Source: Planctomycetota bacterium
GTDB taxonomy: Bacteria > Planctomycetota > PLA2 > JAEUHO01
DNA: 64,000 nt
Assembly: GCA_964228555.1 (NCBI GenBank)
Contig: CAXQZU010000040.1
Location: 47,511 to 111,510, forward strand
Reading direction: 5' to 3'
In this document: one piece after another, positions 1 through 64,000 of the stretch
How positions within the stretch are numbered: the first letter of the stretch is position 1
Layout: the number at the start of each line of letters is the position of its first letter
Notes under the pieces: generated by a model
The model's database searches: none
Seen by the model: only the letters and a program-made list of their open reading frames with translations
What the model was told of the DNA's origin: nothing
Made by a program: the position numbers and the translations under genes

Positions 1-1226
1 AGCGCCATGCGCAGTGCACGACGGCCTGAGGTGACGCTGCCCTCCAGCAGCAGCACGGCCCCAGCCCACGCCAGCACGAGGAAGCCCAGGCCCGTGCGCG
101 AGGGCCTCGGCACCACCGGCAGGCCGGGCGGCAGCGCCGGGTCGGGCGCGCTCGCGTCGAAGCACGTGCCCGCACGCTCCAGGCCCAGCGCGGGGCCCAC
201 GCGCCCGAGGGCGGCCGCCGCCGGCTCGCGTCCCTCGGGGCCTGCCGTGTCACGCACGTAGCCGTGGCCCAGTCCCCACTGGGCCCTGCCCCCCGCGTCC
301 ACGAGGCTTGCGCCCCGCAACGCCGCCTCCAGTCGCGGTGGCTGCGCCGCCGCATCTCGCACCAGCACGCCCCCGCCGCGTACCCACCCGGACAGGGCCT
401 CGGCATGCGACGCGGCCGCTTGCGTGTCGGGCCACGCGTCGGCGTGCACGCACGCGACGGCCACGCCCTGCAGGTCCAGTGCCTCGCGCGGTGCCACGGT
501 CGCGTGCAGCCACAGCGTCTCGAGCGCGTGCCCAAGGCCCGTCACGGCCGGCTCCAGCGTGATGCGCTCGACGGCCGGCCGCGCGGGACCGCCCAGCACC
601 AGCACCACCGGCCGGGCCACGGCCTCGCTGGGCTGCGTCACTGCGCGCCACAACCCGGGCCATGACTCGCCGGCGGCCACCAGCTGGCCCGCCACGAGGC
701 CCGGCACGGGCTCCGGCGGCGGCGGCCGGGACGGCTGCGTGTCGAGCAGCGGTGCTCGCAGGGGCTGCAGCGGCTCCGGCAGCAGCGGCAGGCCGCTGCG
801 GGCCAGCGCGAGCTCGGCCCCCCACGCCACGAGCACCACGGCGACCACGCCGCGCCGCACGCGCAGCGAGAGCCCGCCCAGCACCAGCGGGGCCAGCAGG
901 CACAGCCACCACGCCACGCCAGGCAGCACCACGCCCACCACGCCCTGCGCGCCGCCGCGGGCCAGCAGGCTGGCCGCCAGCAAGGCAGGTGCTGCCGCCA
1001 GCAGCAGCACGAGGCTGCGCAGCCACGGTGCGCGCCCCCGCTCGGCCGCGAGTCCCAGCGCGAGCACCAGCAGGCAGCAGCCCGGGATGGCCACCTGCAG
1101 GAAGCCCCGCGCGCTGCCGGGCAGCCACGGCACGGCCAGCAGGTCGAAGGCCGACAGGCCCAGCAGGGCCAGCACGACGGCCAGCACGCTGCCGGAGCGG
1201 TCGGGGCCCGGCGACGGCAGGCTCAC
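1..1226 (-). CDS. hypothetical multi-pass membrane protein with a possible class-I GATase-like soluble domain (3' end runs off the window)
   Basis: Not in the ORF track because it has no stop in the window. GTG at 1226 overlaps the ftsQ TGA (GTGA). Manual translation is open to base 1: several hydrophobic helices, then ...DLQGVAVACVHAD...EALSGWVRGGGVLV...WGLGHGYV, then another hydrophobic segment. Confidence 0.7.
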   Translation of the reverse strand, partial: MSLPSPGPDRSGSVLAVVLALLGLSAFDLLAVPWLPGSARGFLQVAIPGCCLLVLALGLAAERGRAPWLRSLVLLLAAAPALLAASLLARGGAQGVVGVVLPGVAWWLCLLAPLVLGGLSLRVRRGVVAVVLVAWGAELALARSGLPLLPEPLQPLRAPLLDTQPSRPPPPEPVPGLVAGQLVAAGESWPGLWRAVTQPSEAVARPVVLVLGGPARPAVERITLEPAVTGLGHALETLWLHATVAPREALDLQGVAVACVHADAWPDTQAAASHAEALSGWVRGGGVLVRDAAAQPPRLEAALRGASLVDAGGRAQWGLGHGYVRDTAGPEGREPAAAALGRVGPALGLERAGTCFDASAPDPALPPGLPVVPRPSRTGLGFLVLAWAGAVLLLEGSVTSGRRALRMA

Positions 1227-2158
1227 CGCGGCAGCACGGGCTCCGCGGGGAAGCGCACGTCCACGTGAGGCCGCGGGGGACCGGACTGGGCCTGCATCAG
1301 GCGCACCATCTTGCGCTCGTAGGTCTCTTCCTCCACCGAGCCGGCCAGGTCGCGTTCCGTGCGGCCCCAGTCCACGGTGGTGCCGTCGTTGAGCGTGAGC
1401 AGCACCTCGCCCATCGCGCGGTTGCCCGGCGAGGGGAAGCGCGACACGTCGATGCGGGCCACGTAGCGGCTGCGGCCCCACGCCATGTCGCGAGCCAGGC
1501 GGTCGGCCACGCGCGCGGCCTCCAGCCCCTCCGCCACCTGCTCCTTGAGGTTGTCCCACGGCACGCCGGGCACCGGCAGCGGGGCGCGGTCCACCCCGAC
1601 CAGCAAGGGCAGCGGCGCGCGGCGCTGGGCGAGGTAGCCGGCGTAGCAGCGCTCGTCGATGCGATGGCTGTCGGTGGACAGCAGCACGCAGAAGGGGCGG
1701 CCCTGCCGGTCGAGGAAGTGGGTCTGCACCCAGCACCCGGGCTCGCGCAGCACGACGCGCGCGCGCACCTTGTTGGGGAAGGCGATGCGCACGTCCTCCA
1801 CGCGCCGCACCAGCGGGTGGCGGGCCAGCACGCCTCGCGCACGCTCCTCGGCGGCCGGGTCGAACACCGACACGTCCAGCTGCAGCAGGGAGGCGTGGTG
1901 GAGCATGGCGGAGATGCGCGCATCGGCCCAGGAGGGCAGGCCCTCGAAGACGAACGAGGCGGCGCCCAGGCGGTTCTCGCGCACGGCATAGGCCTGTGCC
2001 CGGGCCTTGCCCAGCACGAGGCCGGCGCCCAGCAGCAGCACGGCCAGCAGGCCCACGCGCAGGGTGAGGCGGCCCCAGCGCGTCCCCAGCAGGACGTGGC
2101 GGCGCTTGGGGGCCTCCTCCGTCTCGGGCGGGTCGTCGGGGTCGGTCCTGCGGGCCAT
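1223..2158 (-). CDS. ftsQ: cell division protein FtsQ/DivIB-like
   Basis: Single N-terminal TM, POTRA-like segment (HPLVRRVEDVRIAFPNKVRARVVLREP), C-terminal VDVRF; usual position after murB. Confidence 0.75.
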   Translation of the reverse strand: MARRTDPDDPPETEEAPKRRHVLLGTRWGRLTLRVGLLAVLLLGAGLVLGKARAQAYAVRENRLGAASFVFEGLPSWADARISAMLHHASLLQLDVSVFDPAAEERARGVLARHPLVRRVEDVRIAFPNKVRARVVLREPGCWVQTHFLDRQGRPFCVLLSTDSHRIDERCYAGYLAQRRAPLPLLVGVDRAPLPVPGVPWDNLKEQVAEGLEAARVADRLARDMAWGRSRYVARIDVSRFPSPGNRAMGEVLLTLNDGTTVDWGRTERDLAGSVEEETYERKMVRLMQAQSGPPRPHVDVRFPAEPVLPR

Positions 2159-2342
2159 GGAAGGTCACTTCCCTCGGGGAGAGGCGTGCATGGGGCACGG
2201 GCCCGGGGCCCGGCCGCACCCCCCTAGGGTCGGCTCCCCCCGGGAGGCCCTGAACCGGGGCCGGCGGCGCACGGCGGGCGGGGATGCCTACCTTCGGCCT
2301 ACCTGCCGTGCCACGGCGGGGCGGGCGGGGCCCGCCCCGGCC

Positions 2343-3251
2343 CTAGGCCGGCCCGGCAGGGGCGCCCCAGCAGCACACCTCTCGCTCCAGCGTGACGCCA
2401 TGCACGGCGCGCACGCGCGCCACCACCTCCGCGGCCAGCGCCTCGATGTCGGCGCTCGTGGCCGTGCCCGTGTTGATGAGGAAGTTGGCGTGCAGCACCG
2501 ACACCTGGGCACCGCCCACCTGCAACCCCTTGAGCCCCGCCGTGTCGATGAGCAGGCCCGCGGGACGCGCGCCCGTGGGGCCGTCGGGGTTCTTGAACAT
2601 GCAGCCGGCACTCGCGGCCGCCAGCGGCTGCGTGGACTGCTTCCACGTGCGCGCGCGCACCAGCAGGTCATGCTGTGCTGCGCGGTCCAGCGCGCGGTCG
2701 CGACGGAAGGTGGCGCCCGTGATCACGCAGCCCGCGAAGGGGCTGCGGCGGTAGCCGAAGTCCGCCGGGCCCACCCCGCGCCGGAAGGGCTCGCCCCGCG
2801 CGTCCACGCCCCGCACCTCCACCAGCGCCTCGCCCACCCAGCCGAAGCGACCGCCGGCGTTCATGAACACGACCCCGCCCACCTGGCCCGGGATGCCGGG
2901 GCAGCCGGGCAGCGCGGGGATCCCCAGCGCCACGCTCTGCCGCACGAGGTCGGGGAAGGGATGCCCGGCAGCGGCCTCCACGGCCTCCTCGCGCACCGCC
3001 ACGCCACGCAGGGCGCGCATCGAGAGCACGGCGCCCTCCACGCGGCCGTCGTGCACGAGCAGGTTGCAGCCCCCGCCAAGCACGCGCAGCGGCACGCCGC
3101 GCTCGCGGCAGGCACGCACCACCGCGGCCACCTCGTCCTCCGAGGCCGGCGTGAACAGGAAGTCCGGCGTGCCGCCCACGCCCAGCGAGGTCAGGCCGGC
3201 CAGCCGCGTGGCCGCTGCCCTGGCCTCATCGAAGCTGGGGCGCGAGGCCAC
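2343..3251 (-). CDS. murB: UDP-N-acetylenolpyruvoylglucosamine reductase
   Basis: LGGGCNLLV, GIPGQVGG..MNAG, FGYRRS, SAGCMFKNP, HANFLIN, LEREV motifs; GTG start at 3251 inferred. Confidence 0.95.
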   Translation of the reverse strand: MASRPSFDEARAAATRLAGLTSLGVGGTPDFLFTPASEDEVAAVVRACRERGVPLRVLGGGCNLLVHDGRVEGAVLSMRALRGVAVREEAVEAAAGHPFPDLVRQSVALGIPALPGCPGIPGQVGGVVFMNAGGRFGWVGEALVEVRGVDARGEPFRRGVGPADFGYRRSPFAGCVITGATFRRDRALDRAAQHDLLVRARTWKQSTQPLAAASAGCMFKNPDGPTGARPAGLLIDTAGLKGLQVGGAQVSVLHANFLINTGTATSADIEALAAEVVARVRAVHGVTLEREVCCWGAPAGPA

Positions 3252-4701
3252 CGTCGATCCCCTCGGCGATGCGCCGCGCCACGGCATCCACGTCTCCCGC
3301 GCCCATGGTCACCAGCACGTCGCCGGTGCGCACCTGCGCCAGCGCATGCGCGGCCAGGGCATCCAGGCCCGGCACCGTCGCGGCCTGCCCGCCCTCGCGG
3401 CGCACGGCAGCCGCGAGGTCCTCGGAGGTGACGCTGCGGCGCTCCTCCTCGCTGTCGCGCGCGAAGTAGATGGGCGGCAGCCACGCGGCGTCGGCCCCGG
3501 CCAGCGCACGCGCGAAGTCCTGCAGCAGGCAGCGCGTGCGGCTCGCCTGGTGGGGCTGGAACAGCACCACGATGCGCCGGCCGGCATGGCGGCTGCGCAG
3601 CGCCTGCAGCACGGCACGGATCTCCGCAGGGTGGTGGCCATAGTCGTCCAGCACGAGCACGCCACGGCGGTCGGCCACCTGCTCGAGGCGCCGGCCCACG
3701 CCCGCGAAGGCCGCCAGCCCGGCGCGCGCCTCCTCGAAGGACAGGCCCACGGCCTCCAGGGCCGCCAGCGCGGCCGTCGCGTTGAGCGCGTTGTGCATCC
3801 CCAGCAGCGGGATGCCCGCCTCGCCCCGGCGCTCGCCCGCGTGCCACACGTCGAAGGCGATGCCGGGCGCGTCGCGCCGGACCCGCACGTCGCGCACCGT
3901 CCACAGCGACTCGTCGCGCACGCCGTAGGTCTGCAGCCTGGCCTTGAGGCGTGGGTCGCGGCGGAACACGTCGGCGAAGTCCTCGTGCACCACCAACACC
4001 CCGTGGGCGGGCAGGCGCGCGGCGAAGACGCGGAAGGACTCCTCGATCTCGGCGAGGTCGCGGTAGTAGTCGAGGTGGTCCTCGTCGATGTTGGTGACGA
4101 TGGCCACCGTGGGCCGGTGCTGGTGGAACGAGCGGTCGAACTCGCAGGACTCGGCCACGAACGCCGGGCCGCGCCCCGCGTGGGCCCCGGTGCCGGTGGC
4201 CCCCACCACGCCCCCCACCACGAAGGAGGGATCGCGCCCGGCGTGCAGCAGCGCCGTGGCCACCAGCGACGAGGTCGTGGTCTTGCCATGGCAGCCGGCC
4301 ACGCAGATGGCCTGGTGCCCCTCCATCAGGGCTCCCAGCACCTGGGCGTAGGTGATCACCGGCACGCCGCGCGCGTGCGCCGCCGCGACCTGCGGGTGGG
4401 AGGGCGGCACGGCCGCCGAGCGCACGAGCAGGTCGAGGGCGGCAGGCAGGTCGCCGGGTGCATCACCCGGGGTGACCCGCACGCCCAGGGCGGCCAGCGC
4501 AGCACACCGCGCACCCGGCGCACGGTCGCTGCCGGCCACGGCGAGCCCGCGGGCCCGCAGCAGCCGCGCCGCACCGCTGGTGCCCGTGCCCTCCAGCCCC
4601 ACCAGGAACACGCTGCGCACCGCCGTCAGTGCGGGCACGAACGCACCCGGGACGCCAGCAGCCGAGGCCTGGGGCGTGGGGGCGGGCATCGTGGACCTCA
4701 T
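3226..4701 (-). CDS. murC: UDP-N-acetylmuramate--L-alanine ligase
   Basis: AGCHGKTTTSS, VAESCEFDRSF, TNIDEDHLDYY, DDYGHHPAEI, FQPH, TMGAGD. Confidence 0.95.
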   Translation of the reverse strand: MRSTMPAPTPQASAAGVPGAFVPALTAVRSVFLVGLEGTGTSGAARLLRARGLAVAGSDRAPGARCAALAALGVRVTPGDAPGDLPAALDLLVRSAAVPPSHPQVAAAHARGVPVITYAQVLGALMEGHQAICVAGCHGKTTTSSLVATALLHAGRDPSFVVGGVVGATGTGAHAGRGPAFVAESCEFDRSFHQHRPTVAIVTNIDEDHLDYYRDLAEIEESFRVFAARLPAHGVLVVHEDFADVFRRDPRLKARLQTYGVRDESLWTVRDVRVRRDAPGIAFDVWHAGERRGEAGIPLLGMHNALNATAALAALEAVGLSFEEARAGLAAFAGVGRRLEQVADRRGVLVLDDYGHHPAEIRAVLQALRSRHAGRRIVVLFQPHQASRTRCLLQDFARALAGADAAWLPPIYFARDSEEERRSVTSEDLAAAVRREGGQAATVPGLDALAAHALAQVRTGDVLVTMGAGDVDAVARRIAEGIDGGLAPQLR

Positions 4702-4808
4702 CTTCGGCCTCGCTCCGACAGCAGCGCAGGCCTCCTTGGGGATCGGCAGGTGCAGCGCAGGCCTTCACGCCCTGCGGGGCGCGCTGCGCGCACCCTCGCC
4801 TCTCGCGC

Positions 4809-5927
4809 TCAGCCGCGGCGCAGTGCGAGCAGGTCGTCGGCGATGGTGCCCGCGGCGTCGGCTTGCACCTGCTGGACGGCCCTCCCCATCGCGGCCCGGC
4901 GCGGGGCGTCCAGCAGCAGGCCCAGCACCTGCTCGCGCACCGCCTGCGGGGTGAGCGACGCCTCCTCCAGCACCAGCGCACCGCCCCGGGCCGCCAGGCG
5001 CCCCGCGTTGAGGTGCTGCTGGCGGTCCACGTGGTGCGGGTAGGGCACCAGCACGCTGGGCACGCCCAGCGCCTCGATCTCGGCGCAGGTGAGCGCACCC
5101 GCCCGGCTCACCAGCAGGTCGGCGGTGCGGTAGGCCGTGCCCATGTCGTGGACGAAGGGCACCACCTGCGCCCGCACGCCGGCAGCCCGCCAGCCTTCCT
5201 CGATGCCCTCGCCCGCCCCGCCCACGGAGTGCAGCACCTGCAGGCGAGCCGCCAGCGCAGGGTCGGCCTCCACCGCCCCGGCCACGCCGCGCACCATGGC
5301 CTCGTTGAGCGCCCGGGCGCCGAGGCTGCCGCCCACCACCAGCAAGGTCAGGCGGCCCTCCTCGAGGCCCAGCCGGGCCGGGTCGCGCACGGCGGCGCGC
5401 AGGGCGGGCCGCACCACCGGGCCCGTCACCCGCACCCGGCCCGCGGGCAGTCGTCGCGCTGCCTCGGGGTGGGCCACGTAGCTGCGGCGGGCCAGCGGCG
5501 CCAGCGCCCGCACCACCACGCCCGGCACCAGGTCGGAGGCCAGCAACGCCAGCGGCGTGCCGCGGGCCAGCGCGGCCAGCGCGGCCGGCACGCAGGGCCA
5601 GCCGCCCAGCGCCAGCACCGCCGGCGGCCGCTCGCGGTGCAGCCGTCGCACGCCCTCGCCCACCGCACGCGCCATGCGCGGCACGAAGCGCAGCGCCTCC
5701 CCCAGCGTGCGCGGCCGGCGCGGCGCAGGCAGGTGCGCCACGGGCGGCGAGCCGGGCGGGAACCAGGCCGCCTCGCGCGCCTCGCCGGGCGTCACGAAGA
5801 CGGCCCCCTGCCCGCGCGCCTCCAGCGCGGAGGCGATGGCGAAGCCGGGTGCGAGGTGGCCCACGGTGCCGCCCCCCGCCAGCCAGGCGGCCCCGCGACG
5901 CCGGCGAGCGGGCCCGGCGGCGCTCAC
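4809..5927 (-). CDS. murG: undecaprenyl-PP-MurNAc-pentapeptide GlcNAc transferase
   Basis: GGGTVGHLAPG, GGSLGARALN, SRAGALTCAEI, QQHLNA; GTG start overlaps the ftsW TGA. Confidence 0.93.
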   Translation of the reverse strand: MSAAGPARRRRGAAWLAGGGTVGHLAPGFAIASALEARGQGAVFVTPGEAREAAWFPPGSPPVAHLPAPRRPRTLGEALRFVPRMARAVGEGVRRLHRERPPAVLALGGWPCVPAALAALARGTPLALLASDLVPGVVVRALAPLARRSYVAHPEAARRLPAGRVRVTGPVVRPALRAAVRDPARLGLEEGRLTLLVVGGSLGARALNEAMVRGVAGAVEADPALAARLQVLHSVGGAGEGIEEGWRAAGVRAQVVPFVHDMGTAYRTADLLVSRAGALTCAEIEALGVPSVLVPYPHHVDRQQHLNAGRLAARGGALVLEEASLTPQAVREQVLGLLLDAPRRAAMGRAVQQVQADAAGTIADDLLALRRG

Positions 5928-7093
5928 CCGAGGTCGGGGTCGGCCGCGGCCGAGGCGGCGCGGCGCGAGACGTTCACCAGCAAGCCCACGCAGGCCATCA
6001 TCAGCACGAGGTTGCTGCCCCCGACGCTGATGAAGGGCAGCGGGATGCCCTTGGTGGGCACGCTGTTGGTCACCACGGCCAGGTTCCACGCCGCCTGGAA
6101 GGCGATCACGAAGCCCGCGCCGCCCGCGAGGTAGACGGCCTGCGGCGACAGGGCGCGCGCGCCCAGCGTGATCTTGCGCGCATGCCAGGCGATGCCCATG
6201 AAGGCGGCGATGACCGCGGCGCAGCCCAGGAAGCCCAGTTCCTCGCCGATCACGGCCGCGATGAAGTCCGTGTTGCTCTCGGGCAGGTAGTAGAGCTTCT
6301 GCGTGCCCTCGCCCAGCCCGCGGCCCAGCAAGCCGCCGCTGCCGATGGCCAGCAAGGACTCCTTGACCTGCGTGCCGCCCGCGTCGGCGCCGCCCAGCCA
6401 CATGTCCACGCGCCGCTGCACGTGCGGGAACTTGAGCCACGCGACCACCAGCAGGATCGGGACGGCCGCCAGCATCGAGGGCCCCAGCCGCGAGGGCCTC
6501 ACGCCCGCGAGGGCCAGCAGCACGAGGCACTCGGCCACCAGGAACATGCTGGTGCCCAGGTCGGGCTGCACGAAGACCAGGCCCACGCCCAGCAGCACCG
6601 GAAGCAGCACGGGCAGGCTGGGCGCGGACGGGTCGAAGGAGGCCCGCCGCTCGCGCCTGGCCAGCGCATCCGAGAGGTAGAGCAGCAACGAGAGCTTGAG
6701 CAGCTCGCTGGGCTGGAAGCGCAGGCCCGCGAGGCTCACCCAGCGCCGGCTGCCGTTGACGCTCACGCCCATCACCATCGTCACGACCAGCAGCACGATC
6801 ACGGTCGTGAGCAGCGGCTTGCTCCAGCGCCCCAGCGTCTCCAGCGGCACGCGAGCCATGCAGGCACAGGCCAGCCCGGCCAGCAGGGCCCACGCCGCCT
6901 GCTTGAGCAGCACGCTGTTGGGATCGTGCCCCACGCCCGCCAGGCGGGCGCTGCTGCTGCTGTAGATCATCACGAGGCCCAGCGCCACCAGCGCCGCCGA
7001 CAGGCCCGCCACGCGCCGGCCGGCCGCCAGCAGGTCGCGCCCGGGCGGCACGCACGCCGTCTTCCCCAGCCAGCCCTGTGCCACGAATGCCAT
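5924..7093 (-). CDS. ftsW: SEDS peptidoglycan polymerase FtsW
   Basis: GLVMIYSSS, NGSRRW, FQPSELLK, QPDLGT, YLPESNTDFI..EELG, PTKGIPLPFISVGGS. Confidence 0.95.
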   Translation of the reverse strand: MAFVAQGWLGKTACVPPGRDLLAAGRRVAGLSAALVALGLVMIYSSSSARLAGVGHDPNSVLLKQAAWALLAGLACACMARVPLETLGRWSKPLLTTVIVLLVVTMVMGVSVNGSRRWVSLAGLRFQPSELLKLSLLLYLSDALARRERRASFDPSAPSLPVLLPVLLGVGLVFVQPDLGTSMFLVAECLVLLALAGVRPSRLGPSMLAAVPILLVVAWLKFPHVQRRVDMWLGGADAGGTQVKESLLAIGSGGLLGRGLGEGTQKLYYLPESNTDFIAAVIGEELGFLGCAAVIAAFMGIAWHARKITLGARALSPQAVYLAGGAGFVIAFQAAWNLAVVTNSVPTKGIPLPFISVGGSNLVLMMACVGLLVNVSRRAASAAADPDLG

Positions 7094-7097
7094 GGGA

Positions 7098-8453
7098 TCA
7101 CCTCAGCTTGAGCGTCGCCAGCGCAGCGACGACGAAGATGACGCTGACGATCCAGAAGCGGATCGTCACCTTGTTCTCGTGCAGGCCCAGGCGCTGGAAG
7201 TGGTGGTGCACCGGGGCGCACAGGAACCAGCGCTTGCCTTGGGGCGTGGGCTCGCCCCGGCGGGCGGCCGCGCGGCGCGTGAGCTTGAACCACGAGCGCT
7301 GCCAGATGACCGACAGCGCCTCGACGACGAAGATGCCGCCGGCCACCAGCAGCGTGAGCTCGTGGCGCAGGGCCACGGCCAGCACGCCCAGGAACCCGCC
7401 GATGGAGAGCGAGCCCGTGTCGCCCATGAACACCGAGGCCGGGTAGGCGTTGAACCACAGGAAGCCCAGCGAGCCCCCCACCAGCGCGGCGGCGAGGATG
7501 GCCAGCTCGGCTCCCTCCGGCACGTGGAACAGGTAGAGCTCGCGCGCCAGCACGGCGCTGCCCACCACGTAGCCCACCACCACGAAGGCGGTCGCCACCG
7601 TGGCCGTCACGCCGATGGCCAGGCCGTCGAGGCCATCGGTGAGGTTGACCGCATTGCTGGCGCCCACGATGACGAGGATGCCCAGCGGGATGAACAGCAG
7701 GCCCAGGTCCAGGCAGAAGCGCTTCGAGAAGGGCACCTGCAGGTCGGCACGGTGGTAGGTGCCCGCCGGCGCCGGCAGGCGCACCGTGCGGCCCTCGGTC
7801 AGCGGCTCGGGCCGGCCGGCCGCGTCCAGCCGGCCGTTCATCGACGCCAGCTCGCGGCCCCGGGCGGCATCACCCATCCAGCGCGCGGCCAGCGTGTCCC
7901 AGGTGTCGCCCCGCGCCGCCCGCGCCACCGGGTAGGGATCGGGCTGCCAGGAAGGCCCGCGCAGCCACGCGCGGCCCTCCTGCGCACACCCCACGGCGTA
8001 GAGCGCGGTGATGGCCGCGCCGCTGATCAGCAGCTGTCCCACCAGCTTCTGGCGCTCGCTCATGCCCTCGCCCTTGCGGTGCGTGAGCTTCTTCCAGTCG
8101 TCCATCGCGCCCAGCGCGCCGAACAGCAGGAAGGACACGATCACGATCCAGGTCTGCGGCAGGTCCAGCCGCATGAAGAGCAGGCCCGAGAGGGCCACGC
8201 CCACCAGCAGGATGACGCCGCCCATCGTGGGCACCGACTCCTTGGCCTTGCGCTCGGCGTCCACGTGCTCGCTGCCGGTGGGGCTGAAGCCCGCCAGCTT
8301 GCGCTTGCGCAAGGACTCGACGATGCCCGGGCCCACGATGGTGGCCACGAGGAAGGCCAGCACGGCCGCGAAGGCCGCCCGGAAGGTGGCGTACTCGATG
8401 ATGCGCAACGCGCTCACCGAGTCCTTGAACTGGACCAGCAGGTGGTAGATCAC
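7098..8453 (-). CDS. mraY: phospho-N-acetylmuramoyl-pentapeptide transferase with an inserted LysM-like domain
   Basis: PTMGG, DDWKK, NAVNLTDGLDGL, FMGDTGS, APVHHHF. GTG start at 8453 follows GAGGAGG. About 80 extra residues lie after TM4. Confidence 0.95.
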   Translation of the reverse strand: MIYHLLVQFKDSVSALRIIEYATFRAAFAAVLAFLVATIVGPGIVESLRKRKLAGFSPTGSEHVDAERKAKESVPTMGGVILLVGVALSGLLFMRLDLPQTWIVIVSFLLFGALGAMDDWKKLTHRKGEGMSERQKLVGQLLISGAAITALYAVGCAQEGRAWLRGPSWQPDPYPVARAARGDTWDTLAARWMGDAARGRELASMNGRLDAAGRPEPLTEGRTVRLPAPAGTYHRADLQVPFSKRFCLDLGLLFIPLGILVIVGASNAVNLTDGLDGLAIGVTATVATAFVVVGYVVGSAVLARELYLFHVPEGAELAILAAALVGGSLGFLWFNAYPASVFMGDTGSLSIGGFLGVLAVALRHELTLLVAGGIFVVEALSVIWQRSWFKLTRRAAARRGEPTPQGKRWFLCAPVHHHFQRLGLHENKVTIRFWIVSVIFVVAALATLKLR

Positions 8454-8504
8454 GGGCGCCAGCCCTCCTCGCACGCCCTCGCAGGGGCGGCCCTGGACAT
8501 GGGA

Positions 8505-9932
8505 CTAGCCGGGCCGCGAGCCGAGCCGACGCGGCGCCGGCGCGGCGCCGGCGTCCTCGCTGGCGAGGTGCTTGCGCACCGCCTCCAGCACGCGCTCGAG
8601 GGCCATGCCCCGCGAGCCCTTGAAGAGCCAGGTGTCGCCGGCCTGCGCCTCGAAGGCGAGCTCGGCCAGCGCGTCGGCGGTGCTGGCATGGTGGCGCACG
8701 TGCTCGGCGGGCATGCCGGCCCGCACGGCCTCCTCGGCCACCAGCGCGGCGCTGGGCCCGATGGCCCAGAGCAGGTCCACCCGCGCGTGGGCCACCTTGC
8801 GGCCCAGCGAGCGGTGGTGGCGCTCCGACTCCGTGCCCAGCTCCAGCATCTCGCCCAGCACGGCCACGCGACGCCCGCCCGTGCCGCGCTGGCCCAGCTC
8901 GTTGAGGGCGGCCTCCATCGCGCGCGGGTTGGCGTTGTAGGCGTCGTTGACGAGCGTCACGCCCCCCACCACCTCGCGCGCCATGCGCATGGGCGGCGGC
9001 TGCACGCGGGCCAGCGCGTCGCGCACGGCCAGCGGCGACTGCCCCAGCCACAGGCCGGTGGCCACCGCAGCCAGCGCGTTGGCCACGTTGTAGAGCCCCA
9101 GCACCGGCACCTCGAACAGCATCTTCCCGTACAGCCAGAAGGCGATGCCCGTCTCCGTGGCGTGCACGTCCAGCCCGTAGATGTCGCTGTCCTCCCAGGT
9201 GCCGTAGGTCAGCAGGTGGCAGTCCACGCGCTCCATCATCTCGCGGCACCAGTAGTTGTCGGCGTTGATGATGGCCGCGCCGTCGTGCGGCAGGGCGCGC
9301 ACCAGCGCGCTCTTCTCCTCCATCACGCCGCGCACGCTGCCCAAGCCCTCGAGGTGCACCTCCTCCACGCAGGTGACGATGCCCACCGTGGGCCGCGCGA
9401 TGGAGGCGAGGTGGGCGATCTCGCCCGGCGCGTTGGTGCCGATCTCCACCACGCACGCCCGCGTGTGGCGGTCCATCTGCAGCAAGGTGAGCGGCACGCC
9501 GATGTCGTTGTTGTAGGACGCCGGGCTGGCGACCACGTCGCGGCCCAGCACGCTGCGCACCATCTCCTTGGTCGTGGTCTTGCCGCACGAGCCGGTGATG
9601 CCCACCACCGGCACGCTGAAGCGGCTGCGGTGCCAGCGGGCCAGGTCGCCCAGCGCCTTCGTGGTGTCGGGCACCACGATGGCGTGGGCCGGCAGGCGCG
9701 CCAGCCCCGCGTCACGCGCCACCAGCGCGAAGCCGGCGCCGTTGAGGAAGGCCTGCTCGAGGAACTCGTGACCGTCGCGGCTCTTGCCACGCAGCGGCAC
9801 GAACAGCGCGCCCGCAGGCACGTTGCGCCCGTCGATGGTCACTGCCGGGACGAGCGGGTCGCCCACCACGCCGTCGCCGGCGGGGACGCCGCCGGTGGCA
9901 CGCAGGATGTCGGAGTAGCGGATGGGTTCCAT
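8505..9932 (-). CDS. murF: UDP-MurNAc-tripeptide--D-Ala-D-Ala ligase
   Basis: ITGSCGKTTTKEM, SYNNDIGVPLT, NDAYNANP, GEMLELG, KGSRG. Confidence 0.95.
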   Translation of the reverse strand: MEPIRYSDILRATGGVPAGDGVVGDPLVPAVTIDGRNVPAGALFVPLRGKSRDGHEFLEQAFLNGAGFALVARDAGLARLPAHAIVVPDTTKALGDLARWHRSRFSVPVVGITGSCGKTTTKEMVRSVLGRDVVASPASYNNDIGVPLTLLQMDRHTRACVVEIGTNAPGEIAHLASIARPTVGIVTCVEEVHLEGLGSVRGVMEEKSALVRALPHDGAAIINADNYWCREMMERVDCHLLTYGTWEDSDIYGLDVHATETGIAFWLYGKMLFEVPVLGLYNVANALAAVATGLWLGQSPLAVRDALARVQPPPMRMAREVVGGVTLVNDAYNANPRAMEAALNELGQRGTGGRRVAVLGEMLELGTESERHHRSLGRKVAHARVDLLWAIGPSAALVAEEAVRAGMPAEHVRHHASTADALAELAFEAQAGDTWLFKGSRGMALERVLEAVRKHLASEDAGAAPAPRRLGSRPG

Positions 9933-9947
9933 GGCGTTCCTCGCGTT

Positions 9948-11465
9948 CTAGGCCGTCCGTGCGCCCACTGCACCCGCGCCGCCAGCCCTGGCGGCGCGCA
10001 GGCGCAGGGCCTCGCGGACCTCGGTCACGTCGTCGAAGGGGAGCTTGGTGCTCCCCACGATCTGGTAGTCCTCGTGGCCCTTGCCGGCCACGAGCACGCT
10101 GGCACCGTCCGGCGCCTCGAGCACGGCGCGGCGGATGGCCTCGCGCCGGTCCGGCACCACGAGGGCGCGGGCTTGCTGGGTCGCGTCGAGGCCGGCCAGC
10201 ATCTCGGCCAGGATGGCCTGCGGGTCCTCGGTGCGCGGGTTGTCGCTGGTGAAGACGACGCGGTCCGCCTGCTCGCAGGCCACGCGGGCCATGCGCGGGC
10301 GCTTGGTCCGGTCGCGGTCGCCGCCGCACCCCACCACGCAGGCGAGCGGACGCGCGCCCACGTCGCGCAGGAAGCCCAGCACCTGGCGCAGTGACTCCTC
10401 GGTGTGCGCGTAGTCCACGAACACGTGCAGGCCAGCCCCGTCCACGCGCTCGAGGCGGCCGCGCACGCCCTGCAGCGCGCTGGCCCCGGCGGCCGCGCGC
10501 AGGGGATCGACGCCCAGCGCCATCGCCGCCCCCACCGCGGCCAGCAGGTTGAGCACGTTGTGGCGCCCCACCAGCGAGGTGTGCACCGGCTGCTCGCGAC
10601 CGCCCACGCACAGGCGGAAGCGGCTGGAGGCCGCCGACAGCTCCAGGCCCTCGAAGCGCAGGTCGGCCCCTGCCGCGGCACCGTAGGTGAGCACGCGCGC
10701 GCGGCAGCCAGAGGCCATCGCAGCAGAGGCCGCATCGTCGCGGTTGAGCACCGCGGTGGCTCCGCTGCCCAGGCCCCGGAACAGCAGGGCCTTGGCGTCA
10801 CGGTAGGCGTCGAGCGTCTTGTGGTAGTCGAGGTGGTCGCTGGCCAGGTTGGTGAACACGCCGGCCCGGAAGTCGAGCCCGGCCGTGCGCCCCTGGTGCA
10901 GGGCATGGCTGGACACCTCCATCACGGCGCTGTCGCATCCGTGCGCCCGCGCGCGCGCCAGGAGGCGGCGCAGCTCGAGCACGCCCGGCGTGGTGTTGCT
11001 GGCGGGCTCGGGGCGGCCGTCGCCCAGGTCGTAGGCGATGGTCCCGATCACGGCCGGGCGGCGGCCGGCGGCGCGCAACGCGGCAGCCACCAGCATGCTG
11101 GTCGTGGTCTTGCCCTTGGTGCCCGTGATGCCCACGAGGTCCATGCCGGCCTGCGGCGTGCCGTGCCAGGCATCGGCGGCCACCCGCAAGGCGGTGGCGG
11201 CCTCGGCCACGCGCAGCACGGGCAGGCCGGGCAGGGCATCCTGCGCCACCACGAGCACCGCACCGCGCGCCACGGCGTCGCGGGCATAGGCCACGCCATC
11301 CTCGCGGCTGCCGGCGCGCGCGAGGAACACGTCGCCTCGGCCCGCCTGGCGCGAGTCGTCGCACAGGCCCGACAGCGCCGTGGCGGGCGCCACGCCCTCC
11401 AGCGAGCCGCCCAGCAGGCGCGCGAGGTCGGCGGCGGTGGCCGGACGGGAGGCGGGCGCGCTCAC
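9948..11465 (-). CDS. murE: UDP-MurNAc-dipeptide--meso-DAP ligase
   Basis: GITGTKGKTTT, MEVSSHAL, DHLDYH, VDYAHT, DNPR (the meso-DAP-specific motif), AGKGHEDYQ; GTG start overlaps the ftsI stop. Confidence 0.95.
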   Translation of the reverse strand: MSAPASRPATAADLARLLGGSLEGVAPATALSGLCDDSRQAGRGDVFLARAGSREDGVAYARDAVARGAVLVVAQDALPGLPVLRVAEAATALRVAADAWHGTPQAGMDLVGITGTKGKTTTSMLVAAALRAAGRRPAVIGTIAYDLGDGRPEPASNTTPGVLELRRLLARARAHGCDSAVMEVSSHALHQGRTAGLDFRAGVFTNLASDHLDYHKTLDAYRDAKALLFRGLGSGATAVLNRDDAASAAMASGCRARVLTYGAAAGADLRFEGLELSAASSRFRLCVGGREQPVHTSLVGRHNVLNLLAAVGAAMALGVDPLRAAAGASALQGVRGRLERVDGAGLHVFVDYAHTEESLRQVLGFLRDVGARPLACVVGCGGDRDRTKRPRMARVACEQADRVVFTSDNPRTEDPQAILAEMLAGLDATQQARALVVPDRREAIRRAVLEAPDGASVLVAGKGHEDYQIVGSTKLPFDDVTEVREALRLRAARAGGAGAVGARTA

Positions 11466-13285
11466 GGGCGGCCCTCCGCAGCCACGGCCTCGCCCCGGTC
11501 CGGCGCCACGCCCAGGTAGGGCAGGCTGCGGTCCAGGATCTTGCGCACGGCCGGCGCCGACACGCGGCCGCCGCTGCCTTGCTGGCTGCGGCGCGTCACC
11601 GCGCTCACCAGCACCACCAGCCTCGGCGCATTCGCCGGGGCGTAGCCCACGAACGAGCACACGTGCTGCGTCTCGGCGTGGATCACCGCCGTGCCCGTCT
11701 TGCCCGCGGCGCTGAAGGGCGAGCCCTTGAAGGCGCTGGCCGCGGTGCCCGTCTCCACGCAGCCCACGAGGCCCTGCCGCACCATGCCCAGCAGGTGCGG
11801 CGGGCAGATGGGCTCGCCCGGCGTCACGGGCGAGACGGTGTCCAGCATGAGGGTCGGGCGCGCCGCGCGGGCATCGGCGCGCGCGAAGGCCGTGAAGGCC
11901 GAGGCGAGGCGGATCGGCGTCATCGTCAGCGCATGACCGAAGCCGCTGCGCAGGAAGTCCGAGCGGCCGCGCATGCGGTGCGCCTTGCCCCAGCACACCT
12001 CGTGCGGCAGCTCGAGCCCGGTGGGCTGGTCCAGCCCCAGCCACGTGAACATGCCCTGCAGCGCGGGCCCGCCCATCCAGTCCGCCAGCCAGGCGGCGCC
12101 GGTGTTGCTCGACTCCGACAGCAGGCGTGCGAGGTCGCCATCGCCCACGAAGTGCGTGTCGCTGATGGCCTTGCGGTCGCCGGGAAAGTGCACGCTCAAC
12201 GGCATCGGGACCACCGTGCTGGGCGGCAGGCCCTGGCGCAGCGCCCAGGCCACCGTGAAGGGCTTGAACACGCTGCCCGGCTCGTAGAGGCCTCGGATGG
12301 GCAGGTTGGAAGAGGGCACGCGCGCGCCCGTGGACGGGTCGCAGGCCCGGCTGGCCATGGCGAGGACCTGGCCCGTGCCCGGGTCCAGCACCACCGCGCA
12401 GGCCTGGAACGGCTTCCACGCCGCCACCAGCGCATCCATCTCGCGCTCCACGTGGTGCTGCAGCACCACGTCCAGCGTCAGGCGTACGTCGCGCCCCGCC
12501 AGCAGGTCGCGGTCGAAGAGCGGCTCGTCGGCCAGCATGCGCGCCTTGCCGTCGCGGCTGACCGTCACGCTCAGCTGCCCGGGATAGAGGTGCCGGTCCA
12601 GCAGGCCCTCCACGCCCTCGCCCTGCCCGGCCTGGCCGCCTTGCGGGACGGGCACGCCGATCACGTGCATGGCGTAGTCGCCGTTGGGGTAGGCGCGCCG
12701 CTCGACCACGCGCACCTTGAGCGGGCGCATGTCGCGCTGGTCCGCCGCGTCGTCGAGGCCCGCCACCACGCGCGGCTCGCTCACGTAGGGCACGAGCACG
12801 AGGTGGCGTACCCCCGTGCGCATCCATCGCAGGCCCAGCGGGCCGGCCAGCACGCGGCGCTCGCCCCGGGCCTGCTCCAGGCGGCGCTGGAGCACGCCGG
12901 CCGTCAGGCGGTCGTCGTCCAGCGTGGCGGCCAGCTGGGCGCAGAAGGCGGGCAGGCGGTCCTCGGGCAGCACCTGCGGGTCAGGATCCACCGCCACCTC
13001 GCGGCCGAAGGCGCTGGTGGCCAGCAGCCTGCCGTGGCGGTCGAGGATGCGGCCGCGCACGCCGGCCAGCGTCATGCGCGCGGCATGGCGCCGGTTGGCC
13101 TGCTCGCGCATGGAGGGTCCCCGCACCAGCTGGAACCACGCGAAGCGCATCATCATGGCAGCCAGCAGCAGGAGCAGGATGCCGAAGAGGGTGTTCGTGC
13201 GCCACACGCGCACCACCTCGATCGTGCGGCGGGCCTCCCCGACGGGGATGGCGCGGGGCGGGGCGAGGGCGGGACGGCTCCTCAT
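11462..13285 (-). CDS. ftsI: class B penicillin-binding protein (FtsI/PBP3-like)
   Basis: N-terminal TM, RGRILDRHG, SVFK (SxxK), SSN (SxN), KTGTA; ATG overlaps the ftsL stop. Confidence 0.93.
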   Translation of the reverse strand: MRSRPALAPPRAIPVGEARRTIEVVRVWRTNTLFGILLLLLAAMMMRFAWFQLVRGPSMREQANRRHAARMTLAGVRGRILDRHGRLLATSAFGREVAVDPDPQVLPEDRLPAFCAQLAATLDDDRLTAGVLQRRLEQARGERRVLAGPLGLRWMRTGVRHLVLVPYVSEPRVVAGLDDAADQRDMRPLKVRVVERRAYPNGDYAMHVIGVPVPQGGQAGQGEGVEGLLDRHLYPGQLSVTVSRDGKARMLADEPLFDRDLLAGRDVRLTLDVVLQHHVEREMDALVAAWKPFQACAVVLDPGTGQVLAMASRACDPSTGARVPSSNLPIRGLYEPGSVFKPFTVAWALRQGLPPSTVVPMPLSVHFPGDRKAISDTHFVGDGDLARLLSESSNTGAAWLADWMGGPALQGMFTWLGLDQPTGLELPHEVCWGKAHRMRGRSDFLRSGFGHALTMTPIRLASAFTAFARADARAARPTLMLDTVSPVTPGEPICPPHLLGMVRQGLVGCVETGTAASAFKGSPFSAAGKTGTAVIHAETQHVCSFVGYAPANAPRLVVLVSAVTRRSQQGSGGRVSAPAVRKILDRSLPYLGVAPDRGEAVAAEGRP

Positions 13286-13551
13286 CGGCGCCCCCGCGCG
13301 GCCGGCGTCTCGCGCGGCGTCGTGGCGACGGGCGCCCCACCCTCCAGCTCCGTGAGCAGGCTGCGCGGCGAGGCCAGCGCCGACACCTCGGCCTGCGCGT
13401 CCAGCGTGCGGCGCTCGAGCAGCTGCAGCCGGCGCTCCATGCGCGGGATGTCGTACTGCAAGCGCCGCGACTCGCTCTGCTCCTTGATGCCGGCGAGAGC
13501 GGTGGCCACCACCGCCAGCGCCACTGCGATCGTCGTCGCCCAACGCGTCAT
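13282..13551 (-). CDS. ftsL: FtsL-like small membrane coiled-coil protein
   Basis: MTRWATTIAVALAVVATALAGI TM, a heptad region, then LASP; sits between rsmH and ftsI with ATGA overlaps on both sides. Confidence 0.7.
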   Translation of the reverse strand: MTRWATTIAVALAVVATALAGIKEQSESRRLQYDIPRMERRLQLLERRTLDAQAEVSALASPRSLLTELEGGAPVATTPRETPAARGRR

Positions 13552-14543
13552 GCCTGCGTCCCGCTCCCTTCGTCCTGCGTCCCGTGCCCTGCGTCCCGGC
13601 CCGCACCCTGGCCCCCACCGACCGTCCCGCCGCCCACCGACCTCTCGAAGACGCGCAACCGCGCGGGCCGTGCCCGCGGGTTGTGCTGCTCCTCCTGCTC
13701 GCTCGACCGGATGGGCTTGCGCGTCACCACCACGCCCTGTCCCGTGCGCTGCGCACCACGGAACGCCTCCTTCACCGCGCGCTCCTCGCCGCTGTGGAAG
13801 CAGATCACCAGCAGCCGCCCGCCCGGGGCCAGCGCCGCCAGCGCCGCGGCCAGGCCCCGCGCCAGGTGCCCCGGCTCGTCGTTCACCCACATGCGCAACG
13901 CCTGGAACGAGCGTGTGGCCGGGTCGATGCGCCCGCGGCGCAGCGCGCTGCCGCGGATGGCCGCGGCCAGCTGCTCCACGCTGCGGAAGGGGCGCCCACG
14001 GACCAGCGCACGCGCCACGGCGCGGGCCCGCACCTCGCCGCCGTACTCGAAGAGCACGCGTGCGAGGTCCTCCTCGCGCGCATGGTTGACGAGGTCGGCC
14101 GCGGTGGATCCCTCCTCCGTGGCATCGAAGCGCATGTCCGGGGCGGCCGCGCCGCCGCGGAACGAGAAGCCTCGCTCCGCCCTGTCCAGCTGCAGCGAGG
14201 AGACACCGAGGTCGAGCAGCACGGCCCGGGGCGCCGGCCAGCCGGCAGCGGCAAGCGCCTCGGCCAGCGTGGCATAGGAGCCGTGCACCAGCCGTGCGCG
14301 CGCGCCGAAGCGCGCGAGCCGCTGCCCCGCCAGCGCCAGCGCCTGCGGGTCACGGTCCATGCCCAGCAGCCGCGCGTGCGGGAAGGCCTCGAGGATGGCC
14401 TCGGCATGGCCGCCGAGGCCCACGGTGCCATCCACCACGACAGCGCCCGGTTGTTCCAAGCCCTGCGCGTCGAGGTGCGCGAGCACCTCGGCGAGCAAGA
14501 CCGGTCGATGGAGATGGGAAAGATCGTCAGCGGCCGGGCACAT
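13548..14543 (-). CDS. rsmH: 16S rRNA m4C1402 methyltransferase
   Basis: HRPVLLAE, DGTVGLGGH, DLGVSSLQLD..RGFSF, ATRSFQALRM.VN.E, NPRAR. Confidence 0.95.
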   Translation of the reverse strand: MCPAADDLSHLHRPVLLAEVLAHLDAQGLEQPGAVVVDGTVGLGGHAEAILEAFPHARLLGMDRDPQALALAGQRLARFGARARLVHGSYATLAEALAAAGWPAPRAVLLDLGVSSLQLDRAERGFSFRGGAAAPDMRFDATEEGSTAADLVNHAREEDLARVLFEYGGEVRARAVARALVRGRPFRSVEQLAAAIRGSALRRGRIDPATRSFQALRMWVNDEPGHLARGLAAALAALAPGGRLLVICFHSGEERAVKEAFRGAQRTGQGVVVTRKPIRSSEQEEQHNPRARPARLRVFERSVGGGTVGGGQGAGRDAGHGTQDEGSGTQA

Positions 14544-14549
14544 GCCGGC

Positions 14550-14987
14550 CTAGCCCGCGGGGTCGGCATCGGTCGGCTCGCCGACCGGGTCGCCATCGCC
14601 CACGTGCTTCTCCCAGCGCTCTGGGTCCCAGAGCTCCAGGTAGGTGTTCAGGCCCGCCACGCGAACGACGCGCGTGGGGAAGAAGGTCGCGATGAAACGC
14701 TTGGGCAGCGTGATGCGGCCCGGGCCCTTGAGCTCGACTTCCTCGGCGCGCTCGAAGAAGCGGCGCTTGCGCGTGGGATCGCCCTCGAAGCGGTTGGGCA
14801 CCTGCTCGCGCGCCATCTCCGCGTACACGCTGGCGGGATAGGCCTCGATGCACAGCTTGTCCTCGGTGGGCACGAGGTAGAGGCGGCCCTCGCTGTGCTT
14901 CTGGATCGCCTCGGCGAACGCAGCGGGGATCACCACACGGTCCTTGCCGTCGAGGCGGTGATCGCGATGACCGGTGAAGGGACGCAT
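14550..14987 (-). CDS. mraZ: division/cell-wall cluster transcriptional regulator MraZ
   Basis: FTG..HRLDGKDRVVIPA and GRITLP repeats, YLELW; first gene of the dcw cluster. Confidence 0.9.
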   Translation of the reverse strand: MRPFTGHRDHRLDGKDRVVIPAAFAEAIQKHSEGRLYLVPTEDKLCIEAYPASVYAEMAREQVPNRFEGDPTRKRRFFERAEEVELKGPGRITLPKRFIATFFPTRVVRVAGLNTYLELWDPERWEKHVGDGDPVGEPTDADPAG

Positions 14988-15014
14988 GGGCCGTGTCGGC
15001 GCTCCGATGCCCCG

Positions 15015-15060
15015 ACTTTACACTCCATGACACCCCTTGCCAATAGCGAAATCTTGTCTG
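15015..15060 (-). promoter_or_regulatory. putative dcw promoter / MraZ-box region
   Basis: Locally AT-rich. On the minus strand GGGGTG and GGAGTG occur at 10-bp spacing upstream of mraZ, loosely like MraZ boxes. Confidence 0.3.
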
Positions 15061-15353
15061 ACACGGCGCACGCAAGATACTCGCCAGCAAGGCTTTGCGT
15101 TGTTCGCATGATGTTCGCTTTTGCGGCGTGACACCCGGTGCCCCTCGGCAGCGCCGGGGTCGGAGCGACCGAAACACCCGCCTGATGGGCTGGAAGGGCG
15201 CTGGTGACCGATCTGGCCCCCTGGAGCCGGCCACCCGCACCGCGTGGCCGCAGGACGGGCCCGGTACCGGCGCCAGCCTGCGCGACCCGGCGCCTCGTCC
15301 GCGGGGTCGGCCTTTGGCCCGCAGGCGGCCGCTGGGGCCGTAGCATCGCGCGT

Positions 15354-15457
15354 GGACGGTCACGCCCCGGTGGGTCGGTGCTGTCGAACCGGGTCAGGTC
15401 CGGAAGGAAGCATCCCTACGACTCCCCACCGATGTCTTCGGGTCTACGTGACCGTCC
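15354..15457 (+). ncRNA. ffs: signal recognition particle (4.5S) RNA
   Basis: Domain IV GGTCAGGTCCGGAAGGAAGCA; terminal stem GGACGGTCACG/CGTGACCGTCC; TAGCAT -10-like hexamer at 15341. Confidence 0.93.
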
Positions 15458-15458
15458 C

Positions 15459-15491
15459 TTCCTCGCCCTGCGCACGGCGCAGGGCGAGGAA
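15459..15491. terminator. hairpin between convergent ffs and tRNA-Ser (probable bidirectional terminator)
   Basis: Perfect 15-bp inverted repeat TTCCTCGCCCTGCGC-acg-GCGCAGGGCGAGGAA. Confidence 0.7.
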
Positions 15492-15553
15492 GCGCACGCG
15501 GCAGGGCCAGCTGCCCCGCGGCGAGCCTGCGGCCGGGCCGCAGGCAGGGAAAG

Positions 15554-15644
15554 TGGCGGAGAGGACAGGATTCGAACCTGCGATACGGGTTCGCCGTATA
15601 CGCGCTTTCCAAGCGCGCGCCTTCGACCGCTCGGCCACCTCTCC
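15554..15644 (-). tRNA. tRNA-Ser(GGA)
   Basis: GGAGAGG acceptor stem, anticodon arm CGCGC-TTGGAAA-GCGCG, long variable arm, GGTTCGAATCC, encoded CCA. Confidence 0.96.
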
Positions 15645-15786
15645 GCGCCAGGGGGTGGACACCCGAGCATAGCCAAGCCCACCCGCGGCGCCTCGATCCG
15701 GCGCGGCCCACCCACAGCAGGACCGGCACGCAGGCGGGCGCCGCAGCCAGCGCCCGGCGGGCCCGGGACGGCGGGCGGGCTGTGGA

Positions 15787-17295
15787 CTAGGGCCCGTGCC
15801 GGAAGAGGCCCGAGCCGGCCACCTGCAGCGCCGCCCGGAACAGGACCACGCCCGTGGCCACCGTGCGCGTGGCCTGCGGCGCGAAGGCCCCGAAGGTGTC
15901 GGCCATGCCCGGCACGGCCTGGCCGCTGCCGGCCAGCGTGAACAGCCCGCACGAGGGCACGATCCAGAACATGCCGCTGCTGCCGTCGGCCATCAGCGCC
16001 GCGCAGGCCATCGCGCCGTCCTGGCTCACGTCCGTGCACTGCGGAGCACGCAGCCCGGGGAACTGGTCCGTGAAGGTGGTGGCCGCGCCGTAGTCACTGG
16101 GGGCGCTGCGGCCCTCGTAGAGGCCCAGCAGCGGCTGCGTGGCACTGAAGGCGTAGGTGGCGCGGTCGCTGCTGGAGCCCAGGCCCAGCCGCTCGCCCAC
16201 GGCCTGCGGGTACTCGCACTGGGGCGCGCAGGCCAGCATGTCCAGCTCGCCGTAGGCACCGCCGCCCGGCGCCGCGAGGCCGCTGCGCGCCAGCCGCGTG
16301 TACGCCACGCTGCTGGAGCCCACCAGGATCACGTCGTCCGGCACGCTGCCGTTGCCCTGCGCCTTCCACACCACGCGCCCGTCGTCGTAGACCAGCAACG
16401 GGCCGCCGCCATGCACCTCCAGCACGTTGCCGCCCCCGGGCAGCGCATTGCCGTCCGACGCCACCTCGGCGTACGACGAGATGGACGGGGCTCCGATGTA
16501 GAGGCGGTCCTCGTACAGCCCCCCCACGTCGGCCACGAAGGCGAAGCGCCCTCCGTCGGCCGAGATGCCGAAGGCACGCAAGTCGTTGCACGTGACGGCC
16601 AGCGAGCCGTCCGGCAGCGTGTCGCCCGTGGCCACCAGCGAGTCGAGGCCATTGCCGTCCAGGCCCACGATCCACACGGCTTCCGTGCTGTCGCTCGTGA
16701 CGCCACCGGCGACGGCGCGGCCGTCCGCCAGCAGCCACAGGCGCCCCGTGTCGAGGCTGGCGAGCACGCCCGAGCTGCCGCTGCTGGCCGTGTCCTGCTG
16801 GTGCAGCAGCACCACGCGCTTGGTGCCCACCACGCCCCCGCTCACGCTGGAGGAGAGCAGCGCGAAGGTGCGGCCCCCGGTGTTGCCGGTCACGGCCACC
16901 AGCGCCAGCAGCTGCCCGGCCGCGTTCACGCGCACGCCCGTGAAGCCCCCGATCGTGCCGCCGCCGGCCGTGCCGGCCGGCAGCGACTCGCCCACGTGGA
17001 ACACGAGCACCACGGTGGCGTCGGGCTGCGCGACGAACACGCCCTGCGAGCGCGTCGCGTCGGTCGTGGCGCAGGCAAAGGCCGACCAGCCCCCCGCGGC
17101 GCAGTCCATGAGCATGCCGGGGTCGAAGGCGGCGTAGGCCCCGGCGGTGCCGGGTGCGGGCTGGCCCTGCACGGCCAGCGCGCGCAGGGTGCCCGGGCGG
17201 GTGCAGGGCGCGGGCTCGTCACCGCCGCCGCCGCCGCACGAGGCGCCCGACGAGGCCGCGACGAGGAGCAGCAGGCAGCGGAGCAACGAGCGCAT
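15787..17295 (-). CDS. putative surface lipoprotein with tandem repeats (NxxGxxAF / choice-of-anchor-like, probably beta-propeller)
   Basis: Signal peptide and ASC-GGGGG lipobox; repeating xx(G)xxxPG motifs (AVQGQPAPG, VATGDTLPDG, ASDGNALPGG, ARSGLAAPGG, AGSGQAVPG); VNAAGQ. Confidence 0.65.
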   Translation of the reverse strand: MRSLLRCLLLLVAASSGASCGGGGGDEPAPCTRPGTLRALAVQGQPAPGTAGAYAAFDPGMLMDCAAGGWSAFACATTDATRSQGVFVAQPDATVVLVFHVGESLPAGTAGGGTIGGFTGVRVNAAGQLLALVAVTGNTGGRTFALLSSSVSGGVVGTKRVVLLHQQDTASSGSSGVLASLDTGRLWLLADGRAVAGGVTSDSTEAVWIVGLDGNGLDSLVATGDTLPDGSLAVTCNDLRAFGISADGGRFAFVADVGGLYEDRLYIGAPSISSYAEVASDGNALPGGGNVLEVHGGGPLLVYDDGRVVWKAQGNGSVPDDVILVGSSSVAYTRLARSGLAAPGGGAYGELDMLACAPQCEYPQAVGERLGLGSSSDRATYAFSATQPLLGLYEGRSAPSDYGAATTFTDQFPGLRAPQCTDVSQDGAMACAALMADGSSGMFWIVPSCGLFTLAGSGQAVPGMADTFGAFAPQATRTVATGVVLFRAALQVAGSGLFRHGP

Positions 17296-17357
17296 GGCGA
17301 GGCCTCCCGGGGAGGCCTCCACGCTACACCGGCCCCTCGCCCGCGGCGGGCGCGCGG

Positions 17358-18416
17358 CTAGCGCAGCGAGTCGACGATCTCCTGCAGGGCGCTGGCCGGG
17401 GGCCGCACGCGCTGCATGGGCAGGGTGCCCAGGGGCTGGTCGACCGTGTGCAGCAGCCCATGCAGCGAGGGCTTGCCCGGCTCGAGGTAGAAGAGCCCCG
17501 TCAGGAACTCCTTGGCCGAGTCGGTCTCGCGCAGGATGCGCAGCGCAGCCGCCTTGTCACGCGGGTCGTGCGCATCGTCCACGCGGCGCACCAGCACCGA
17601 GGCGCCGTCCGGCAACGGCACCCGGATCGAGGCGTTGTCGTCGAACTGCACGTCCGGCGACTCCCACGAGGGCACGAAGCCCAGCTCGTGGATGGGGCCC
17701 TGGTGGTCGCGGCCGTAGTCGTACGACTTGGTGCTGCCCTCGTGGTTGTTGAAGGTCACGCACGGGCTCATCACGTCCAGCACCGCCGTGCCGTCGTAGG
17801 CGATGGCGGCCTTGAGCAGGGCCACCAGCTGCTTGCGGTCGGCCGAGAACGAGCGCGCCACGAAGCCGCAGCCCAGGTTGATGGCCATGGTGCACAGGTC
17901 CACGGGCGGCAGGTCGTTGACCTCGCCCGTCTTGAGCTTGCTGCCCTGGTCGGCCGTGGCGCTGAACTGGCCCTTCGTGAGCCCGTAGACGCCGTTGTTC
18001 TCGATCACGTACACGATCGGCACGTTGCGGCGCACCAGGTGCACGAACTGGCCCATGCCGATGGAGGCCGTGTCGCCGTCGCCCGACACGCCGATGGCCA
18101 CCAGCTTGCGGTTGGCCATCACGGCCCCCGTGGCCACGGAGGGCATGCGCCCGTGCACCGCGTTGAAGCCCCAGCCACGGCTGAGGAAGTACGCCGTCGT
18201 CTTCGACGAGCAGCCGATGCCCGACATCTTGGCCACGCGATGGGGCTCGACGCCCATCTCGTGGAAGGCCGAGGTGATGGCGTTGGTGATGACGTCGTGG
18301 CCGCAGCCCTTGCACAGCGTGCTGGGCAGGCCCTTGTAGTCGGCCACCGTCAGGCCGATGCGGTTCGTGTTGCCGCTGGGTGCGGGCTGGGCCGTCGTGG
18401 GACCTTGCGTGCTCAC
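17358..18416 (-). CDS. 2-oxoacid:ferredoxin oxidoreductase beta subunit
   Basis: LCKGCGH, SGIGCSSK, HGRM, GDGD...NNGVYGLTKGQ TPP-binding motif, SPCVTFN. Confidence 0.93.
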   Translation of the reverse strand: MSTQGPTTAQPAPSGNTNRIGLTVADYKGLPSTLCKGCGHDVITNAITSAFHEMGVEPHRVAKMSGIGCSSKTTAYFLSRGWGFNAVHGRMPSVATGAVMANRKLVAIGVSGDGDTASIGMGQFVHLVRRNVPIVYVIENNGVYGLTKGQFSATADQGSKLKTGEVNDLPPVDLCTMAINLGCGFVARSFSADRKQLVALLKAAIAYDGTAVLDVMSPCVTFNNHEGSTKSYDYGRDHQGPIHELGFVPSWESPDVQFDDNASIRVPLPDGASVLVRRVDDAHDPRDKAAALRILRETDSAKEFLTGLFYLEPGKPSLHGLLHTVDQPLGTLPMQRVRPPASALQEIVDSLR

Positions 18417-20242
18417 CGGGCACCTCCCTTCGCCATCGCAGGCGACTGCTTCTCGTGCTTGGCGACCTGGTCGGTCACGCTGCGCGCGTCCACCGGCAGG
18501 CCGTCGTAGTGCAGCACGCTGATGCAGCGCGCGGCCAGCTCGGGCCACTCCATGCGCAGCAGCTGCAGCATCTGGGCATCGCGGTTCTGCTCGACCACGT
18601 ACACGCGCTCGTGCGCCGCCAGCCAGTCGCGCACGGAGGGGTGGAACGGGAACGCGCGCAGGCGCAGGTAGTCGGCCTCCAGGCCCACCTCGCTGCGCAG
18701 CTGGTCGCGCGACTCGACCACCGCGTGGTGCGTCGTGCCGTAGGCCAGGATGCCCACCTTGCGACCCTTGCCGTCCGCCACCGGGGCCGGCACGAGGCCG
18801 CGGGCGGTGTCCAGCTTGCGGGCCAGGCGGTCCATGTTGCGGACGTAGGCACCGCCGTCTTCCGTGTAGCGCGCGTGCTCGTCGTGGCCGCTGCCGCGCG
18901 TGAAGTAGGCACCCAGCCCGCCGGGCGTGCCGGGCAGGGAGCGGTACGGGATGCCGTCGCCGTCCACGTCCTTGTAGCGGCCCCAGTCCTTCATGGCCTT
19001 GAGGCCCGCCTCGTCGAGCACCTTGCCGCGGTCGTGGGCCTTCGTGGGGTACTGCCACGGGTCGGCCATCCACAGGTTCATGCCCAGGTCGAGGTCGGTC
19101 ATGACGAACACGATCGTCTGCAGCCGCTCGGCCAGGTCGAAGGACTGCGCCGCCATCTCGTAGGCCTCGCCGATGTCGGCGGGGTAGAGGCAGGGGTGCT
19201 TGCAGTCGCCGTGGCTGAGCAGCGCGGCCTTGAGCACGTCGCCCTGCATCGTGCGCGTGGGCAAGCCCGTGCTGGGGCCGGTGCGCTGCACGTTCATGAT
19301 GACGCCCGGCACCTCGGCGTAGTAGGCCAGGCCCACGAACTCCGCCATCAGGCTGATGCCCGGGCCGCTGGTCGTGGTGAAGGCGCGCGCGCCGCCCCAG
19401 CCCGCGCCCACCACCATGCCGATCGAGGCCAGTTCATCCTCGGCCTGCACCACCGCGAAGGTGGCCTTGCCGTCCGCGTCGCGGCGGTAGCGGTCGGCCA
19501 GGTCGTTGAAGGCCTCCGCCAGGCTCGACGAGGGCGTGATCGGGTACCAGGCCAGCACGGTGGCGCCGCCGAACAGCGCGCCCACGGCGCAGGCCGTGTT
19601 GCCGTCCACCAGCACCTTGCCCGCCGTCTTGTCCATGCGGCGCACCTGGAAGCGCGGGCGGTGCGTGACGTGCTCGCGCGCGTGCTTGACGCCGGCCAGC
19701 ACCGCCGCCTGGTTGAGCTCCAGCGCCTTGGGCTTGCTGCGGAAGGCCTTCTGCAGCGCCTTCTCCACCTCGGCCACCTCGATGCCGAGCATCTCGGCCA
19801 GCACGCCCACGTACACCATGTTCACGACCAGCTTGCGCAGGTCCACCTTGGGGCAGCAGTCGCGCACGATGGCCTGGAAGGGCAGCGCGAGGAAGGTGAC
19901 GTCCTTGCGCGGGTGCTCCTTGAGGATCGTGTCGTCGCAGAGCACGGTGGCGCCCGGCGGCACGCCCATCACGTCCTGCTCCACCGTGGCCGGGTTCATG
20001 CACACCATCACGTCGATCTCGCGGCGGCGCGCGATGTAGCCGTCGGCGTTCGCGCGGATGGTGAACCAGGTGGGCAGGCCCGCGATGTTGCTCGGGAACA
20101 GGTTCTTGCCGGAGACCGGCACGCCCATCTGGAAGATGGAGCGCAGCAGCGTGTTGTTGGCCGTCTGGCTGCCGGAGCCGTTGACGGTGGCCACCTGGAT
20201 GCTCAGGCGGTTGACGATGGGTTCCTGGGCAGGCTCGGGCAT
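18413..20242 (-). CDS. 2-oxoacid:ferredoxin oxidoreductase alpha subunit (gamma-alpha fusion)
   Basis: ATVNGSGSQ, WYPITPSS, QAEDE, TTTSGPG, QRTGPSTGLPTR, VVEQN. Confidence 0.93.
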   Translation of the reverse strand: MPEPAQEPIVNRLSIQVATVNGSGSQTANNTLLRSIFQMGVPVSGKNLFPSNIAGLPTWFTIRANADGYIARRREIDVMVCMNPATVEQDVMGVPPGATVLCDDTILKEHPRKDVTFLALPFQAIVRDCCPKVDLRKLVVNMVYVGVLAEMLGIEVAEVEKALQKAFRSKPKALELNQAAVLAGVKHAREHVTHRPRFQVRRMDKTAGKVLVDGNTACAVGALFGGATVLAWYPITPSSSLAEAFNDLADRYRRDADGKATFAVVQAEDELASIGMVVGAGWGGARAFTTTSGPGISLMAEFVGLAYYAEVPGVIMNVQRTGPSTGLPTRTMQGDVLKAALLSHGDCKHPCLYPADIGEAYEMAAQSFDLAERLQTIVFVMTDLDLGMNLWMADPWQYPTKAHDRGKVLDEAGLKAMKDWGRYKDVDGDGIPYRSLPGTPGGLGAYFTRGSGHDEHARYTEDGGAYVRNMDRLARKLDTARGLVPAPVADGKGRKVGILAYGTTHHAVVESRDQLRSEVGLEADYLRLRAFPFHPSVRDWLAAHERVYVVEQNRDAQMLQLLRMEWPELAARCISVLHYDGLPVDARSVTDQVAKHEKQSPAMAKGGAR

Positions 20243-20444
20243 GGGAAGGGCCTTGCGGGGAGGGCGGGACGCGAGGTCCCGGGCGCCCGGTCCGGGTGCC
20301 GGCGGCGGATTGTACGGGTCGGCCCTCCCCCGCCCCGGAATGCGCGGGGGGGCCACGCGGTGCGGCGCCAGCGCCCGAGGCCGCGGCGCGGGGCGCCCGC
20401 GCGGGGCCCGCGCCCCGGCCGCCGCCGGGCTCGCCGCCCGCGCG

Positions 20445-21464
20445 CTAGCGCTGGGCGATGGACTGCAGCCCCAGCGCCTGGCAGGCCCAGTAGGTGCCTG
20501 CGCTCACCAGCGCCGCCGCCGGGATGGTGAGCACCCAGGCCCAGAGGATCTTCTTGGCCACCTCCCAGCGCACCGAGCGCATGCGCTTGACCACGCCCGT
20601 GCCCATGATGCTGCCGGTGATGCTGTGCGTGGTGCTGACCGGGATGCCGGTCACGGCGGTGCCCATCAGCACCAGGCTGCCGGCCATCTCGGCGCAGAAG
20701 CCCTGCTCGGGACGCAGCTTGGTGAGCTTGCTGCCCATCGTCTGGATCACCTTCCACCCGCCCAGCAAGGTGCCCAGCCCGATCGCCGTGTGGGCCGCGA
20801 TCACCACCCACAGCTGCACGTCGGGGACGCCCGAGGCCCCCACCTGCTGCACGCCGCCGGCCACCAGCGCGGCGGTCATGATGCCCATGATCTTCTGCGC
20901 GTCGTTGCTGCCGTGGCCCAGGCTGAACGCGGCCGACGACAGCAGCTGGCCGATGCGGGCGAGGCGGTCCACGCGCCGCGGCGTGCTGTTGCGGAACACC
21001 CAGTAGGTGATGGTCATGAGCACCGCGCCCACGACGAGGCCGATGAGCGGGGCGAGCAGGATGAACCACAGGGTGGGCTCGAGCTTGGCGAAGTTGATCG
21101 CGCCCCAGCCCTGCGCCGCCCAGCCCGCGCCCACGAGGCCGCCCATCAGGCTGTGGCTCACGCTGATGGGCAGCCCGGCCATGGTGCAGCCGTGGGCCCA
21201 GGCGATGGCGCCGACGAGGCCCGCCAGCACCAGCGAGAGGTCGGCCTGCGCCGCAGGCACCACGCTGGATACGGTCTTGGCCACGGCCGTGCCGACGAAC
21301 ACCATCGCCGCCGCGTTCCAGAAGGCGGCCCACGCCACGGCCTGGCGCGGCGTCAGCACGCGCGTGGACACCACCGTGGCGATGGAGTTGGCCGCGTCGT
21401 TCATGCCGTTGACGAAGTCGAACAGCAAGGCCAGCGCGATGATGATGACGACCAGCGTGAGCAT
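20445..21464 (-). CDS. pit: inorganic phosphate transporter (PiT family)
   Basis: NGMNDAANSIAT and HGSNDAQK signature motifs, PVSTTH. Confidence 0.93.
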   Translation of the reverse strand: MLTLVVIIIALALLFDFVNGMNDAANSIATVVSTRVLTPRQAVAWAAFWNAAAMVFVGTAVAKTVSSVVPAAQADLSLVLAGLVGAIAWAHGCTMAGLPISVSHSLMGGLVGAGWAAQGWGAINFAKLEPTLWFILLAPLIGLVVGAVLMTITYWVFRNSTPRRVDRLARIGQLLSSAAFSLGHGSNDAQKIMGIMTAALVAGGVQQVGASGVPDVQLWVVIAAHTAIGLGTLLGGWKVIQTMGSKLTKLRPEQGFCAEMAGSLVLMGTAVTGIPVSTTHSITGSIMGTGVVKRMRSVRWEVAKKILWAWVLTIPAAALVSAGTYWACQALGLQSIAQR

Positions 21465-21491
21465 GCGGTCGGGCTCCCGGGAACGCGCGGG

Positions 21492-22118
21492 CTAGGCGTA
21501 CTCGAGCAGGATGTTCTCGATCTGGTCGGCCACGTCCTCGCAGCGGTCGGTGGCCGTCTCGAGGTGCTCGTACACCTCCTTCCACTTGATGATGTCGCGC
21601 GCGTCCTGCATGGTGCGGAACAGGTCGCCGATGGCCGGGCGCAGGATGCTGTCCGCCTTGTTCTCCAGCGTGTGGATCTGCACCAGCTTCTGGCGCAGGC
21701 CCTCGGCATCCTTCAGGTTGTCGAGGCTGGCGACGGCGTCGCGCACGATCTCGGTGAGCTCGACGAGCACGTCCACCAGCGCCTGCAGCGGGGCGTTCGT
21801 GGTGTGCAGCTCGTAGTGCAGCATGCGCTGCGCGGCACCCTCGACGAGGTCGATGATGTCGTCGAGGCGCCGGCAGATCGTGCTGATCTCGTTGCGGTCC
21901 AGCGGCGTGATGAAGGTGCGCTGCAGCGCGAGCAAGACCTGGTGCAGGTGCTCGTCCGCCTGGCTCTCGATGGCGCGGATGGCCTCCACGCGCGCCTTCA
22001 CCTCGGCCGGGTTCTTGACCAGGTCGCGGTAGGCCTTGGCGATCTCGACGGCCTTGCCCGCCGAGGTCTCCATGTGGGTGAAGAAGATGTCCTTGCGAGG
22101 CAGCAGGCGTCGGAACAC
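21492..22118 (-). CDS. DUF47 / PhoU-like phosphate transport regulator
   Basis: ESQAD...TFITPLDR.EI...LDDIID, ENKAD, KWKEVYEHLE.ATDRCEDVA; GTG after GGGAGG; upstream of pit. Confidence 0.9.
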   Translation of the reverse strand: MFRRLLPRKDIFFTHMETSAGKAVEIAKAYRDLVKNPAEVKARVEAIRAIESQADEHLHQVLLALQRTFITPLDRNEISTICRRLDDIIDLVEGAAQRMLHYELHTTNAPLQALVDVLVELTEIVRDAVASLDNLKDAEGLRQKLVQIHTLENKADSILRPAIGDLFRTMQDARDIIKWKEVYEHLETATDRCEDVADQIENILLEYA

Positions 22119-22374
22119 GGGACCTCCCTGCCAGTGCCAGGACGCAAGCACCCCCGCCCCGCAAGCGCCCTCAGGCGCGTCGCGGGCCACGGGTGCGTGC
22201 ATGACCCGGCGTGCTCCCGCCTGGAGCCCGCCGGCCTGGTTGCCTGGCCGGGAGTCACCATCCCAAGGGGGGCGGACGGCCGGCACGGAAAGGCTGGGCG
22301 GCCCCAGCCCGCCGGGGACCCGGCCCCGTAGTGTGGCCTCCCTCTCGCCTCCCCCACCCCCCCGGAGCCTGTCC

Positions 22375-23007
22375 ATGCCTCGCCTGCGCCTCGCCCTGCT
22401 CGCCGCCCTGCTCGTCCCCAGCCTCGCGCTGGCCGGCGCCATGCGCCTGCTGGCCGAGGACCTCGACGTGCCTGGCCTCTTCGACTCGGCCAAGGCGGCC
22501 TTCGGCGAGAAGCGCTACGGCAAGGCCTGGAGCGACCTGCAGCTGGTGCTGGCCGAGGTGGCCCGCTTCCGTGCGGAGGCGCTCAAGGAGGTCATGCCCA
22601 AGGCTCCCGCCGGCTGGACCGCCGAGGACGCCGAGGCCGGCAACGCAGGGGGCTGGGCATGGGTGTCGCTGGGCACGCAGGTGACGCGTCGCTACACGAA
22701 GGGCGAGAGCAGCTCGGTGGAGGTGCAGCTCACGGCCGACGCGCCGGCCATGCTGCTCACGGGCCTCACGATGTTCCTGACCAATCCCGCGATGGTGCCT
22801 TCCGGCTCGAAGATCGTGATGATCAAGGGCCGCCGCGCCCTGCTGGAGTACGACAAGGAAGGTCGCTCGGGCAACCTGCAGGTGCTGCTCAACGCGCCCA
22901 ACGCCTTCCTGCGCATCCAGGGCAACGATGTCGCCGCCAGCGAGCTGGGCGAGGCCTTCCCCGCCGCCATCGACCTCGACGCCCTCGAGAAGGCCATCAC
23001 GAACTGA
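22375..23007 (+). CDS. hypothetical exported protein
   Basis: Signal peptide MPRLRLALLAALLVPSLALA; strong GC3 codon bias. Confidence 0.7.
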   Translation: MPRLRLALLAALLVPSLALAGAMRLLAEDLDVPGLFDSAKAAFGEKRYGKAWSDLQLVLAEVARFRAEALKEVMPKAPAGWTAEDAEAGNAGGWAWVSLGTQVTRRYTKGESSSVEVQLTADAPAMLLTGLTMFLTNPAMVPSGSKIVMIKGRRALLEYDKEGRSGNLQVLLNAPNAFLRIQGNDVAASELGEAFPAAIDLDALEKAITN

Positions 23008-23098
23008 GCGCGCGCACCGAACCCCGCCCTGCGGGCCTCCCCCATCCGGCGCTGCGCCCGGCGTGCCCCGCCCGCCGCGCGACGGCTAGCGTGAGGGC

Positions 23099-24589
23099 AT
23101 GACGACCTCTCGCACGGTGCTGGTGACGGGTGCCACGGGCTACGTGGGCGGGCGCCTCGTGCCGCGCCTGCTCGAGGCCGGCTGGCGCGTGCGCGTGCTG
23201 GCGCGCGACCCCGCCCGGCTGGAGGGACGCCCGTGGCGCCCGCAGGTGGAGGTGGTGCGGGGCGACGTGCTCGACCCGGCCACGCTGCCGTCCGCCATGG
23301 CCGGCGTCGAGGCCGCGGCCTACCTCGTGCACAGCATGCGTGGCGGCGAGGGCTTCGAGCAACGCGACCTGGACGCGGCGCGCGCCTTCGGCCGTGCGGC
23401 CGCGGCCGCGGGCGTGCGGCGCATCATCTACCTGGGCGGCCTGGGCGACCCGGCCAGCGACCTCTCCCACCACCTGCGCTCGCGCCAGGAGAGCGGCGCG
23501 GCGCTGCGCGAGGCCGGCGTGCCCGTCACCGAGCTGCGCGCCGGCGTCATCGTCGGCTCGGGCAGCATCTCCTTCGAGATCGTGCGCTACCTCACGGAGC
23601 GCCTGCCCGTGATGATCTGCCCCTCGTGGGTGGCCACGCGCGCCCAGCCCATCGCCATCCGCGACGTGCTGGCCTACCTCGTGGCGGCGCTGGCCGGCGG
23701 CCCCAGCGAGGGGCGCACCGTGGAGGTGGGCGGCGCCGACGTGCTCACCTACGGCGAGATGATGCGCGGCTATGCGCGGGCCCGCGGCCTGCGCCGCTGG
23801 CTGGTCTCGGTGCCCGTGCTCACGCCGCGCCTCTCGTCCTACTGGGTGCACTGGGTCACGCCCATCCCGGCCGACATCGTGCGGCCGCTCATCGAGGGCC
23901 TGCGCAACGAGGTGGTCGTGCGCGACGGCGGGCTGGCCCGCCAGCTGTTCCCCGAGGTGGTGCCGCTGGCCTACGACGAGGCGCTGCGCCTGGCGCTGGC
24001 GCGGCTGGAGGCCGCCAGCGTCGAGACCTCGTGGAGCGACCCGCTGGCGGCCAGCCGGGCTGACCGCCCGCCGGTGCAGCTCGCCGTGCGCGAGGGCTTG
24101 GTGTTCGAGCGCCGCGAGGCGCATGCCGCCGCGCCGGCCGGGCACCTCTTCGCCACGGTCGAGGGCATCGGCGGCGCGCGCGGCTGGCCCAGCTGGAACC
24201 TCGCCTGGCGCGTGCGCGGGATGCTCGACCGGCTGGTGGGCGGCGTGGGCCTGCGTCGCGGGCGGCGCGACCCGGACCGCCTGCGCACGGGCGACGCGCT
24301 GGACTTCTGGCGCGTGGAGCACCTCGAGCCGGGCCGCTGCCTGCGCCTGCGGGCCGAGATGAAGGTGCCGGGCGAGGCCTGGCTGGAGTTCGAGGTCCGG
24401 CCCGAGGCCGACGGCGGCAGCCGCCTCGTCCAGACGGCGATCTTCGCGCCGCGCGGGCTGTGGGGCCACGTCTACTGGAACATCCTCTACCCGCTGCACG
24501 GGCCCATCTTCGGCAGCATGGTGCGCCGCCTGGCGGCCGCGGCCGAGGCGCGCGCACGTGCCGCGGGCCCCGGGCCGGGGCCCGCGTAG
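23099..24589 (+). CDS. atypical SDR NAD(P)-binding oxidoreductase with C-terminal DUF2867-like domain (YbjT-like)
   Basis: LVTGATGYVG, YLVHSM, SRQE, GDALDFWRVE, AEMKVPGEAWLEF. Confidence 0.88.
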   Translation: MTTSRTVLVTGATGYVGGRLVPRLLEAGWRVRVLARDPARLEGRPWRPQVEVVRGDVLDPATLPSAMAGVEAAAYLVHSMRGGEGFEQRDLDAARAFGRAAAAAGVRRIIYLGGLGDPASDLSHHLRSRQESGAALREAGVPVTELRAGVIVGSGSISFEIVRYLTERLPVMICPSWVATRAQPIAIRDVLAYLVAALAGGPSEGRTVEVGGADVLTYGEMMRGYARARGLRRWLVSVPVLTPRLSSYWVHWVTPIPADIVRPLIEGLRNEVVVRDGGLARQLFPEVVPLAYDEALRLALARLEAASVETSWSDPLAASRADRPPVQLAVREGLVFERREAHAAAPAGHLFATVEGIGGARGWPSWNLAWRVRGMLDRLVGGVGLRRGRRDPDRLRTGDALDFWRVEHLEPGRCLRLRAEMKVPGEAWLEFEVRPEADGGSRLVQTAIFAPRGLWGHVYWNILYPLHGPIFGSMVRRLAAAAEARARAAGPGPGPA

Positions 24590-24602
24590 GCGACGGCCCT
24601 CC

Positions 24603-26060
24603 TCAGCGGGAGATCAGGTCCACGCGGCCGTCCTCGCTCACCACCACGGCGAGGCAGCGCTGCTCGGTGGAGTGCACGTAGCGCAGCGCGGAGTTGTAGC
24701 GCGCCCCGCGCGCGGGGTCCCCGATGCGGTGCGAGACGCCGTCAAGGATCACGCCGACGGCGAAGCAGGTGGCATCCAGGCCCACCAGCACGGCGCCGTC
24801 CATGCTGCTCACGGCGCGCAGCGTCTCGGCGTCCAGCGGCGCCGGCGTGACAGGCATGCCCTGGAAGGCCAGGCGCTCGGCCTCGTTGCGCGCGTCGCGC
24901 GAGATCAGCAGGATCGTGCCCTTGGGCTGCTCGCTGGCCGCACGCGCCAGGCGCAGCAGGACCTGCAGGTCCTCCTCGTCCACGAGGCCGAACGCGCGCG
25001 TCATCCATGCCAGGAAGCGCTGCTCGCTGAACGCATCCCGCACCAGGCGGGGACGGCCGTAGGTGACGCGCATCAGGCGGCGCAGGCCACGTGCCATCTC
25101 CCAGGTGGAGTGATCCTCGAAGGTGATCACGAACAGGCTCTCGCCGGCCAGCGAGCGCGTGATGTCCAGCGTGCCCAGCGCATGCACGTGCGATCCGTCG
25201 CTGAGCAGCGACACGCCCTGCCGGCAGGTGACGAGCAGCTTGCGCACCACGGGCACGTCGTGCAGCCGCACCGGCGCGGCCAGCACCATGCGCCGCTGCA
25301 GGCCGGGATGGCCGGGCCGCGCCACGATGATGCGGCCGCGCGTGCCCCGCCCCTCGTGCGGCATCCCGGCCAGCGTGGTGCAGGTCTGGAACAGCCCGCG
25401 CAGGTCGAGGTCCTGGCCGGCGCCCAGCGCCGGACGGTCGGCAAGGCGACGACCGGCGCTGGCCAGCACCTCCTCCGGGTCGTGGTCCAGCAGGGGCTCG
25501 CTGCCCCGCTCTGCCGAGTCCAGCACCGCCGCCGAGAAGCGCCGCAGCAGGTCGTGGGTGACCGCATCCAGCAGGGAGGTGGGCCGCCGCTCGCGCCGGT
25601 CCAGATCGCCATCCTGCAGGCTGTCGTAGGCGCTCCACGCGGCACGCGCCACGCGCACGATGGGCAGCAGCGCCCCGCCCTCCACGCTGCGGCCCTCGCC
25701 TGCGAACCACGACCACTCGCCGGCCGGCTCGTGGGCGGCGAGCACCTGCTGCAGGCCGTGACGCCACGCCTCCAGCACGCGGGCGCGCGCGCCGGAGGGC
25801 GAGGGAGTCGCATCGGCAGGCTGGGCGGCGCGGGCACGTTCCACCTGCGGGAGCAGGGCGCTGGGCAGGGCCAGCGCCGCGGGCTCGAAGGCCGCGGCAC
25901 GCAGGCCGGCCACGCCGCCGGTGGCCTCCAGCCGCAGCACGCCGACCTGCGGGTTGAGCGTGCGGTCCAGCCCGTCGTAGGTGGCCTGCGCCAGGGCCTG
26001 CGCGGCGGCCACGAAGCGCGCCCCGTGGGGCCATGCAGGGAGGGAGGTGGGCGCGCTCAT
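24603..26060 (-). CDS. diadenylate cyclase (DisA_N/DAC) domain protein with large N-terminal sensor-like region
   Basis: C-terminal GTILLIS...MDGAVLV...GVILDG...GDPARGARYNSA...VVSEDG. Confidence 0.82.
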   Translation of the reverse strand: MSAPTSLPAWPHGARFVAAAQALAQATYDGLDRTLNPQVGVLRLEATGGVAGLRAAAFEPAALALPSALLPQVERARAAQPADATPSPSGARARVLEAWRHGLQQVLAAHEPAGEWSWFAGEGRSVEGGALLPIVRVARAAWSAYDSLQDGDLDRRERRPTSLLDAVTHDLLRRFSAAVLDSAERGSEPLLDHDPEEVLASAGRRLADRPALGAGQDLDLRGLFQTCTTLAGMPHEGRGTRGRIIVARPGHPGLQRRMVLAAPVRLHDVPVVRKLLVTCRQGVSLLSDGSHVHALGTLDITRSLAGESLFVITFEDHSTWEMARGLRRLMRVTYGRPRLVRDAFSEQRFLAWMTRAFGLVDEEDLQVLLRLARAASEQPKGTILLISRDARNEAERLAFQGMPVTPAPLDAETLRAVSSMDGAVLVGLDATCFAVGVILDGVSHRIGDPARGARYNSALRYVHSTEQRCLAVVVSEDGRVDLISR

Positions 26061-26134
26061 GGGGTCACGGGGCCGGCGCGCGACTCTACCGTCCGGCGCG
26101 GCGCAGGCACAGGCGTCGCTCGCGGCCCGGGGCA

Positions 26135-28102
26135 TCACGCGTGCGCGCCGGGCTCCAGCACCATCGCCCGCACGGCGAGGATGGCCTCGGGCGTGCCCAT
26201 CACGGCCAGCCGGTCGCCCACCGCCAGCGGCACCTCGGGATCCGGGCTTGCCCGCGTGCTGCCGTCGCGGGTGTGCGCGATCACCATCGCCCCCGTGCGC
26301 TGGCGCACGTCCAGCGCCCGCAGCGAACGGCCCACCACGGCGCTGCCGGGCGCCACGACCAGCGTGCTCACGTCGGCCTCGGCCAGCAGGGCGTCGAGGT
26401 CCTCGGCCGGCGCGGGCGGCAGCGCCCCGTCCAGCAGCGCCGCGTAGCGCTCGCGCCGGATGCGCGCCTTCTCGCGCGCCACGAGGCGGTCGCTGATGCC
26501 GTAGGCCGCCAGCGCCCGGCCAGCCAGCTCCAGCGAGGTCTCGAACTCCTCGCTCACCACGTCCTGCGCCCCCAGCGCGCGCAGCGCATCCACCTCGGCC
26601 AGCAGGCGCGTGCGCACCGCGATGTAGAGGTCGGGCCGCAGCTTGCGCGCCACCGCCACGATCTGGCGGGCTGCAGCCGGGTCGGGGATGGCGATCACCA
26701 GGGCACGCGCATGCTCGATGGCCATGTGGCGCAGCATGCCCTCTTGCGTGGCGTCGCCGTAGGCGGCGTGGGGCACGAGGCCCTTGACCTCGCGCACCGT
26801 GGCGGGGTTGAGGTCGATCACGGCATGGGGCACGCGGTGCCGCAACAGCACGCGCCCGACGTTGCGCCCGGTGACGCCGTAGCCCACGAGCACCACGTGG
26901 TCGTCCAGCGGCGGCAGGGCAGCCCCCGCCGGGCCGGCAGACGGCGCGCGCAGGCCCCGGCGGTCCGCCAGCGCCGAGAGGGCCCGCACCAGGCCGGGTG
27001 ACAGCGCCATGGAGAGCACGGCCACGCTCACGAACTGCGCCTGCAGCACCTCGGGGAACAGGCCGTGCTGCGCCCCCGCCGCCGCCAGCACGAAGGAGAA
27101 CTCGCCCACCTGCGCGACGCCGGCCGAGCCCAGCACCATCCCGCGCGGTCCCAGCCGCAGGGCCAGCGCCGGCAGCGCACCCGTGAACAGCTTGAGCGCC
27201 ACGGCGCCCACCACGAGCCCCAACGACAGCAGCGGCGACTGTGCCCACGCGGCTGGGTCCACCATCATGCCCACCGAGGCGAAGAACAGGCTGCCGAGCG
27301 CGTCCTTGAGCGGCGTGATCTCGCTCAAGGCCTGGTGCGCGTACGGGCTGCCCGCCAGCACGATGCCGGCCAGGAAGGCGCCCAGCGGCGCCGAGCCGGC
27401 CACGAGGCCGCACAGCCACGCGGTGCCCAGCGCCCCCACGAGCGTGGCCAGCGTGAACGCCTCGCGGCTGCGGGTGCGCACGACCCGCTCGAGGAACCAC
27501 GGCACGAGGTAGCGCGCTGCGAGGGCCAGGCCCGCCAGCTGCAGCGCCGTCAGCGCCAGCGCCCCCCACGCAGCACCGGTCTCGCTGGCCGTGCCGGCCC
27601 ACAGCGGCAGGAACAGGATGGCGGGCACCACGCTCAGGTCCTGCGCGATCGACACGCCCAGCCCGAAGCGACCGTGCGGGGCCCCCACCTCGCCGCGATC
27701 GGTGAGCACGCGCAACAGCACGGTGGTGCTGGTCTGCGCCACCATGTAGCCGAGGAACGTGGCCTGCCCCAGCGTGAGGCCCATGGCCCGCGCGGGCACG
27801 GCCACCAGCGCCACCGTGAGCAGCACCTGCAGGCCGCCGCCCAGCAGCACGTACGAGCGCAGCCGCAGCAGGTCCCCGACCGAGAACTGCAGGCCCACCG
27901 TGAACAGCAGGAACACCACGCCGATCTCGCCCAGCTGGCGGCTGGCATCCTGCGAGGCGATCAGCGCCGTCCCGTGGGGCCCCACGAGCAGCCCGGCCAG
28001 CAGGAAGCAGACCACGGAGGGGACGCGCAGCCGGCCCAGCAGCCCCACGGCAACCAGCGACGCCGCCATCACGATCACGATGTCGCGCAGCAGGCTGTCC
28101 AT
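26135..28102 (-). CDS. CPA2-family cation:proton antiporter with RCK_N and RCK_C domains
   Basis: GEIGVVFLLFTVGLQFS, QD, GAFLAG, QVGEFSFVL; VGYGVTG..YGDATQ (RCK_N); GSAVVGRSLRALDVRQRTGAMVIA..GDRLAVMG (RCK_C). Confidence 0.92.
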   Translation of the reverse strand: MDSLLRDIVIVMAASLVAVGLLGRLRVPSVVCFLLAGLLVGPHGTALIASQDASRQLGEIGVVFLLFTVGLQFSVGDLLRLRSYVLLGGGLQVLLTVALVAVPARAMGLTLGQATFLGYMVAQTSTTVLLRVLTDRGEVGAPHGRFGLGVSIAQDLSVVPAILFLPLWAGTASETGAAWGALALTALQLAGLALAARYLVPWFLERVVRTRSREAFTLATLVGALGTAWLCGLVAGSAPLGAFLAGIVLAGSPYAHQALSEITPLKDALGSLFFASVGMMVDPAAWAQSPLLSLGLVVGAVALKLFTGALPALALRLGPRGMVLGSAGVAQVGEFSFVLAAAGAQHGLFPEVLQAQFVSVAVLSMALSPGLVRALSALADRRGLRAPSAGPAGAALPPLDDHVVLVGYGVTGRNVGRVLLRHRVPHAVIDLNPATVREVKGLVPHAAYGDATQEGMLRHMAIEHARALVIAIPDPAAARQIVAVARKLRPDLYIAVRTRLLAEVDALRALGAQDVVSEEFETSLELAGRALAAYGISDRLVAREKARIRRERYAALLDGALPPAPAEDLDALLAEADVSTLVVAPGSAVVGRSLRALDVRQRTGAMVIAHTRDGSTRASPDPEVPLAVGDRLAVMGTPEAILAVRAMVLEPGAHA

Positions 28103-28140
28103 GCACGCCCTCGGGGATGGCGGGGGTATACCACGCTTGC

Positions 28141-29430
28141 ATGGGTCGCCATGACCGCGAGCACGACCTGGCGTGGCTGTCAGCAGCGGCCCTGTGCCGC
28201 AGCACGGGCGTGGGGCTCTCGGGCGTGCTGGTGCTGCTGGTGCTGGTTCGCTGCGGGCATGACGCGGGCGAGGCCACGCAGGTGCTGGCCTGCGGCCTGC
28301 TCGGGGGCGCGGCGGGACTGCTGCTCGTGACGCGCGGCGCGCCGCGCTGGGGCCGCCGCCGCACGCTGCAGGTGCTGTCGCTGGCCCAGGCGCTGGGCGG
28401 CGGCCTGCTGGCGCTGGTGGCGCCGAGCCTGCCGCTGGCCGCGCTGGCCTCGTTCCTCGGCATGGTCAACGGCATGGGCCGCGACCGCGGCGCCGCGCTG
28501 GCGCTGGAGCAGGCCGTGCTGCCGTCCACGGCCCCGGAGGCGCGGCGCACGCATGCCTTCGCGCGCTACCACGTCGTGCTGGACGCCGGCCACGCGCTGG
28601 GCGCGCTGCTGGCCGGCCTGCCGCTGCTGCTGGCGCCGTGGCTGGAGTCCGCCACGGCCGAGCGCGCGACGCTGGCGCTGCTGCTGCCGCTGGGCCTGCT
28701 GTCCTTCGCCTGCCACCGGCGGCTGGGACCCGGCGCGGAGGACGGCGAGCAGGCGCGGCCGCCCCCGCTCGCGCCCGCATCGCGGCGCGTGCTGGCGCGC
28801 CTGTGCGCGCTCTCGGCCCTCGACAGCCTCGGGGGCGGCTTCCTGCCCAACGCCCTGCTGGCGCTGTGGTTCTCGTCGCGCTTCGGGCTTGAGCCTGCCG
28901 CGCTGGGCGTGCTCTTCGCGCTGGGCCGCGTGGCCAACGCGCTCTCCTACCCGCTGGCGGCGCACCTCGCGGCGCGCATCGGGCTGGTGCGCACGATGGT
29001 GTTCACGCACCTGCCCTCCAGCGCCCTGCTGCTGCTGCTGCCCGTGCTGCCCTCCACGGCCTGCGCCGTGGGCCTCTACCTGCTGCGCGAGCTGCTGGTC
29101 GAGATGGACCTGCCCACGCGCCAGTCCTTCGCGATGGCGGTGGTGGCACCCGCCGAGCGCACGCGTGCGGCAGCGGCCACCGGGCTGTGGCGCGCGCTGG
29201 GCTGGGCCGCGGGCGCGCTGGCCGCCGCGCACCTTGTGCCGCGCATGGGCCTGTCGGCCCCCCTGCTCGTGGGCGCCAGCGTCAAGATCGCCTACGACCT
29301 GCTGCTCTGGAGGGCCATGGGCAGGCTCCCCCTGCCCACCCACCCCGGGGAGGCGTCCCCGCCCACCCAGCCCGCAGGCCCGGGCCGGCCCGCGCACCCT
29401 GGGCGCCCGCCGCCCGGCCCGGCGTCCTAG
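28141..29430 (+). CDS. MFS transporter
   Basis: About 12 hydrophobic segments, RWGRRRTL loop motif, LDSLGGGF, MVFTHLPS, EMDLPTRQS. Confidence 0.85.
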   Translation: MGRHDREHDLAWLSAAALCRSTGVGLSGVLVLLVLVRCGHDAGEATQVLACGLLGGAAGLLLVTRGAPRWGRRRTLQVLSLAQALGGGLLALVAPSLPLAALASFLGMVNGMGRDRGAALALEQAVLPSTAPEARRTHAFARYHVVLDAGHALGALLAGLPLLLAPWLESATAERATLALLLPLGLLSFACHRRLGPGAEDGEQARPPPLAPASRRVLARLCALSALDSLGGGFLPNALLALWFSSRFGLEPAALGVLFALGRVANALSYPLAAHLAARIGLVRTMVFTHLPSSALLLLLPVLPSTACAVGLYLLRELLVEMDLPTRQSFAMAVVAPAERTRAAAATGLWRALGWAAGALAAAHLVPRMGLSAPLLVGASVKIAYDLLLWRAMGRLPLPTHPGEASPPTQPAGPGRPAHPGRPPPGPAS

Positions 29431-29484
29431 GCGGCCCCGGCAAGGTGGGCCGCGCCAGCACCCCCGAATCTGGTCGCCGCCGGC

Positions 29485-29513
29485 GGAATGTGGACTACGG
29501 TCGTCCTCATTCC
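29485..29513. promoter_or_regulatory. putative Rrf2/IscR-type operator of the suf operon
   Basis: Inverted repeat GAATGTGGAC-N7-GTCCTCATTC (9/10) just upstream of the rrf2 ATG. Confidence 0.65.
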
Positions 29514-29527
29514 CCCGGGCCCCGGCC

Positions 29528-29977
29528 ATGCTGCGCATCACCCGCCAGACCGACTACGGAATCGTTCTGCTGGCCCGCTTCGCCAGCCTGCCGGCCGGCA
29601 CCGTGCGCAACGCCAAGGAACTGGCCGCCGAGGAGGGCCTGCCGGCCCCGATGGCCAGCAAGATCCTCAAGGCCCTGGGCCGCCACGGCCTGCTGCGCTC
29701 CCACCGCGGAGCCAGCGGCGGCTACAGCCTCTCCCGCCCGCCGCACAGCATCAGCGTGGCCGAGATCATCACGGCCCTCGAGGGCCCCATCGCGATGACC
29801 GAGTGCCTCGGCGCGCAGGCGCGCGCGTGCGCCCTGAGCGCCTCCTGTCCGACGCGTCCCAACTGGGCGCGCATCAACACCGCCATCGCCGGCGCCCTGT
29901 CCGACGTGCACCTCTCCGACATGCTGCCCAGCCCGGTCCACCATGCCGCGCACGGCGCGCGCACCCAGGAGGCCTAG
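29528..29977 (+). CDS. Rrf2-family SUF system Fe-S regulator
   Basis: MLRITRQTDYG, SHRGASGGYSL, three Cys (TEC...C....C). Confidence 0.92.
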   Translation: MLRITRQTDYGIVLLARFASLPAGTVRNAKELAAEEGLPAPMASKILKALGRHGLLRSHRGASGGYSLSRPPHSISVAEIITALEGPIAMTECLGAQARACALSASCPTRPNWARINTAIAGALSDVHLSDMLPSPVHHAAHGARTQEA

Positions 29978-29980
29978 CCC

Positions 29981-31456
29981 GTGAGCCAGCCGCTGCCGCA
30001 GGCCCAGCCCACGCCCGCCGACGACCCGCTCGCCCGCGTCACGCAAGGCGAGTACCAGTGGGGCTTCGTCACGCCCATCGAGAGCGAGGTCGCGCCCAAG
30101 GGGCTCTCCGAGGACGTGGTGCGCTTCATCAGCGCCAAGAAGAACGAGCCGGCCTGGCTGCTCGAGTGGCGCCTCAAGGCCTACCGCGCGTGGCTGTCCA
30201 TGCGCGAGCCCGCGTGGGCCAAGGTGAGCTACCCGCGCATCGACTACCAGGCGATGTCGTACTGGGCCGCGCCCAAGTCGGCCGCCAGCCGTCCCAAGAG
30301 CCTCGACGAGGTGGACCCCGAGCTGCTCAAGACCTACGAGAAGCTGGGCATCCCGCTGCAGGAGCGGGCTGCGCTGGCCGGCGTGGCCGTGGACGCCGTG
30401 TTCGACAGCGTGAGCGTGGCCACCACCTTCAAGGACAAGCTGGCCTCGCTGGGCATCCTGTTCTGCTCGTTCAGCGAGGCCGTGCGCGAGCACGGCGACC
30501 TCGTGCAGCGCTGGCTGGGCAGCGTGGTGCCGCAGGGCGACAACTTCTTCGCGGCCCTCAACAGCGCCGTCTTCAGCGAGGGCTCGTTCGTGTACGTGCC
30601 ACGCGGCGTGCGCTGCCCGATGGAGCTGAGCACCTACTTCCGCATCAACGCGGCCGAGACCGGCCAGTTCGAGCGCACGCTGATCATCGCCGACGAGGGC
30701 GCCTCGGTGTCCTACCTCGAGGGCTGCACGGCCCCCAAGCGGGACGAGAACCAGCTGCATGCGGCCGTGGTCGAGCTGGTAGCGCTCGACGACGCCACGA
30801 TCAAGTACAGCACGGTGCAGAACTGGTACCCCGGCGACCGCGAGGGCCGCGGCGGCATCTACAACTTCGTCACGAAGCGCGGCGCCTGCCGCGGGCGCCG
30901 CTCGAAGATCTCGTGGACGCAGGTGGAGACGGGTTCCTCCATCACCTGGAAGTACCCGTCCTGCCTGCTGCTGGGCGACGACAGCGTGGGCGAGTTCTAC
31001 AGCGTGGCCGTGGCCAACCACCGGCAGCAGGCCGACACGGGCACCAAGATGGTGCACGTGGGCAAGCGCACGAAGAGCACCATCGTCAGCAAGGGCATCT
31101 CCGCCGGGCGCGGCCAGAACACCTACCGCGGGCTGGTGAAGGTGATGCCCGGCGCCGAGGGCGCGCGCAACCACAGCCAGTGCGACTCGCTGCTGCTGGG
31201 CGACCGCTGCGGTGCCCACACCTTCCCCTACCTCGAGGCCCGCAACCCCACGGCGCAGGTCGAGCACGAGGCCTCCACCTCGAAGATCAGCGAGGACCAG
31301 CTCTTCTACCTGCGCCAGCGCGGCATCAGCGCCGAGGACTCGGTGAGCATGATCGTCAACGGCTTCTGCAAGGACGTGTTGCGCGAGCTCCCCATGGAGT
31401 TCGCCGTCGAGGCGCGCAAGCTGCTCGGCGTCACGCTGGAAGGATCGGTCGGCTAG
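29981..31456 (+). CDS. sufB: Fe-S cluster assembly protein SufB
   Basis: [40 protein letters not shown]. Confidence 0.97.
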
Positions 31457-31476
31457 GCCGGCCCGGAGGCACCCCG

Positions 31477-32283
31477 ATGACCCTCAGCATCCGCGACCTC
31501 GAGGCCCAGGTGGACGGCAAGCCCATCCTGCGCGGCCTCACGCTGGACGTGCGCCCCGGCGAGGTGCACGCCATCATGGGCCCCAACGGCAGCGGCAAGA
31601 GCACGCTGGCCTACGTGCTGGCCGGCCGCGACGGCTACGAGGTGACGGGCGGCTCGGTGGCCTGGCAGGGCAAGGACCTGCTGGCGCTGGCGCCCGAGGA
31701 GCGCGCGCGCGAGGGCCTGTTCCTGGCCTTCCAGTACCCGGTGGAGATCCCGGGCATCAACAACGCCACCTTCCTGCGCGCAGCGCTCAACGCCCAGCGC
31801 AAGCACCGCGGCGAGGCCGAGGTGGATGCCATGGACTTCATGGCGCTGGCGCGCGAGAAGGCACGCCTGCTGGAGATGGACGACCGATTCCTGCTGCAGC
31901 GCAACGTCAACGAGGGCTTCAGCGGCGGCGAGAAGAAGCGCAACGAGGTGCTGCAGATGCGGGTGCTGCAGCCGCGCCTCTCCGTGCTCGACGAGACCGA
32001 CTCCGGCCTCGACATCGACGCGCTGCGCGTCGTGGCCCGCGGCGTGAACGCCCTGCGCGACGGCGTGCGCTCCTTCGTGGTCATCACGCACTACCAGCGC
32101 CTGCTGGACCTGATCGTGCCCGACGTGGTGCACGTGCTGGCCGGGGGGCGCATCGCGCGCACCGGCGGCCGGGACCTGGCGCTGGAGCTGGAGAAGCAGG
32201 GCTACGCATTCCTCGGCGCGACGGGCGCGGCGGCCACGGCCCCGGTGGCCTCCGCACGGCCCGGCGGGAGCGGCGCGCGGTGA
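31477..32283 (+). CDS. sufC: Fe-S cluster assembly ATPase SufC
   Basis: MGPNGSGKST, FQYPVEIPG, NEGFSGGEKKRNE, LDETDSGLDID, ITHYQRLL. Confidence 0.97.
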   Translation: MTLSIRDLEAQVDGKPILRGLTLDVRPGEVHAIMGPNGSGKSTLAYVLAGRDGYEVTGGSVAWQGKDLLALAPEERAREGLFLAFQYPVEIPGINNATFLRAALNAQRKHRGEAEVDAMDFMALAREKARLLEMDDRFLLQRNVNEGFSGGEKKRNEVLQMRVLQPRLSVLDETDSGLDIDALRVVARGVNALRDGVRSFVVITHYQRLLDLIVPDVVHVLAGGRIARTGGRDLALELEKQGYAFLGATGAAATAPVASARPGGSGAR

Positions 32284-33632
32284 GCCCGGCGGCCGTCCCC
32301 GCGCCCGCGCCGGCCCCCGCCGCGCCGCGCAGCGGCTGGCGCACGGCGTTCGAGCGCCACGAGGCGCCGCGCGCGCCGTGGCTCGACGGCCTGCGCCGTG
32401 CCGCGATGGAGCACTTCCTGGCGGAAGGCTTCCCCACGCCGCGCCACGAGGACTGGCTGTCCACGAGCCTCGCCGCGCTGGAGGAGGCGCGCTTCGGGCC
32501 CACGCCGCTGGCGCCGGCCCCGGTGGGCTGCGCCGCCATCGATCCCGTGCTGCGAGCGCTGCCGCGATCGGGGCGGGTGGTGTTCGTCGATGGACGCCTG
32601 CACGAGGGGCTCTCGGCCCCGCTGCCGGACGGCGTGCGGGTGACGCCGCTGGATCAGGCGCTGGCCAGCCGGCGCGAGGTGCTGGAGCGGCTGCTGATGC
32701 TGCCGCCCGAGGAGCAGGCGCATCCCTTCGTGCGCCTGGGCACGGCCTTCCTCGGGCAGGGCGTGCTGGTGGAGGTGGCGCCGGGCGCGACGCTTGACGG
32801 CCCGCTGGTGCTCCAGCACGTGCGCACGAAGGACGTGGGCCCGCTGGCCCTGCACCCGCGCACCGTGGTGCTGGCCGGCGAGCGTTCGCGTGCCACGCTG
32901 TTCGAGTCCTGGGTGGGCCTCGGCAGCGGGCACGACCTCACGAACGCCCTCACGCAGGTGGAGGCAGCGCCCGGCGCCCGCCTCGAGCACGTGCGCGTGC
33001 AGCGCGAGGGCTACGGCACCGTGCACGTGGGCCTGCTCAAGGCGCGCGTGGAGCGGGACGCGGCCTTCCATGCGGTGGTGCTCTCCTTCGGTGCGGCGCT
33101 GGCCCGCATGGAGACCGACATCGCGCTCGTGGGACCCGGGGCCGATGCCTCCCTCGACGCGCTCTACGTGCTGGACGGCGAGCGCCGCGCCGACCTGGTC
33201 TCGCGCGTGGCCCACCTCGTGCCCCACGCCACCAGCCGCCAGCGGGTCAAGGGCGTGCTGGACGGCGCCAGCCGCGGCGCCTTCACCGGCCGCGTGCGCG
33301 TGGCCCCCGGGGCCCTCAAGACCGACGCGCGCCAGGGCAGCCACAACCTGCTGCTCTCGCCGCGCGCGCTGGTCGAGTCGCGCCCGCAGCTGGAGATCGA
33401 CGCCGACGACGTGAAGTGCTCGCACGGCGCCACGGTGGGCCGGCTGGACGCCACCGCGCTCTTCTACCTGCGCAGCCGCGGCATCGCCGAGGCGCAGGCC
33501 CGCCAGCTGCTGGTGCATGCCTTCGCCGCCGAGGTGCTCTCGCACCTCCCCGAGGGCGCGGCCCGCGGCGCCCTCGACCAGGTGCTGGCCGGCGGCCTGC
33601 ACGAGGCCATCTCGCCGGGGAGGGCCCCTTGA
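32280..33632 (+). CDS. sufD: Fe-S cluster assembly protein SufD
   Basis: FPTPRHEDW, PQLEIDADDVKCSHGATVG, LFYLRSRGI. Confidence 0.95.
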   Translation: MSPAAVPAPAPAPAAPRSGWRTAFERHEAPRAPWLDGLRRAAMEHFLAEGFPTPRHEDWLSTSLAALEEARFGPTPLAPAPVGCAAIDPVLRALPRSGRVVFVDGRLHEGLSAPLPDGVRVTPLDQALASRREVLERLLMLPPEEQAHPFVRLGTAFLGQGVLVEVAPGATLDGPLVLQHVRTKDVGPLALHPRTVVLAGERSRATLFESWVGLGSGHDLTNALTQVEAAPGARLEHVRVQREGYGTVHVGLLKARVERDAAFHAVVLSFGAALARMETDIALVGPGADASLDALYVLDGERRADLVSRVAHLVPHATSRQRVKGVLDGASRGAFTGRVRVAPGALKTDARQGSHNLLLSPRALVESRPQLEIDADDVKCSHGATVGRLDATALFYLRSRGIAEAQARQLLVHAFAAEVLSHLPEGAARGALDQVLAGGLHEAISPGRAP

Positions 33633-34903
33633 CCCCCGCACCGCAGGCGCGTGGGGCCGCCCCCGCGACGCGCGGCACGCGTCCCCTGGACGTGCAGGCC
33701 GTGCGCGCCGAGTTCCCGCTCCTCGCGCGCACGGTGCACGGCAAGCCGCTGGCCTACCTCGACCACGCCGCCACCACGCAGAAGCCCCTCGCGGTGCTGG
33801 AGGCGCTGGATGGCTACTACCGCCACCACAATGCCAACGTGCACCGGGCCGTGCACCTGCTCTCGGCCGAGGCCACGCAGGCCTTCGACCGTGCCCGCGA
33901 GCGCGTGCGGGCCTTCCTCGGGGCCGGCGACACGCGCGAGGTGATCTTCGTGCGCGGCACCACCGAGGCCATCAACGTGGTGGCGCAGGGCTGGCTGCGC
34001 CCGCGCCTGCAGCCCGGCGACGAGATCCTCGTCAGCGCCATGGAGCACCACAGCAACCTGGTGCCGTGGCAGATGGTGGCCGCCGCCGCGCGGGCCACGG
34101 TGCGCTACATCCCCTACAGCGATGCCGGCGTGCTCGACCTGGAGGCGCTGGACCGGCTGCTGGGGCCGCGCACGCGCCTGCTGGCGGTGGGCCACGTGAG
34201 CAACGCACTGGGCACGGTCCATCCCGTCGCCGAGATCGTGCGCATGGCCCACGCGCACGGCGTGCCCGTGCTGGTGGACGGGGCGCAGGGCGCGCCGCAC
34301 CTGATGGCCGACGTGCAGGCCCTGGGCTGCGACTTCTACGCCTTCTCCGGCCACAAGACCTACGGGCCCACCGGCATCGGCGTGCTCTGGGGCCGCCTCG
34401 AGCGCCTCGAGGAGGTGGAGCCCGTGCAGGGCGGCGGTGACATGATCCGCACCGTCACGCTGGAGGGCAGCACGTGGGCCGAGCTGCCCGCGCGGCTGGA
34501 GGCCGGCACGCCCCACATCGCGGGCGCCATCGGCCTGGGCGCGGCGCTCGACTGGCTGTCGTCCTTCGACCGCGACGCCGTGCAGGCGCACGAGGGCGCC
34601 ATCGCCGCCTACGCCGCCCAGCGCCTCGCCGCACTGCCCCGCACGCGCCTGGTCGGCACCGCGCCGCACCGCGTGGGCGTGGCCTCCTTCGTGGTGGACG
34701 GCGTGCACCCGCACGACCTTGGCACCATCCTGGACCGCGAGGGCGTGGCCATCCGCACGGGCCACCACTGCGCCCAGCCCGTCATGGACCGCTATGGCGT
34801 GCCGGCCACCGCGCGCGCCTCCTTCGGCATCACCTCCACGCGCGAGGAGGTGGACGCGCTGTGCGCGGCCGTCGAGAAGGCCATCCGCATGTTCGTGCGC
34901 TGA
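33629..34903 (+). CDS. sufS: cysteine desulfurase SufS
   Basis: YLDHAATTQKP, MEHHSN, DGAQ, FSGHK, RTGHHCAQP; TTG start overlaps the sufD stop. Confidence 0.95.
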   Translation: MTPAPQARGAAPATRGTRPLDVQAVRAEFPLLARTVHGKPLAYLDHAATTQKPLAVLEALDGYYRHHNANVHRAVHLLSAEATQAFDRARERVRAFLGAGDTREVIFVRGTTEAINVVAQGWLRPRLQPGDEILVSAMEHHSNLVPWQMVAAAARATVRYIPYSDAGVLDLEALDRLLGPRTRLLAVGHVSNALGTVHPVAEIVRMAHAHGVPVLVDGAQGAPHLMADVQALGCDFYAFSGHKTYGPTGIGVLWGRLERLEEVEPVQGGGDMIRTVTLEGSTWAELPARLEAGTPHIAGAIGLGAALDWLSSFDRDAVQAHEGAIAAYAAQRLAALPRTRLVGTAPHRVGVASFVVDGVHPHDLGTILDREGVAIRTGHHCAQPVMDRYGVPATARASFGITSTREEVDALCAAVEKAIRMFVR

Positions 34904-34913
34904 GGAGAAGAGC

Positions 34914-35381
34914 GTGTCCGAGCTGGGCGACCTCTACCAGGAGCTGATCCTCGACCACAACCGCAGCCCGCGGAACTTCCGCCGGCTGGAGCCCTGCAGC
35001 GCGCGCGCCGAGGGGCACAACCCCTTGTGCGGCGACCGCGTGACGGTGTTCGTGCAGCGCGACGGCCCGCGGCTCGCCGCGGTCACCTTCCAGGGCCAGG
35101 GCTGCGCCATCAGCACCGCCTCGGCCTCGCTCATGACCGAGGCCACCGCCGGGCGCACCGAGGGCGAGGCGCGCGCCCTCTTCGAGCGCGTGCATGCCCT
35201 GCTCACGGCACCCCCCGAGGATGCGCCGGCCGCGGCGCAGGGGCTGGGCAAGCTGGCAGCCTTCGCGGGCGTGAGCGAGTTCCCGATGCGCGTGAAGTGC
35301 GCCTCGCTGGCCTGGCACACGCTGCTGGCCGCGCTCGACGGGAGCCAGCAGCCCGTGCGCACCGAGGAGGGACCCGCATGA
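34914..35381 (+). CDS. sufU: SufU (NifU-like) sulfur acceptor
   Basis: LYQELILDH, NPLCGD, GCAISTASAS, RVKCA.LAW. Confidence 0.94.
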   Translation: MSELGDLYQELILDHNRSPRNFRRLEPCSARAEGHNPLCGDRVTVFVQRDGPRLAAVTFQGQGCAISTASASLMTEATAGRTEGEARALFERVHALLTAPPEDAPAAAQGLGKLAAFAGVSEFPMRVKCASLAWHTLLAALDGSQQPVRTEEGPA

Positions 35382-35923
35382 GCAGCACGTCGCCCGGGAC
35401 GCCCGCCCCCGACCCCTGGCCCACGGGCGGGACGCCGCGTCCGCCCTCGCCGCCCCCGCCGCCGGCCGTCGCCTATCCCCCGCTGCCGCCGGATGCACGC
35501 GCCTCGGGCGGAGCCGCGGACGGCCACGCCGGCCACGCGCACGCGCACGAACACCAGGCCTCGCCGGCGGCCTCGCCGCCCGTGCCCAGCGGGCCGCCGC
35601 CCGTGCCGCCCTTCGCGCCGGGCACGCTCGAGCCCTCGATCATCGCGATGCTGCGGACCTGCTTCGACCCCGAGATCCCGCTCAACATCTACGACCTCAA
35701 GCTGATCTACGCCATCGACGTGGACCCGCAGGGCGTGGTCGAGATCCGCATGACGCTGACCTCCCCCACCTGCCCCGTGGCCGGCACGCTGCCTGGCGAG
35801 GTGCAGCAGAAGGTGGCCAGCGTGCCGGGCGTCGCCAAGGCGCATGTCGCGCTGGTCTGGGAGCCGCCGTGGGAGCCCAGCATGCTCAGCGAGGAAGCGC
35901 GCCTGCAGCTGGGGATGCTCTAG
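35378..35923 (+). CDS. sufT: DUF59/SufT Fe-S maturation protein with Pro/His-rich N-terminal extension
   Basis: FDPEIPLNIYDLKL, MTLTSPTCPVA, LVWEPPW, SEEARLQLG. Confidence 0.88.
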   Translation: MSSTSPGTPAPDPWPTGGTPRPPSPPPPPAVAYPPLPPDARASGGAADGHAGHAHAHEHQASPAASPPVPSGPPPVPPFAPGTLEPSIIAMLRTCFDPEIPLNIYDLKLIYAIDVDPQGVVEIRMTLTSPTCPVAGTLPGEVQQKVASVPGVAKAHVALVWEPPWEPSMLSEEARLQLGML

Positions 35924-36199
35924 CCCAGGGCGGATGTGCGCTCACCCGGCCCCGGCACCGGCGCCTGCGTGATTCGGTAGGCGGCCTGCGCCGGGCGGGT
36001 AGCCTCCGGGGGCCGGGTGGACCCGGCGAGCCCGGGCGCACCCCGGCGGCCCGCCCTCCCGAGCCCTCGCCCCGCGCCTCTCCCGAGCCTCCCTCGCCTC
36101 CCCGCAACGACCTACCCTCTTCTCTCGCCCCCGGGCCACGCGGCCAAGCCCACGGCGAGCTTCCACGAGTCACCGGCCGCAGGACACGACGAAGCAACC

Positions 36200-36625
36200 A
36201 TGGGCAAGCGGATCTACTGCGGCAACCTCTCCTTCAACGCCACCGAGGACGACGTGCGCGAGCTGTTCGCGCAGTTCGGCGAGGTGGTCAACGTCCACAT
36301 GGTGATGGACCGCGAGACGGGCCGTCCGCGCGGCTTCGCCTTCGTGGAGATGGCCAGCGATGACGCGGCCCTCAAGGCCATCCAGGCCCTCGACGGCCAG
36401 CGCCACCTCGAGCGCAACCTCAAGGTGAACGAGGCCCAGCCGCGCGAGGAGCGTGGTGGCGGTCGTGGCGGCTTCGGCGGCGGTGGCCGCGGCGGCTTCG
36501 GCGGCGGTGGTGGTGGCTACGGTGGCGGCGGCGGTGGCCGCGGTGGCTACGGCGGCGGTGGCGGTGGCTATGGTGGTGGCGGCGGTGGCCGTGGCGATCG
36601 CGGCGGTCGCGGCGACCGCTGGTAG
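36200..36625 (+). CDS. RRM RNA-binding protein with Gly/Arg-rich tail
   Basis: RNP2 IYCGNL, RNP1 RGFAFVEM, LKVNEA, RGG/GGY tail. Confidence 0.95.
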   Translation: MGKRIYCGNLSFNATEDDVRELFAQFGEVVNVHMVMDRETGRPRGFAFVEMASDDAALKAIQALDGQRHLERNLKVNEAQPREERGGGRGGFGGGGRGGFGGGGGGYGGGGGGRGGYGGGGGGYGGGGGGRGDRGGRGDRW

Positions 36626-36783
36626 CCGCTCGACGCACGCCTGATGCGCCCCACGCGGGCGCTCCTCGCGGCCCGGCGCCTCGTGCGCCGGGCCGCTTGC
36701 TTTGGGGCGCGACGCGCGCGCCGGCCTGCGTCCATCCCCAGCCGTAGCCTGTCGCATCCTGCCGCCCTAGGAAGCCCGCCGCC

Positions 36784-38598
36784 GTGGCCAAGAAGCCCGT
36801 CGCCTACGACGAGAACGCGATCAAGACGCTGGACCCGCTGGCGCACATCCGCCTGCGCACGGGCATGTACATCGGCCGGCTGGGCGACGGCACGAACGCC
36901 GAGGACGGCATCTACGTGATGCTCAAGGAGGTCGTCGACAACGCTGTCGACGAGTTCATCATGGGCGAGGGCAAGCGCATCGAGATCGAGCGCGACGGCG
37001 ACTCGGTGGTGGTGCGCGACTATGGCCGCGGCATCCCGCTGGGCAAGGTCGTGGACTGCGTCAGCAAGATCAACACGGGCGGCAAGTACAACGACGACGT
37101 GTTCCAGTTCTCGGTGGGACTGAACGGCGTGGGCACCAAGGCCGTCAACGCCCTCTCCAGCGACTTCGAGGTCGTGTCGTGGCGCGAGGGCCGCTTCCGC
37201 CAGGCCCGCTTCGCGCAGGGCAAGCTCAAGGCCGACGACGAGGGCAAGGACGAGAGCGCCCCGCGCGGCACCATGGTGCGCTTCGTGCCCGACCGCGAGA
37301 TCTTCGGCGCCTACGCGTGGAACGACGAGTTCATCGCGGCGCGGCTGCGCTTCTACGCGCACCTGCACGCGGGCCTGTCCATCACCTACAACGGCACCAC
37401 CTTCAAGAGCAAGGAGGGCCTCAAGGACCTGCTGGCCGGCGAGCTGGGCGAGGGCCGCCAGGAGTACGAGACGGCCCATGCGCGGCTCGACAAGCTCGAG
37501 ATCGCCTTCACCCACACGACCACCTACGGCGAGAACGTGCTGTCCTTCGTCAACGGGCAGCACACCAAGGACGGCGGCACGCACCTGAGCGCCTTCCGCG
37601 AGGGCCTGGTGAAGGGCGTCAACGAGTTCGCCAAGGCCTCCTTCGCGGGCGAGGACGTGCGCGACGGCCTGCTGGCTGCGGTGGCGGTCAAGATCCAGGA
37701 TCCGGTGTTCGAGAGCCAGACCAAGAACAAGCTGGGCTCGGCCGACGTGCGGCCCTGGATCGTCAAGGAGGTGCAGAACGCGGTGCTGGTGTGGCTGCAC
37801 AAGCACCCCGAGGCGGCCGCCAAGATGCTCGAGAAGGTGCGGGCCAACGAGCGGCTGCGCAAGGAGCTGAGCGCGATCAAGAAGGACGTGCGCGAGCGCG
37901 AGCGCACCACGGCCCTGCGCATCCCCAAGCTCACCGACTGCCGTGCCCACCTGGGCGACGGCAGCAAGCGCGCCGACCAGAGCACGATCTTCCTGACGGA
38001 AGGTGACAGCGCGGGCGGCGGCATGGTGCCCTCGCGCGACGTCGAGGTGCAGGCCATCTTCTGCCTGCGCGGCAAGCCCCTGAACGTGCACGGGCTGCAG
38101 CGCGACGCGGTCTACAAGAACGAGGAGCTCTACAACATCATGCGGGCGCTGGGCATCGAGAATGGCCTCGACGGCCTGCGCTACCAGCGCGTGGTCATCG
38201 CCACCGATGCCGACGTGGACGGCATGCACATCCGCAACCTGCTGATCACCTATTTCCTGCGCTACTTCGAGGAGCTGGTGACGCGAGGCCACCTGTTCCT
38301 GCTGGAGACGCCGCTGTTCCGCGTGCGCAACAAGGACGAGACGCGCTATTGCTACAGCGCGGCCGAGCGCGACAAGGCGTCGGCAGCGCTCAAGAACCAC
38401 GAGATCACGCGCTTCAAGGGCCTGGGCGAGATCAGCCCCAAGGAGTTCGCGCGCTTCATCGGCCCGGACATGCGCCTCGTGCCCGTGACCACCCGCAACG
38501 TGGGCGAGGTCGACCGCTGCCTCGAGTTCTTCATGGGCAAGAACACGCCGGAGCGGCGCACGTTCATCGAGCAGAACCTCGTCACGGACGTGATCTAG
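36784..38598 (+). CDS. parE: type IIA topoisomerase subunit B (probably ParE)
   Basis: HIRLRTGMYIG, EVVDNAVDE, DYGRGIP, EGDSA, LRGKPLN, TDADVDGMHI, RFKGLGE. Confidence 0.88.
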   Translation: MAKKPVAYDENAIKTLDPLAHIRLRTGMYIGRLGDGTNAEDGIYVMLKEVVDNAVDEFIMGEGKRIEIERDGDSVVVRDYGRGIPLGKVVDCVSKINTGGKYNDDVFQFSVGLNGVGTKAVNALSSDFEVVSWREGRFRQARFAQGKLKADDEGKDESAPRGTMVRFVPDREIFGAYAWNDEFIAARLRFYAHLHAGLSITYNGTTFKSKEGLKDLLAGELGEGRQEYETAHARLDKLEIAFTHTTTYGENVLSFVNGQHTKDGGTHLSAFREGLVKGVNEFAKASFAGEDVRDGLLAAVAVKIQDPVFESQTKNKLGSADVRPWIVKEVQNAVLVWLHKHPEAAAKMLEKVRANERLRKELSAIKKDVRERERTTALRIPKLTDCRAHLGDGSKRADQSTIFLTEGDSAGGGMVPSRDVEVQAIFCLRGKPLNVHGLQRDAVYKNEELYNIMRALGIENGLDGLRYQRVVIATDADVDGMHIRNLLITYFLRYFEELVTRGHLFLLETPLFRVRNKDETRYCYSAAERDKASAALKNHEITRFKGLGEISPKEFARFIGPDMRLVPVTTRNVGEVDRCLEFFMGKNTPERRTFIEQNLVTDVI

Positions 38599-38600
38599 CC

Positions 38601-40508
38601 ATGGCGAACCTCGAGCCGCTGATGCGGCAGAACTTCCTGGAGTACGCGTCGTACGTCATCGTCGACCGTGCCATCCCTGACCTGCGCGACGGGCTCAAGC
38701 CCGTGCAGCGGCGCATCCTCGAGACGCTGCGCGCGATGGATGACGGCAAGCTGCACAAGGTGGCCAACGTCATCGGCGAGACGATGAAGCTGCACCCGCA
38801 CGGCGACGCCTCCATCGGGGACGCCCTCGTGGTGCTGGCCAACAAGGGCTACTTCATCGAGCGGCAGGGCAACTTCGGCTCCCCCATCACCGGGCACCCT
38901 GCCGCGGCCGCGCGCTACATCGAGTGCCGCCTCACGCCCCTGGCGCGCGAGACGCTCTTCGACCCCAGCCTCACGGACACCGTCCCCTCCTACGACGGCC
39001 GCCGGCAGGAGCCCGTGGCGCTGCCGGCACGCATCCCCGTGGTGCTGATGCTGGGCGTGGAGGGCATCGCCGTGGGCCTCTCCACGCGCATCCTGCCCCA
39101 CAACTTCCCCGAGCTGCTCAAGGCCCAGATCGCCTGCCTCGCGGGCAAGCGCTTCCGCCTCGACCCGGACTTCCCGTCGGGGGGGCTCGCCGACACCAGC
39201 GAGTACGCCGATGGCAAGGGGAAGGTGCGGGTGCGCGCGCGCATCGACTGCCCCGACGACAAGACCATCGTCATCCGCGAGGTGCCCTACGGGGTCACCA
39301 CCGAGGCGCTGATCGCGTCCATCGAGGCGGCCGCCACCAAGGGCAAGATCAAGATCCAGGGCATCCAGGACCTGACGACCGACAAGGTCGAGATCCAGGT
39401 GGACCTGCCGCGCGGCGTGCATGCCGACGAGACCGTGCCGCAGCTCTTCGCGTGGACCGACTGCGAGGTCACGCTGCAGAGCACGCTGGTGGTGATCGAG
39501 GACCGCCACCCGGTGGAGAAGACGGTCAAGCAGGTGATCGAGGCCTGCACCGAGAGCCTCAAGGAGACGCTGCGCCGCCAGCTGAAGGGCGAGCTCGGCC
39601 GCCTGCTGGACCGCCAGCACTGGCTCACGCTCGAGCGCATCTTCATCGAGAACCGCGTCTACAAGAAGATCGAGGCGGCCAAGACGCAGGAGGCGGTGGA
39701 CAAGGCCGTCTGGGACGGCATGGACCCCTTCAAGAAGCAGTTCGTGCGCCCGATGGTGGACGAGGACGTGGCGCGCCTGCTGGAGATCCGCATCCGGCGC
39801 ATCTCGGCCTACGACATCGCCCGCCACCAAGAGGAGGTGGAAGGCATCCTCGAGCAGGTGGCGGCCACCGAGAAGAAGCTGTCCAACATGGTGAAGACGG
39901 CCACGGCGTGGCTGGAAGACCTGCTGGCGCGGCATGGCAAGGAGTGGCCGCGCCGCACCAAGATCACCACCTTCGCCACGGTGGACAAGCGCGCCGTGGC
40001 CCGCGAGAACCTGCGCCTGGCCTACGACCCGGAGTCGGGCTTCTTCGGCACCTCCGTGCGCGGCGACCAGTTCCAGCTCACCGTCAGCGAGTTCGCCCGC
40101 ATCCTCGTGGTGAGCAAGGATGGCTCCTACCGCATCGTGGAGCCTCCCGAGAAGATGCTGGTGCCCGGCAAGGCCCTGTGGATCTCGGTGTTCGACCCGG
40201 AGAAGGGCCAGCCCTTCACGGTCGTCTACCGCACCAAGGACAAGGCCTGCTACGGCAAGCGTGTCCACATCCAGGGCTTCATCAAGGGCAAGGAGTACGC
40301 GCTCGTGCCGGGCGGCGAGGGCAGCGTGGACCTCCTGCTGCCCGACGAGCAGCCCGGCAAGGTGCACCTCGCCTTCGTGCCCGCCAAGTACCAGCGCGTG
40401 AGCGAGGCGGAGTTCGACCTCGGCACGCTGGAGCCCACGGGCGTCGCCGCGCGCGGCGTGCGCCTCGCGCCCAAGCCCGTCAAGACCGTGCGTCGCCTCG
40501 AGCGGTAG
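38601..40508 (+). CDS. parC: type IIA topoisomerase subunit A (probably ParC, short CTD)
   Basis: RAIPDLRDGLKPVQRR, HPHGD, AAARY (catalytic Tyr); no GyrA-box seen. Confidence 0.87.
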   Translation: MANLEPLMRQNFLEYASYVIVDRAIPDLRDGLKPVQRRILETLRAMDDGKLHKVANVIGETMKLHPHGDASIGDALVVLANKGYFIERQGNFGSPITGHPAAAARYIECRLTPLARETLFDPSLTDTVPSYDGRRQEPVALPARIPVVLMLGVEGIAVGLSTRILPHNFPELLKAQIACLAGKRFRLDPDFPSGGLADTSEYADGKGKVRVRARIDCPDDKTIVIREVPYGVTTEALIASIEAAATKGKIKIQGIQDLTTDKVEIQVDLPRGVHADETVPQLFAWTDCEVTLQSTLVVIEDRHPVEKTVKQVIEACTESLKETLRRQLKGELGRLLDRQHWLTLERIFIENRVYKKIEAAKTQEAVDKAVWDGMDPFKKQFVRPMVDEDVARLLEIRIRRISAYDIARHQEEVEGILEQVAATEKKLSNMVKTATAWLEDLLARHGKEWPRRTKITTFATVDKRAVARENLRLAYDPESGFFGTSVRGDQFQLTVSEFARILVVSKDGSYRIVEPPEKMLVPGKALWISVFDPEKGQPFTVVYRTKDKACYGKRVHIQGFIKGKEYALVPGGEGSVDLLLPDEQPGKVHLAFVPAKYQRVSEAEFDLGTLEPTGVAARGVRLAPKPVKTVRRLER

Positions 40509-40529
40509 CCGGCGCGGTACAGTCCGCGC

Positions 40530-41213
40530 GTGCTCGCCTCCGCCGCCCTCGCCTGCGCACTGCTGCTGGGGGCGCCGCTCGCCGACATGGACGAGGCGGC
40601 ACGCGCGGCGCTGGCGCGCCTCGGTGCCCAGGCGGCGCTGGAGGCCCCCCGCGACGGCGCACCGCGGCCCGGCGCCGAGGCACCCCTGCCGCCGCGGCGC
40701 GTGGAGCAGCCTCCGGAGGACGAGCCCTCGCGACGGCGGGCTGGACCGGGGGCAGCAGCCGGCCCGTGGGTGGCCTGGCTGCTGGTGGCGCTGGGCGTGG
40801 CGCTGGCGCTGTTCCTCGGCACGGTCTTGGTGCAGTGGCTGCGGCGGCGGGGCCTGCGGGCCCGGGAAGCCACCCCGCCCGCAGCCGTCGAGGCCGTGCG
40901 CCTGCCCGCGGCGGCGCTCGAGCCGGCCGACCGGCTGGCGGCCAGCGGGCAGTGGGAGCGGGCCGTGCACCGGCTGCTGCTGGACGCGCTGGCCCTGCTG
41001 GCGGCGCGGGCCCGGCTGGCGCTGCCGCCCGACCTCACGAGCCGCGAGCTGCTGCAGCGCCTGCCGCTGGACGCCGAGGCGCGCTCCGTGCTGGCATGGC
41101 TGGTGGAGGCCGTGGAGGTGAGCCACTTCGGCGGGCAGGCGCTGGATGCAGGCACGTGGAGGGCCGCCCGCGAGCGCTACGCGCGCCTGGCCGGCCCGGG
41201 CAACGCGGCATGA
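40530..41213 (+). CDS. DUF4129-like membrane protein
   Basis: TM followed by A..G.W..AVH.LL...LTSRE...E.SHFGG. Confidence 0.75.
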   Translation: MLASAALACALLLGAPLADMDEAARAALARLGAQAALEAPRDGAPRPGAEAPLPPRRVEQPPEDEPSRRRAGPGAAAGPWVAWLLVALGVALALFLGTVLVQWLRRRGLRAREATPPAAVEAVRLPAAALEPADRLAASGQWERAVHRLLLDALALLAARARLALPPDLTSRELLQRLPLDAEARSVLAWLVEAVEVSHFGGQALDAGTWRAARERYARLAGPGNAA

Positions 41214-42469
41214 GCGGGCAGCGGCGCGTACGCGGCGTGCTGCTGGCGCTCGCGATCGTGTCGCTGGCCATGTTCCTCGGTCACGTGCTGGTGGGCCTGG
41301 GCGAGGCTCCGCAGCCCACGCGCGGCAGCGACGGCTACAGCCTGTCGGGACTGGGCCACGCGGCGCTGCTGGACCTGCTGGCACAGCGCAAGGTGCCCGT
41401 GACCCGCAGCCGCTGGGCATCGACCGAGCGCGTGCGCGAGCAAGACACGCTGGTGCTGGTCGAGCCCGAGCCCCGCTTGGGCCCGCGGGGAGGCCGGCCG
41501 GCGCTGGACGGGATGCTGGAGCATGCGGGCCGGACGCTGCTGGTGCTTCCCAAGCGCCTGCCCGGCCCGCCCCTCGCGCACGAGCCGCGCTGGATGGACG
41601 GCAGCAGCCTGCGTCCCCTCGAGCAGGTGGATGCCGTGCTCGCGCCGCTGGGACTCACGGCACGTCGCGTGACCCGCATGCCCGGGCCCAGCGCGTGGGA
41701 GCGCTCGATGGACCTGCCATCGCCCGTGCCCGCCGGCCCGCTGCAGCTGCTGGAGCCCAGCCTGCGGCTGGAGCCGTGGATCGCATGCGACGAGGGCGTG
41801 CTGCTGGGCCGCCTGCGCGTGGCCGGCCACGAGGTGGTGGTGCTGGCCGACCCCGACCCGCTCGCCCACCATGCGCTGGGCCGCGACAGCAACGCCGCCT
41901 TCGCGCTGGCCCTGCTCGAGCAGCTGCGCGGCCGGGGGACGCTGGTGTGGGACGAGACCTGGCAAGGCCACGTCGCGCCGCAGCGCGTGACGCCCCTGCT
42001 GCTGCAGGGCGCGATGGGCCTCGTCACCGTCTCGCTGCTGCTGGTGGCCCTGCTGGCGCTGGGCGCCGGCATGTCGCGACTGCGGCCTGCACCGGCCCCG
42101 GCGCCCTCGCCGGGGACGCCCTCGCCTGGCCCGGCCCGTGCGGCAGGCCGCGAGGCGCTGGTTTCCAGCGCCGCACGGCTGCTGGAGCGCGGCGACCCGC
42201 GCGAGGCCGTGCTGCGCGCCTACGCACAAGGCATCGAGCGCGAGTGCCTGGAGCGGCAGGCCGGGAGCCGGGTCGGGCCCGCGGCAGCGCGCGCCGCCCT
42301 GGACGCACGTGCCGCGCAGCGCGGCCTGCCGCCCTCGGCCTCGCTGGCCGCGGGCGTGGAGTCCGTGCTGGCGCGCGGCCGCCCCACCGTGAGCAGCATG
42401 CTGGGCGAAGCCCAGCGCATCCACCACTGGAAGGAGGAGGTCCACCATGGACGTCGCCGCGATCCGTGA
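41210..42469 (+). CDS. DUF4350-like membrane protein
   Basis: N-terminal [23 protein letters not shown]-terminal TM; directly upstream of MoxR. Confidence 0.72.
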
Positions 42470-43403
42470 ACGTGCAGGCCGCCTGCGGGCACAGTGCGAG
42501 CGGGTGGTGGTCGGGCAGGGCGAGGCCCTCGAGCGCATGCTCGTGGCCCTGCTGGCCGACGGCCACGTGCTGCTGGAGGGCGTGCCGGGCACGGCCAAGA
42601 CGCTGCTGGCGCGCACCTTCGCGGCCGGACTGCAGCTGTCGTGGCGCCGCATCCAGTTCACGCCGGACCTGATGCCCGGCGACGTGCTGGGCACCAACCT
42701 CTTCGACTTCAGCGCCAACCGCTTCGTGCTCACGCGCGGACCCATCTTCACGCAGGTGCTGCTGGCTGACGAGATCAACCGCGCGCCGCCCAAGACCCAG
42801 TCGGCGCTGCTGGAGGCGATGCAGGAGCGGTCCGTCACGCTGGACGGCACCACGTGGCCGCTGGGCCCCGCCTTCTTCGTGGTGGCCACCCAGAACCCGG
42901 TGGAGCAGGAGGGCACCTACCCCCTGCCCGAGGCGCAGCTGGACCGCTTCCTGTTCCGGCTGCAGGTGGGCTACCCCGCGCGTGACGCCGAGCGCACGCT
43001 GGTGCGCTCCCACGGCCGCAGCGCGGCACCGCCCGTACTGGCCTCGCTGGGCCTCGAGCCCGTGGCCGACGAGGCCTGGCTGGTGCAGGCGCGGGCCACC
43101 GTGGCCGCCGTGCGCGCCTCCGACGAGGTGGTGGACTACGCCGTGGACGTCGTGCGCGCCACGCGCGGGCATCCCAGCCTTGCCTGCGGCGCCTCGCCGC
43201 GCGCGGCCGCGATGCTGCTGGCCGCCTCGCGGGCCCGGGCCGTGCTGCAGGGTCGCGACTTCGTGCTGCCCGACGACGTCAAGGACCTCGCGGTGCCCAC
43301 GCTGGCCCACCGCCTCGTGCTCTCGCCCGCCGCCGAGCTGGAGGGGCAGGGCACCGACGCCGTGCTGGCCTCGCTGCTGGCCGGCGTGCCCGCCCCGCGC
43401 TGA
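42447..43403 (+). CDS. moxR: MoxR-family AAA+ ATPase
   Basis: [68 protein letters not shown]. Confidence 0.95.
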
Positions 43404-43448
43404 TCCCGCCCTGCACCGAGCCCGCCACCCCCACCGGCCCACCCCACC

Positions 43449-44771
43449 GTGCTTCCCACGCCCCGCCTGGCCCGCTGTGCGCTGCCCCTGCTGGGGCTCG
43501 CCCTGCTCGCGCTGCTGCTGGAGGCGGTGACGCTGCTGCCCGCGGCAGCATGGGTGGCCGCGCTGGGCGTGCTGCTGTGCGCGGCTGCGGTGGACGGGGC
43601 TCGCCTGGCGGCGCAGCACAGGGCGCTGGCTGCCACGCTCGACGTGCCCCCCCAGGCGCTGCTGGCCGAGCCCAGCGAGGCCACGCTGCGGCTGGAGGGG
43701 CTGCCGGCGACCCGGGCCGAGGCCCTGCTGGACGCCGACGAGGCGCTGGGCCTGCCCGCGCGGCCCGCCGCCTGCCGCACCGACGCCACGGGCCGCGCAC
43801 GCCTGGCGCTCCCCTTGATGCCGGGCCGGCGTGGCCCCGCGCGCGTGCATGCCCTGCGGCTGCGGGTCACCAGCCCCTGGGGCCTGCTGTGCTGCGAGCG
43901 CCTGCAGGAGGCCGCGCACGAGGTGCACGTACTGCCCAGCACCCAGCGCGTGCGGCAGGCCGCGCTGGCCGTGCTGGGCACGCGCAACCTCGAGCACGGC
44001 ATCACCGTGGAGCGCATGCTGGGCGACGGCAGCGAGTTCCACGCACTGCGCGAGTGGACGCAGGGCATGGACCCGCGCGCGATCTCGTGGCGTGCCTCCG
44101 CACGCCACCGGGACCTGCTGGGGCACGAGCGGCGGGCCGAGCGCAGCCAGCGGCTGGTGCTGGCGCTGGACACGGGCCACGCCATGGCGGGCACCGTGCA
44201 GGGCCTGCAGCGGCTCGACCACGCCGTGGAGGCCAGCCTGCTGCTGGCCTGGGCCGGGCTCAAGGCGGGCGATCGCGTGGGCCTCTACGCCTTCGACGAG
44301 CGTCCCCACGCATGGCTGGCACCGGCAGCCAGCCTGTCGCGCCACGAGGTGCTGCGACGTGCGCTGGGCAGCCTCTGCACCCGCCCCGTCGAGAGCAGCC
44401 TGGCGCTGGGGCTGGCCGGGCTCGGCGGGCGCCTCGAGCGACGCTCGCTGGTGGTGCTGTTCACGGAGTTCAGCGACGTGGTGGCCGGCGAGCTGATGCT
44501 CGAGCCGCTGGAGCGGCTGGCGCGACGGCACGTGGTGCTCTTCGCCACCCTGTCCGACGCCGGCCTCGTCCAGCAGGCGGGGACCATGCCCGCCTCGCGC
44601 GAGGCGCGGCCCGCCGCCGTGGCCGCGCAAGACCTGCTGCACGAGCGCTCCCGGCTGCTGCACCGCATCGCACGGCTGGGCGTGCAGGTGGTGGATGCGC
44701 CCGGGGCCCACCTCGCACCCGAGGTGCTGCGCCGCTGGCTGCGCGTCAAGCGCCGGGAGCTGGTCGGATGA
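43449..44771 (+). CDS. DUF58 (vWA-like) protein
   Basis: EFHALREW..G.D.R.ISWRASAR, LDTGHAM, GDRVGL. Confidence 0.9.
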   Translation: MLPTPRLARCALPLLGLALLALLLEAVTLLPAAAWVAALGVLLCAAAVDGARLAAQHRALAATLDVPPQALLAEPSEATLRLEGLPATRAEALLDADEALGLPARPAACRTDATGRARLALPLMPGRRGPARVHALRLRVTSPWGLLCCERLQEAAHEVHVLPSTQRVRQAALAVLGTRNLEHGITVERMLGDGSEFHALREWTQGMDPRAISWRASARHRDLLGHERRAERSQRLVLALDTGHAMAGTVQGLQRLDHAVEASLLLAWAGLKAGDRVGLYAFDERPHAWLAPAASLSRHEVLRRALGSLCTRPVESSLALGLAGLGGRLERRSLVVLFTEFSDVVAGELMLEPLERLARRHVVLFATLSDAGLVQQAGTMPASREARPAAVAAQDLLHERSRLLHRIARLGVQVVDAPGAHLAPEVLRRWLRVKRRELVG

Positions 44772-45763
44772 CGCTCGTCCTGCGCAGCACCCAGTTCCGC
44801 CGCGAGCGTGAGGCGGCATGGCGCGAGCTGGAGGCGCTGGTGGTGCGTGTCGAGTCCGGGGGCGTGCGCGCCCTGACGGCCGCCGAGATGCTGCGGCTGC
44901 CCTCGCTCTACCGCGGCGTGGTGGCCAGCCTCTCGGCCGCGCGCGCCCTGTCGCTGGACGAGAACCTGCGCTCGTGGCTGGAGGCACTCGCGACGCGGGC
45001 CTGCCTCGTGGTGCACGGCGTGCACGCCACGCCGGGCAGCAGCCTGCGCCGCTTCCTGCATCCGGGCCTGCAGCAGGCGCTGCGTGCGCTGGCGGGGCCG
45101 GTGCTGCTGGCGGCAGCACTGCTGCTGGTGGGCGGGCTGGCAGGGTACGGGCTGGTGGCCCGTGACCCCGAGGCCTTCTACGCCATCGTGCCCGAGGGCC
45201 TCGCCTCGGGGCGCACCCCGGCCGCCAGCACCGAGGCGCTGCGCGAGGCGCTCTACGCCGGGCCCGGCACGGAGCCGGCACCCTTCGCCAGCTTCCTCTT
45301 CGTCAACAACGCGCGCGTGGGCCTGCTCTGCTTCGCCCTGGGCATCGTCGTCGGCCTGCCTACCGTGCTGCTGCTGCTGGGCAATGGCTTGGTCCTGGGC
45401 GCCTTCGTGCAGCTGCACGTCGCGCGCGGGCTGGGCGCCGACCTGCTCGGCTGGCTGCTCCCGCATGGGGTGCCCGAGCTCACGGCCGTGGCCCTGTGCG
45501 GCGGTGCCGGCCTCGCGCTGGGACGCGCCCGGTGGATGCCCGGGCGGCAGGGGCGCAGCCACGCGCTGGCTGAGGCCGGGCGCAGCGCCGCGGTGCTGGT
45601 CATGGGCGCCGTGCTGCTGCTGGCCGTGGCCGGCGTGCTGGAAGGCTGGTTCCGGCAGGCCGTGACCGACATCGGCGTGCGCTATGGCATGGCCGCCGTG
45701 TCCACCGCTGCCGTGGCGGCATGGCTGCTGGCCCCGCGCACGCCGCCCCCGGAGCGCCCATGA
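44768..45763 (+). CDS. SpoIIM-family (DUF95) membrane protein
   Basis: FRREREAAW.ELE, FVNNARV..FALG, PHGVPEL, AGVLEG. Confidence 0.88.
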   Translation: MTLVLRSTQFRREREAAWRELEALVVRVESGGVRALTAAEMLRLPSLYRGVVASLSAARALSLDENLRSWLEALATRACLVVHGVHATPGSSLRRFLHPGLQQALRALAGPVLLAAALLLVGGLAGYGLVARDPEAFYAIVPEGLASGRTPAASTEALREALYAGPGTEPAPFASFLFVNNARVGLLCFALGIVVGLPTVLLLLGNGLVLGAFVQLHVARGLGADLLGWLLPHGVPELTAVALCGGAGLALGRARWMPGRQGRSHALAEAGRSAAVLVMGAVLLLAVAGVLEGWFRQAVTDIGVRYGMAAVSTAAVAAWLLAPRTPPPERP

Positions 45764-46692
45764 GCCCCGCCGCCACGCCGCCTGCCACCGCATCAGGCAC
45801 CCTGAGCGCGCCCGGCGCGCGCAGCATCACGGTGGTCGTGCCGGAGGGCGTCGCGCTCACGCTCGAGCTGGGGTCGCTGGGCGAGCGAGCCTACGCCTTC
45901 GGGGTGGACTTCCTGCTGCTGCTGGGCGTGCTGCTCGGCGGGCTCGCGCTCGTGCTGCTGGCCCTCGGGGGCGATGTCACGGTGGGCATGCTGGAGGCCA
46001 TGCCGGGCTGGGTGCTGGCGCTGGGCTGGCTGACGGTGTTCTTGCTGCGCACCGGCTGGTTCCTCCTGCTGGAGCTGGCCGGGCGCGGCCGCAGCGTGGG
46101 CAAGCGACTGGCCGGCCTGCGCGTGGTGGATGCGCGAGGAGGGCCGATGGGCGTGCGTGCGCTGGTGGCGCGCAACCTCATGCGCGAGGTCGAGCTGTGG
46201 CTGCCGCTGGGCCTGCTGCTGGCGCCCGAGACCCTGATGCCCGACGCTGCACCATGGCTGCGGGTCCTGTCCAGCGTGTGGGTGCTGGGCTTGTTGCTGT
46301 TCCCGGCACTGCACCCCAGCGGCGCGCGGCTGGGCGACCTCGTGGCCGGCACCCGCGTGGTGCGTGCCCCGCGCGTGGTGCTGTGGCCAGACCTGGCCGA
46401 GCCCCACGCGAGCGTGCAGCGACCCTTCCTTGATATCCATCTAAAGGTGTATGGAGAAGCGGAGCTGGCTGCCCTGGAACGCCTGCTCCGCATGGACGCG
46501 CGCCTCCCAGGGCACCAGGCCACGCTGGTGGAGCTGAGCCGGCTGGTGCGCGCGCGCACGGGCTGGAGCCACGATGAACGGCCCGAGGACGCCGAGCCCT
46601 TCCTGCGCGATTTCTACGCCGCGCAGCGTCGCCACCTCGAGGATCGCCTGCGTCGTGGCGATCGCAAGCGAGACAAGCACGACGGCAGTTGA
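45760..46692 (+). CDS. RDD-family membrane protein
   Basis: PEGV...R..AF.VD, GRSVGKR..GLRVV, RNL.R, RLGDLVAGTRVV. Confidence 0.88.
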   Translation: MSPAATPPATASGTLSAPGARSITVVVPEGVALTLELGSLGERAYAFGVDFLLLLGVLLGGLALVLLALGGDVTVGMLEAMPGWVLALGWLTVFLLRTGWFLLLELAGRGRSVGKRLAGLRVVDARGGPMGVRALVARNLMREVELWLPLGLLLAPETLMPDAAPWLRVLSSVWVLGLLLFPALHPSGARLGDLVAGTRVVRAPRVVLWPDLAEPHASVQRPFLDIHLKVYGEAELAALERLLRMDARLPGHQATLVELSRLVRARTGWSHDERPEDAEPFLRDFYAAQRRHLEDRLRRGDRKRDKHDGS

Positions 46693-46813
46693 CCTCACGT
46701 GCCGTGGACAGCACGGGCACGTGGTCCCGTCTCCCGCAGGAGTCAATTGCTCATGTGCATGGACAGGCCTGCCGACATGGATCACGCTGGTCGCCGGGAC
46801 GCTGGAGCCACTC

Positions 46814-47281
46814 ATGACCTGCGCCTGCCGCGTGATCCTCTGCCCCACCGACCTCAGCCCGGTCAGCGATGACGCCCTGGAGCTGGCCTTCACGCTGGCC
46901 CTCCCCGGCGGCACGGTGCACCTGCTGCACGTGCTGGAGGAGGGCGTGCTCGCGACCGTGGGCGGCGGCGGGCCACTGCCCTGCGCCACGCGAATGCCGC
47001 GGCTGCTCGACGCGCTGGAGCGCGAGCTGGAGACGCGGCAGCGACACTTGAGGCCGCGCCTGGCCGCATCCGGCTCCGTGCTGCATCGCGTGCATGTGGC
47101 GCACGACCTGCCCCCCGCAACCGCCATCGAGCGCACGGCCGCCGACGTGCAGGCCGAGCTCATCGTGATGGGCACGCACGGCAACGGGCACCACGACCAC
47201 CTCACGCTGGGCTCGGTGGCGCGCGACGTGCTCGCGCACACGCACTTGCCCGTCGTGCTGGCCCGGCCGGCGGTGGCCTAG
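46814..47281 (+). CDS. universal stress protein
   Basis: ILCPTDLS, LLHV, ELIVMGTHG...LGSVA..VL...PVVL. Confidence 0.9.
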   Translation: MTCACRVILCPTDLSPVSDDALELAFTLALPGGTVHLLHVLEEGVLATVGGGGPLPCATRMPRLLDALERELETRQRHLRPRLAASGSVLHRVHVAHDLPPATAIERTAADVQAELIVMGTHGNGHHDHLTLGSVARDVLAHTHLPVVLARPAVA

Positions 47282-47384
47282 GGACGGCGCACCACGATCC
47301 CTCCGCCATCGCCAGCATCGCGCAAGCGGGGCTGCGCCGTGGGGCGGTGCGAGACGACATCCCTGGCCCCGGAGGCCACATCGC

Positions 47385-49835
47385 ATGCCCATCCCTCCCC
47401 GGCCGGCCCTGCCGCCCCTGCCCCCCGACAGGCTGCGCCGGCGCTGCCCACCCGAGAGCCTGCCCTTCGAGACCACGGCGACACTCGAGCCCCTGGCCCA
47501 TCCGCTGGGGCAGGAGCGCGCGCTGGAAGCCCTGCGCTTCGGCACGGGCATCCAGCGCGAGGGCTTCAACATGTTCGCGATGGGCCCGGCAGACACGGGG
47601 CGGCAGGCCATCGTGCGGGCCATGCTGGAGGAGCGGGCCGCCCGCGAGCCGGTGCCAGACGACATCTGCTACGTGCTCGACTTCCACCGGCCGCACCGGC
47701 CCAAGGCGCTGCGCCTGCCGGCGGGCCGCGCGCGCGTGCTGGAACGCGACATGGCCGGCCTTGTCGAGGACCTGCGCAACGCCATCCCGTCGGCGATGGA
47801 GGGCGAGGAGCAGCGGCGCCGCAAGGAGGCGCTGGCCGATGAGTTCAAGGAACGCCACGGCAAGCAGCTGGAGTCGTTGCGCGTCGCCGCCGAGGCGGCG
47901 GGTCTGGGCCTGCTGCGCACGCCGCTGGGCTACGGCTTCGCGCCGCTCGCGGACGGCGCAGTGCTGGCCCCCGACCAGTACCAGAAGCTCCCCGCAGAGG
48001 AGCGCCAGCGCCGCGAGGCCGAGAGCGAGCGCTTCGAGCGCCAGCTGCACGAGATCCTCGCGGAGGCGCCACGCATGGAGCGCGAGCTGCGCGCGCGCGT
48101 CAAGGAGCTGGTCCGGCAGGCGCTGCTACGCGCCGTGCAGCCGCTGGTCGAGGCCGTCGCACGACGCCATGCCGACCTGCCAGCCGTGGTGGAGCACCTG
48201 CAGGCCCTGCAGGAGGACGTGCTGGAGCACGCCGACGATTTCCTGCATGCCCCCGAGGGCCCGGGCCCGGCCCTGCTGGCCGCGCTGGAGCCCGGGCTGG
48301 ACGGCGCAACGGGGCCCCTGCGGCGCTACGGCGTCAACATCGTGGTGGACCACGCCGAGACCCGCGGCGCGCCCGTGGTGCAGGAAGACCACCCCACCTA
48401 CCAGAACCTGGTGGGCCGCGTGGAGTATGTGGCGCACCTTGGCGCGCTGACCACCGACTTCCGGCTCGTGAAGGGCGGCGCCCTGCACCGTGCCCACGGT
48501 GGCTACCTGCTGCTGGACGCGCGCGACCTCGTGCTGCAGCCCTATGCGTGGGAAGGCCTGCGCCGGGCCCTGCGATCCGGCGAGATCCGCATCGAGTCGC
48601 TGGGCCAGATGCTCAGCCTCGTGAGCACCACGACGCTGGAGCCCGAGCCGGTGCCTCTGGCGGTGAAGGTGGTGCTGCTGGGCGAGCGCTCGCTCTACTA
48701 CCTCATGGACGCCCTTGAGCCGGACTTCCACCGCCTGTTCAAGGTCGCCGCCGACTTCGAGGACGACCTGCCCTGGGACGAGGGCAGCGACCTCGCCTAC
48801 GCACGGCTGGTGGCCGGCCTGGTGCGGCGCGAGCGCCTGCACCCCCTGCGCCGCGAGGCTGTCGCGGCCGTGATCGAGCAGGCGGCGCGGCTGGGCGAGG
48901 ACGCGACCCGCCTCACCGCGCGCGTGGAGGCCATTGGCGACCTGCTGCGCGAGGCCGACCACGCCGCGCGCGCGCACGGGCGCGAGCTGGTGCAGGCCTG
49001 CGACGTGGAGCAGGCCATCGCGCAGCAGCAACGCAGGCAGGGACGGCTGCAGGAGCGGGTGCTGGACGAGATCCGCCGCGGCACGCTGCTCATCGACACC
49101 GAGGGCCGCAAGGTGGGCCAGGTCAACGGCCTCGTGCTGAGCCAGCTGGGCCACGCCAGCTTCGGGCGCCCGGGCCGCATCACGGCCCGCGTGCGCCTGG
49201 GCAAGGGGCAGGTGGTGGACATCGAGCGCGAGGTGGAGCTGGGCGGGCCGCTGCACAGCAAGGGCGTGCTGCTGCTGGCCGGCTTCCTCGGCGCGCGCTA
49301 TGCCACCGAGCAGGCCCTGTCGCTGGAGGCCACGCTGGCCTTCGAGCAGTCCTACGGACCCGTGGACGGCGACAGCGCCAGCACCGCCGAGCTCGTGGCG
49401 CTGCTGTCGGCGATCGCCGACGTCCCGCTGCGGCAGGACCTGGCGTTGACCGGCTCGGTGAGCCAGGCCGGCCAGGTGCAGGCCGTGGGCGGCGTCAACG
49501 AGAAGGTGGAAGGCTTCTTCGACGTGTGCCGCGCGCGCGGCCTGACGGGCACGCAGGGCGTGCTGCTGCCGGCCAGCAACGTGCGCCACCTGATGCTGCG
49601 TCCCGACCTGGTGGAGGCAGCCGCCGCAGGGCGGTTCCACGTGCACGCCATCGCCACGGTGGACGAGGCGCTCGAGCTGCTCACGGGCCTGCCTGCCGGC
49701 GAGCGCGACGCGCAAGGACGCTGGACCCCCGGCTCGGTCAACGCCCGCGTGGAGGAACGCCTGCTGGCCCTGGCAGCACGCCGCTCCCGGCTGGCGCGCG
49801 AGCAAGCCATGCCCCTGCCGGGCGCGTCGCCTTGA
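47385..49835 (+). CDS. Lon-like (S16) protease with degenerate AAA domain (YcbZ/LonB-like)
   Basis: GQERA, GALHRAHGGYL, GQVNGL, DIERE...HSKG, EQSYG.VDGDSAS (Ser), GGVNEK (Lys); degenerate Walker A MGPADTGR. Confidence 0.9.
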   Translation: MPIPPRPALPPLPPDRLRRRCPPESLPFETTATLEPLAHPLGQERALEALRFGTGIQREGFNMFAMGPADTGRQAIVRAMLEERAAREPVPDDICYVLDFHRPHRPKALRLPAGRARVLERDMAGLVEDLRNAIPSAMEGEEQRRRKEALADEFKERHGKQLESLRVAAEAAGLGLLRTPLGYGFAPLADGAVLAPDQYQKLPAEERQRREAESERFERQLHEILAEAPRMERELRARVKELVRQALLRAVQPLVEAVARRHADLPAVVEHLQALQEDVLEHADDFLHAPEGPGPALLAALEPGLDGATGPLRRYGVNIVVDHAETRGAPVVQEDHPTYQNLVGRVEYVAHLGALTTDFRLVKGGALHRAHGGYLLLDARDLVLQPYAWEGLRRALRSGEIRIESLGQMLSLVSTTTLEPEPVPLAVKVVLLGERSLYYLMDALEPDFHRLFKVAADFEDDLPWDEGSDLAYARLVAGLVRRERLHPLRREAVAAVIEQAARLGEDATRLTARVEAIGDLLREADHAARAHGRELVQACDVEQAIAQQQRRQGRLQERVLDEIRRGTLLIDTEGRKVGQVNGLVLSQLGHASFGRPGRITARVRLGKGQVVDIEREVELGGPLHSKGVLLLAGFLGARYATEQALSLEATLAFEQSYGPVDGDSASTAELVALLSAIADVPLRQDLALTGSVSQAGQVQAVGGVNEKVEGFFDVCRARGLTGTQGVLLPASNVRHLMLRPDLVEAAAAGRFHVHAIATVDEALELLTGLPAGERDAQGRWTPGSVNARVEERLLALAARRSRLAREQAMPLPGASP

Positions 49836-49907
49836 GGCCCCGGTGCGCCGGGCGCGGCGGGGCTGCGGAGCAGGCCCGCGCGGCGGGCCCGGTGGCACAA
49901 TCCTGCC

Positions 49908-50333
49908 ATGGCCCCCGCGTTCCGCATGCTGCCCCACACGGCCGATGCGGCCTTCGAGGTGACTGCGCCCTCGTGGGAGGCGCTGGTGCACGAGGCCACC
50001 GTGGCGCTGGGCGAGGTCCTGCGGCCCCATGCGGGCGAGCCCGTCTCGCGTGACCTGCCGCTGTCCGTGACGGGAGCCGACCGCGAGGACCTGCTGGTGG
50101 CCTGGCTCACGCAAGCCTTGCTGGCCTACGAGCAGCACGGCTCGGTGCCCCGCGGCGCCCGCCTCGTGCGCGTGGAGGCGGGCCGCCTCGAGGGCCACCT
50201 GCTGGCCCAGCCCACCGATCCACGGCGTGAGCCTCCCGACCGCGTGGTCAAGGCCGTCACCTACCACGACCTGCGCGTGGAGCCGGGCAGCGAGGCGAGC
50301 CCGTGGCGCGCGGTCGTGGTGCTGGACCTCTGA
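49908..50333 (+). CDS. archease
   Basis: HTAD, VKAVTYH, terminal VVLDL; directly upstream of rtcB. Confidence 0.92.
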   Translation: MAPAFRMLPHTADAAFEVTAPSWEALVHEATVALGEVLRPHAGEPVSRDLPLSVTGADREDLLVAWLTQALLAYEQHGSVPRGARLVRVEAGRLEGHLLAQPTDPRREPPDRVVKAVTYHDLRVEPGSEASPWRAVVVLDL

Positions 50334-51775
50334 TGCAGCCCGGCCCGGTGCACGTGGAACCCATCGACGGCCTGCGCTGGCGCGTGCGCCGCGAGGGCCC
50401 GATGCGCGTGGAGGGCGTGGTCTACGCCGACGCCGCCCTGCTGGCCCGCATGCACGACGAGAAGGCGCTGGAGCAGGTGCGCAACGTGGCCTGCCTGCCC
50501 GGCATCGTGGGCGCCTCGCTGGGGATGCCCGACCTCCACTGGGGCTACGGCTTCCCGATCGGCGGGGTGGCCGCCTTCGATCCGGCCACGGGCGTGATCA
50601 GCCCGGGCGGCGTGGGCTACGACATCAACTGCGGCGTGCGGCTGCTGGCCAGCGCCCAGCCCGCCGAGGCCGTGGCCGCGCGGCGGCAGGCGCTGGCCGA
50701 GGCGCTGGACCACGAGGTGCCCAGCGGCATGGGCTCGGCGCGCGAGGACCTCGTGCTGGACGAGGCCAGCCTGGACGCCGTGCTGCGCGAGGGCGCACGC
50801 TGGGCCGTGGCGCGCGGATGGGGCAACCCCGCCGACCTCGAGCACACGGAGGAGGGCGGCGTGCTGCCGGGCGCCGCGGTGCAGGAGGTGTCCGCCACCG
50901 CGCGTCGCCGCGGACGCGACCAGCTGGGCACGCTGGGCTCGGGCAACCACTTCCTCGAGGTGGACCGCGTGGCCGAGGTCTACGACGAGGCGGCTGCGCA
51001 GGCGATGGGCCTCGTGCAGGGCGCCACCGCCGTCCTCATCCATTGCGGCAGCCGCGGGCTCGGGCACCAGGTGTGCACGGACTTCCTGCCGGTGATGCGT
51101 GCCAGCGCGACGGCCCACGGCATCGACCTGCCCGACCCGCAGCTGGCCTGCGCACCGTTCCGCTCGCCGGAGGCGCAGCGCTACTACGGCGCGATGCGCG
51201 CTGCAGTGAACTTCGCCTTCGCCAACCGGCAGGTGATCGCCGACCGCGTGCGGCGCGCCTTCGCTCGCGTCGTGGGCCCGCAGGCGACGCTGCACCAGGT
51301 CTATGATGTCTGCCACAACATCGCCAAGCTCGAGCGCCACGTGGTGGACGGCGTGGAGCGCGAGCTGCTCGTGCACCGCAAGGGCGCCACGCGCGCCTTC
51401 CCGCCCGGCCACCCGCTCACGCCAGCCGCCTACCGCGCCTCGGGCCAGCCCGTGATCGTGCCCGGCGACATGGGCCGGTACTCCTTCGTGCTGGTGGGCC
51501 AGGACGGCGCGTGGCGCGAGACCTTCGGCTCGTGCTGCCACGGGGCCGGCCGGCTGCAGAGCCGCACGCGCGCCCAGGCTGACACGCGACAGCGCAACGT
51601 GCTGCAGGAGCTGGAGCAGCGCGGCATCGCCGTGCGTGCCGCCAGCCGTCGCACGGTGGACGAGGAACATCCGGGCGCCTACAAGGACGTGGCCGAGGTG
51701 GTCGGCGTGGTGGCCCGCGCCGGCCTGGCCCGCCTGGTGGCGCGGCTCGAGCCCTTCGTCGTGATCAAGGGCTAG
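50333..51775 (+). CDS. rtcB: RNA 2',3'-cyclic phosphate/5'-OH ligase RtcB (archaeal-type)
   Basis: MPDLHWGYGFPIGG, GYDINCG, GTLGSGNHFLE, HCGSRG, HRKGAT, PGDMG, HGAGR, AYKDV; TGATG overlap with archease. Confidence 0.96.
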   Translation: MQPGPVHVEPIDGLRWRVRREGPMRVEGVVYADAALLARMHDEKALEQVRNVACLPGIVGASLGMPDLHWGYGFPIGGVAAFDPATGVISPGGVGYDINCGVRLLASAQPAEAVAARRQALAEALDHEVPSGMGSAREDLVLDEASLDAVLREGARWAVARGWGNPADLEHTEEGGVLPGAAVQEVSATARRRGRDQLGTLGSGNHFLEVDRVAEVYDEAAAQAMGLVQGATAVLIHCGSRGLGHQVCTDFLPVMRASATAHGIDLPDPQLACAPFRSPEAQRYYGAMRAAVNFAFANRQVIADRVRRAFARVVGPQATLHQVYDVCHNIAKLERHVVDGVERELLVHRKGATRAFPPGHPLTPAAYRASGQPVIVPGDMGRYSFVLVGQDGAWRETFGSCCHGAGRLQSRTRAQADTRQRNVLQELEQRGIAVRAASRRTVDEEHPGAYKDVAEVVGVVARAGLARLVARLEPFVVIKG

Positions 51776-51831
51776 ACCCGCCGGGCCTGCGGGCGATAGC
51801 CCTTTGTAAGCATGCATGCCCGTGGAATCGA

Positions 51832-51872
51832 GCACCTTGCCACCCGTTGGCAAGGTGCCCGGGCAAGGTGCC
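51832..51872. promoter_or_regulatory. inverted plus direct repeat upstream of the DUF4258-WYL pair (candidate operator)
   Basis: GCACCTTGCCA-cccgt-TGGCAAGGTGC perfect 11-bp IR, plus a second GGCAAGGTGCC 13 bp later. Confidence 0.55.
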
Positions 51873-51927
51873 GCCGCAGGCGCGACGGTGAACCCCACCG
51901 CCCGCGATCCGCGCATGGACCTGTCGC

Positions 51928-52320
51928 ATGGCCTGCCTCGAGCCCACCTCCCATGCGCCCAGCCTGCTGGAGCAGCAACCGCTTGCCAGCGGCATCGTCC
52001 TGACCGCGCATGCCCGCGCGCGCTGCGTGGAGCGGGGCGTGGGACCGCGTGAGCTCGAAGGCCTGCTGCTCGAGCCCTTCCTCTGCGGGCCTTGCCGCCT
52101 CCCCCACCGCCAGTGGCTGGTCGGCCCCTCGCTCTCGCCGCAGGGGCAGCGCCGCTGGCTGGCCGCGGTCGTGGAGGCCCGGGCCGGCCGGCTGGTGGTC
52201 GTGACCGTGTTCCGCGTGCGCAGCACGCCCTCCGCCGGCCTGCCGGCACCGCACCTGCGCCTGCGTGCGCGCGAGCGGCTGCGCCAGCGCAGCCTTGCGC
52301 GTGCAGGGGGAGATGCCTAG
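51928..52320 (+). CDS. DUF4258-like putative RNase (BrnT/RelE-fold)
   Basis: IVLTAHARARCVERGV...LAAVVE....LVVVTVF pattern; its end overlaps the next gene's start. Confidence 0.6.
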   Translation: MACLEPTSHAPSLLEQQPLASGIVLTAHARARCVERGVGPRELEGLLLEPFLCGPCRLPHRQWLVGPSLSPQGQRRWLAAVVEARAGRLVVVTVFRVRSTPSAGLPAPHLRLRARERLRQRSLARAGGDA

Positions 52321-53515
52321 CGTGGGGCAGGGCAAGCAAGGGTCGCGGCCGCGCGAGGGCGCCACGCCGCAAGCCGCGGAGGGACCGGACCACCCGATGG
52401 CCGCAGCACGCCGTGACGCACGCTCGCGCACCGACGCCCGCGGCCGCGCCCGTGCGGCGGCCCGCGACCGCAAGCGCCCCGCCATCGAGATGGCGCACCT
52501 GCGCCAGCTCATCGCGCTCGACCGCCTGTTGCGCACCGAGCGCTGCACCCGACGCGAGCTGGCCAGGCGGCTCTCGGACCGCACGGGCGTGCCCACCAGC
52601 GAGCGCAGCATCAGCCGCTACGTGGAGGAGCTGGACGAGCACTTCGGGCTGCGCGCGGAGTTCGACCGGGCCTCGGGCGGCTACCGCTACCGCGACCCGC
52701 GCAAGCGGCTGCCCGTGGGCCTGTTCCTGTCCACGGATGCGTGGCTGATGGCCGAGTGGATGGCCTCGGTGGTGGGCACCGACCCGGTGGCCCCGCGCGC
52801 GCTGCGCGAGGCCCTCGCGCAGCTGCGCGGCGGCCGGGTGGAGGCGCCCGTCCCGCGCACCCTGCGCACCACGCCGCGCCCCGTGCGCATCAAGTCCGCC
52901 GGCAACGTGCTGGACGCGGTGGAACGCTGGTGGCTGGCCGTGCACGACCAGCGCCTCGTCACCTTCGAGTACCCCGTGCGCGGCGACCGCGGCCGCACCG
53001 CAGCCCGCACCGTGGAGCCGCACGGCATCGCGTTCGTGGAGGGATGGTTCCAGCTGGACGGCTGGGACCGGCAGGCGGGAGACTGGCGCACCTTCCTGCC
53101 GACGCGCATGCGCTCCTTCGCCGAGAGCGGCGAGCGCTTCGTGCGGCGCGAATGGGATCCCGACGTGGTCTACGCGGGCGCGTTCCGCCGCAAGCGCGGC
53201 CCCGAGCAGCACCGCGTGCGCGTGCTGCTGGGCGCGCGCGTCGCCTTCATGGCAGAGGACATCGAGCAGCATCCCAGCCAGCGCATCGTCGAGCGCCGTG
53301 AGGACGGCAGCGTGGTCGTGGAGTGGCAGCTCTCCTACCTCTACGAGGTGCTCAACTGGGTGCTGTCGCTGGGTGCCGAGGCCGAGGCCCTGGAGCCGCC
53401 GCAGCTCGTCGAGCTCGTGCGCAGCAGCATCGGGGCCATGGCCCGCCGCTATGGGCTGGGGGCGCCGCACGCGGACGGCCACGACGGGCGCGCGCCGTCG
53501 CCCGGCCCACGCTGA
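52313..53515 (+). CDS. wHTH-WYL-WCX transcriptional regulator
   Basis: HTH (ELARRL...SERSISRYVEEL..GGYRY), WYL (VTFEY..RTVEPHGI....WFQL.GW......RTF...RM), WCX (HPSQ...WVLSLG.EAEALEP); start uncertain (52313 or 52397). Confidence 0.9.
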   Translation: MPSVGQGKQGSRPREGATPQAAEGPDHPMAAARRDARSRTDARGRARAAARDRKRPAIEMAHLRQLIALDRLLRTERCTRRELARRLSDRTGVPTSERSISRYVEELDEHFGLRAEFDRASGGYRYRDPRKRLPVGLFLSTDAWLMAEWMASVVGTDPVAPRALREALAQLRGGRVEAPVPRTLRTTPRPVRIKSAGNVLDAVERWWLAVHDQRLVTFEYPVRGDRGRTAARTVEPHGIAFVEGWFQLDGWDRQAGDWRTFLPTRMRSFAESGERFVRREWDPDVVYAGAFRRKRGPEQHRVRVLLGARVAFMAEDIEQHPSQRIVERREDGSVVVEWQLSYLYEVLNWVLSLGAEAEALEPPQLVELVRSSIGAMARRYGLGAPHADGHDGRAPSPGPR

Positions 53516-53548
53516 CGGCGCGGGCGCGCCGCTCGCGGGCGAGGGGGA

Positions 53549-53638
53549 TGGCGGAGAGGCAGGGATTCGAACCCTGGGTAGCCTTGCGACTACACCGGTT
53601 TTCGAAACCGGCCCGTTCGACCGCTCCGGCACCTCTCC
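53549..53638 (-). tRNA. tRNA-Ser(CGA)
   Basis: GGAGAGG acceptor, anticodon arm CCGGT-TTCGAAA-ACCGG, long variable arm, GGTTCGAATCC, encoded CCA. Confidence 0.96.
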
Positions 53639-53655
53639 GCGGCGGCGAAGCAGGG

Positions 53656-53684
53656 ACGGTAGGCACGCCCCACCGGCAGGTCAA
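53656..53684 (-). promoter_or_regulatory. sigma70-type promoter of tRNA-Ser(CGA)
   Basis: TTGACC-N17-TACCGT on the minus strand. Confidence 0.6.
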
Positions 53685-54187
53685 GCCGGGGTGGGCGCGT
53701 CGGGTCCGGGGTCCGCGCGTCGCGCCCGGAAGAAGGCGCGCAGCAGCCCGGCGCTCTCGTCGGCCAGCACGCCCATGCGGACCGGCAGCCGGTGGTTGAG
53801 GCGCGGGTCGCGCGGCACGTCGTAGAGGCTGCCCACGGCGCCAGCCTTCGGGTCGGGCGCCCCGAACACCAGCGCGCCCAGCCGCGCGTTCACGAGCGCG
53901 CCGGCGCACATCGTGCACGGCTCGAGCGTGACGTAGAGCGTGGCGTCCTCGAGGTGCCAGTCGCCCCGCGCACGCGCCGCCTCGCGCAGCACGAGCACCT
54001 CGGCATGCGCGGTCGGGTCGCGATCGCGCTCGCGCCGGTTGCCCGCGCGCGCCACCACGGCGCCCCCCACCACGAGCACGGCCCCGATGGGCACGTCGCC
54101 GGCCTCGGCGGCGGCGCGCGCCTCGGCCAGCGCCAGCGCCATCCACCGCGCGTCCTGCTCCGGGGCCCCCGGCGGCACCGCGGCCAT
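53681..54187 (-). CDS. tadA: tRNA adenosine(34) deaminase
   Basis: DVPIGAV, DPTAHAE, LYVTLEPCTMCAGA, DPKAGA, FF..RR. Confidence 0.95.
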   Translation of the reverse strand: MAAVPPGAPEQDARWMALALAEARAAAEAGDVPIGAVLVVGGAVVARAGNRRERDRDPTAHAEVLVLREAARARGDWHLEDATLYVTLEPCTMCAGALVNARLGALVFGAPDPKAGAVGSLYDVPRDPRLNHRLPVRMGVLADESAGLLRAFFRARRADPGPDAPTPA

Positions 54188-54194
54188 GCACGCC

Positions 54195-54734
54195 CTACGC
54201 CTGCGGTGCCGCGGGGGCGCGACGGTCGCGGCGGGCACAGCGCCCCTCGCGCAGCAACGACTCGCAGGCCACGAACAGCGTGAGGTGGTGCTCGCGGATG
54301 CGGAAGCCGTGGGCTGCTGCGGCCCGTTCCTGCAGGCGCTCGATGGCCTGGTCCTCGAACTCCACCACGGCACGGCAGTCCAGGCACACCATGTGGTCGT
54401 GGTGCTCCCGCTCGTGGCGGCGCTCGTAGCGCCGCTGGCCGCTCTGGAAGTCGTGGCCCTCGAGGATGCCCGCCTCCTCCAGCACGCCGAGGTTGCGGTA
54501 CACGGTGGCGAGGGCCACGGCGCGGCCTTCCTCGCGCAGGCGCGCGTGCAGCTCGTCGGCGGTGAAGTGCTCGCCGTGCGCCAGCGCCGCGCGCAGCAGG
54601 TCGAGGCGCTGCTGCGTCATCTTCTGCCCCTTGCGTCGCAGCCATGCCTCCAGCGCTCGCACGGCCGACTCGGGCGGCGGGGTCGAGGGCAGGGCGGCCG
54701 CAGCTCGGGTGGGCCGGGCGGGTCGGCGGGCCAT
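54195..54734 (-). CDS. fur: Fur-family transcriptional regulator
   Basis: MTQQR, HFTADEL, LATVYRNL, HHDHMVCLDC, HHLTLFVACESL. Confidence 0.92.
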   Translation of the reverse strand: MARRPARPTRAAAALPSTPPPESAVRALEAWLRRKGQKMTQQRLDLLRAALAHGEHFTADELHARLREEGRAVALATVYRNLGVLEEAGILEGHDFQSGQRRYERRHEREHHDHMVCLDCRAVVEFEDQAIERLQERAAAAHGFRIREHHLTLFVACESLLREGRCARRDRRAPAAPQA

Positions 54735-54787
54735 GCGCGCAGGATACCCGCGCCGCGCCAGCGCCGCGCCGGTGCGCGCGGCGGGCC

Positions 54788-55565
54788 CTACTTCACGGCC
54801 TCGAGCATGCCCAGCACGCGCACCACCTGCGCGTGCACGGCCGCCGGCGCCCGCACGACCAGGTCGCGCGCCGTGGCGCGCAGGCTCCAGCCCGCCTCGT
54901 CCCACCGGCCCGGTGCCACCAGGCGCTGCACGAGGTCCAGCACCTGTTCCGGGGAAGCCAGGGCATCGCCCGGCACCGGCATCTCGGGCACGGTCACCGG
55001 CGCCGCACCCCCCTCGGGCCGCAGGCCGACCTGCGGCCCCGGGAAGTCCACCTTCACCCACAGCAGGTGCGCGAGCCCGTAGCGCCGCGTCAGCAGCGGG
55101 CCCTCGGCGGCCGAGCGCGTCGTGATCCACACGAGCGTGTCCTGCACGCGCAGGGCGAGGCCGTGCGCCTCCAGCACGACATCCAGCAACGTGCGCACCG
55201 ACACGTCGTCGAGCCGTGCCGACACGCGCACCGTGTCCGCATCGATGCCTGCCTCGGCCAGGGCGCGCGCATCCAGCGCCCAGGCCCAGCCCGTCGCCGT
55301 GCGCAGCCAGCGCACCAGCGCAGGCAGCGGCAGGTCCTCCAGCTCGACGCGCGCGAGGCGCGTGGTGCGCAGCGCCGTCCGCAGCGCCTCGCCACGCGGG
55401 CGCAGGCTGCAGGGCCTGCCCGCCACGACGCCGCGTGCGATGGGCTGCGCACCCGCCTCCCCGGCCTGCGCGCGGCCCCCGGGCACGCCCGCGGCCAGCA
55501 GCGCGGCGAGCAGGGCGCAGGCGCCGCGGAGGGGGGTGGCGCCTAGGCGCGTGGCCCGCCCCCAC
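54788..55565 (-). CDS. hypothetical exported protein (STN/secretin-N-like domains); start unresolved, possible frameshift
   Basis: Signal-like LRGACALLAALLAAG, then VELEDLPL..LV.WL...VSARLDDVSV.TLLDVVL, TRRY.L, LVVRAP..VH.QV..VL; no in-frame ATG before the signal. Confidence 0.55.
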
Positions 55566-56856
55566 GCACGGGGCCCGGCGTGCGCAGCGCACGCATGGCG
55601 ATGTCGCGCCGCGCATACGCACCCTCGAAGCGGATGCTGTCCACGGCGGCATAGGCGCGGTCGCGGGCCTCGCCGTGGCCCGCGCCCAGCGCGGTCACGC
55701 ACAGCACGCGGCCGCCCGAGGTCACCACGCCGTCGTCCTTGGCCCGCGTGCCCGCGTGGTAGACGGTCACGCCCGGCAGGCGGCCCGCATCGTCCAGCCC
55801 GTGGATCACCTTGCCGGACGCGTACGCGTCCGGGTAGCCCGCGGAGGCCAGAACCACGCCCACCGCGGCCTGCTCGTCCACCTCGAGGGCTGGAAGGTCC
55901 TTGAGGCGACCGGCCGCGGCCAGCTCCAGGAGCGAGAGCACGTCGGTCTTGAGGCGCGGCAGGATGACCTCGGTCTCGGGATCGCCGAAGCGGCAGTTGA
56001 ACTCCAGCACGCGCGCGCCACCCTTGGTGAACATCAGGCCGGCGAAGAGCACGCCGCGGAACACGATGCCGTCCCGCTTCAGCCCGTCGATGGTCGGGAT
56101 CAGGATCTTGTGCAGCACCTTGTCCAGCGCCGGGCCCTCGGCGATCGGGGCCGGGCTGTACGCGCCCATCCCGCCCGTGTTCTTGCCCGTGTCGCCCTCG
56201 CCGATGCGCTTGTGGTCTTGCGCCGTCGGCAGCACCACCAGCGTCTCGCCGTCGGTGACCACGTGCACCGAGGCCTCCTCGCCGCGCAAGAACTCCTCGA
56301 TCACCACCTTGGCGCCCGCGTCGCCGAACTGGCGCTGGCGCATGCAGGCCTCGACCGCCGCCACGGCCTCGGCCGTGGTCTCGCACACGGTCACGCCCTT
56401 GCCGGCCGCCAGGCCGTCGGCCTTCACCACCAGCGGGTAGGCCTCGGCGTGCGTGACATGGTGCAGGGCCTCCTGCACATCGCTGAACTCCCGGTAGGCG
56501 GCCGTCGGGATGTTGTGCCGGTGCATGAAGTCCTTGGCGAACGCCTTGCTGCCCTCCAGCTGCGCTGCGTCGCGGCGCGGCCCGAACACCTTGAGCCGCT
56601 CGGCCTCGAAACGGTCCGCCAGCCCACCCACCAGCGGCACCTCGGGGCCCACCACCGTCAGGTCCACCTGCTCCCGCCGGGCAAACTCCAGCAGGCCGTC
56701 GATGTCGGTGGCCTGCAGCTCGGGCAGGCACGTGGCCACCTGCGCGATGCCGCCGTTGCCGGGGGCGCACCACAGGCGCGTGAGCCGGGGGCTCTTGCGC
56801 AGGGCCTGGCACAGGGCGTGCTCCCGACCGCCCGAGCCGACGACGAGCACCTTCAC
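55543..56856 (-). CDS. purD: phosphoribosylamine--glycine ligase
   Basis: VLVVGSGGREHAL, VVGPEVPL, KADGLAAGKGV, QDHKR...NTGGMGAY, EFNCRFGDPE, TSGGRVL. Confidence 0.97.
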   Translation of the reverse strand: MKVLVVGSGGREHALCQALRKSPRLTRLWCAPGNGGIAQVATCLPELQATDIDGLLEFARREQVDLTVVGPEVPLVGGLADRFEAERLKVFGPRRDAAQLEGSKAFAKDFMHRHNIPTAAYREFSDVQEALHHVTHAEAYPLVVKADGLAAGKGVTVCETTAEAVAAVEACMRQRQFGDAGAKVVIEEFLRGEEASVHVVTDGETLVVLPTAQDHKRIGEGDTGKNTGGMGAYSPAPIAEGPALDKVLHKILIPTIDGLKRDGIVFRGVLFAGLMFTKGGARVLEFNCRFGDPETEVILPRLKTDVLSLLELAAAGRLKDLPALEVDEQAAVGVVLASAGYPDAYASGKVIHGLDDAGRLPGVTVYHAGTRAKDDGVVTSGGRVLCVTALGAGHGEARDRAYAAVDSIRFEGAYARRDIAMRALRTPGPVRGGGPRA

Positions 56857-57133
56857 GCGATGACCCTCCGACGGCCTCTGCCCGGCCAGCCCGGGCGGTG
56901 CAGGGTACGGGCGCCCTGCGAGGGCCGGAAGGCATGCCCGCGTGACACGAACATGACAATCGAGGGCTTGCCAACGCCGGCGCAGCCCTCGTGGGGCACC
57001 CGCGTACCCGACGTGGGCGAGGGAGTTGTTGCGTTGAAGGCGCGAAAGGTTATTGTCCCCCCTGCCGATGGTTCAAGTACGAACCTGGCCCGGGCCCGTT
57101 GGGGCGCGGGAACCCTTGGGAGGACACGGTCAC

Positions 57134-57382
57134 ATGAAGAAGCTTCTCTCGCTCGTCGCCCTGGTGGGCACGGTGGCGGCCCTGGCGGGCTGCCGTTCGT
57201 CCTGCGAGCCCAACCCCTGCGCCCCGTGCGTCGCGGAGCCGGTGTACCAGAGCCCCTGCTGCCCGGCCCCCAGCGGCCGCGTGGGCATGGGCTCGGCCCC
57301 GGCCATGGCGCCCGCGGCTGCCCCCGCGGCTCCCGCCGCCGAGGCGGCCTGCGGTGCCGGCGGCAAGGCCTGCGGCAAGTAG
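57134..57382 (+). CDS. small Cys/Pro/Ala-rich lipoprotein 1 (82 aa)
   Basis: GGAGGA RBS; MKKLLSLVALVGTVAALAG-C lipobox; 8 Cys; own terminator. Confidence 0.8.
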   Translation: MKKLLSLVALVGTVAALAGCRSSCEPNPCAPCVAEPVYQSPCCPAPSGRVGMGSAPAMAPAAAPAAPAAEAACGAGGKACGK

Positions 57383-57410
57383 TCCGCTCCACCGCGGATC
57401 GATCGAACGA

Positions 57411-57448
57411 GAAGGCGCGGGGCGCACGCCCTGCGCCTTCTTCCTTTT
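57411..57448 (+). terminator. intrinsic terminator
   Basis: GAAGGCGCGGGGCG/CGCCCTGCGCCTTC stem followed by TTCCTTTT. Confidence 0.75.
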
Positions 57449-57504
57449 CATGCCCTGCTGCCTCGCGTACGCCGCGCCAAGCTGGAGCGCGCCCCGGAGA
57501 TGCC

Positions 57505-57693
57505 ATGACCGCCCCCCGTGCCCTCGCCCTGCTGCTGGGCCTCGTGCTGGCTGGCGGCCTGCTGGCCGGCTGCTGCAACGACATCTGCTGCTCGACGCGC
57601 ATCCCCCCGGATCCCTGCGAGCCCTGCCCCCCGCAGCAGGCTGTGCCCACCGGCTCGCCCTGGACCACGCCTCCGCCCACGACGGGCACCTAG
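57505..57693 (+). CDS. small Cys/Pro-rich lipoprotein 2 (62 aa)
   Basis: GGAG RBS; ...GGLLAG-CCNDICCSTRIPPDPCEPCPP. Confidence 0.72.
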   Translation: MTAPRALALLLGLVLAGGLLAGCCNDICCSTRIPPDPCEPCPPQQAVPTGSPWTTPPPTTGT

Positions 57694-57836
57694 TCCCCGG
57701 CGCCGGTTTTCACGCTGCCTTCACGCAAGGCTCACCGCGCCTTCGGACGGCGCGCTAGCATGCCGGAAGCAGGCGGGCAGCCTGCGCGTTCCCCTACCCT
57801 CCGGGCATCCCGCCCGGTCTCCCTGGAGCCTCTCCC

Positions 57837-58025
57837 ATGAAGATCCGCAACCTCGCGCTGGCCGGCCTGCTGGTGCTCGTCGGCGGCAGCCTCGGCGGCT
57901 GCTGCCAGGACCTGTTCTGCAAGATCCCGGCCTGCGACCCCTGCGCGCCCAACCCCTGCGACCCCTGCGCGCCGGCCGCGGCTGCCCCGGCGGCTGCGCC
58001 CGCCGCGGCTCCCGCCGCCAAGTAG
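57837..58025 (+). CDS. small Cys/Pro/Ala-rich lipoprotein 3 (62 aa)
   Basis: GGAG RBS; MKIRNLALAGLLVLVGGSLGG-CCQDLFCKIPACDPCAPNPCDPCAP plus (PAAA)n. Confidence 0.8.
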   Translation: MKIRNLALAGLLVLVGGSLGGCCQDLFCKIPACDPCAPNPCDPCAPAAAAPAAAPAAAPAAK

Positions 58026-58163
58026 CCGCGCCCGGGCGGCACGATCCTGGTCCCGCGAGCGGGCCGGCCTCCCCGAGGCCGGCCCGTTCCATGCCCGGGG
58101 CCGGCGGGCTCGCAGCCGGCCTCGCGCCGCTGCGACGATGTCATGGCCCGCGCCGCGCGAAGG

Positions 58164-58238
58164 TGGTCGGGGCGATGGGATTTGAACCCACGACTAGCAG
58201 CTCCCAAAGCTGCACCTCTACCGCTGAGGTACGCCCCG
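58164..58238 (-). tRNA. tRNA-Pro(TGG)
   Basis: CGGGGCG/CGCCCCG acceptor, anticodon arm GCAGC-TTTGGGA-GCTGC, GGTTCAAATCC, encoded CCA. Confidence 0.94.
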
Positions 58239-58296
58239 CGTCGCGAACGACTCTCGCAGGCTACCACGCACGCGGCCCGCGAGGCTGCAGGGCGCG

Positions 58297-60102
58297 CTAG
58301 CCGCCCGTGGTGGGCCCGCCGCCACCCGAGCCCGGGCGCGGGCCCGCGGGCGGGGGCTGTGGCGGAGGGGGCGGAGGCGTGGGCGCCTGCGGCGGCGGGC
58401 TGGCTCGCTGCGGCCGCGGCTCGGGCTCGGCGCGGCGCGGCTCTGGCGCTTCCTCGACGATCTGCACCTCCTTGCGCCAGGTCCGGATCACCGACTTCTC
58501 CACCAGCAAGGACCACGGCGTGGAGGCAAAGCGGCCACGCAGGCGTTCCATCGCGAAGACCGCCTCGGCCAGGCGGCGCGTGCGAGCCGCATCGCCCAGG
58601 TCCACGCCCCGGCGCAAGCCCGGCGAGGCCGGCGAGAGCACGATGCTGCTCTCCAGCAGGCGCACGCGGCGCTGCGTGACGTCCAGCGGCCGCACGCTGT
58701 CGAGCGCGGCCGCCAGTTCCCCCAGATGGAACCGTGCGAGGCGCAGTTGCGCCCCCAGCAGCAGGAAGTCGGCCTCGAGCCGTTCCAGCAGCGGGCTGGC
58801 CCCCGGCACCTCCTCGCGCGGCCGGCTGTCCTCTTGCTCCCAGCCCAGCAGGCACGCCTCGATCACCGCCACGCGCGCGTCCACCCAGCGGCGCGTGAGG
58901 GCGAGGTCGTCCTCGCTGGCATGCCAGGTGGGCGGCAAGGCCACGGAGCGCAGCATCCGGGCCGGGCGCGCCACGAGGGAGGTGCCCGCCAGCTCCACCG
59001 TGCCCAGCATGCCCACCAGCGGCACGGCCTCGTCGGCCAGCCGCTCCCACGTGCGCACGATGCAGCGCGCCCGCCCCTCGCGCGCGAGGTCGCGCAGGAT
59101 GCGCGAGCGGGGCCGCAAGTCGGGCGCCACCAGCGCGAGGCGCGACGGGTCGTAGAGGGTGGTGCGCCGGCCCGCCTGTCCGGCAGCCACCTGCGGGGCC
59201 GTGAAGTCGTGCAGGAAGTAGCGCCCGCCGCTGGTGTAGGCCAGCGACGCCAGCGGCCAGTAGCCAAAGCCGCTGGGCAGCGGATAGCGCGGCGGCGCCA
59301 CCCACAGGAAGTCCGTCCACGCCAGGTCGCCCTCCCAGCGGTAGGGCACCATGGGCCACGCCACCTCGGCGCCGAAGTGCATCGTGACCTCGCGCTTGCG
59401 CAGCTCGGGCGAGAAGCGTTCTGTCCAGCCGGCGGCCTCGTCCTTGCGCGGCACGTCCGGCACCGACCAGCCACGCTCGAAGGCCGCCTCGCCCGCCAGG
59501 GCGTAGAACGAGATGCCCGCCCCGAGCAGCAGGTCGCGCGTGGCCTCCACGTCGTCTTCGCCGTCGCCCCCTTCCTCGGTCACGAGCAGCAAGGCCTTGG
59601 GGCCGGTCACCTCCGTGCGCGCGAGGATGCCCACCGCGCGACGCACCTCGGCCAGCAGGTTCTTGGGGCCCTCGACCGGCGTGCGCGCCAGCGCCTCCAG
59701 CGCCGCGCGCGCCCTGGAGCGCACCATGGTGGGCGGCGTGCTGTCGCCGCCCGCCGCCAGCACGCCGACGTGCAGGCCAGCCGGGCCGTCACGGAACGCG
59801 TCCTCCAGGGCCAGCACGAGGCCCGGCAGGTCGTTGGCCAGGCTGCGCGTGGCGTCCACCCGCAGCAGCAGCGCACTGTCGCCCGCGGCCGGGACCCCGG
59901 CGCGCAGCCTGAGGTCGCCTGCCACGTAGGCGATGGCATCGCCCGCCCGGGTGCGGCGCTCGTAGACCTCGGCCGGCGTGCGCGCCGACCCCGCCGGCCC
60001 GGCGCAGGCCGGGGAGGGTGACGGCAGGAAGCCCGCCCCCGCCGCTGCGGCACAGGCCAGCAGGCCGAGCATGCAGAGGACCCTGCGGCGACCACGCGGC
60101 AT
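58297..60102 (-). CDS. exported vWA-like domain protein with Pro-rich C-terminus
   Basis: Signal peptide; VDATRS (DxTxS MIDAS-like), LLLVTEE, SGFG..PLASLA..SGGRYF. Confidence 0.6.
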   Translation of the reverse strand: MPRGRRRVLCMLGLLACAAAAGAGFLPSPSPACAGPAGSARTPAEVYERRTRAGDAIAYVAGDLRLRAGVPAAGDSALLLRVDATRSLANDLPGLVLALEDAFRDGPAGLHVGVLAAGGDSTPPTMVRSRARAALEALARTPVEGPKNLLAEVRRAVGILARTEVTGPKALLLVTEEGGDGEDDVEATRDLLLGAGISFYALAGEAAFERGWSVPDVPRKDEAAGWTERFSPELRKREVTMHFGAEVAWPMVPYRWEGDLAWTDFLWVAPPRYPLPSGFGYWPLASLAYTSGGRYFLHDFTAPQVAAGQAGRRTTLYDPSRLALVAPDLRPRSRILRDLAREGRARCIVRTWERLADEAVPLVGMLGTVELAGTSLVARPARMLRSVALPPTWHASEDDLALTRRWVDARVAVIEACLLGWEQEDSRPREEVPGASPLLERLEADFLLLGAQLRLARFHLGELAAALDSVRPLDVTQRRVRLLESSIVLSPASPGLRRGVDLGDAARTRRLAEAVFAMERLRGRFASTPWSLLVEKSVIRTWRKEVQIVEEAPEPRRAEPEPRPQRASPPPQAPTPPPPPPQPPPAGPRPGSGGGGPTTGG

Positions 60103-60175
60103 GCGGGCAGCCTAGCACCCATGGCACGCGACGGGTGAGGGCCCGATCCCGCGCTGCGCAGGTATCCTCGCGCCG

Positions 60176-61270
60176 ATGCCCACCCTCACTGTCCCGCCTC
60201 GCTCCCGCTGGCCGCTCGGGCTGCGGGCCCTGCCCGTGGCCCTGCTGCTCGTGCTCTCGCTGGCCTGCGTCCCGGCTGCGTTGCGCGCCGACGACGGCCC
60301 CGCCCCGGCCGCCCCTGCGGCACCGGCCCCGCCCGAGGCCCCCAAGGCGGCGAGCGCCGCACGCGACCCGCTCGTGGTGGGCGTGTTCCCCATCGGCGAG
60401 GGCACCGTGGTGGACGGCGACACGGTGCGCGTGCCCGACCAGCCCTCCATCCGCATCGTGGGGCTGGACTGCGAGGAGGTGTTCCACCGCGACCGGGACC
60501 GCCAGGCCGCCGAGGCCGACTTCAAGGCCTACGCCCGCGACAAGCGCGGCGACAGCCCCCTGCCCGTGAAGTACGGCACGCCCGCCGGCGAGGCCGCGCG
60601 CGACTTCGTGCGCCAGCTGCTCGCCGGGGCCACGGCGCTGCGCATCGAGCGCGACGGCCTGCAGGGGCCCGAGCGAGACGGCTTCGACCGCCTGCTGGGC
60701 CACGTCATCGTGCTGCGCCCCGGACGCGAGCTGAACCTGGCCCTGGAGCTGGTGCGAGCCGGCCACTCGCCCTACTTCGTGAAGTACGGGCGCAACCGCC
60801 GCCTGGATGCCGAGTTCGAGGCCGCGCAGGCCGAGGCCCGCGAGGCACGCCGCGGCATCTGGGGCAGCGCGGGACCGGATCACTATCCCGACTACGACGA
60901 GCGGCTGGCGTGGTGGGCGGAGCGCGCCGCGCAGGTGAGCGCCTGGCGCGCCGCACCGGACGCCGAGGACCGCATCGAGCTGGGCACCGAGCAGGCCAGC
61001 CAGCGCCTCGCCGCACGCGCAGGCAAGCCCGTGACGCTGTTCGGCACGCTGGGTCGCATGCGGCTGGACGAGTTCCCCTTCCTCGTGTTCATGGCCCACC
61101 AGAAGGGCAAGGACATCCCGTTGGTGTTCCGCGACCGCAAGGTGCTGGATGCCGTGGACCCGGTGCGGCTGGCGCGCGGCTACGTGGTGGTGCGCGGCAC
61201 GCTCACGCTCTACCGCGGCAGCCCGCAGGTGGAAGTCGAGGACGCCGGCCAGGTGTCGCGCGCGCCATGA
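60176..61270 (+). CDS. exported thermonuclease (SNase) family protein with C-terminal OB-fold-like domain
   Basis: VVDGDTV, IRIVGLDCEE, DGFDRLLGHV, LVRAGHS, AREARRGIW. Confidence 0.87.
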   Translation: MPTLTVPPRSRWPLGLRALPVALLLVLSLACVPAALRADDGPAPAAPAAPAPPEAPKAASAARDPLVVGVFPIGEGTVVDGDTVRVPDQPSIRIVGLDCEEVFHRDRDRQAAEADFKAYARDKRGDSPLPVKYGTPAGEAARDFVRQLLAGATALRIERDGLQGPERDGFDRLLGHVIVLRPGRELNLALELVRAGHSPYFVKYGRNRRLDAEFEAAQAEAREARRGIWGSAGPDHYPDYDERLAWWAERAAQVSAWRAAPDAEDRIELGTEQASQRLAARAGKPVTLFGTLGRMRLDEFPFLVFMAHQKGKDIPLVFRDRKVLDAVDPVRLARGYVVVRGTLTLYRGSPQVEVEDAGQVSRAP

Positions 61271-62352
61271 GCCTGCACCTGCGCCACGGACTGCTGCTGA
61301 TCCTGGGCGCCCTGCTGGCGGGCCTGCCCGCCTGCGGAGCGCCCGCACAGTCGCCGTCCCAGGCCATCCCGGAGCGCGCGCGCACGCTGTTCCTCTCGCA
61401 CATCCTGTTCAGCAACCAGCGGCAGGCGCCCTCGCTGCAGCGCCGCCGCGCCGAGGCCGCGCTGGACCTCGTGCGACGCGGCACGCCCTTCGCCGAGGTC
61501 GCCCGCGCCCAGAGCGAGGACCTCGTGTCGCGCGCCGTGGGCGGCGTGCTGGGGTGCTGGCGCACGGGCGAGGAGGGCATGCAGGCGCTGGACGGGGCAG
61601 CGCAGGTCATGGCGGAGGGACAGGTGGCGGGGCCGGTGGAGACCACCTCGGGCTGGCACCTGCTGCTGCGCCATCCCTACGAGGAAGGACGGCAGGCAGA
61701 GGCCGCCTCGTACATGCCCACCTGGGGCGTGGTGGTCGCCCATGGCGACGGCCCGCCGGGCAGCGAGCGCAGCCGCGAGGAAGCGCGCGCGCTGGCGCAG
61801 CAGCTGCTGTCCAACCTCCGTGCAGGCCGCATCTCGCTGGCCGAGGCGTGCGCGCAGAACCCCACCAGCATCCGGGTGCGCGCCGATGGCTGGATGGGAC
61901 TGGTCTCGCGCACGCCCTTGACCGAGCCCATGTGGGACCTGCTGGCGCGCACCCCGCCCGGGACCCTGGCAGGCCCGCTGGAGTCCGACCAAGGCATCGC
62001 GCTGTGCATGCGCACCCCCCTGCTGCGCTGCATCGTGCGTCACGTGCTGGTCCAGCATGCCGGCGCCGAGGGCACGGACATCCAGCAGTCCCGCACGGAG
62101 CAGGCCGCCCGGGCCCGCGCCGAGGAAGCGCTGGCGCGCGTGCTGGCGGCCCCCGGCGAGTGGGAGCGCGTGGTGCAGTCCTACAGCGACGAGCTGGCCA
62201 CCCGCGACGACCTCGGCTCGCTGGGCTGCGTCGGGCCGCAAGAGCTGCCGCCGGAGCTGGAGGCCGCGGTGCTCGAGACCGCGCCGGGCACCTTCTGCCG
62301 GCGCGTGGTGCGCACCGCGCGCGGCTGGCACGTGGTCTGGCGCGTGGACTAG
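61267..62352 (+). CDS. PpiC/parvulin peptidyl-prolyl isomerase lipoprotein (multi-domain)
   Basis: LPAC lipobox; SHIL...FAEVARAQSED...GG.LG...GPVET..GWHLL; RHVLV...YSDE...GSLG...GWHVV. Confidence 0.85.
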   Translation: MSLHLRHGLLLILGALLAGLPACGAPAQSPSQAIPERARTLFLSHILFSNQRQAPSLQRRRAEAALDLVRRGTPFAEVARAQSEDLVSRAVGGVLGCWRTGEEGMQALDGAAQVMAEGQVAGPVETTSGWHLLLRHPYEEGRQAEAASYMPTWGVVVAHGDGPPGSERSREEARALAQQLLSNLRAGRISLAEACAQNPTSIRVRADGWMGLVSRTPLTEPMWDLLARTPPGTLAGPLESDQGIALCMRTPLLRCIVRHVLVQHAGAEGTDIQQSRTEQAARARAEEALARVLAAPGEWERVVQSYSDELATRDDLGSLGCVGPQELPPELEAAVLETAPGTFCRRVVRTARGWHVVWRVD

Positions 62353-62398
62353 GCGGGACGCGGCAGCGAGGCGGGCGTGCGGCGCGCGCCACCGGGTG

Positions 62399-62472
62399 TG
62401 CCCCGGGCAGGACTCGAACCTGCAGCCTGCGGATTAGAAATCCGCTGCTCTATCCAGTTGAGCTACCGGGGC
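62399..62472 (-). tRNA. tRNA-Arg(TCT), CCA not encoded
   Basis: GCCCCGG acceptor, TAGCTCAACTGGATAGAGC D-arm, GCGGA-TTTCTAA-TCCGC anticodon arm, GGTTCGAGTCC. Confidence 0.95.
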
Positions 62473-62519
62473 CTGCGCGCGCCCGAGTGTACGGCCGCGC
62501 CTGCCGCGGGGCCTGCCAC

Positions 62520-63713
62520 CTAGGCCTGCCGCCCCAGCCAGTCGCGCAGCACGGAGGCCTCGTCGGCCCCCAGTTCGGGCCCGGCGTGCTCGGTGCGTCC
62601 GGGCGTCGCGCACAGGTGCGGGTGGATGGCGGGCAGGGCCAGCGGGCGTCCACCCACCTCGACCCGCTCCACGCCGCCGCGGGCAGCGAGGTGCGGGTCG
62701 GCCAGCAGGTCGGCTGCCGAGCGGATCGCGCTCGCAGGCACGCCCGCCCCGTCCATCGCCGCCAGCACGTCCTGCGCGCTGCGCGTGGCCGTCCACGCTG
62801 CGATGGCGGCGTCGATCGTCGCGGCGTGGGGCACGCGCTGGGCGTTGGTGGCGAGCCGCTCGTCGCGCGCGAGGTCCTCGCGTCCCACCACCTGCATCAG
62901 GCGCTGGAAGATGGAGTCGCCGTTGCCGCCGATGACCACGTGGCGCCCGTCCCGGCAGGCGTAGGCGTTGGTGGGCACGACCCCCGTGATCGTGGTCCCG
63001 CTGGGCTGTCGCACCACGCCGAGGCGATCGCACTCGGGCAGCGAGGACTCCAGCACCGACACCACGCTCTCGAGGATGGAGACGTCCACGGCCTGCCCCG
63101 GCCGGCCGGGCGTGCGCTCGCGGTGCAGCAGGGCCAGCAGCACGCCCATCACCACGTGGAAGGCCGCCAGGGAGTCGCCCAGCGACAGGTTGCTGCGCAC
63201 CGGCACCTGGCCGGGATGGCCGGTCACGTAGCGCAGGCCGCCGGCCGCCTCGCACACGGCCGCAAAGCCTGGCTTGTGCGCGTCGGGCCCGTCTTGCCCG
63301 TAGCCCGAGGCCGACGCCACCACGAGGCTGGGCTTGAGGCGCCGCAGGGCCTCGGGGTCGAGCCCCCACGAGGCCAGCGTGCCCGGCCGGAAGTTCTCGA
63401 TCACCACGTCCGCGGCCAGCGCCAGCTCGCGCGCGGTGGCCTGGCCTTGCGGCGTGCGCAGGTCGAGCACGATGCTGCGCTTGTTGCGCCCCAGGCTGCG
63501 CCACCACAGCGAGGTGCCGTCGGCGTCCAGCCCGCGCCAGCCACGGATGGGATCGCCGCCGGGCGGCTCCACCTTCACCACGTCGGCACCGAAGTAGGCC
63601 AGGATCGTGGCTGCGAAGGGCCCCGCCACCAGCTGGCCCAGTTCCAGCACGCGGATGCCATCCAGCGGTCGCGGGCCGCGAGCCGGGGGCGTGGGCTGGG
63701 CCGCTGCGCTCAT
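62520..63713 (-). CDS. CaiB/BaiF family III CoA-transferase
   Basis: PLDGIRVLEL, AGPFA, GADVVKVEPP.GD..R, RNKRS, ADVVIENFRPG, GYGQDGP. Confidence 0.93.
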   Translation of the reverse strand: MSAAAQPTPPARGPRPLDGIRVLELGQLVAGPFAATILAYFGADVVKVEPPGGDPIRGWRGLDADGTSLWWRSLGRNKRSIVLDLRTPQGQATARELALAADVVIENFRPGTLASWGLDPEALRRLKPSLVVASASGYGQDGPDAHKPGFAAVCEAAGGLRYVTGHPGQVPVRSNLSLGDSLAAFHVVMGVLLALLHRERTPGRPGQAVDVSILESVVSVLESSLPECDRLGVVRQPSGTTITGVVPTNAYACRDGRHVVIGGNGDSIFQRLMQVVGREDLARDERLATNAQRVPHAATIDAAIAAWTATRSAQDVLAAMDGAGVPASAIRSAADLLADPHLAARGGVERVEVGGRPLALPAIHPHLCATPGRTEHAGPELGADEASVLRDWLGRQA

Positions 63714-63773
63714 CGCGGCAGCATACCGGCCCGCGCTGCGGGCTAGCATCCGGTCGTACGCACAGGAGCCCGC

Positions 63774-64000
63774 ATGGATCCGCTCGCACCGCTCGAGGAG
63801 CCCACCAGCCTGTCGCAGGCGCGGGCCTGGCTGCGCGACGGGGACCCGCGCAAGCGCATGCTGGCAGCCAAGGCGCTGGGCCGGCAGGGCGCAAGCGTGG
63901 CCGAGGCCGTGCCGGACCTCTGCGCGGCGCTGCAGGACGCCGACCCCATGGTGCGCAGCATGGTGGCCTCGGCGCTGGGCCGCATTGGCGAGGGACGCGC
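63774..64000 (+). CDS. HEAT-repeat protein (5' part, runs off window)
   Basis: AGGAG RBS; manual translation MDPLAPLEE...LRDGDPRKRMLAAKALG...AVPDLCAALQDADPMVRSMVASALGRIG. Confidence 0.75.
   Translation, partial: MDPLAPLEEPTSLSQARAWLRDGDPRKRMLAAKALGRQGASVAEAVPDLCAALQDADPMVRSMVASALGRIGEGR

Follow-up and report, generated by a model that had tools for sequence, protein, structure and literature searches.

A divergent LysM-clan domain in the predicted periplasmic TM4-TM5 loop of MraY from one family of Planctomycetota

The mraY locus

The window analysed here, a 64,000-nucleotide stretch from a Planctomycetota bacterium with a GC content of 68-78%, carries a dcw-type cluster on its minus strand. 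Within it, mraY (7098..8474, minus), identified by TIGR00445 and structure alignment, encodes a protein of 458 aa. An alternative in-frame GTG at 8453 would give a 451-aa MraY beginning with MIYHLL, and this start agrees with that of P0002 (99% identical) and of most relatives. Upstream, mraY is adjoined by murF (8505..9932, minus) and downstream by ftsW (5924..7093, minus), which encodes a SEDS polymerase; there is no murD between mraY and ftsW at the locus. The remainder of the cluster, also on the minus strand, comprises rsmH (13548-14543), a gene for an ftsI-like bPBP (11462-13618), murE (within 9948-12827; 488 bits on NF001126, a meso-DAP type model), murG (4809-5906), murC (3226-4701) and murB (2343-3287).

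A TIGR00445 search of the 2.75-Mb genome (93.7% complete) revealed one copy of mraY, that of the window, and no second, canonical mraY. The genome with this single mraY retains murB, C, D, E, F, G, ftsW and ftsI. The MraY protein reaches 296.4 bits on TIGR00445, the equivalog model for this member of the PNPT superfamily, above its curated cut-off of 192.05, and the genome search gave 296.6 bits when both halves of mraY were summed. Its catalytic residues are all present, namely the D125-D126 pair (8097..8102, minus) at the cytoplasmic end of TM3 in loop B, N274..D280-G281..D283-G284 within NAVNLTDGLDG (residues 274-284; 7623..7655, minus) at the cytoplasmic end of TM5, and H423-H425 of the HHH motif (residues 423-425; 7200..7208, minus). 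The roles of the Asp-Asp pair, of the Asp residues of NxxDGxDG and of HHH have been described (PMC4790310), and D125-D126, D280/D283 and H423-H425 are invariant in both alignments of MraY relatives. The initial annotation of a MraY of about 450 aa with intact catalytic motifs thus agrees with these data, and the window MraY is predicted to be the sole, catalytically complete lipid I synthase of its genome.

An insert between TM4 and the periplasmic hairpin

The window MraY shares with canonical MraYs (Aquifex 4J72; E. coli and Enterocloster) the catalytic core, DD, NxxDGxDG and HHH motifs, the layout of ten transmembrane helices, the hairpin and the position in the dcw cluster. It differs from them in two places. 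About 78 extra residues, which hold the LysM-type domain, separate TM4 from the conserved periplasmic hairpin, and 12 extra Arg-rich residues (400-411; 7242..7277, minus) form a second family-specific insert in cytoplasmic loop E, before HHH. Alignment to Aquifex MraY (4j72_A, 365 aa), with an E-value of 5.4e-78 over the catalytic core, pairs residues 8-153 with 7-148 and residues 245-458 with 164-365, so that residues 154-244 of the window MraY take the place of 15 Aquifex residues. In the genome search, the TIGR00445 match breaks off at position 118 and resumes at 119 after 234 nt, that is, 78 codons. Both results confirm the place between TM4 and the hairpin that had been proposed for the insert. 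Solved MraYs have 360-376 aa.

From the N-terminal side, this part of the protein consists of TM4 (residues 144-164; 7983..8045, minus), which runs from cytoplasm to periplasm according to hydropathy and the 4j72 alignment; an N-terminal linker (residues 165-183; 7926..7982, minus) with the order-wide motif RGPxxxPxPY, of which R172 and P180 are invariant; the divergent LysM-type domain (residues 184-234; 7773..7925, minus), with GDTW at 189-192, A196, R205, A210, N213, G228 and P234; a C-terminal linker (residues 235-244; 7743..7772, minus) ending in a conserved HRAD; and the conserved hairpin LQVPFSKRFCLDLG (residues 245-258; 7701..7742, minus), a periplasmic element named in the structural literature (PMC4790310). 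The range 7745..7990 given for the insert in the initial annotation is correct as to location (residues 162-243), with ends that are approximate and one base out of frame. The peptide YPVARAARGD...RTVRLP quoted there corresponds to residues 181-234 (7773..7934, minus).

The insert is common to close relatives. It is borne by 96/121 sequences (query included), all of 450-484 aa, and by 5 more fragments. An assembly artefact or frameshift as its origin, which its absence from close relatives would have suggested, was therefore rejected. Comparison with more distant enzymes was made using 80 background MraY loci from other phyla, retrieved with generic MraY motifs. The span from Q147 to D256 measures 110 aa in the window MraY, the longest of the 81 compared, versus 35-81 aa in the 80 others; this spread indicates that the loop between TM4 and the hairpin is variable in length in MraY generally. 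Ten long MraYs (P0157, P0159, P0165, P0173, P0249, P0208, P0179, P0233, P0235 and P0274) carry, as read from their sequences, 100-170 extra residues in the same loop. These inserts are unrelated to that of the window and none is a LysM domain; no Pfam family was found in them, except a sub-threshold FlgD_ig in P0208. The loop between TM4 and the hairpin is therefore a recurrent insertion site in MraY.

The side of the membrane on which the insert lies can be judged from the known fold. MraY has ten transmembrane helices with periplasmic N and C termini and a periplasmic beta-hairpin, as seen in the Aquifex structure, and the cytoplasmic parts of TM3, 4, 5, 8 and 9b form its active-site cleft (PMC4790310, PMC5039524). 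Hydropathy analysis of the window MraY gives four hydrophobic segments before the loop (28-55, 79-106, 105-127 and 144-164), whereas loop residues 162-244 are hydrophilic, with a mean Kyte-Doolittle value of -0.80 and no TM-like window. The 4j72_A alignment places the insert after TM4 and, together with hydropathy, is consistent with the ten-helix topology with its TM4-TM5 periplasmic hairpin. The DD pair stands one helix before the insert and NxxDGxDG one helix after it; since both motifs are cytoplasmic, the insert between them should be periplasmic. By homology, then, the insert probably faces the periplasm, as had been proposed for this loop; alignment, hydropathy, motif positions and published topology all point the same way.

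LysM homology, conservation and distribution of the insert

Direct searches with the LysM family model gave no match in the window protein. PF01476 did not hit the window MraY or its insert alone even at E<=10, so neither reaches the gathering score of that family. A Pfam scan of the whole protein returned Glycos_transf_4 and a weak Phage_tail_X (residues 185-206, E 0.1), and the insert alone matched Phage_tail_X at E 0.0086; Phage_tail_X is a member of the LysM clan. When the 96 full-length relatives were scanned singly, PF01476 matched 25 of them at E<=1, the best at 2e-4, and none of the other 71 at that level, while Phage_tail_X matched 5/96. A six-frame search of nine family genomes with PF01476 found other LysM proteins in them, but matched the MraY insert in 0/9.

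Profile methods gave a different result. A profile built from the inserts of 35 relatives was compared with all PDB sequences, and its best matches were 4uz2_A (E 1.9e-8) and then 4xcm_A (3.4e-7), which are LysM domains of the Thermus P60 endopeptidase; query positions 7-62 were aligned, covering the whole domain. Further matches named as LysM were 9gtp_P, 6q40_A, 7aeb_M, 9g8s_T and 2l9y_A, and the lower ones included, by chain name, LysM, Kbp, Tail protein X, Ecp6, CEBiP, SafA and CVNH-LysM. An independent set of 20 canonical LysM domains was drawn from genomes of the family and its sister family, all of them above the PF01476 cut-off. Against this set, hhalign scored the 35-insert profile at 98.6% with an E-value of 1.3e-15 over 49 columns, reaching template positions 2-50 of 50. 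As far as sequence profiles can tell, the core of the insert is a true, though divergent, LysM-clan domain, whose copy in the window falls below the Pfam family threshold. The LysM assignment of the initial annotation is thus upheld by profile-profile comparison, although not by the direct PF01476 search of the window protein. LysM homology and the periplasmic location of the insert, taken together, are very probable.

The likeness to wall-active LysM domains (PF01476; Thermus P60 endopeptidase 4UZ2/4UZ3) is one of profile homology over the full domain, with shared positions G-D/E-T/S-aromatic/Leu, A, N and G...P. Among the 96 relatives, G189 is kept in 86, E/D190 in 93, T/S191 in 82, A196 in 92, R205 and A210 in 89 each, N213 in 93, G228 in 86 and P234 in 90, and position 192 is W, L, F or Y in 95. 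Purifying selection on these positions of the LysM fold signature has kept the insert. Its core nevertheless evolves faster than the rest of MraY, as mean identity to the window protein is 0.39 in the LysM core versus 0.71 elsewhere. Wall-active LysM domains are terminal repeats of secreted or anchored proteins, whereas the window insert is a single copy inside a loop of a polytopic enzyme, lies below the Pfam threshold, has Trp for Leu and has a longer alpha2-beta2 loop. Trp in place of the canonical Leu at 192 occurs in 69/96 relatives, and Asp in place of Thr/Ser at 191 in 12/96. The stretch from N213 to P234 measures 22 residues in 51/96 relatives and 33-44 in 36/96, as against 17-18 residues between the corresponding Asn of helix 2 and the last Pro in the canonical LysM domains compared. 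The beta1 position is Val in 84/96 relatives and Ala186 in the copy of the window.

Divergence to this extent bears on whether the domain would bind sugar. The insert may be a LysM-derived fold without glycan binding that forms a structural cap or offers a docking site to a periplasmic or membrane partner, such as the adjacent SEDS/bPBP pair. There are proteins of LysM fold whose role does not involve glycan, and the PDB matches of the insert profile include Kbp and Tail protein X. Such a role would accord with drift so great that the Pfam model misses most copies, with an alpha2-beta2 loop both lengthened and highly variable, and with the substitutions at 191 and 192. It would also accord with the unrelated inserts at the same site in other MraY lineages, which suggest that the site may tolerate, or need, some bulk. 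Nevertheless, the conserved positions, the GDT/GES turn and N213 among them, are ones that LysM domains which bind glycan also have. In LysM domains, recognition of GlcNAc-containing glycans relies mainly on main-chain contacts from the GDTL region and the alpha2-beta2 loop (PMC4356369). In the complex of P60_tth with chitohexaose, the beta1 Val, the GDTL(Y/F) turn and the alpha2-beta2 loop contact the sugar, mostly through the main chain; the Val contacts an N-acetyl group and the loop makes up one wall of the sugar groove (PMC4356369). These contact positions map to partly conserved positions of the insert and to a lengthened loop. As the contacts of P60_tth are largely main-chain, drift of side chains is weak evidence against binding, and glycan binding would not be decided from sequence alone. 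A structural or docking role independent of glycan remains a serious rival in view of the divergence and the variable loop, if a rather unlikely one.

The distribution of the insert was followed with its profile, an MraY-type match being defined as a match from model position 1 with E<1e-10. Such a match was found in the window genome and in 23/24 genomes of its GTDB family; the exception is G013, a genome 85% complete with some of its bases withheld. In an even sample covering 401 genomes of the phylum, the insert was present in 16/16 family members and, at E<=1e-10, in 0/384 genomes of 102 other families. The MraYs of three sister-family genomes keep the flanks RGPxxxSPY/W and DHRTDLQVPF, with 22-29 unrelated residues between these motifs instead of LysM, indicating that the loop was already extended and partly conserved when the LysM domain was spliced into it. 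Among 1.84 billion representatives at 50% identity, the clade consists of P0058, which is clean, and of P0134 and P0146, which are ridden with frameshifts; the remaining top matches are split at the insert or are fragments. The family proteins carry no database name other than MraY. These data indicate a single gain of the insert, in a family-level lineage within the FtsZ-less Planctomycetota. In addition, P0070 (405 aa), 83% identical to LysM-bearing members, is without the domain in frame and retains the loop-E insert. The domain is therefore dispensable for the core enzyme, unless the single contig from which P0070 is known is an artefact.

Possible roles on the periplasmic face of MraY

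The explanation preferred overall, with modest confidence, is an accessory periplasmic LysM module on MraY. One LysM-clan domain of about 50 residues has been spliced into the TM4-TM5 loop just before the periplasmic hairpin; it would bind the GlcNAc-containing glycan of peptidoglycan, as its homology suggests. Glycan binding of any kind by the insert is, on present homology, somewhat probable. MraY is a dimer (PMC4790310, PMC10914600), therefore two LysM modules would lie side by side on each enzyme; LysM domains can cooperate between molecules on long chains (PMC4356369). The linkers are short, with about 19-22 residues on the N-terminal and 10 on the C-terminal side, and the loop connects two helices, TM4 and TM5, that build the active site with their cytoplasmic ends. 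For these reasons, binding close to the membrane is favoured over binding to the mature wall, and the domain would meet membrane-proximal peptidoglycan, either strands newly made by the SEDS polymerases nearby or the head groups of lipid II. It may be suggested, with due caution, that the insert holds MraY at sites of ongoing wall synthesis.

The initial annotation suggested that MraY may be tethered to existing peptidoglycan and that this possibly positions wall synthesis; on this reading, anchoring to the sacculus would offset the missing FtsZ. Both the homology to LysM and the periplasmic side are upheld, wall hydrolases have LysM domains that bind peptidoglycan (PMC4356369), and FtsZ was indeed not found in the window genome (93.7% complete). 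However, FtsZ above the family cut-off was found in 0/401 genomes of the phylum sample, and the insert occurs in one family only (16/16 versus 0/384), so that the proposed link with the loss of FtsZ lacks specificity. Weaker tubulin/FtsZ-like matches appeared in 24/401 genomes, none of them from the family with the LysM insert, and a 2025 review states that ftsZ has been lost in all planctomycetes (PMC12673574). MreB is encoded in the window genome, in 22/24 family members and in 9/11 sister-family genomes. With FtsZ missing from the phylum sample and MreB present in both families, the insert does not correlate with FtsZ loss; at most, an FtsZ-less background was the setting in which it arose. 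Two candidates for genes that track the insert were rejected: MreB, given its similar presence in the LysM-bearing and the sister family, and class A PBPs of the GT51 type, found in 11/24 family genomes and 0/16 others, and not in the window genome. Distance also argues against anchoring. In diderm bacteria, some 10 nm separate the sacculus from the inner membrane, whereas the linkers would reach only a few nm. Moreover, P0070 has lost the domain. Anchoring of MraY to the mature sacculus is accordingly judged improbable, and less likely than the membrane-proximal binding preferred here.

A regulatory role is also conceivable, since the loop links TM4 to TM5, which reach the active site, and since work on MraY of P. 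aeruginosa and E. coli has led to the proposal of an extracytoplasmic regulatory site that probably binds flipped lipid II (PMC10914600). The LysM insert would then be a built-in sensor that reads flipped lipid II or nascent, uncross-linked glycan and, on binding, shifts TM4/TM5, throttling or boosting lipid I synthesis. The short linkers would suit such a device, and the insert lies on the TM4-TM5 loop, both helices of which help to form the active-site cleft (PMC5039524). In the published work, the changes in hyperactive variants of MraY lie on its extracytoplasmic face, and at the dimer interface a density compatible with the head group of lipid II extends into the periplasm (PMC10914600). 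The likeness lies in an input at the extracytoplasmic face that concerns the disaccharide head group of peptidoglycan. However, the site described there belongs to the core enzyme at the dimer interface and involves no added domain, so that a relation to the LysM insert would have to be presumed, as would proximity of the loop to that site; the feedback model itself, according to its authors, awaits further experiments (PMC10914600). LysM domains prefer oligomers to a single disaccharide, which counts against such a sensor. A sensor of this kind is thus doubtful, and tuning of MraY activity by the insert in any form seems equally unlikely; an accessory module that binds glycan near the membrane is still preferred.

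The architecture is apparently undescribed. The initial annotation knew of no MraY with a LysM insertion, and no description of an MraY-LysM fusion was found in the titles and abstracts of the papers listed by the literature searches, a search that left subscription journals, supplements and domain-architecture databases outside its scope. Judging by titles and abstracts, the listed papers naming both MraY and LysM deal mostly with the phage M lysis protein; one names the two as separate proteins (PMC4815162), and two Planctomycetota reviews, one of them PMC12673574, contain no mention of LysM.

MraY carries out the first membrane step of wall synthesis; it is essential, a drug target, and usually described as a bare ten-helix enzyme. 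If a domain of the type that binds wall glycan, conserved throughout a family, does sit on its periplasmic face, this would be the first MraY equipped with a receptor of its own for the pathway's product side. The LysM-MraY would also offer a concrete test of the coupling between precursor supply and events outside the membrane, the question raised by the feedback model of 2024, and would do so in a phylum that grows and divides without FtsZ in ways not yet understood. Should the sensor reading be true, the domain would be a natural, domain-level version of the proposed MraY feedback loop, which would suggest that the unrelated inserts of other MraY lineages are alternative regulatory heads. 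In any case, the presence of unrelated inserts in the same loop of other lineages suggests a wider, unstudied class of MraY accessory domains.

A second insert and variation of the LysM domain in MraY

Besides the LysM domain, MraY carries another insert that is specific to the family, an Arg-rich stretch of 12 residues, RRAAARRGEPTP (window positions 7242..7277, minus strand; residues 400-411), in cytoplasmic loop E. This insert lies a short way N-terminal of the HHH motif. It is common to all LysM-bearing MraY relatives and to the homologue P0070, and is missing in the sister-type MraYs (404-417 aa) and in the Aquifex enzyme (4j72_A). P0070 itself (405 aa), a close relative, shares 83% identity with the homologues P0020 and P0030, and its LysM domain has been deleted in frame. 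Since this protein is known from one contig only, either the domain was lost naturally or the deletion is artefactual. Three further homologues, P0100, P0134 and P0146, look frameshifted inside or past the LysM insert. The LysM domain has also been extended in a subgroup of relatives of 470-484 aa (e.g., P0017, P0050 and P0067), in which a further 15-22 residues are added in the alpha2-beta2 loop, with a conserved Cys-containing motif, GSDLCDPDTPEA.

In the genome of this organism, Pfam detects a single canonical LysM protein, of 293 aa (locus L105:1219-2100, contig C31, minus strand). A hydrophobic anchor at its N-terminus is followed by a linker rich in Pro and Ala and by two LysM-like repeats, of which the second contains SDTW, resembling GDTW of MraY.

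Other inserts in long MraY homologues

Among the best 150 MraY representatives, at least 10 are proteins of 484-543 aa with 100-170 added residues in the TM4-TM5 loop, the one that holds the LysM domain here; P0157, P0159, P0165, P0173, P0249, P0208, P0179, P0233, P0235 and P0274 carry inserts at this position. Five of these long MraYs have in common a helical-looking insert of ~130 aa, for which a Pfam scan returned no family match. The insert of P0208 matches FlgD_ig below threshold (24 bits vs 27), and those of the remaining long proteins are charged or Pro-rich. The TM4-TM5 loop of MraY appears to have served repeatedly as a place where accessory domains dock. In another homologue, P0257, a Cys-rich insert is placed in the TM2-TM3 loop instead.

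The dcw cluster and peptidoglycan polymerases

Within the dcw cluster, ftsW directly follows mraY (the two spanning 5924..8474), and murD is located outside the cluster on another contig of the same genome (C3:40569-41897; 342 bits, above the cut-off). Three flanking ORFs on the minus strand (250..1128, 1223..2158 and 14527..15363) had no match among Pfam or NCBIfam families, and may not all be genes because the DNA is so GC-rich. They are placed where certain other genes often occur: ddl, ftsQ or ftsA on the downstream side of murB, and ftsL or mraZ next to rsmH.

The GT51 glycosyltransferase of class A PBPs was present in 11 of 24 family members and in none of the 16 sister-family and other genomes searched. 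A search of the window's own genome also found no GT51; therefore, this organism would depend on SEDS polymerases alone.

Follow-up and report, generated by a model that had tools for sequence, protein, structure and literature searches.

A gene for a small protein of predicted RelE/BrnT-type fold (ORF130) and a gene for a WYL-domain transcription factor are inherited together in the interval between an archease-rtcB operon and tRNA-Ser(CGA) of a freshwater planctomycete genome of 74% GC (G000). We interpret this pair as a lineage-specific, self-regulated effector-plus-WYL cassette lodged in a variable slot, a reading that we would give about an even chance of being right. It builds on what is directly observed, namely the gene content of the locus, the fold recovered by modelling, the co-inheritance of the two genes, a conserved palindrome and the missing antitoxin.

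Organization of the archease-rtcB locus

The window, i.e. the whole stretch of 64,000 nucleotides that was analysed, contains a gene for archease (49908..50333, plus strand; PF01951, 88.5 bits, full length) followed by the RNA ligase gene rtcB (50333..51775, plus strand; PF01139, 555.9 bits). The preliminary description had called the two genes translationally coupled, and indeed the archease stop codon (TGA, 50331-50333) shares its A with the ATG at 50333 taken as the rtcB start (TGATG, one-base overlap). The RtcB N-terminus obtained from this ATG agrees with the starts of orthologues, and the protein is 89% identical to its orthologue in the sister species G002. Archease and RtcB domains thus lie in one operon, a pair that 7 other genomes of the order also have. 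A LonC-like AAA+/Lon protease gene (47385..49835, plus strand; Pfam AAA_32 176.8 bits, LonB_AAA-LID, LonC_helical and Lon_C) lies directly 5′ of archease, as it does in G002 (87% amino acid identity); this neighbour of archease-rtcB was not found in the other genera examined.

The translationally coupled RtcB and archease recall the Rtc RNA-repair system, which in E. coli and Salmonella is encoded by RtcR-controlled rtcBA and in which RtcB reseals 2′,3′-cyclic-phosphate/5′-OH ends. The window differs in that the locus showed no rtcA and the genome no RtcR, a CARF plus sigma-54 activator: a search of G000 (93.7% complete) with PF06956 returned nothing at E ≤ 0.01, and the E. coli control matched.

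ORF130 (51928..52320, plus strand) begins after a gap of 152 bp from the rtcB end at 51775, as previously reported, on the same strand and with no predicted terminator in between. Downstream, the WYL gene (52490..53515, plus strand) converges on tRNA-Ser(CGA) (53549-53638, minus strand; ARAGORN; Rfam tRNA 55.7 bits), the 3′ end of which faces the WYL gene. Beyond it lies the expected tadA-like tRNA adenosine deaminase gene (53681..54190, minus strand, start approximate; Pfam MafB19-deam 129.7 bits, dCMP_cyt_deam_1 94.6 bits).

ORF130 is a fast-evolving gene of probable DUF4258 descent

The GC content of ORF130 at the three codon positions (0.82/0.58/0.885) follows the coding pattern of a 74% GC genome. 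Same-length homologues with a conserved stop occur in other lineages, the frame, length and stop being kept across at least five lineages, and in G002 the context of the stop is retained as well. Contigs of four runs from four studies revealed four synonymous variants and one nonsynonymous variant, with no indel and no stop; four of the five SNPs are synonymous third positions, a count that is small and noisy; rtcB itself shows 1:4 in the same population data. SNP density in ORF130 is intermediate between those of genes and spacers. From the GC pattern, the homologues and the population variants, we conclude that ORF130 is a real gene. Between species it evolves fast by sequence comparison, with 41% amino acid identity to the G002 homologue, a dN of 0.64 and an NG86 dN/dS of 0.75 versus 0.25-0.41 for the neighbours, values that relaxed constraint would equally yield. 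Its N-terminus is variable and carries indels; P0001 and P0003 share a conserved C-terminal helix specific to the clade.

The sequence pattern initially noted in the 130-residue product, LTAHARARCVERG...VVVTVF, is present. ORF130 matches Pfam DUF4258 (PF14076) over positions 1-71 of the 71-position profile with only 15.1 bits (E 0.03), below the gathering cut-off of 25 bits, as is the 20.5 bits of P0002 (88% identical), whereas P0004 (51% identical over the core) reaches 29.8 bits and a paralog in the same genome 28.6 bits. The nearest Atlas clusters of ORF130 are DUF4258 (score 0.88). The DUF4258-like label given earlier thus holds through relatives above the cut-off and through the predicted fold, and not through the protein's own score; we place ORF130 in a putative divergent DUF4258 clade by transitivity only, via P0004 and the paralog, plus that fold. 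DUF4258 proteins are toxin-like and belong to type II toxin-antitoxin modules. Gerdes 2025 (PMC11980606) gives the family ~6,000 Pfam entries, calls it “undescribed in the literature” and groups it with the RelE/ParE BECR-fold toxins; its assignment in a 2026 preprint (10.64898/2026.08.28.747851) is to the Colicin-like/Ntox49 branch.

An AF2 model of ORF130 built from 5 sequences has a core pLDDT of 82-91. In a wide PDB search with this model, the top 23 rows were all RelE/ParE/BrnT-type toxins, led by BrnT of Brucella abortus BrnTA (3u97; Z 8.0, rmsd 2.6, 74/77 residues) and including RelE1 and MqsR (both Z 7.6), at a sequence identity of only 12-16% and with Z values of about 8 that are middling by the tool's scale. 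Foldseek returned no match at E ≤ 1e-3, BrnT being found with a TM of 0.70 on target and an E of 0.04. The structure search therefore bears out the RNase-type fold suspected for the small ORF, and the model points to a RelE/BrnT-type BECR fold. Unlike these RNase toxins, ORF130 has no cognate antitoxin gene.

Alignment of 18 canonical planctomycete DUF4258 members (alignment A3) identified the His of the HA motif, the second His, in RPLHVV, and the Tyr in ITxY as the three most conserved polar positions of the family. This set is incomplete in the clade of the window, which has Ala in place of the second His and Phe in place of the Tyr; ORF130 retains the first His (H28), for which P0003 and G002 have Arg. 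ORF130 shares with canonical members a beta-alpha-alpha-beta4 topology, the HA..R...ERG start motif and the V.T..P end motif. It differs from them in lacking the Y-P-x-D loop along with the second His and the Tyr, in having an additional Arg-rich C-terminal helix, and in having no MqsA-like, YokU-like or DUF2283-type partner. Because conserved polar residues are replaced in the clade, RNase activity of ORF130 is uncertain, and judging from these residues the protein may be no RNase at all.

A PafBC/DriD-class regulator and a conserved palindrome

The product of the gene downstream of ORF130 proved to be the anticipated WYL-WCX protein (Pfam WYL 39 bits, WCX 53.2 bits) and is also matched by the PADLOC WYL models. 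A PDB profile search retrieved PafBC 6sj9 (5.3e-36) and 8tp8 (3.2e-25), with matches to PafB/PafC and 8tp8 chains that cover profile positions 20-301, and CapW/BrxR only at 1e-7 to 1e-10. The N-terminal HTH was not called by Pfam in the window protein, and weak HTH_33/HTH_32 matches were obtained with its G002 orthologue. On these profile matches the protein is classed as an HTH-WYL-WCX factor of the PafBC/DriD class, sharing its build with PafBC (6sj9, 7p5x), DriD-type factors (8tp8), BrxR and CapW. PafBC and DriD both activate transcription. The defence-island repressors BrxR and CapW are only distant matches; furthermore, the brxR and capW genes lie 5′ of their targets, whereas the window WYL gene lies 3′ of its putative target and pairs with a single small BECR protein instead of a multi-gene defence system.

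We inferred the start of the WYL gene from conservation. DNA identity between G000 and G002 climbs to nearly 100% exactly at CCATCGAG-ATG (ATG 52490), and the non-conserved spacer between ORF130 and this codon (52321..52489) shows gaps of 33, 1, 3 and 4 nt relative to G002 and 4 SNPs in its 169 nt among four populations. A start at GTG 52265, which gives the longest ORF, was rejected since conservation with G002 begins at ATG 52490. About 169 nt thus separate the two genes, and the overlap between them in the preliminary description is an artefact of the longest ORF.

BrxR, CapW and DriD each have a palindromic site beside the regulated gene, and a candidate likewise occurs here. It is an operator-like palindrome with a third half-site (51832..51872; inverted repeats I7/I16, direct repeat D1), of the form GCACCTTGCCA-N5-TGGCAAGGTGC (8-N5-8, core 51835-51855), with the third half-site GGCAAGGTGCC at 51862-51872; the core ends 73 nt 5′ of the ORF130 ATG. 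Of the 8 GGCAAGGTG half-sites in the whole window, where 0.85 are expected, three cluster at the palindrome. The core CCTTGCCA-N5-TGGCAAGG is identical in G002, within an otherwise unalignable spacer 5′ of the ORF130 homologue, and stays with that homologue despite a zinc-ribbon gene between it and rtcB. The G000 genome contains one more copy at 1 mismatch; none was found 5′ of archease or LonC, even with 3 mismatches allowed. The sequence also folds as an 11-bp RNA hairpin and could act as such instead, and another regulator could bind it because the genome has 4 WYL genes.

Co-inheritance of the cassette and its genomic surroundings

Among 40 genomes of the order, two encode a close WYL orthologue (E ≤ 1e-20), namely G000 and G002, and the same two have an ORF130 orthologue next to it; scans of public genomes and metagenome contigs found the cassette only in G002. 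The two genes are thus inherited together, a single evolutionary observation since only two related species carry the cassette.

No small antitoxin-like gene had been seen beside ORF130 and this still holds: conservation is poor across the 152-nt and 169-nt spacers, with indels relative to the sister species, and neither spacer contains a conserved small ORF that could represent a type II antitoxin gene. At canonical DUF4258 loci of the phylum, a downstream 70-134-aa ORF matches the MqsA/YokU zinc ribbon in 13 of 30 cases. It is the position of this MqsA-like partner that the WYL gene occupies in the window.

Linkage of the DUF4258-WYL pair to rtcB is kept in the sister species, where the zinc-ribbon gene and a promoter-like AT-rich stretch lie in between, and is explained by shared ancestry. 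It does not extend further: the more distant clade member G013 and the paralog in the same genome (on C68) have neither WYL nor rtcB nearby, and WYL or rtcB lies within 1.5 kb of none of 30 DUF4258 loci in the phylum. Conversely, none of 30 rtcB loci has WYL within 1.5 kb and one has a DUF4258 gene (G386, of a distant family). There, a canonical DUF4258 gene begins 110 nt after usp-archease-rtcB and is accompanied by an MqsA-like gene, both missing from congeners. In seven other genomes of the order, no WYL gene was found in the 5-17 kb examined around archease-rtcB. Five other genera of the family have unrelated genes 3′ of archease-rtcB, G001 has an integrase-like ORF at the same flank of tRNA-Ser, and in family f33 the rtcB 3′ flank holds different small genes in different species. 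We read the interval from rtcB to tRNA-Ser as a variable slot.

Proposed function of the cassette

In the mechanism that we favour, a dimer of the HTH-WYL-WCX protein would bind the conserved palindrome 5′ of ORF130, its WYL domain presumably sensing a nucleic-acid ligand, and would set transcription of both ORF130 and itself; we assume that the two genes are co-transcribed across the 169 nt. ORF130 would be a BECR-fold, RNA-directed effector, putatively an RNase and toxic, that no longer has the MqsA-like zinc-ribbon antitoxin found in ordinary DUF4258 modules and may be rendered harmless through control of its transcription, a weakened active site, or both. Its position beside rtcB would be where the cassette landed rather than a repair partnership.

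DUF4258 is a large toxin-like family that usually pairs with a small zinc-ribbon antitoxin. A clade that lacks this partner and travels with a PafBC/DriD-class WYL protein, known as a cassette from two species only, would represent either a toxin checked by transcription alone or the fold in a non-toxic role. Should RtcB indeed repair the cuts, programmed RNA cleavage and repair would here be encoded naturally within one compact locus, a notion for which support so far comes only from systems that are not linked, such as MazF or VapC paired with RtcB in enterobacteria.

Alternative explanations

The preliminary description had proposed just such a partnership, with ORF130 an active metal-independent RNase under WYL control and its cuts resealed by the adjacent RtcB-archease in a reversible translation-arrest or defence switch. 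We consider this unlikely. The BECR fold, the co-directional position of RtcB and archease directly 5′ of ORF130, no terminator being predicted in between, the retention of this arrangement in G002, the independent rtcB-DUF4258 adjacency in G386, the failure to find RtcR and the established end chemistry of RtcB all fit it. According to a BECR preprint, BECR RNases leave cyclic-phosphate ends. Nonetheless, rtcB is absent from the vicinity of all 30 DUF4258 loci, and the one adjacency among 30 rtcB loci is weakened by a rough chance expectation of 0.1 among ~216 DUF4258 matches, so that one case has P ~0.1. The clade members away from rtcB, the partial loss of conserved polar residues, the gene and AT-rich stretch that split rtcB from the cassette in G002, and a palindrome that precedes ORF130 and not archease-rtcB argue in the same direction. 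A fuller version, which strikes us as distinctly unlikely, has the WYL sensor replacing both antitoxin and RtcR: a signal of nucleic-acid damage or infection would switch on the antitoxin-less BECR RNase, RtcB-archease would later religate the cyclic-phosphate breaks, and the G386 adjacency and the toxin-antitoxin-type small genes in the slot of relatives would be other versions of the same arrangement. It is similarly improbable that the WYL protein is an RNA-damage regulator of archease-rtcB standing in for RtcR, with ORF130 a swappable accessory of its regulon. The lack of a detectable RtcR in a 93.7% complete genome, the nearness of WYL to rtcB in both species and the PafBC/DriD class of the protein would suit such a role; the palindrome, however, has no copy 5′ of archease or LonC, WYL is near rtcB neither at the 30 loci of the phylum nor in the seven other genomes of the order, and here its gene lies 3′ of rtcB, beyond ORF130.

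The self-regulated cassette that we prefer must also be weighed against the unlikely prospect that ORF130 is what remains, decaying or neutral, of a DUF4258 toxin gene that has lost its antitoxin, with the WYL gene an unrelated chance neighbour. High dN and dN/dS, lost conserved residues, a variable N-terminus with indels and intermediate SNP density are what a relic would show, and open frames persist easily at 74% GC. A relic is nevertheless hard to reconcile with a frame, length and stop kept in at least five lineages at an in-frame GC3 of 0.885, with population SNPs that are mostly synonymous third positions and include no indel, with the C-terminal helix conserved between P0001 and P0003, and with the conserved palindrome in front of ORF130.

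Organization of the interval between rtcB and tRNA-Ser

The locus belongs to a metagenome-assembled genome (G000; 2.75 Mb, GC 74%, completeness 93.7%). A plus-strand series begins with a LonC-like protease gene (47385-49835) and continues with the archease gene (49908-50333), rtcB, the small gene ORF130 (51928-52320, 130 aa) and a WYL+WCX regulator gene starting at position 52490. Beyond it, on the minus strand, lie tRNA-Ser(CGA) (53549-53638), a tadA-like deaminase gene and a Fur-family gene. The archease stop and the overlapping rtcB start share one base (TGATG, 50331-50335), which bears out the translational coupling described previously; the 152-bp gap between rtcB and ORF130 and the ORF130 motif (LTAHARARCVERG...VVVTVF) were likewise recovered. 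The GC contents of ORF130 at the three codon positions (0.82/0.58/0.885, compared to 0.80/0.51/0.94 for rtcB) follow the pattern of real genes in G000.

The overlap between ORF130 and the WYL gene reported in the preliminary description proved to be an artefact of choosing the longest ORF. In an alignment with the sister species G002, nucleotide identity climbs to nearly 100% at CCATCGAG-ATG (ATG at 52490), and the preceding segment (52321-52489) is interrupted by gaps of 33, 1, 3 and 4 nt. We therefore place the WYL start at 52490, 169 nt past the ORF130 stop, whose context GCCTAGCGT is common to both genomes. The earlier observation that no antitoxin-like gene flanks ORF130 stands, as no conserved small ORF is present in either the rtcB-ORF130 or the ORF130-WYL spacer. 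A zinc ribbon or antitoxin-like domain in the N-terminal extension of the longer WYL ORF (52265-52489) was considered and ruled out, this extension being unconserved and devoid of CxxC.

Between 49700 and 53800, Rfam matched the tRNA alone, and a promoter and terminator scan returned no site, a result of little weight for a planctomycete at 74% GC. A GC hairpin (GGCCCGC GCG GCGGGCC) follows the LonC stop. On its 3′ side, directly 5′ of the archease ATG, TGGCAC-N5-TGC (49885-49910) resembles a sigma-54 −24/−12 element without a leader; the two parts are spaced one base closer than in the consensus.

ORF130 is a divergent, rare protein with a toxin-like predicted fold

The assignment of ORF130 to DUF4258 held in part: the alignment spans the full Pfam profile, but its score (15.1 bits) falls below the cut-off of 25. 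Two relatives pass this cut-off, namely the database homologue P0004 (29.8 bits) and a second ORF130-like gene of G000 on contig C68 (28.6 bits). Homologues of ORF130 are rare. A word-indexed protein search returned ORF130 itself and one protein 88% identical, and nothing more, while phmmer against 1.84 billion representatives (E ≤ 1e-3) returned four proteins including ORF130, the usable relatives being P0003 (48% identity) and P0004 (51%). Querying public genome and metagenome contigs with P0004 revealed no related locus, and neither NCBIfam nor PADLOC contained a family for ORF130.

An AlphaFold2 model built from five sequences has a beta-alpha-alpha-beta4 core (pLDDT 82-91) and a C-terminal helix of low confidence (residues 108-129). 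A PDB sequence-profile search with the DUF4258 alignment gave no meaningful match, and Foldseek with the model gave nothing at E ≤ 1e-3, its list being filled by BrnT, HigB2, ParE, RelE and YoeB. The wider PDB structure search agrees with the RNase fold put forward previously, as RelE/ParE/BrnT-type toxins fill all of its top 23 rows. The top match, BrnT 3u97, aligns over 74 of 77 residues (rmsd 2.6) with a Z-score of 8.0, and because a Z near 8 is middling, the weight of the fold call comes from the uniformity of this list. In a protein atlas, ORF130 lies nearest to DUF4258 clusters (score 0.88).

Gerdes 2025 (PMC11980606) places DUF4258 among BECR-fold toxins with function “unknown”, records 17 DUF4258-MqsA fusions and contains neither the word WYL nor the word RtcB. 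A 2026 preprint (10.64898/2026.08.28.747851) likewise counts DUF4258 among these toxins, transfers it to a Colicin-like/Ntox49 branch and gives 2′,3′-cyclic phosphate as the end left by BECR RNases. Among the titles and abstracts listed on DUF4258, on RtcB/archease with WYL and on the WYL domain with antitoxin, none mentioned a DUF4258-WYL pair or a WYL-controlled planctomycete rtcB.

Comparison with canonical DUF4258 members and their loci

We aligned ORF130 and its close relatives, hereafter the window clade, with 18 canonical planctomycete DUF4258 members. The window clade retains the first His (H28), except in P0003 and G002 where it is replaced by Arg, as well as the Thr and the final Pro. 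Unlike canonical members, it has no Y-P-x-D loop, its second His is changed to Ala (RPLHVV to RWLAAV), its Tyr is changed to Phe, and it carries an Arg-rich C-terminal extension. As judged from sequence, this partial loss of conserved residues lowers the case for RNase activity of ORF130.

DUF4258 (PF14076) is common in the phylum, being found in 97 of 401 genomes (E ≤ 1e-3). We surveyed the 1.5-kb flanks of the 30 best loci, scanning 150 of the 155 ORFs and leaving out five short ones. In 13 of these 30 loci, DUF4258 is followed, often with a 4-nt overlap, by an ORF of 70-134 aa with a weak match to the MqsA_antitoxin or YokU zinc ribbon; in three more, a small ORF without family assignment occupies this slot. 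Linkage of DUF4258 to WYL or rtcB, as the preliminary description would have it, did not emerge from these loci (0/30 for each domain). Compared to this ordinary arrangement, it is the WYL gene that fills the downstream antitoxin position in the window.

The C68 paralog (96 aa; C68:26753-26986; 7718-8008, minus strand, in L009) also lacks the second His and has no zinc-ribbon partner; where it stops, a small lipoprotein-like ORF starts, whose product has a signal peptide and a lipobox (MKTQRTGRLG...LAGC). One canonical DUF4258 gene is immediately preceded by an “RNA repair pathway” nucleotidyltransferase gene of the RlaP family (L063, from G144:C49, 369-1761), a further isolated case of DUF4258 beside RNA repair.

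The WYL regulator and an operator-like palindrome accompany ORF130

A profile of 12 WYL homologues compared to the PDB matches PafBC 6sj9 (5.3e-36), PafB/PafC chains and 8tp8 (3.2e-25), whereas CapW and BrxR are matched at 1e-7 to 1e-10 only. PADLOC applied generic WYL models alone to this regulator, which is one of four WYL genes in G000.

ORF130 and the WYL gene share a narrow distribution. Among 61 relatives, ORF130 homologues were detected in G002 (same genus, 41% identity) and, weakly, in G013 and G025, in addition to the C68 paralog. Out of 40 genomes in the order, G000 and G002 are the two with a close orthologue of the WYL protein (E ≤ 1e-20); with this protein as query, public genome contigs again yielded G002 alone, and metagenome contigs nothing. 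In G002, LonC, archease and rtcB come first, then a gene for a double-zinc-ribbon protein of 301 aa, followed by the homologues of ORF130 and WYL (the latter 79% identical) and by tadA. This double-zinc-ribbon gene (L008, 6798-7703; Pfam DZR and Zn_ribbon_TFIIB) lies between rtcB and the palindrome described below, and is followed by about 45 nt (7740-7785) that are unusually AT-rich for a GC-rich genome. Elsewhere in the phylum, WYL homologues are at best ≤ 34% identical, and a DUF4258-like ORF, in convergent orientation, was found at one of 29 such loci (L077). The clade member in G013, which is more distant, has neither WYL nor rtcB within the 11 kb examined. In G044, a WYL homologue (C103:105074-105982, minus strand) lies about 6 kb from a plus-strand DUF4258 gene of the canonical type (111747-111962), in a stretch (105074-111962) that may be a defence island.

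The palindrome GCACCTTGCCA-N5-TGGCAAGGTGC ends 73 nt 5′ of the ORF130 ATG, and a third half-site is located 13 nt further on. The window contains eight GGCAAGGTG words where 0.85 would be expected, and three of them cluster there. G002 has exactly the same 8-N5-8 core, past the double-zinc-ribbon gene and 113 nt 5′ of the ATG of the ORF130 homologue, in a spacer otherwise unalignable between both genomes. A further copy with one mismatch, CCTTGCCA-N5-TGGCAGGG, occurs in G000 (C30:156981-157001; L131 4482-4502) in a divergent intergenic region of lower GC whose flanking genes have no Pfam match. One of these genes, on the minus strand, starts (MPEIRVSV...) some 70 nt from the copy, which may mark a further gene of the regulon. 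With two mismatches allowed, a copy is also found where a gltX-like gene ends, and the reversed control pattern had no match in G000. Nothing similar, up to three mismatches, was found upstream of archease or LonC. The palindrome may also act at the RNA level, since its RNA folds into a hairpin of 11 bp.

G001, a third species in this genus, has purD, fur, tadA and tRNA-Ser, after which an integrase-like ORF extends as far as the contig start; it has neither the WYL gene nor ORF130. The N-terminus of this ORF (...GWYIRIRQGEGEIQRYAGGDKATATEFLKRL...; L128, from G001:C424, 1-460, on the 3′ side of tRNA-Ser(CGA)) presumably belongs to the integrase family, judging from its motif. tRNA-Ser(CGA) may be a hot spot of integration. 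Its 3′ end does not recur as a direct repeat within the window, and we accordingly claim neither att sites nor island limits.

Relationship to rtcB and alternative interpretations

We give roughly even credence to the best-supported reading, a lineage-specific cassette in which an antitoxin-less divergent DUF4258/BECR protein, a PafBC/DriD-class WYL regulator and their own operator-like palindrome occupy a variable slot flanked by archease-rtcB and tRNA-Ser. The switch first proposed, in which RNA cut by ORF130 under WYL control would be resealed by the neighbouring RtcB, appears unlikely. The second His and the Tyr are lost in the window clade, along with the first His in P0003 and G002. Five other genera in the family have archease-rtcB orthologues (70-77% identity); there, the next genes are unrelated (SNF2/HNH, MgtE, class-V aminotransferase, phosphopantetheinyl transferase or DUF1579), and neither WYL nor ORF130 was found within 5-17 kb around the orthologues. 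RtcB (PF01139) occurs in 313 of the 401 genomes, and custom HMMs applied within 1.5 kb of the best 30 rtcB loci detected DUF4258 once and WYL never. The single DUF4258 case, in G386 (a distant family, GC 43%), is suggestive of a link, and hints at no more than that: usp, archease, rtcB, a canonical DUF4258 gene (2921-3241) 110 nt from rtcB, an MqsA-like zinc-ribbon gene (3235-3480) and pcm follow each other (L107, from G386:C54, 313-4277), about 0.1 such adjacencies being expected by chance among some 216 DUF4258 matches according to a rough estimate. Relatives of G386 retain usp-archease-rtcB-pcm without the DUF4258/MqsA-like pair, and in two congeners the slot 3′ of rtcB is taken by different small ORFs, Cys-rich or of toxin-antitoxin type (L106 598-840 and 1079-1297; L117 1065-1472), which by their motifs look like DUF2283 and an AF2212-like antitoxin. 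It is similarly improbable that the WYL protein stands in for RtcR, the known regulator of rtcBA, at archease-rtcB. In favour, no RtcR was found in G000 (93.7% complete); against, the palindrome has no copy upstream of archease or LonC, and none of the 30 best rtcB loci has a WYL gene within 1.5 kb. The family has two RtcB kinds, the archease-linked long form being found in G000, G002, G004, G010, G012, G015 and G021, and the second kind (Pfam match at about E 1e-125 to 1e-133; open frame of about 415-445 aa where such matches are listed) in most other genomes; G001 has the second kind only, though it belongs to the same genus as G000.

We attach an equally low probability to ORF130 being a decaying relic beside an unrelated regulator. 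Between G000 and G002, dN/dS (NG86) is highest for ORF130 (0.75, with dN of 0.64), compared to 0.25 for both LonC and rtcB, 0.36 for WYL and 0.41 for archease. Against decay, contigs from four runs of four studies contain four synonymous and one nonsynonymous (L118R) ORF130 variants, without indel or stop, although these counts are small and noisy. The corresponding synonymous and nonsynonymous counts are 5 and 1 for WYL, 1 and 0 for archease, and 1 and 4 for rtcB, two of which come from partial contigs and which illustrate the noise level; the two spacers have 3 and 4 SNPs. These variants lend weak support to present constraint on ORF130, a gene that changes rapidly from one species to the other, as is often the case for conflict-related genes. 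No RNA run is listed for the locus (49900-53540), but it is nearly intact (88-98% of sampled words) in 20 public DNA runs. The 11 studies behind them sampled freshwater, estuary, reservoir, drinking-water and marine metagenomes, settings in which the organism is thus widely distributed.

Follow-up and report, generated by a model that had tools for sequence, protein, structure and literature searches.

A tandem array of small cysteine- and proline-rich prolipoprotein genes beside purD in uncultured Planctomycetes, with a putative role in the cell envelope

Introduction

The chlamydial lipoprotein OmcA, whose Pfam model we take to be Chlam_OMP3, has a CC lipobox and carries DPCAP and xPC motifs. 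The YTV proteins, presumably represented in Pfam by the model named YTV, are much larger than the peptides considered here and contain a repeat domain. Classical metallothioneins are small, cytoplasmic and Cys-rich, with CxC and CxxC clusters and no aromatic residues. In eukaryotes the keratin-associated, small proline-rich, and late cornified envelope proteins are small, unstructured and rich in Cys and Pro, are encoded in tandem gene arrays, and are covalently cross-linked into an envelope or matrix.

According to the excerpted texts of PMC8567305 and PMC12673574, planctomycete wall preparations consist mostly of protein and include Cys-rich YTV proteins. The excerpted text of 10.1101/2021.05.31.446380 describes Lpp as confined to some Gammaproteobacteria. 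For precursors modified by MNIO (DUF692) enzymes, the defining feature given in the excerpted text of PMC13056109 is that the precursor gene adjoins the MNIO gene.

Here three tiny lipoprotein-type genes of a planctomycete, termed g1, g2, and g3, are compared with these systems. The array bears on the composition of the planctomycete envelope and on how the outer membrane is attached to a thin peptidoglycan, and genes of this type, having 40–100 codons, escape family assignment.

Results

The three genes lie in tandem in the window, by which is meant the whole 64,000-nucleotide stretch of DNA analysed. An earlier note on this DNA had described three genes of 62–82 aa, each with a ribosome-binding site and a lipoprotein signal, and the open reading frames, Shine-Dalgarno sites, and lipoboxes are all found (Table 1). 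GGAG or GGAGG precedes the ATG of each gene by 5–10 nt. GC3 is 0.94, 0.92, and 0.95 for g1, g2, and g3, respectively, compared with 0.95 for purD, and is 0.65–0.75 for five overlapping alternative ORFs; the frame in which GC3 peaks changes exactly at each of the three genes. These observations, together with the conservation described below, indicate that g1, g2, and g3 are real genes.

Table 1. Positions in the window of the array genes, their conserved segments, signals, and neighbours.
Feature	Position	Strand	Remarks
purD	55543-56856	-	Pfam GARS_N/A/C; divergent neighbour marking the conserved array position
Promoter-like site of g1, TTGCGT-16 nt-TATTGT	57029-57056	+	7 of 12 consensus positions; no promoters in consensus scan
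GC-rich hairpin in g1 5' UTR, just 5' of Shine-Dalgarno site	57087-57110	+	equivalent hairpin folds in 9 of 9 loci
Shine-Dalgarno site of g1, GGGAGG	57118-57123	+	GGAGG 5' of ATG in 9 of 9 aligned loci
g1	57134-57382	+	82-aa prolipoprotein; signal peptide residues 1-19; lipobox LAGC, Cys20
g1-family core EPVYQSPCCPAPSG (residues 35-48)	57236-57277	+	conserved; pattern by which the eight loci were found
g1 C-terminal tail ACGAGGKACGK (residues 72-82)	57347-57379	+	C73, G74, C80, G81 nearly invariant
Intrinsic terminator 3' of g1	57409-57449	+	15-pair stem (57409-57442) with 10 GC pairs, then T-run
g2	57505-57693	+	62-aa prolipoprotein; lipobox LAGC, Cys23
g3	57837-58025	+	62-aa prolipoprotein; lipobox LGGC, Cys22
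PPIC-type prolyl isomerase	61117-62349		in window; immediately after the array in L002, L003, L005

The promoter-like site that had been proposed for g1 is present where it was placed and its elements are conserved in relatives, with a -35-like TTGGC or TTGCG in all eight loci having sequence at that position and a -10-like TAnnnT in eight of nine (the exception is locus L003), although the site itself lies below the scan threshold. The terminator that had likewise been proposed for g1 is borne out by a paired stem and T-run, and terminator-like sites are more numerous than expected (three found, 0.5 expected); at least g1 is separately terminated. Taken together, the conserved promoter-like site, the 5' hairpin, the strong Shine-Dalgarno site, and the strong terminator of g1 have the layout predicted for a stable, highly expressed small mRNA. 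A regulatory RNA was considered for the hairpin in the 5' UTR and was rejected: its position is kept, but its folding energies are no better than those of shuffled sequences (z-scores of -0.07 to -2.23, unremarkable) and covariation is weak, RNAalifold giving seven pairs of which two have compensatory changes. An Rfam scan of positions 56000–59000 returned tRNA only.

The mature peptides contain 13–17% Cys and 17–28% Pro, and none of the three products contains His. Mature g1 has 63 residues with 8 Cys and 11 Pro; mature g2 has 40 residues with 6 Cys and 11 Pro and a Pro/Thr-rich tail; mature g3 has 41 residues with 7 Cys, 9 Pro, and 15 Ala and terminates in Lys. The Ala/Pro tails that had been ascribed to all three products are accordingly found in g1 and g3 but not in g2. 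A (D/N)PCxPC motif is common to all three, in agreement with the earlier description of a (D/N)PC.P motif with a further PC close by, and the mature peptides also display CxxC motifs (CAPC, CEPC, CDPC), vicinal CC, and a C-terminal Cys pair. The lipoboxes of all three conform to a PROSITE-style rule, which 60 of 62 unique family sequences also satisfy; one more does so at its second match, and one fails through an Asn at -4.

Searching 185,579 species genomes with a single pattern identified eight related loci, every one in a Planctomycetota metagenome-assembled genome, which accords with the free-living PVC-type host assumed in the earlier note. Scoring of 486 candidates yielded 15 homologues of g1; g3 has four and g2 two, the g2-type members being six in all. 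Among 16 aligned sequences of the g1 family, residues P36, Y38, S40, P41, C42, C43, P44, and A45 are invariant, while g3-type proteins have a conserved F/Y, and the number of Cys among relatives ranges from 5 to 13. The g1 tail has the consensus ACGAGGKACG, with variants that include CGPCGY (P0017) and CGGCGGG (P0014), and is also present on g3-type proteins (L008:5289-5549 and P0041).

In all eight loci purD lies divergently 5' of the g1 homologue, and in all six that extend more than 1 kb further downstream g1 is followed by one to five additional tiny genes for Cys/Pro lipoproteins, including forms with NPCNQP hexapeptide repeats, so that tandem arrays of two to six genes stand beside purD. 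The window and five of the eight loci encode a Fur-family regulator at a distance of two genes. The operon itself contains no enzyme or metal gene. The 55 ORFs of the window and 46 ORFs of the eight loci (up to 10 kb per side) include no MNIO/DUF692, radical SAM, YcaO, or other RiPP enzyme, in line with the earlier statement that no modifying enzyme is near, and the search for DUF692 genes that had been suggested was likewise negative in these ORFs. The same two sets contain no DUF11/OmcB-like or other large Cys-rich protein, so the OmcB/DUF11 partner that the note had proposed to look for is lacking in the window and the loci. The family, previously undescribed, is restricted to one clade, of uncultured Planctomycetes, and is diversifying fast and duplicating locally.

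Pfam returned no families at E ≤ 10 for g1, g2, or g3, and of 33 relatives nine had matches, all of them unrelated and below threshold, with no chlamydial family and no YTV among them. No RiPP precursor model of NCBIfam is significant for g1–g3 or 28 relatives; the best match, of one thiazolylpeptide model at E 0.04, falls on the signal peptide. The sub-threshold Pfam and NCBIfam matches to LptM, PG1828, YgdI/YgdR, and LPAM_1 were set aside, as they reflect the likeness of the signal peptide to other lipoprotein signal regions. Sequence profiles of the PDB give no match below E 0.2. A profile search with 16 g2/g3-type sequences as query found 20 matches at E ≤ 0.001 among 1.84 billion representatives, all of them lipoproteins of 41–96 aa like g2 and g3. 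Relatives are named in their sources solely as 'hypothetical protein' and have no curated-family matches, in agreement with the remark in the note that such genes are easily missed.

Whether the array is one paralogous family depends on the part compared. With signal peptides included, hhalign gives 98% for the g1 family against the g2/g3 families; for the mature parts only the tail aligns (95%), and the value is 22% without tail-bearing members. Common descent of the mature parts of g1 and g2/g3 is therefore not established, because the hhalign result reduces to the shared tail. The paralogy suggested earlier holds for local duplication, but only three elements speak for a kinship of g1 with g2/g3: the signal peptide, the brief (D/N)PCxPC motif, and a C-terminal tail that is transferable.

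AlphaFold2 models computed with alignments are helical only at residues 3–22 of g1 and 3–20 of g3, corresponding to the signal peptide; the mature parts lack secondary structure, and mean pLDDT is 47 and 59. ESM Atlas models have pLDDT of 0.37 and 0.41, and their nearest clusters are unnamed Planctomycetota lipoproteins or hypothetical proteins (0.79–0.89), at lead level only; at a model pLDDT of about 0.4 such structure matches are meaningless.

Discussion

The reading considered best, at a probability of roughly 45%, is that the array encodes abundant, extended, lipid-anchored envelope peptides cross-linked by disulfides, which would be OmcA-like in their working and unrelated to OmcA. It is supported by the lipoprotein-type signals, the conservation, the tandem expansion, the lack of a predicted fold, the lack of neighbouring enzymes, and the layout of the g1 expression signals. 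Its genomic setting also counts in its favour, since a dcw/peptidoglycan cluster and the PPIC-type prolyl isomerase are encoded in the window, as does the protein-dominated composition of planctomycete walls. Sec would export the precursors, whose lipobox Cys would receive diacylglycerol; cleavage by signal peptidase II and N-acylation would then yield peptides of 40–63 residues anchored in a membrane and reaching into the periplasm. This is probably the outer membrane, since the +2 residue, which follows the lipid-attachment Cys, is not Asp but Arg in g1 and Cys in g2 and g3, the sorting rule applied being that of E. coli. The mature peptides are likely to be extended because their Pro and Cys content is too high for helices or a compact domain. 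Lipidation would leave 7, 5, and 6 free thiols in g1, g2, and g3, respectively, by which the peptides may be disulfide-bonded to each other and to other Cys-rich wall proteins, so that the protein-rich planctomycete envelope would be stiffened or stitched; the range of Cys number among relatives is easier to reconcile with variable bonding between molecules than with a fixed knot. Such a role would be the same as that of chlamydial OmcA, arrived at independently. From these sequence features we infer lipidation, location, abundance, and disulfide cross-linking, and the peptides of g1, g2, and g3 probably contribute to the construction or cohesion of the cell envelope.

Several findings count against this reading. 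In cultured species the wall proteins that have been detected are of the YTV type, which g1–g3 do not match; homology to OmcA is not detectable, and an OmcB-like partner is lacking in the window and the loci. In addition, g1 has an invariant core of 14 residues and the CG..GGK.CG tail is transferable; both resemble sites of specific recognition or binding more than parts of a generic cross-linker. The family is also rare, with eight loci among 185,579 species genomes by the single pattern used and 20 representatives at E ≤ 0.001 among 1.84 billion, and hence is not a general component of the planctomycete wall.

It is conceivable, though unlikely, that the peptides are instead Lpp-like tethers between outer membrane and peptidoglycan, with the lipid end in the outer membrane and an Ala/Pro spacer. 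An L,D-transpeptidase would join the terminal Lys of g3-type proteins, or the Lys-bearing tail of g1-type proteins, to the stem peptide, and disulfides would add cross-links. Lys is the terminal residue in 11 of 12 g3-type proteins despite tails of varying length and sequence, and CG..GGK.CG is present in 16 of 22 g1-type tails, several of which end in K or R; however, none of the six g2-type proteins ends in Lys (g2 and its relatives have T, R, or P there), the g1-type proteins include five of 22 with terminal GY and several with terminal G, and the terminal Lys may merely cap an Ala-rich tail that otherwise resembles a C-terminal degradation tag. The size resembles that of Lpp, although a coiled coil is impossible and the Pfam LPP model is unmatched. 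The organism has the peptidoglycan synthesis genes murB, murC, murE, murF, mraY, and ftsW and a PBP, but a YkuD-type transpeptidase gene is absent from the window and the eight loci. Precedents can be cited: the excerpted text of PMC12681736 describes Salmonella LppB as ending in -RICK, as forming a Cys-Cys dimer, and as having its terminal Lys attached by LdtB, and an abundant verrucomicrobial lipoprotein occurs in the peptidoglycan fraction according to that of PMC10260701. Known outer-membrane tethering systems are reported as undetected in Planctomycetes in the excerpted text of 10.1101/2021.05.31.446380. That the peptides are the missing tether of some Planctomycetes, in the form of disulfide-locked polyproline-like rods coupled to peptidoglycan through Lys or CG..GGK.CG, is a still less likely proposition; if true, the tether would be an independently evolved Lpp/OmcA hybrid in a phylum for which that excerpted text gives no known tethering system.

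Also unlikely is a function as membrane-anchored periplasmic metal binders, metallothionein-like or copper-buffering, in which the Cys motifs would hold Cu(I), Zn, or Cd. The Cys content of the mature peptides and their several CxxC spacings are suggestive, tandem amplification is typical of metal-stress genes as well, and the Fur-family gene is near. That gene, however, lies on the opposite strand past purD within a broadly conserved housekeeping synteny block, for which reason Fur regulation of the array was set aside, and no AT-rich Fur-box-like site is seen by eye in the GC-rich g1 promoter. Moreover, no metallothionein, CopC/CusF-type, or other metal family of Pfam or NCBIfam is matched, His is absent, aromatic residues are conserved (Y38 in the g1 family, F/Y in g3-type proteins), and the peptides bear export and lipidation signals. 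Exported thiols would be expected to become oxidised.

A third possibility, judged very unlikely, is that the genes encode lipidated precursors of the DAG-RiPP type. An MNIO or another enzyme with its gene elsewhere would act in the cytoplasm on the CG..GGK.CG tail or PCC core, and the lipoprotein pathway would then anchor the product. The description in 2026 of RiPP precursors bearing lipobox signals lends this possibility more credibility in principle; the excerpted text of PMC13056109 places the DAG-RiPP modification site in a conserved C-terminal two-Cys motif, CPxCGxG, found on unrelated proteins, gives EGKCG as the oxazolin motif, and records ChrH-like MNIOs in Planctomycetota too. The g1 tail is likewise a conserved Gly-rich two-Cys C-terminal module that recurs on g3-type proteins, but its consensus is unlike CPxCGxG, EGKCG, or CxxxxC, although a few variants, such as CGPCGY and CGGCGGG, come close. 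The absence of RiPP enzymes among the 55 window and 46 locus ORFs and of significant NCBIfam precursor matches argues against it further, as does the fixed housekeeping site beside purD, which is unlike a biosynthetic cluster.

Finally, that g1, g2, and g3 are unexpressed chance ORFs in high-GC intergenic DNA is hardly credible, for although long spurious ORFs are common at 75% GC and a loose lipobox-plus-Cys regex matches 12 further ORFs of the window (so that the regex by itself is no evidence), the GC3 signal is frame-specific, homologues conserve motifs invariantly while third positions vary, and Shine-Dalgarno sites, terminator, and synteny are kept across loci of 66–76% GC.

With disulfide-cross-linked envelope peptides as the preferred reading, the family offers concrete candidates, in a clade of uncultured planctomycetes, for an envelope component linked by disulfides or to peptidoglycan. 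It is conserved and unannotated, keeps one place in the chromosome, gains and loses genes in tandem, and carries short modules that are sharply conserved. Its importance is for now potential and its distribution narrow.

Comparison with known systems

The eukaryotic Cys/Pro-rich matrix proteins are an analogy to the array peptides, to which they are unrelated in sequence and biology. Of the metallothionein features, g1–g3 have the Cys content and CxxC motifs, but they are not free of aromatic residues, nor would they be cytoplasmic.

DAG-RiPPs, chryseobasin-like peptides, oxazolins, and bufferins, as described in the excerpted text of PMC13056109, share with the array a lipobox signal, a short two-Cys, Gly-containing motif at the extreme C terminus, and the ability of that motif to sit on different carrier peptides. 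The array differs in the motif itself, CG(A/G)GGK(A/S)CG as against CPxCGxG, EGKCG, or CxxxxC, and in lacking an MNIO or partner gene, both across the window and out to 10 kb in every locus. YTV proteins are similar in being Cys-rich and, in the excerpted texts of PMC8567305 and PMC12673574, in their restriction to Planctomycetia and their link to a protein-rich wall, whereas no Pfam family, YTV or other, matches the array peptides.

Lpp is a helical trimeric coiled coil, in contrast to the Pro-rich mature parts of g1 and g3, which are unstructured in AlphaFold2, and g1–g3 have no Pfam LPP match. The likeness to Lpp and LppB lies in a small, probably abundant lipoprotein, in the terminal Lys of g1 and g3, and in a g1 mRNA that is predicted to be monocistronic and has a strong terminator. 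In g1 a Cys stands two residues before the terminal Lys; in LppB the Cys adjoins the terminal Lys, according to the excerpted text of PMC12681736.

The resemblance to OmcA put forward in the earlier note survives as one of composition and architecture and not as one of sequence family, membership being unsupported because no Pfam, NCBIfam, or PDB family matches; the 20 profile matches include no OmcA-like protein. The array further differs in having no adjacent omcB/DUF11 gene in the window or loci, in its tandem arrangement of two to six genes beside purD, in its Ala/Pro spacers and CG..GGK.CG tail, and in a free-living host with peptidoglycan genes. Nevertheless, both are encoded in the PVC superphylum as tiny precursors of about 60–90 aa with a lipoprotein signal and a Cys/Pro-rich mature part. 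OmcA is made as a precursor of about 9 kDa with a signal peptidase II-type signal, and g1–g3 pass the lipobox rule; in g2 and g3 a Cys immediately follows the lipid-attachment Cys, again as in OmcA. The two would also share a presumed role in a disulfide-bonded envelope, described for OmcA in the excerpted text of PMC2811131.

Locus and coding evidence

The three tandem genes g1, g2 and g3 lie in a 1.3-kb stretch bordered by purD and tRNA-Pro(TGG). The DNA of the locus is ~75% G+C, and therefore open frames alone carry little weight here. GC3 is 0.94, 0.92 and 0.95 for g1, g2 and g3, respectively, and 0.95 for purD; values for five alternative ORFs overlapping g1–g3 are 0.65–0.75, and the peak of a sliding GC3 plot shifts into the correct frame at each of the three genes. 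GGAG or GGAGG stands 5–10 nt before every ATG as a Shine-Dalgarno sequence. The reading of the earlier note, three genes of 62–82 aa each with a ribosome-binding site, agrees with these data. The tRNA-Pro(TGG) gene lies 139 nt downstream of Pro-rich g3, a proximity that is probably coincidental.

Features of the window and of the related loci L001–L008
Feature	Location	Strand	Description
dcw-type cluster	window 1223-14987	-	murB, murC, ftsW, mraY, murF, murE, PBP transpeptidase, mraW, mraZ
Diadenylate-cyclase domain protein	window 24606-26288	-	DACNG and DACNH sensor domains
tadA-like deaminase, Fur-family regulator, uncharacterised ~250-300 aa protein	window 53684-55540	-	downstream of purD
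purD	window 55543-56856	-	left border
GC-rich hairpin	window 57087-57110; equivalent sites in L001-L008		just 5' of g1 Shine-Dalgarno
g1	window 57134-57382	+	82 aa; mature part 63 aa (8 Cys, 11 Pro, 17 Ala, no His)
g2	window 57505-57693	+	62 aa; mature part 40 aa (6 Cys, 11 Pro, 1 Ala, no His)
g3	window 57837-58025	+	62 aa; mature part 41 aa (7 Cys, 9 Pro, 15 Ala, no His)
tRNA-Pro(TGG)	window 58164-58238	-	right border
601-aa protein	window 58297-60102	-	convergent with array
Homologues of 601-aa protein	L008:5858-7648; L006:15553-17526		600-660 aa; 60% and 46% identity
PPIC-type (parvulin) prolyl isomerase	window 61117-62349	+	two rotamase domains
PPIC-type prolyl isomerase	L002:11886-12986; L003:12092-13369; L005:12066-14957
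Larger paralogue	L002:10541-10846; L003:10821-11159; L005:10502-10765		~88-113 aa; within same arrays
NPCNQP-repeat lipoproteins	L002:10983-11183, 11395-11613; L003:11230-11412, 11639-11887; L005:10927-11085
IS21-type transposase pair	L002:13659-15931		rve + IstB; 2 kb downstream of array
AbiEii/AbiEi toxin-antitoxin pair	L007:4632-6130		inserted within synteny block

Lipoprotein signals and composition

A PROSITE-style lipoprotein rule is satisfied by g1, g2 and g3, with residues 20, 23 and 22 as the predicted lipid-attachment Cys, which bears out the lipoprotein signals proposed earlier. The same rule is satisfied by 60 of the 62 unique sequences gathered and by one more at its second match, the only failure being P0033, a homologous protein with Asn at position -4. 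The motif (D/N)PCxPC is present in all three proteins as the earlier note described; the Ala/Pro tails it assigned to all of them are found on g1 and g3, whereas the tail of g2 is Pro/Thr-rich. AlphaFold2 models built with family alignments confine helix to the signal peptide and show no secondary structure in the mature parts (mean pLDDT 47.1 and 58.8).

Relatives and common origin

Among 486 candidates scored, g1 has 15 relatives, one labelled as from a Planctomycetia MAG, at E-values of 8.6e-41 to 1e-3 that call for caution in such short, compositionally biased sequences. Residues P36, Y38, S40, P41, C42, C43, P44 and A45 of the g1 core, within EPVYQSPCCPAPSG, are invariant, and the core is followed by a variable Gly/Ala/Pro linker and a nearly invariant C-terminal CG(A/G)GGK(A/S)CG tail. 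Four relatives were found for g3 and two for g2; a profile of 16 g2/g3-type sequences against 1.84 billion representatives yields 20 proteins at E<=0.001, all of 41–96 aa, lipobox-bearing and of the same Cys/Pro style. The family is real but rare.

Compared profile to profile, the g1 and g2/g3 families match at 98.4% probability, with most of the score from the signal peptide. With mature parts only, just the shared C-terminal tail aligns (95%), and after removal of three tail-bearing members just the 7-column xPCxPC motif does (22%); BLASTP of g2 against g3 gives E 0.49. The tail behaves as a module moving between gene types. The proposed paralogy is shown for signal peptide, motif and tail only; common descent of the mature parts, for which position and style speak, is plausible and not demonstrated.

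Conserved genomic neighbourhood

Of 43 stretches in 185,579 species genomes that fit the g1 core pattern, 8 encode a relative, all in Planctomycetota MAGs (loci L001–L008); this range is a lower bound, as the genomes were scanned once, with one pattern of 8 residues. In all eight, purD lies divergent upstream of the g1 homologue. Beyond purD, a Fur-family gene and a TadA-like deaminase each occur in 5/8 loci (both in L003, L005, L006 and L008, Fur only in L002, deaminase only in L007), L001 and L004 being too short to show this region. Wherever the downstream sequence exceeds 1 kb (6/6 loci), one to five more tiny Cys/Pro lipoprotein genes follow on the same strand. L008 repeats the g1-g2-g3 order, its g3-type protein carrying a g1-type tail; L004 has g1 and g3, and L006 six genes. 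The arrays of L002, L003 and L005 combine a ~90–110 aa protein, a larger paralogue with a CC lipobox, DPCDP motifs, a conserved CC(L/W)W motif and no Pfam family above cut-off, with lipoproteins consisting almost wholly of tandem NPCNQP hexapeptides (4–7 copies each, one Cys per six residues).

A gene for a PPIC-type prolyl isomerase with two rotamase domains directly follows the array in these three loci and lies 3 kb downstream in the window; the presence of a periplasmic prolyl isomerase beside exported peptides rich in Pro may reflect more than synteny. The conserved 601-aa protein has no Pfam family and a lipobox-like N-terminus, and the window copy has a poly-Pro/Gly C-terminus. MNIO/DUF692, radical SAM, DUF11 (OmcB), YkuD and metal-handling genes are absent among the 55 window ORFs and 46 locus ORFs scanned; the earlier note likewise saw no modifying enzyme in the window.

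Expression signals of g1

The terminator proposed for g1 was recovered by the scan as a 15-pair hairpin followed by a T-run, one of 3 terminator-like sites against 0.5 expected from shuffles. The promoter-like hexamers are present where the earlier note placed them, but match 7/12 consensus positions, and the promoter scan lists no promoter, this site included. A TTGGC/TTGCG element is found upstream of g1 in 8/8 loci with sequence covering that position, a TAnnnT element ~17 nt further downstream in 8/9 loci (the window and L001–L008), and both GGAGG and the GC-rich 5' hairpin in 9/9. The hairpin, which may be an mRNA-stabilising stem, is no better in energy than shuffles (z -0.07 to -2.23), and covariation is weak, with compensatory change in only 2/7 consensus pairs. 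Judged by sequence, these elements together with the terminator look like those of a compact, stable, well-translated monocistronic mRNA.

Proposed role and alternatives

On their way through the lipoprotein pathway the precursors would be exported, given a lipid and cleaved, leaving extended Cys/Pro peptides on the periplasm-facing membrane leaflet with 7, 5 and 6 free thiols (g1, g2, g3). Two of these numbers are odd, and therefore at least one thiol would stay free or bond another molecule; the range of 5 to 13 Cys among relatives is easier to reconcile with variable bonding between molecules than with a fixed knot inside one. PMC8567305 and PMC12673574 describe planctomycete wall preparations as mostly protein, with Cys-rich proteins, and for this reason the reading we prefer, at somewhat less than even odds (about 0.45), is a structural one in which the peptides cross-link the envelope through disulfides. 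We infer all four of lipidation, location, abundance and cross-linking. Against cross-linking, the family is too rare for a general wall component, and the sharply conserved g1 core and mobile tail suggest specific recognition.

Among the alternatives, a peptidoglycan tether ranks first. Lys is terminal in 11/12 g3-type proteins despite variable tails, and the dcw-type cluster indicates that this planctomycete encodes peptidoglycan synthesis. One survey (10.1101/2021.05.31.446380) reports no known OM tether for Planctomycetes, and Salmonella LppB (PMC12681736) combines a Cys beside the attachment Lys with disulfide dimerisation. Speaking against a tether, terminal Lys is missing from the g2-type and from many g1-type proteins, and the window and locus ORFs show no L,D-transpeptidase.

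Comparison with known families

A PDB search returned nothing below E 0.2, and no description of such small lipoproteins was found in literature that takes in a minority of subscription-journal papers. Lpp agrees in lipobox and size, and its terminal Lys has a counterpart in g1 and g3 though not in g2-type and many g1-type proteins; its coiled coil is excluded for these peptides. Metal binding is possible at lower odds: Cys content and CxxC motifs agree with metallothioneins, whereas conserved aromatic residues and export signals do not. Maturation as a RiPP by a distant enzyme, also possible at lower odds, would recall the DAG-RiPPs of PMC13056109, which likewise pair a lipobox with a two-Cys, Gly-containing module at the C-terminus, although the motif is not the same and no enzyme lies near the g1–g3 arrays.

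Membership of the chlamydial OmcA family, to which the earlier note likened g1–g3, is not supported: Pfam has no family for the three proteins, the only matches among 33 relatives are unrelated and below threshold, the profile search of 1.84 billion representatives contains no OmcA-like protein, and g1–g3 have no omcB-like neighbour. Nevertheless, the resemblance stands in architecture and composition, and by analogy a mode of action similar to that of OmcA is possible.
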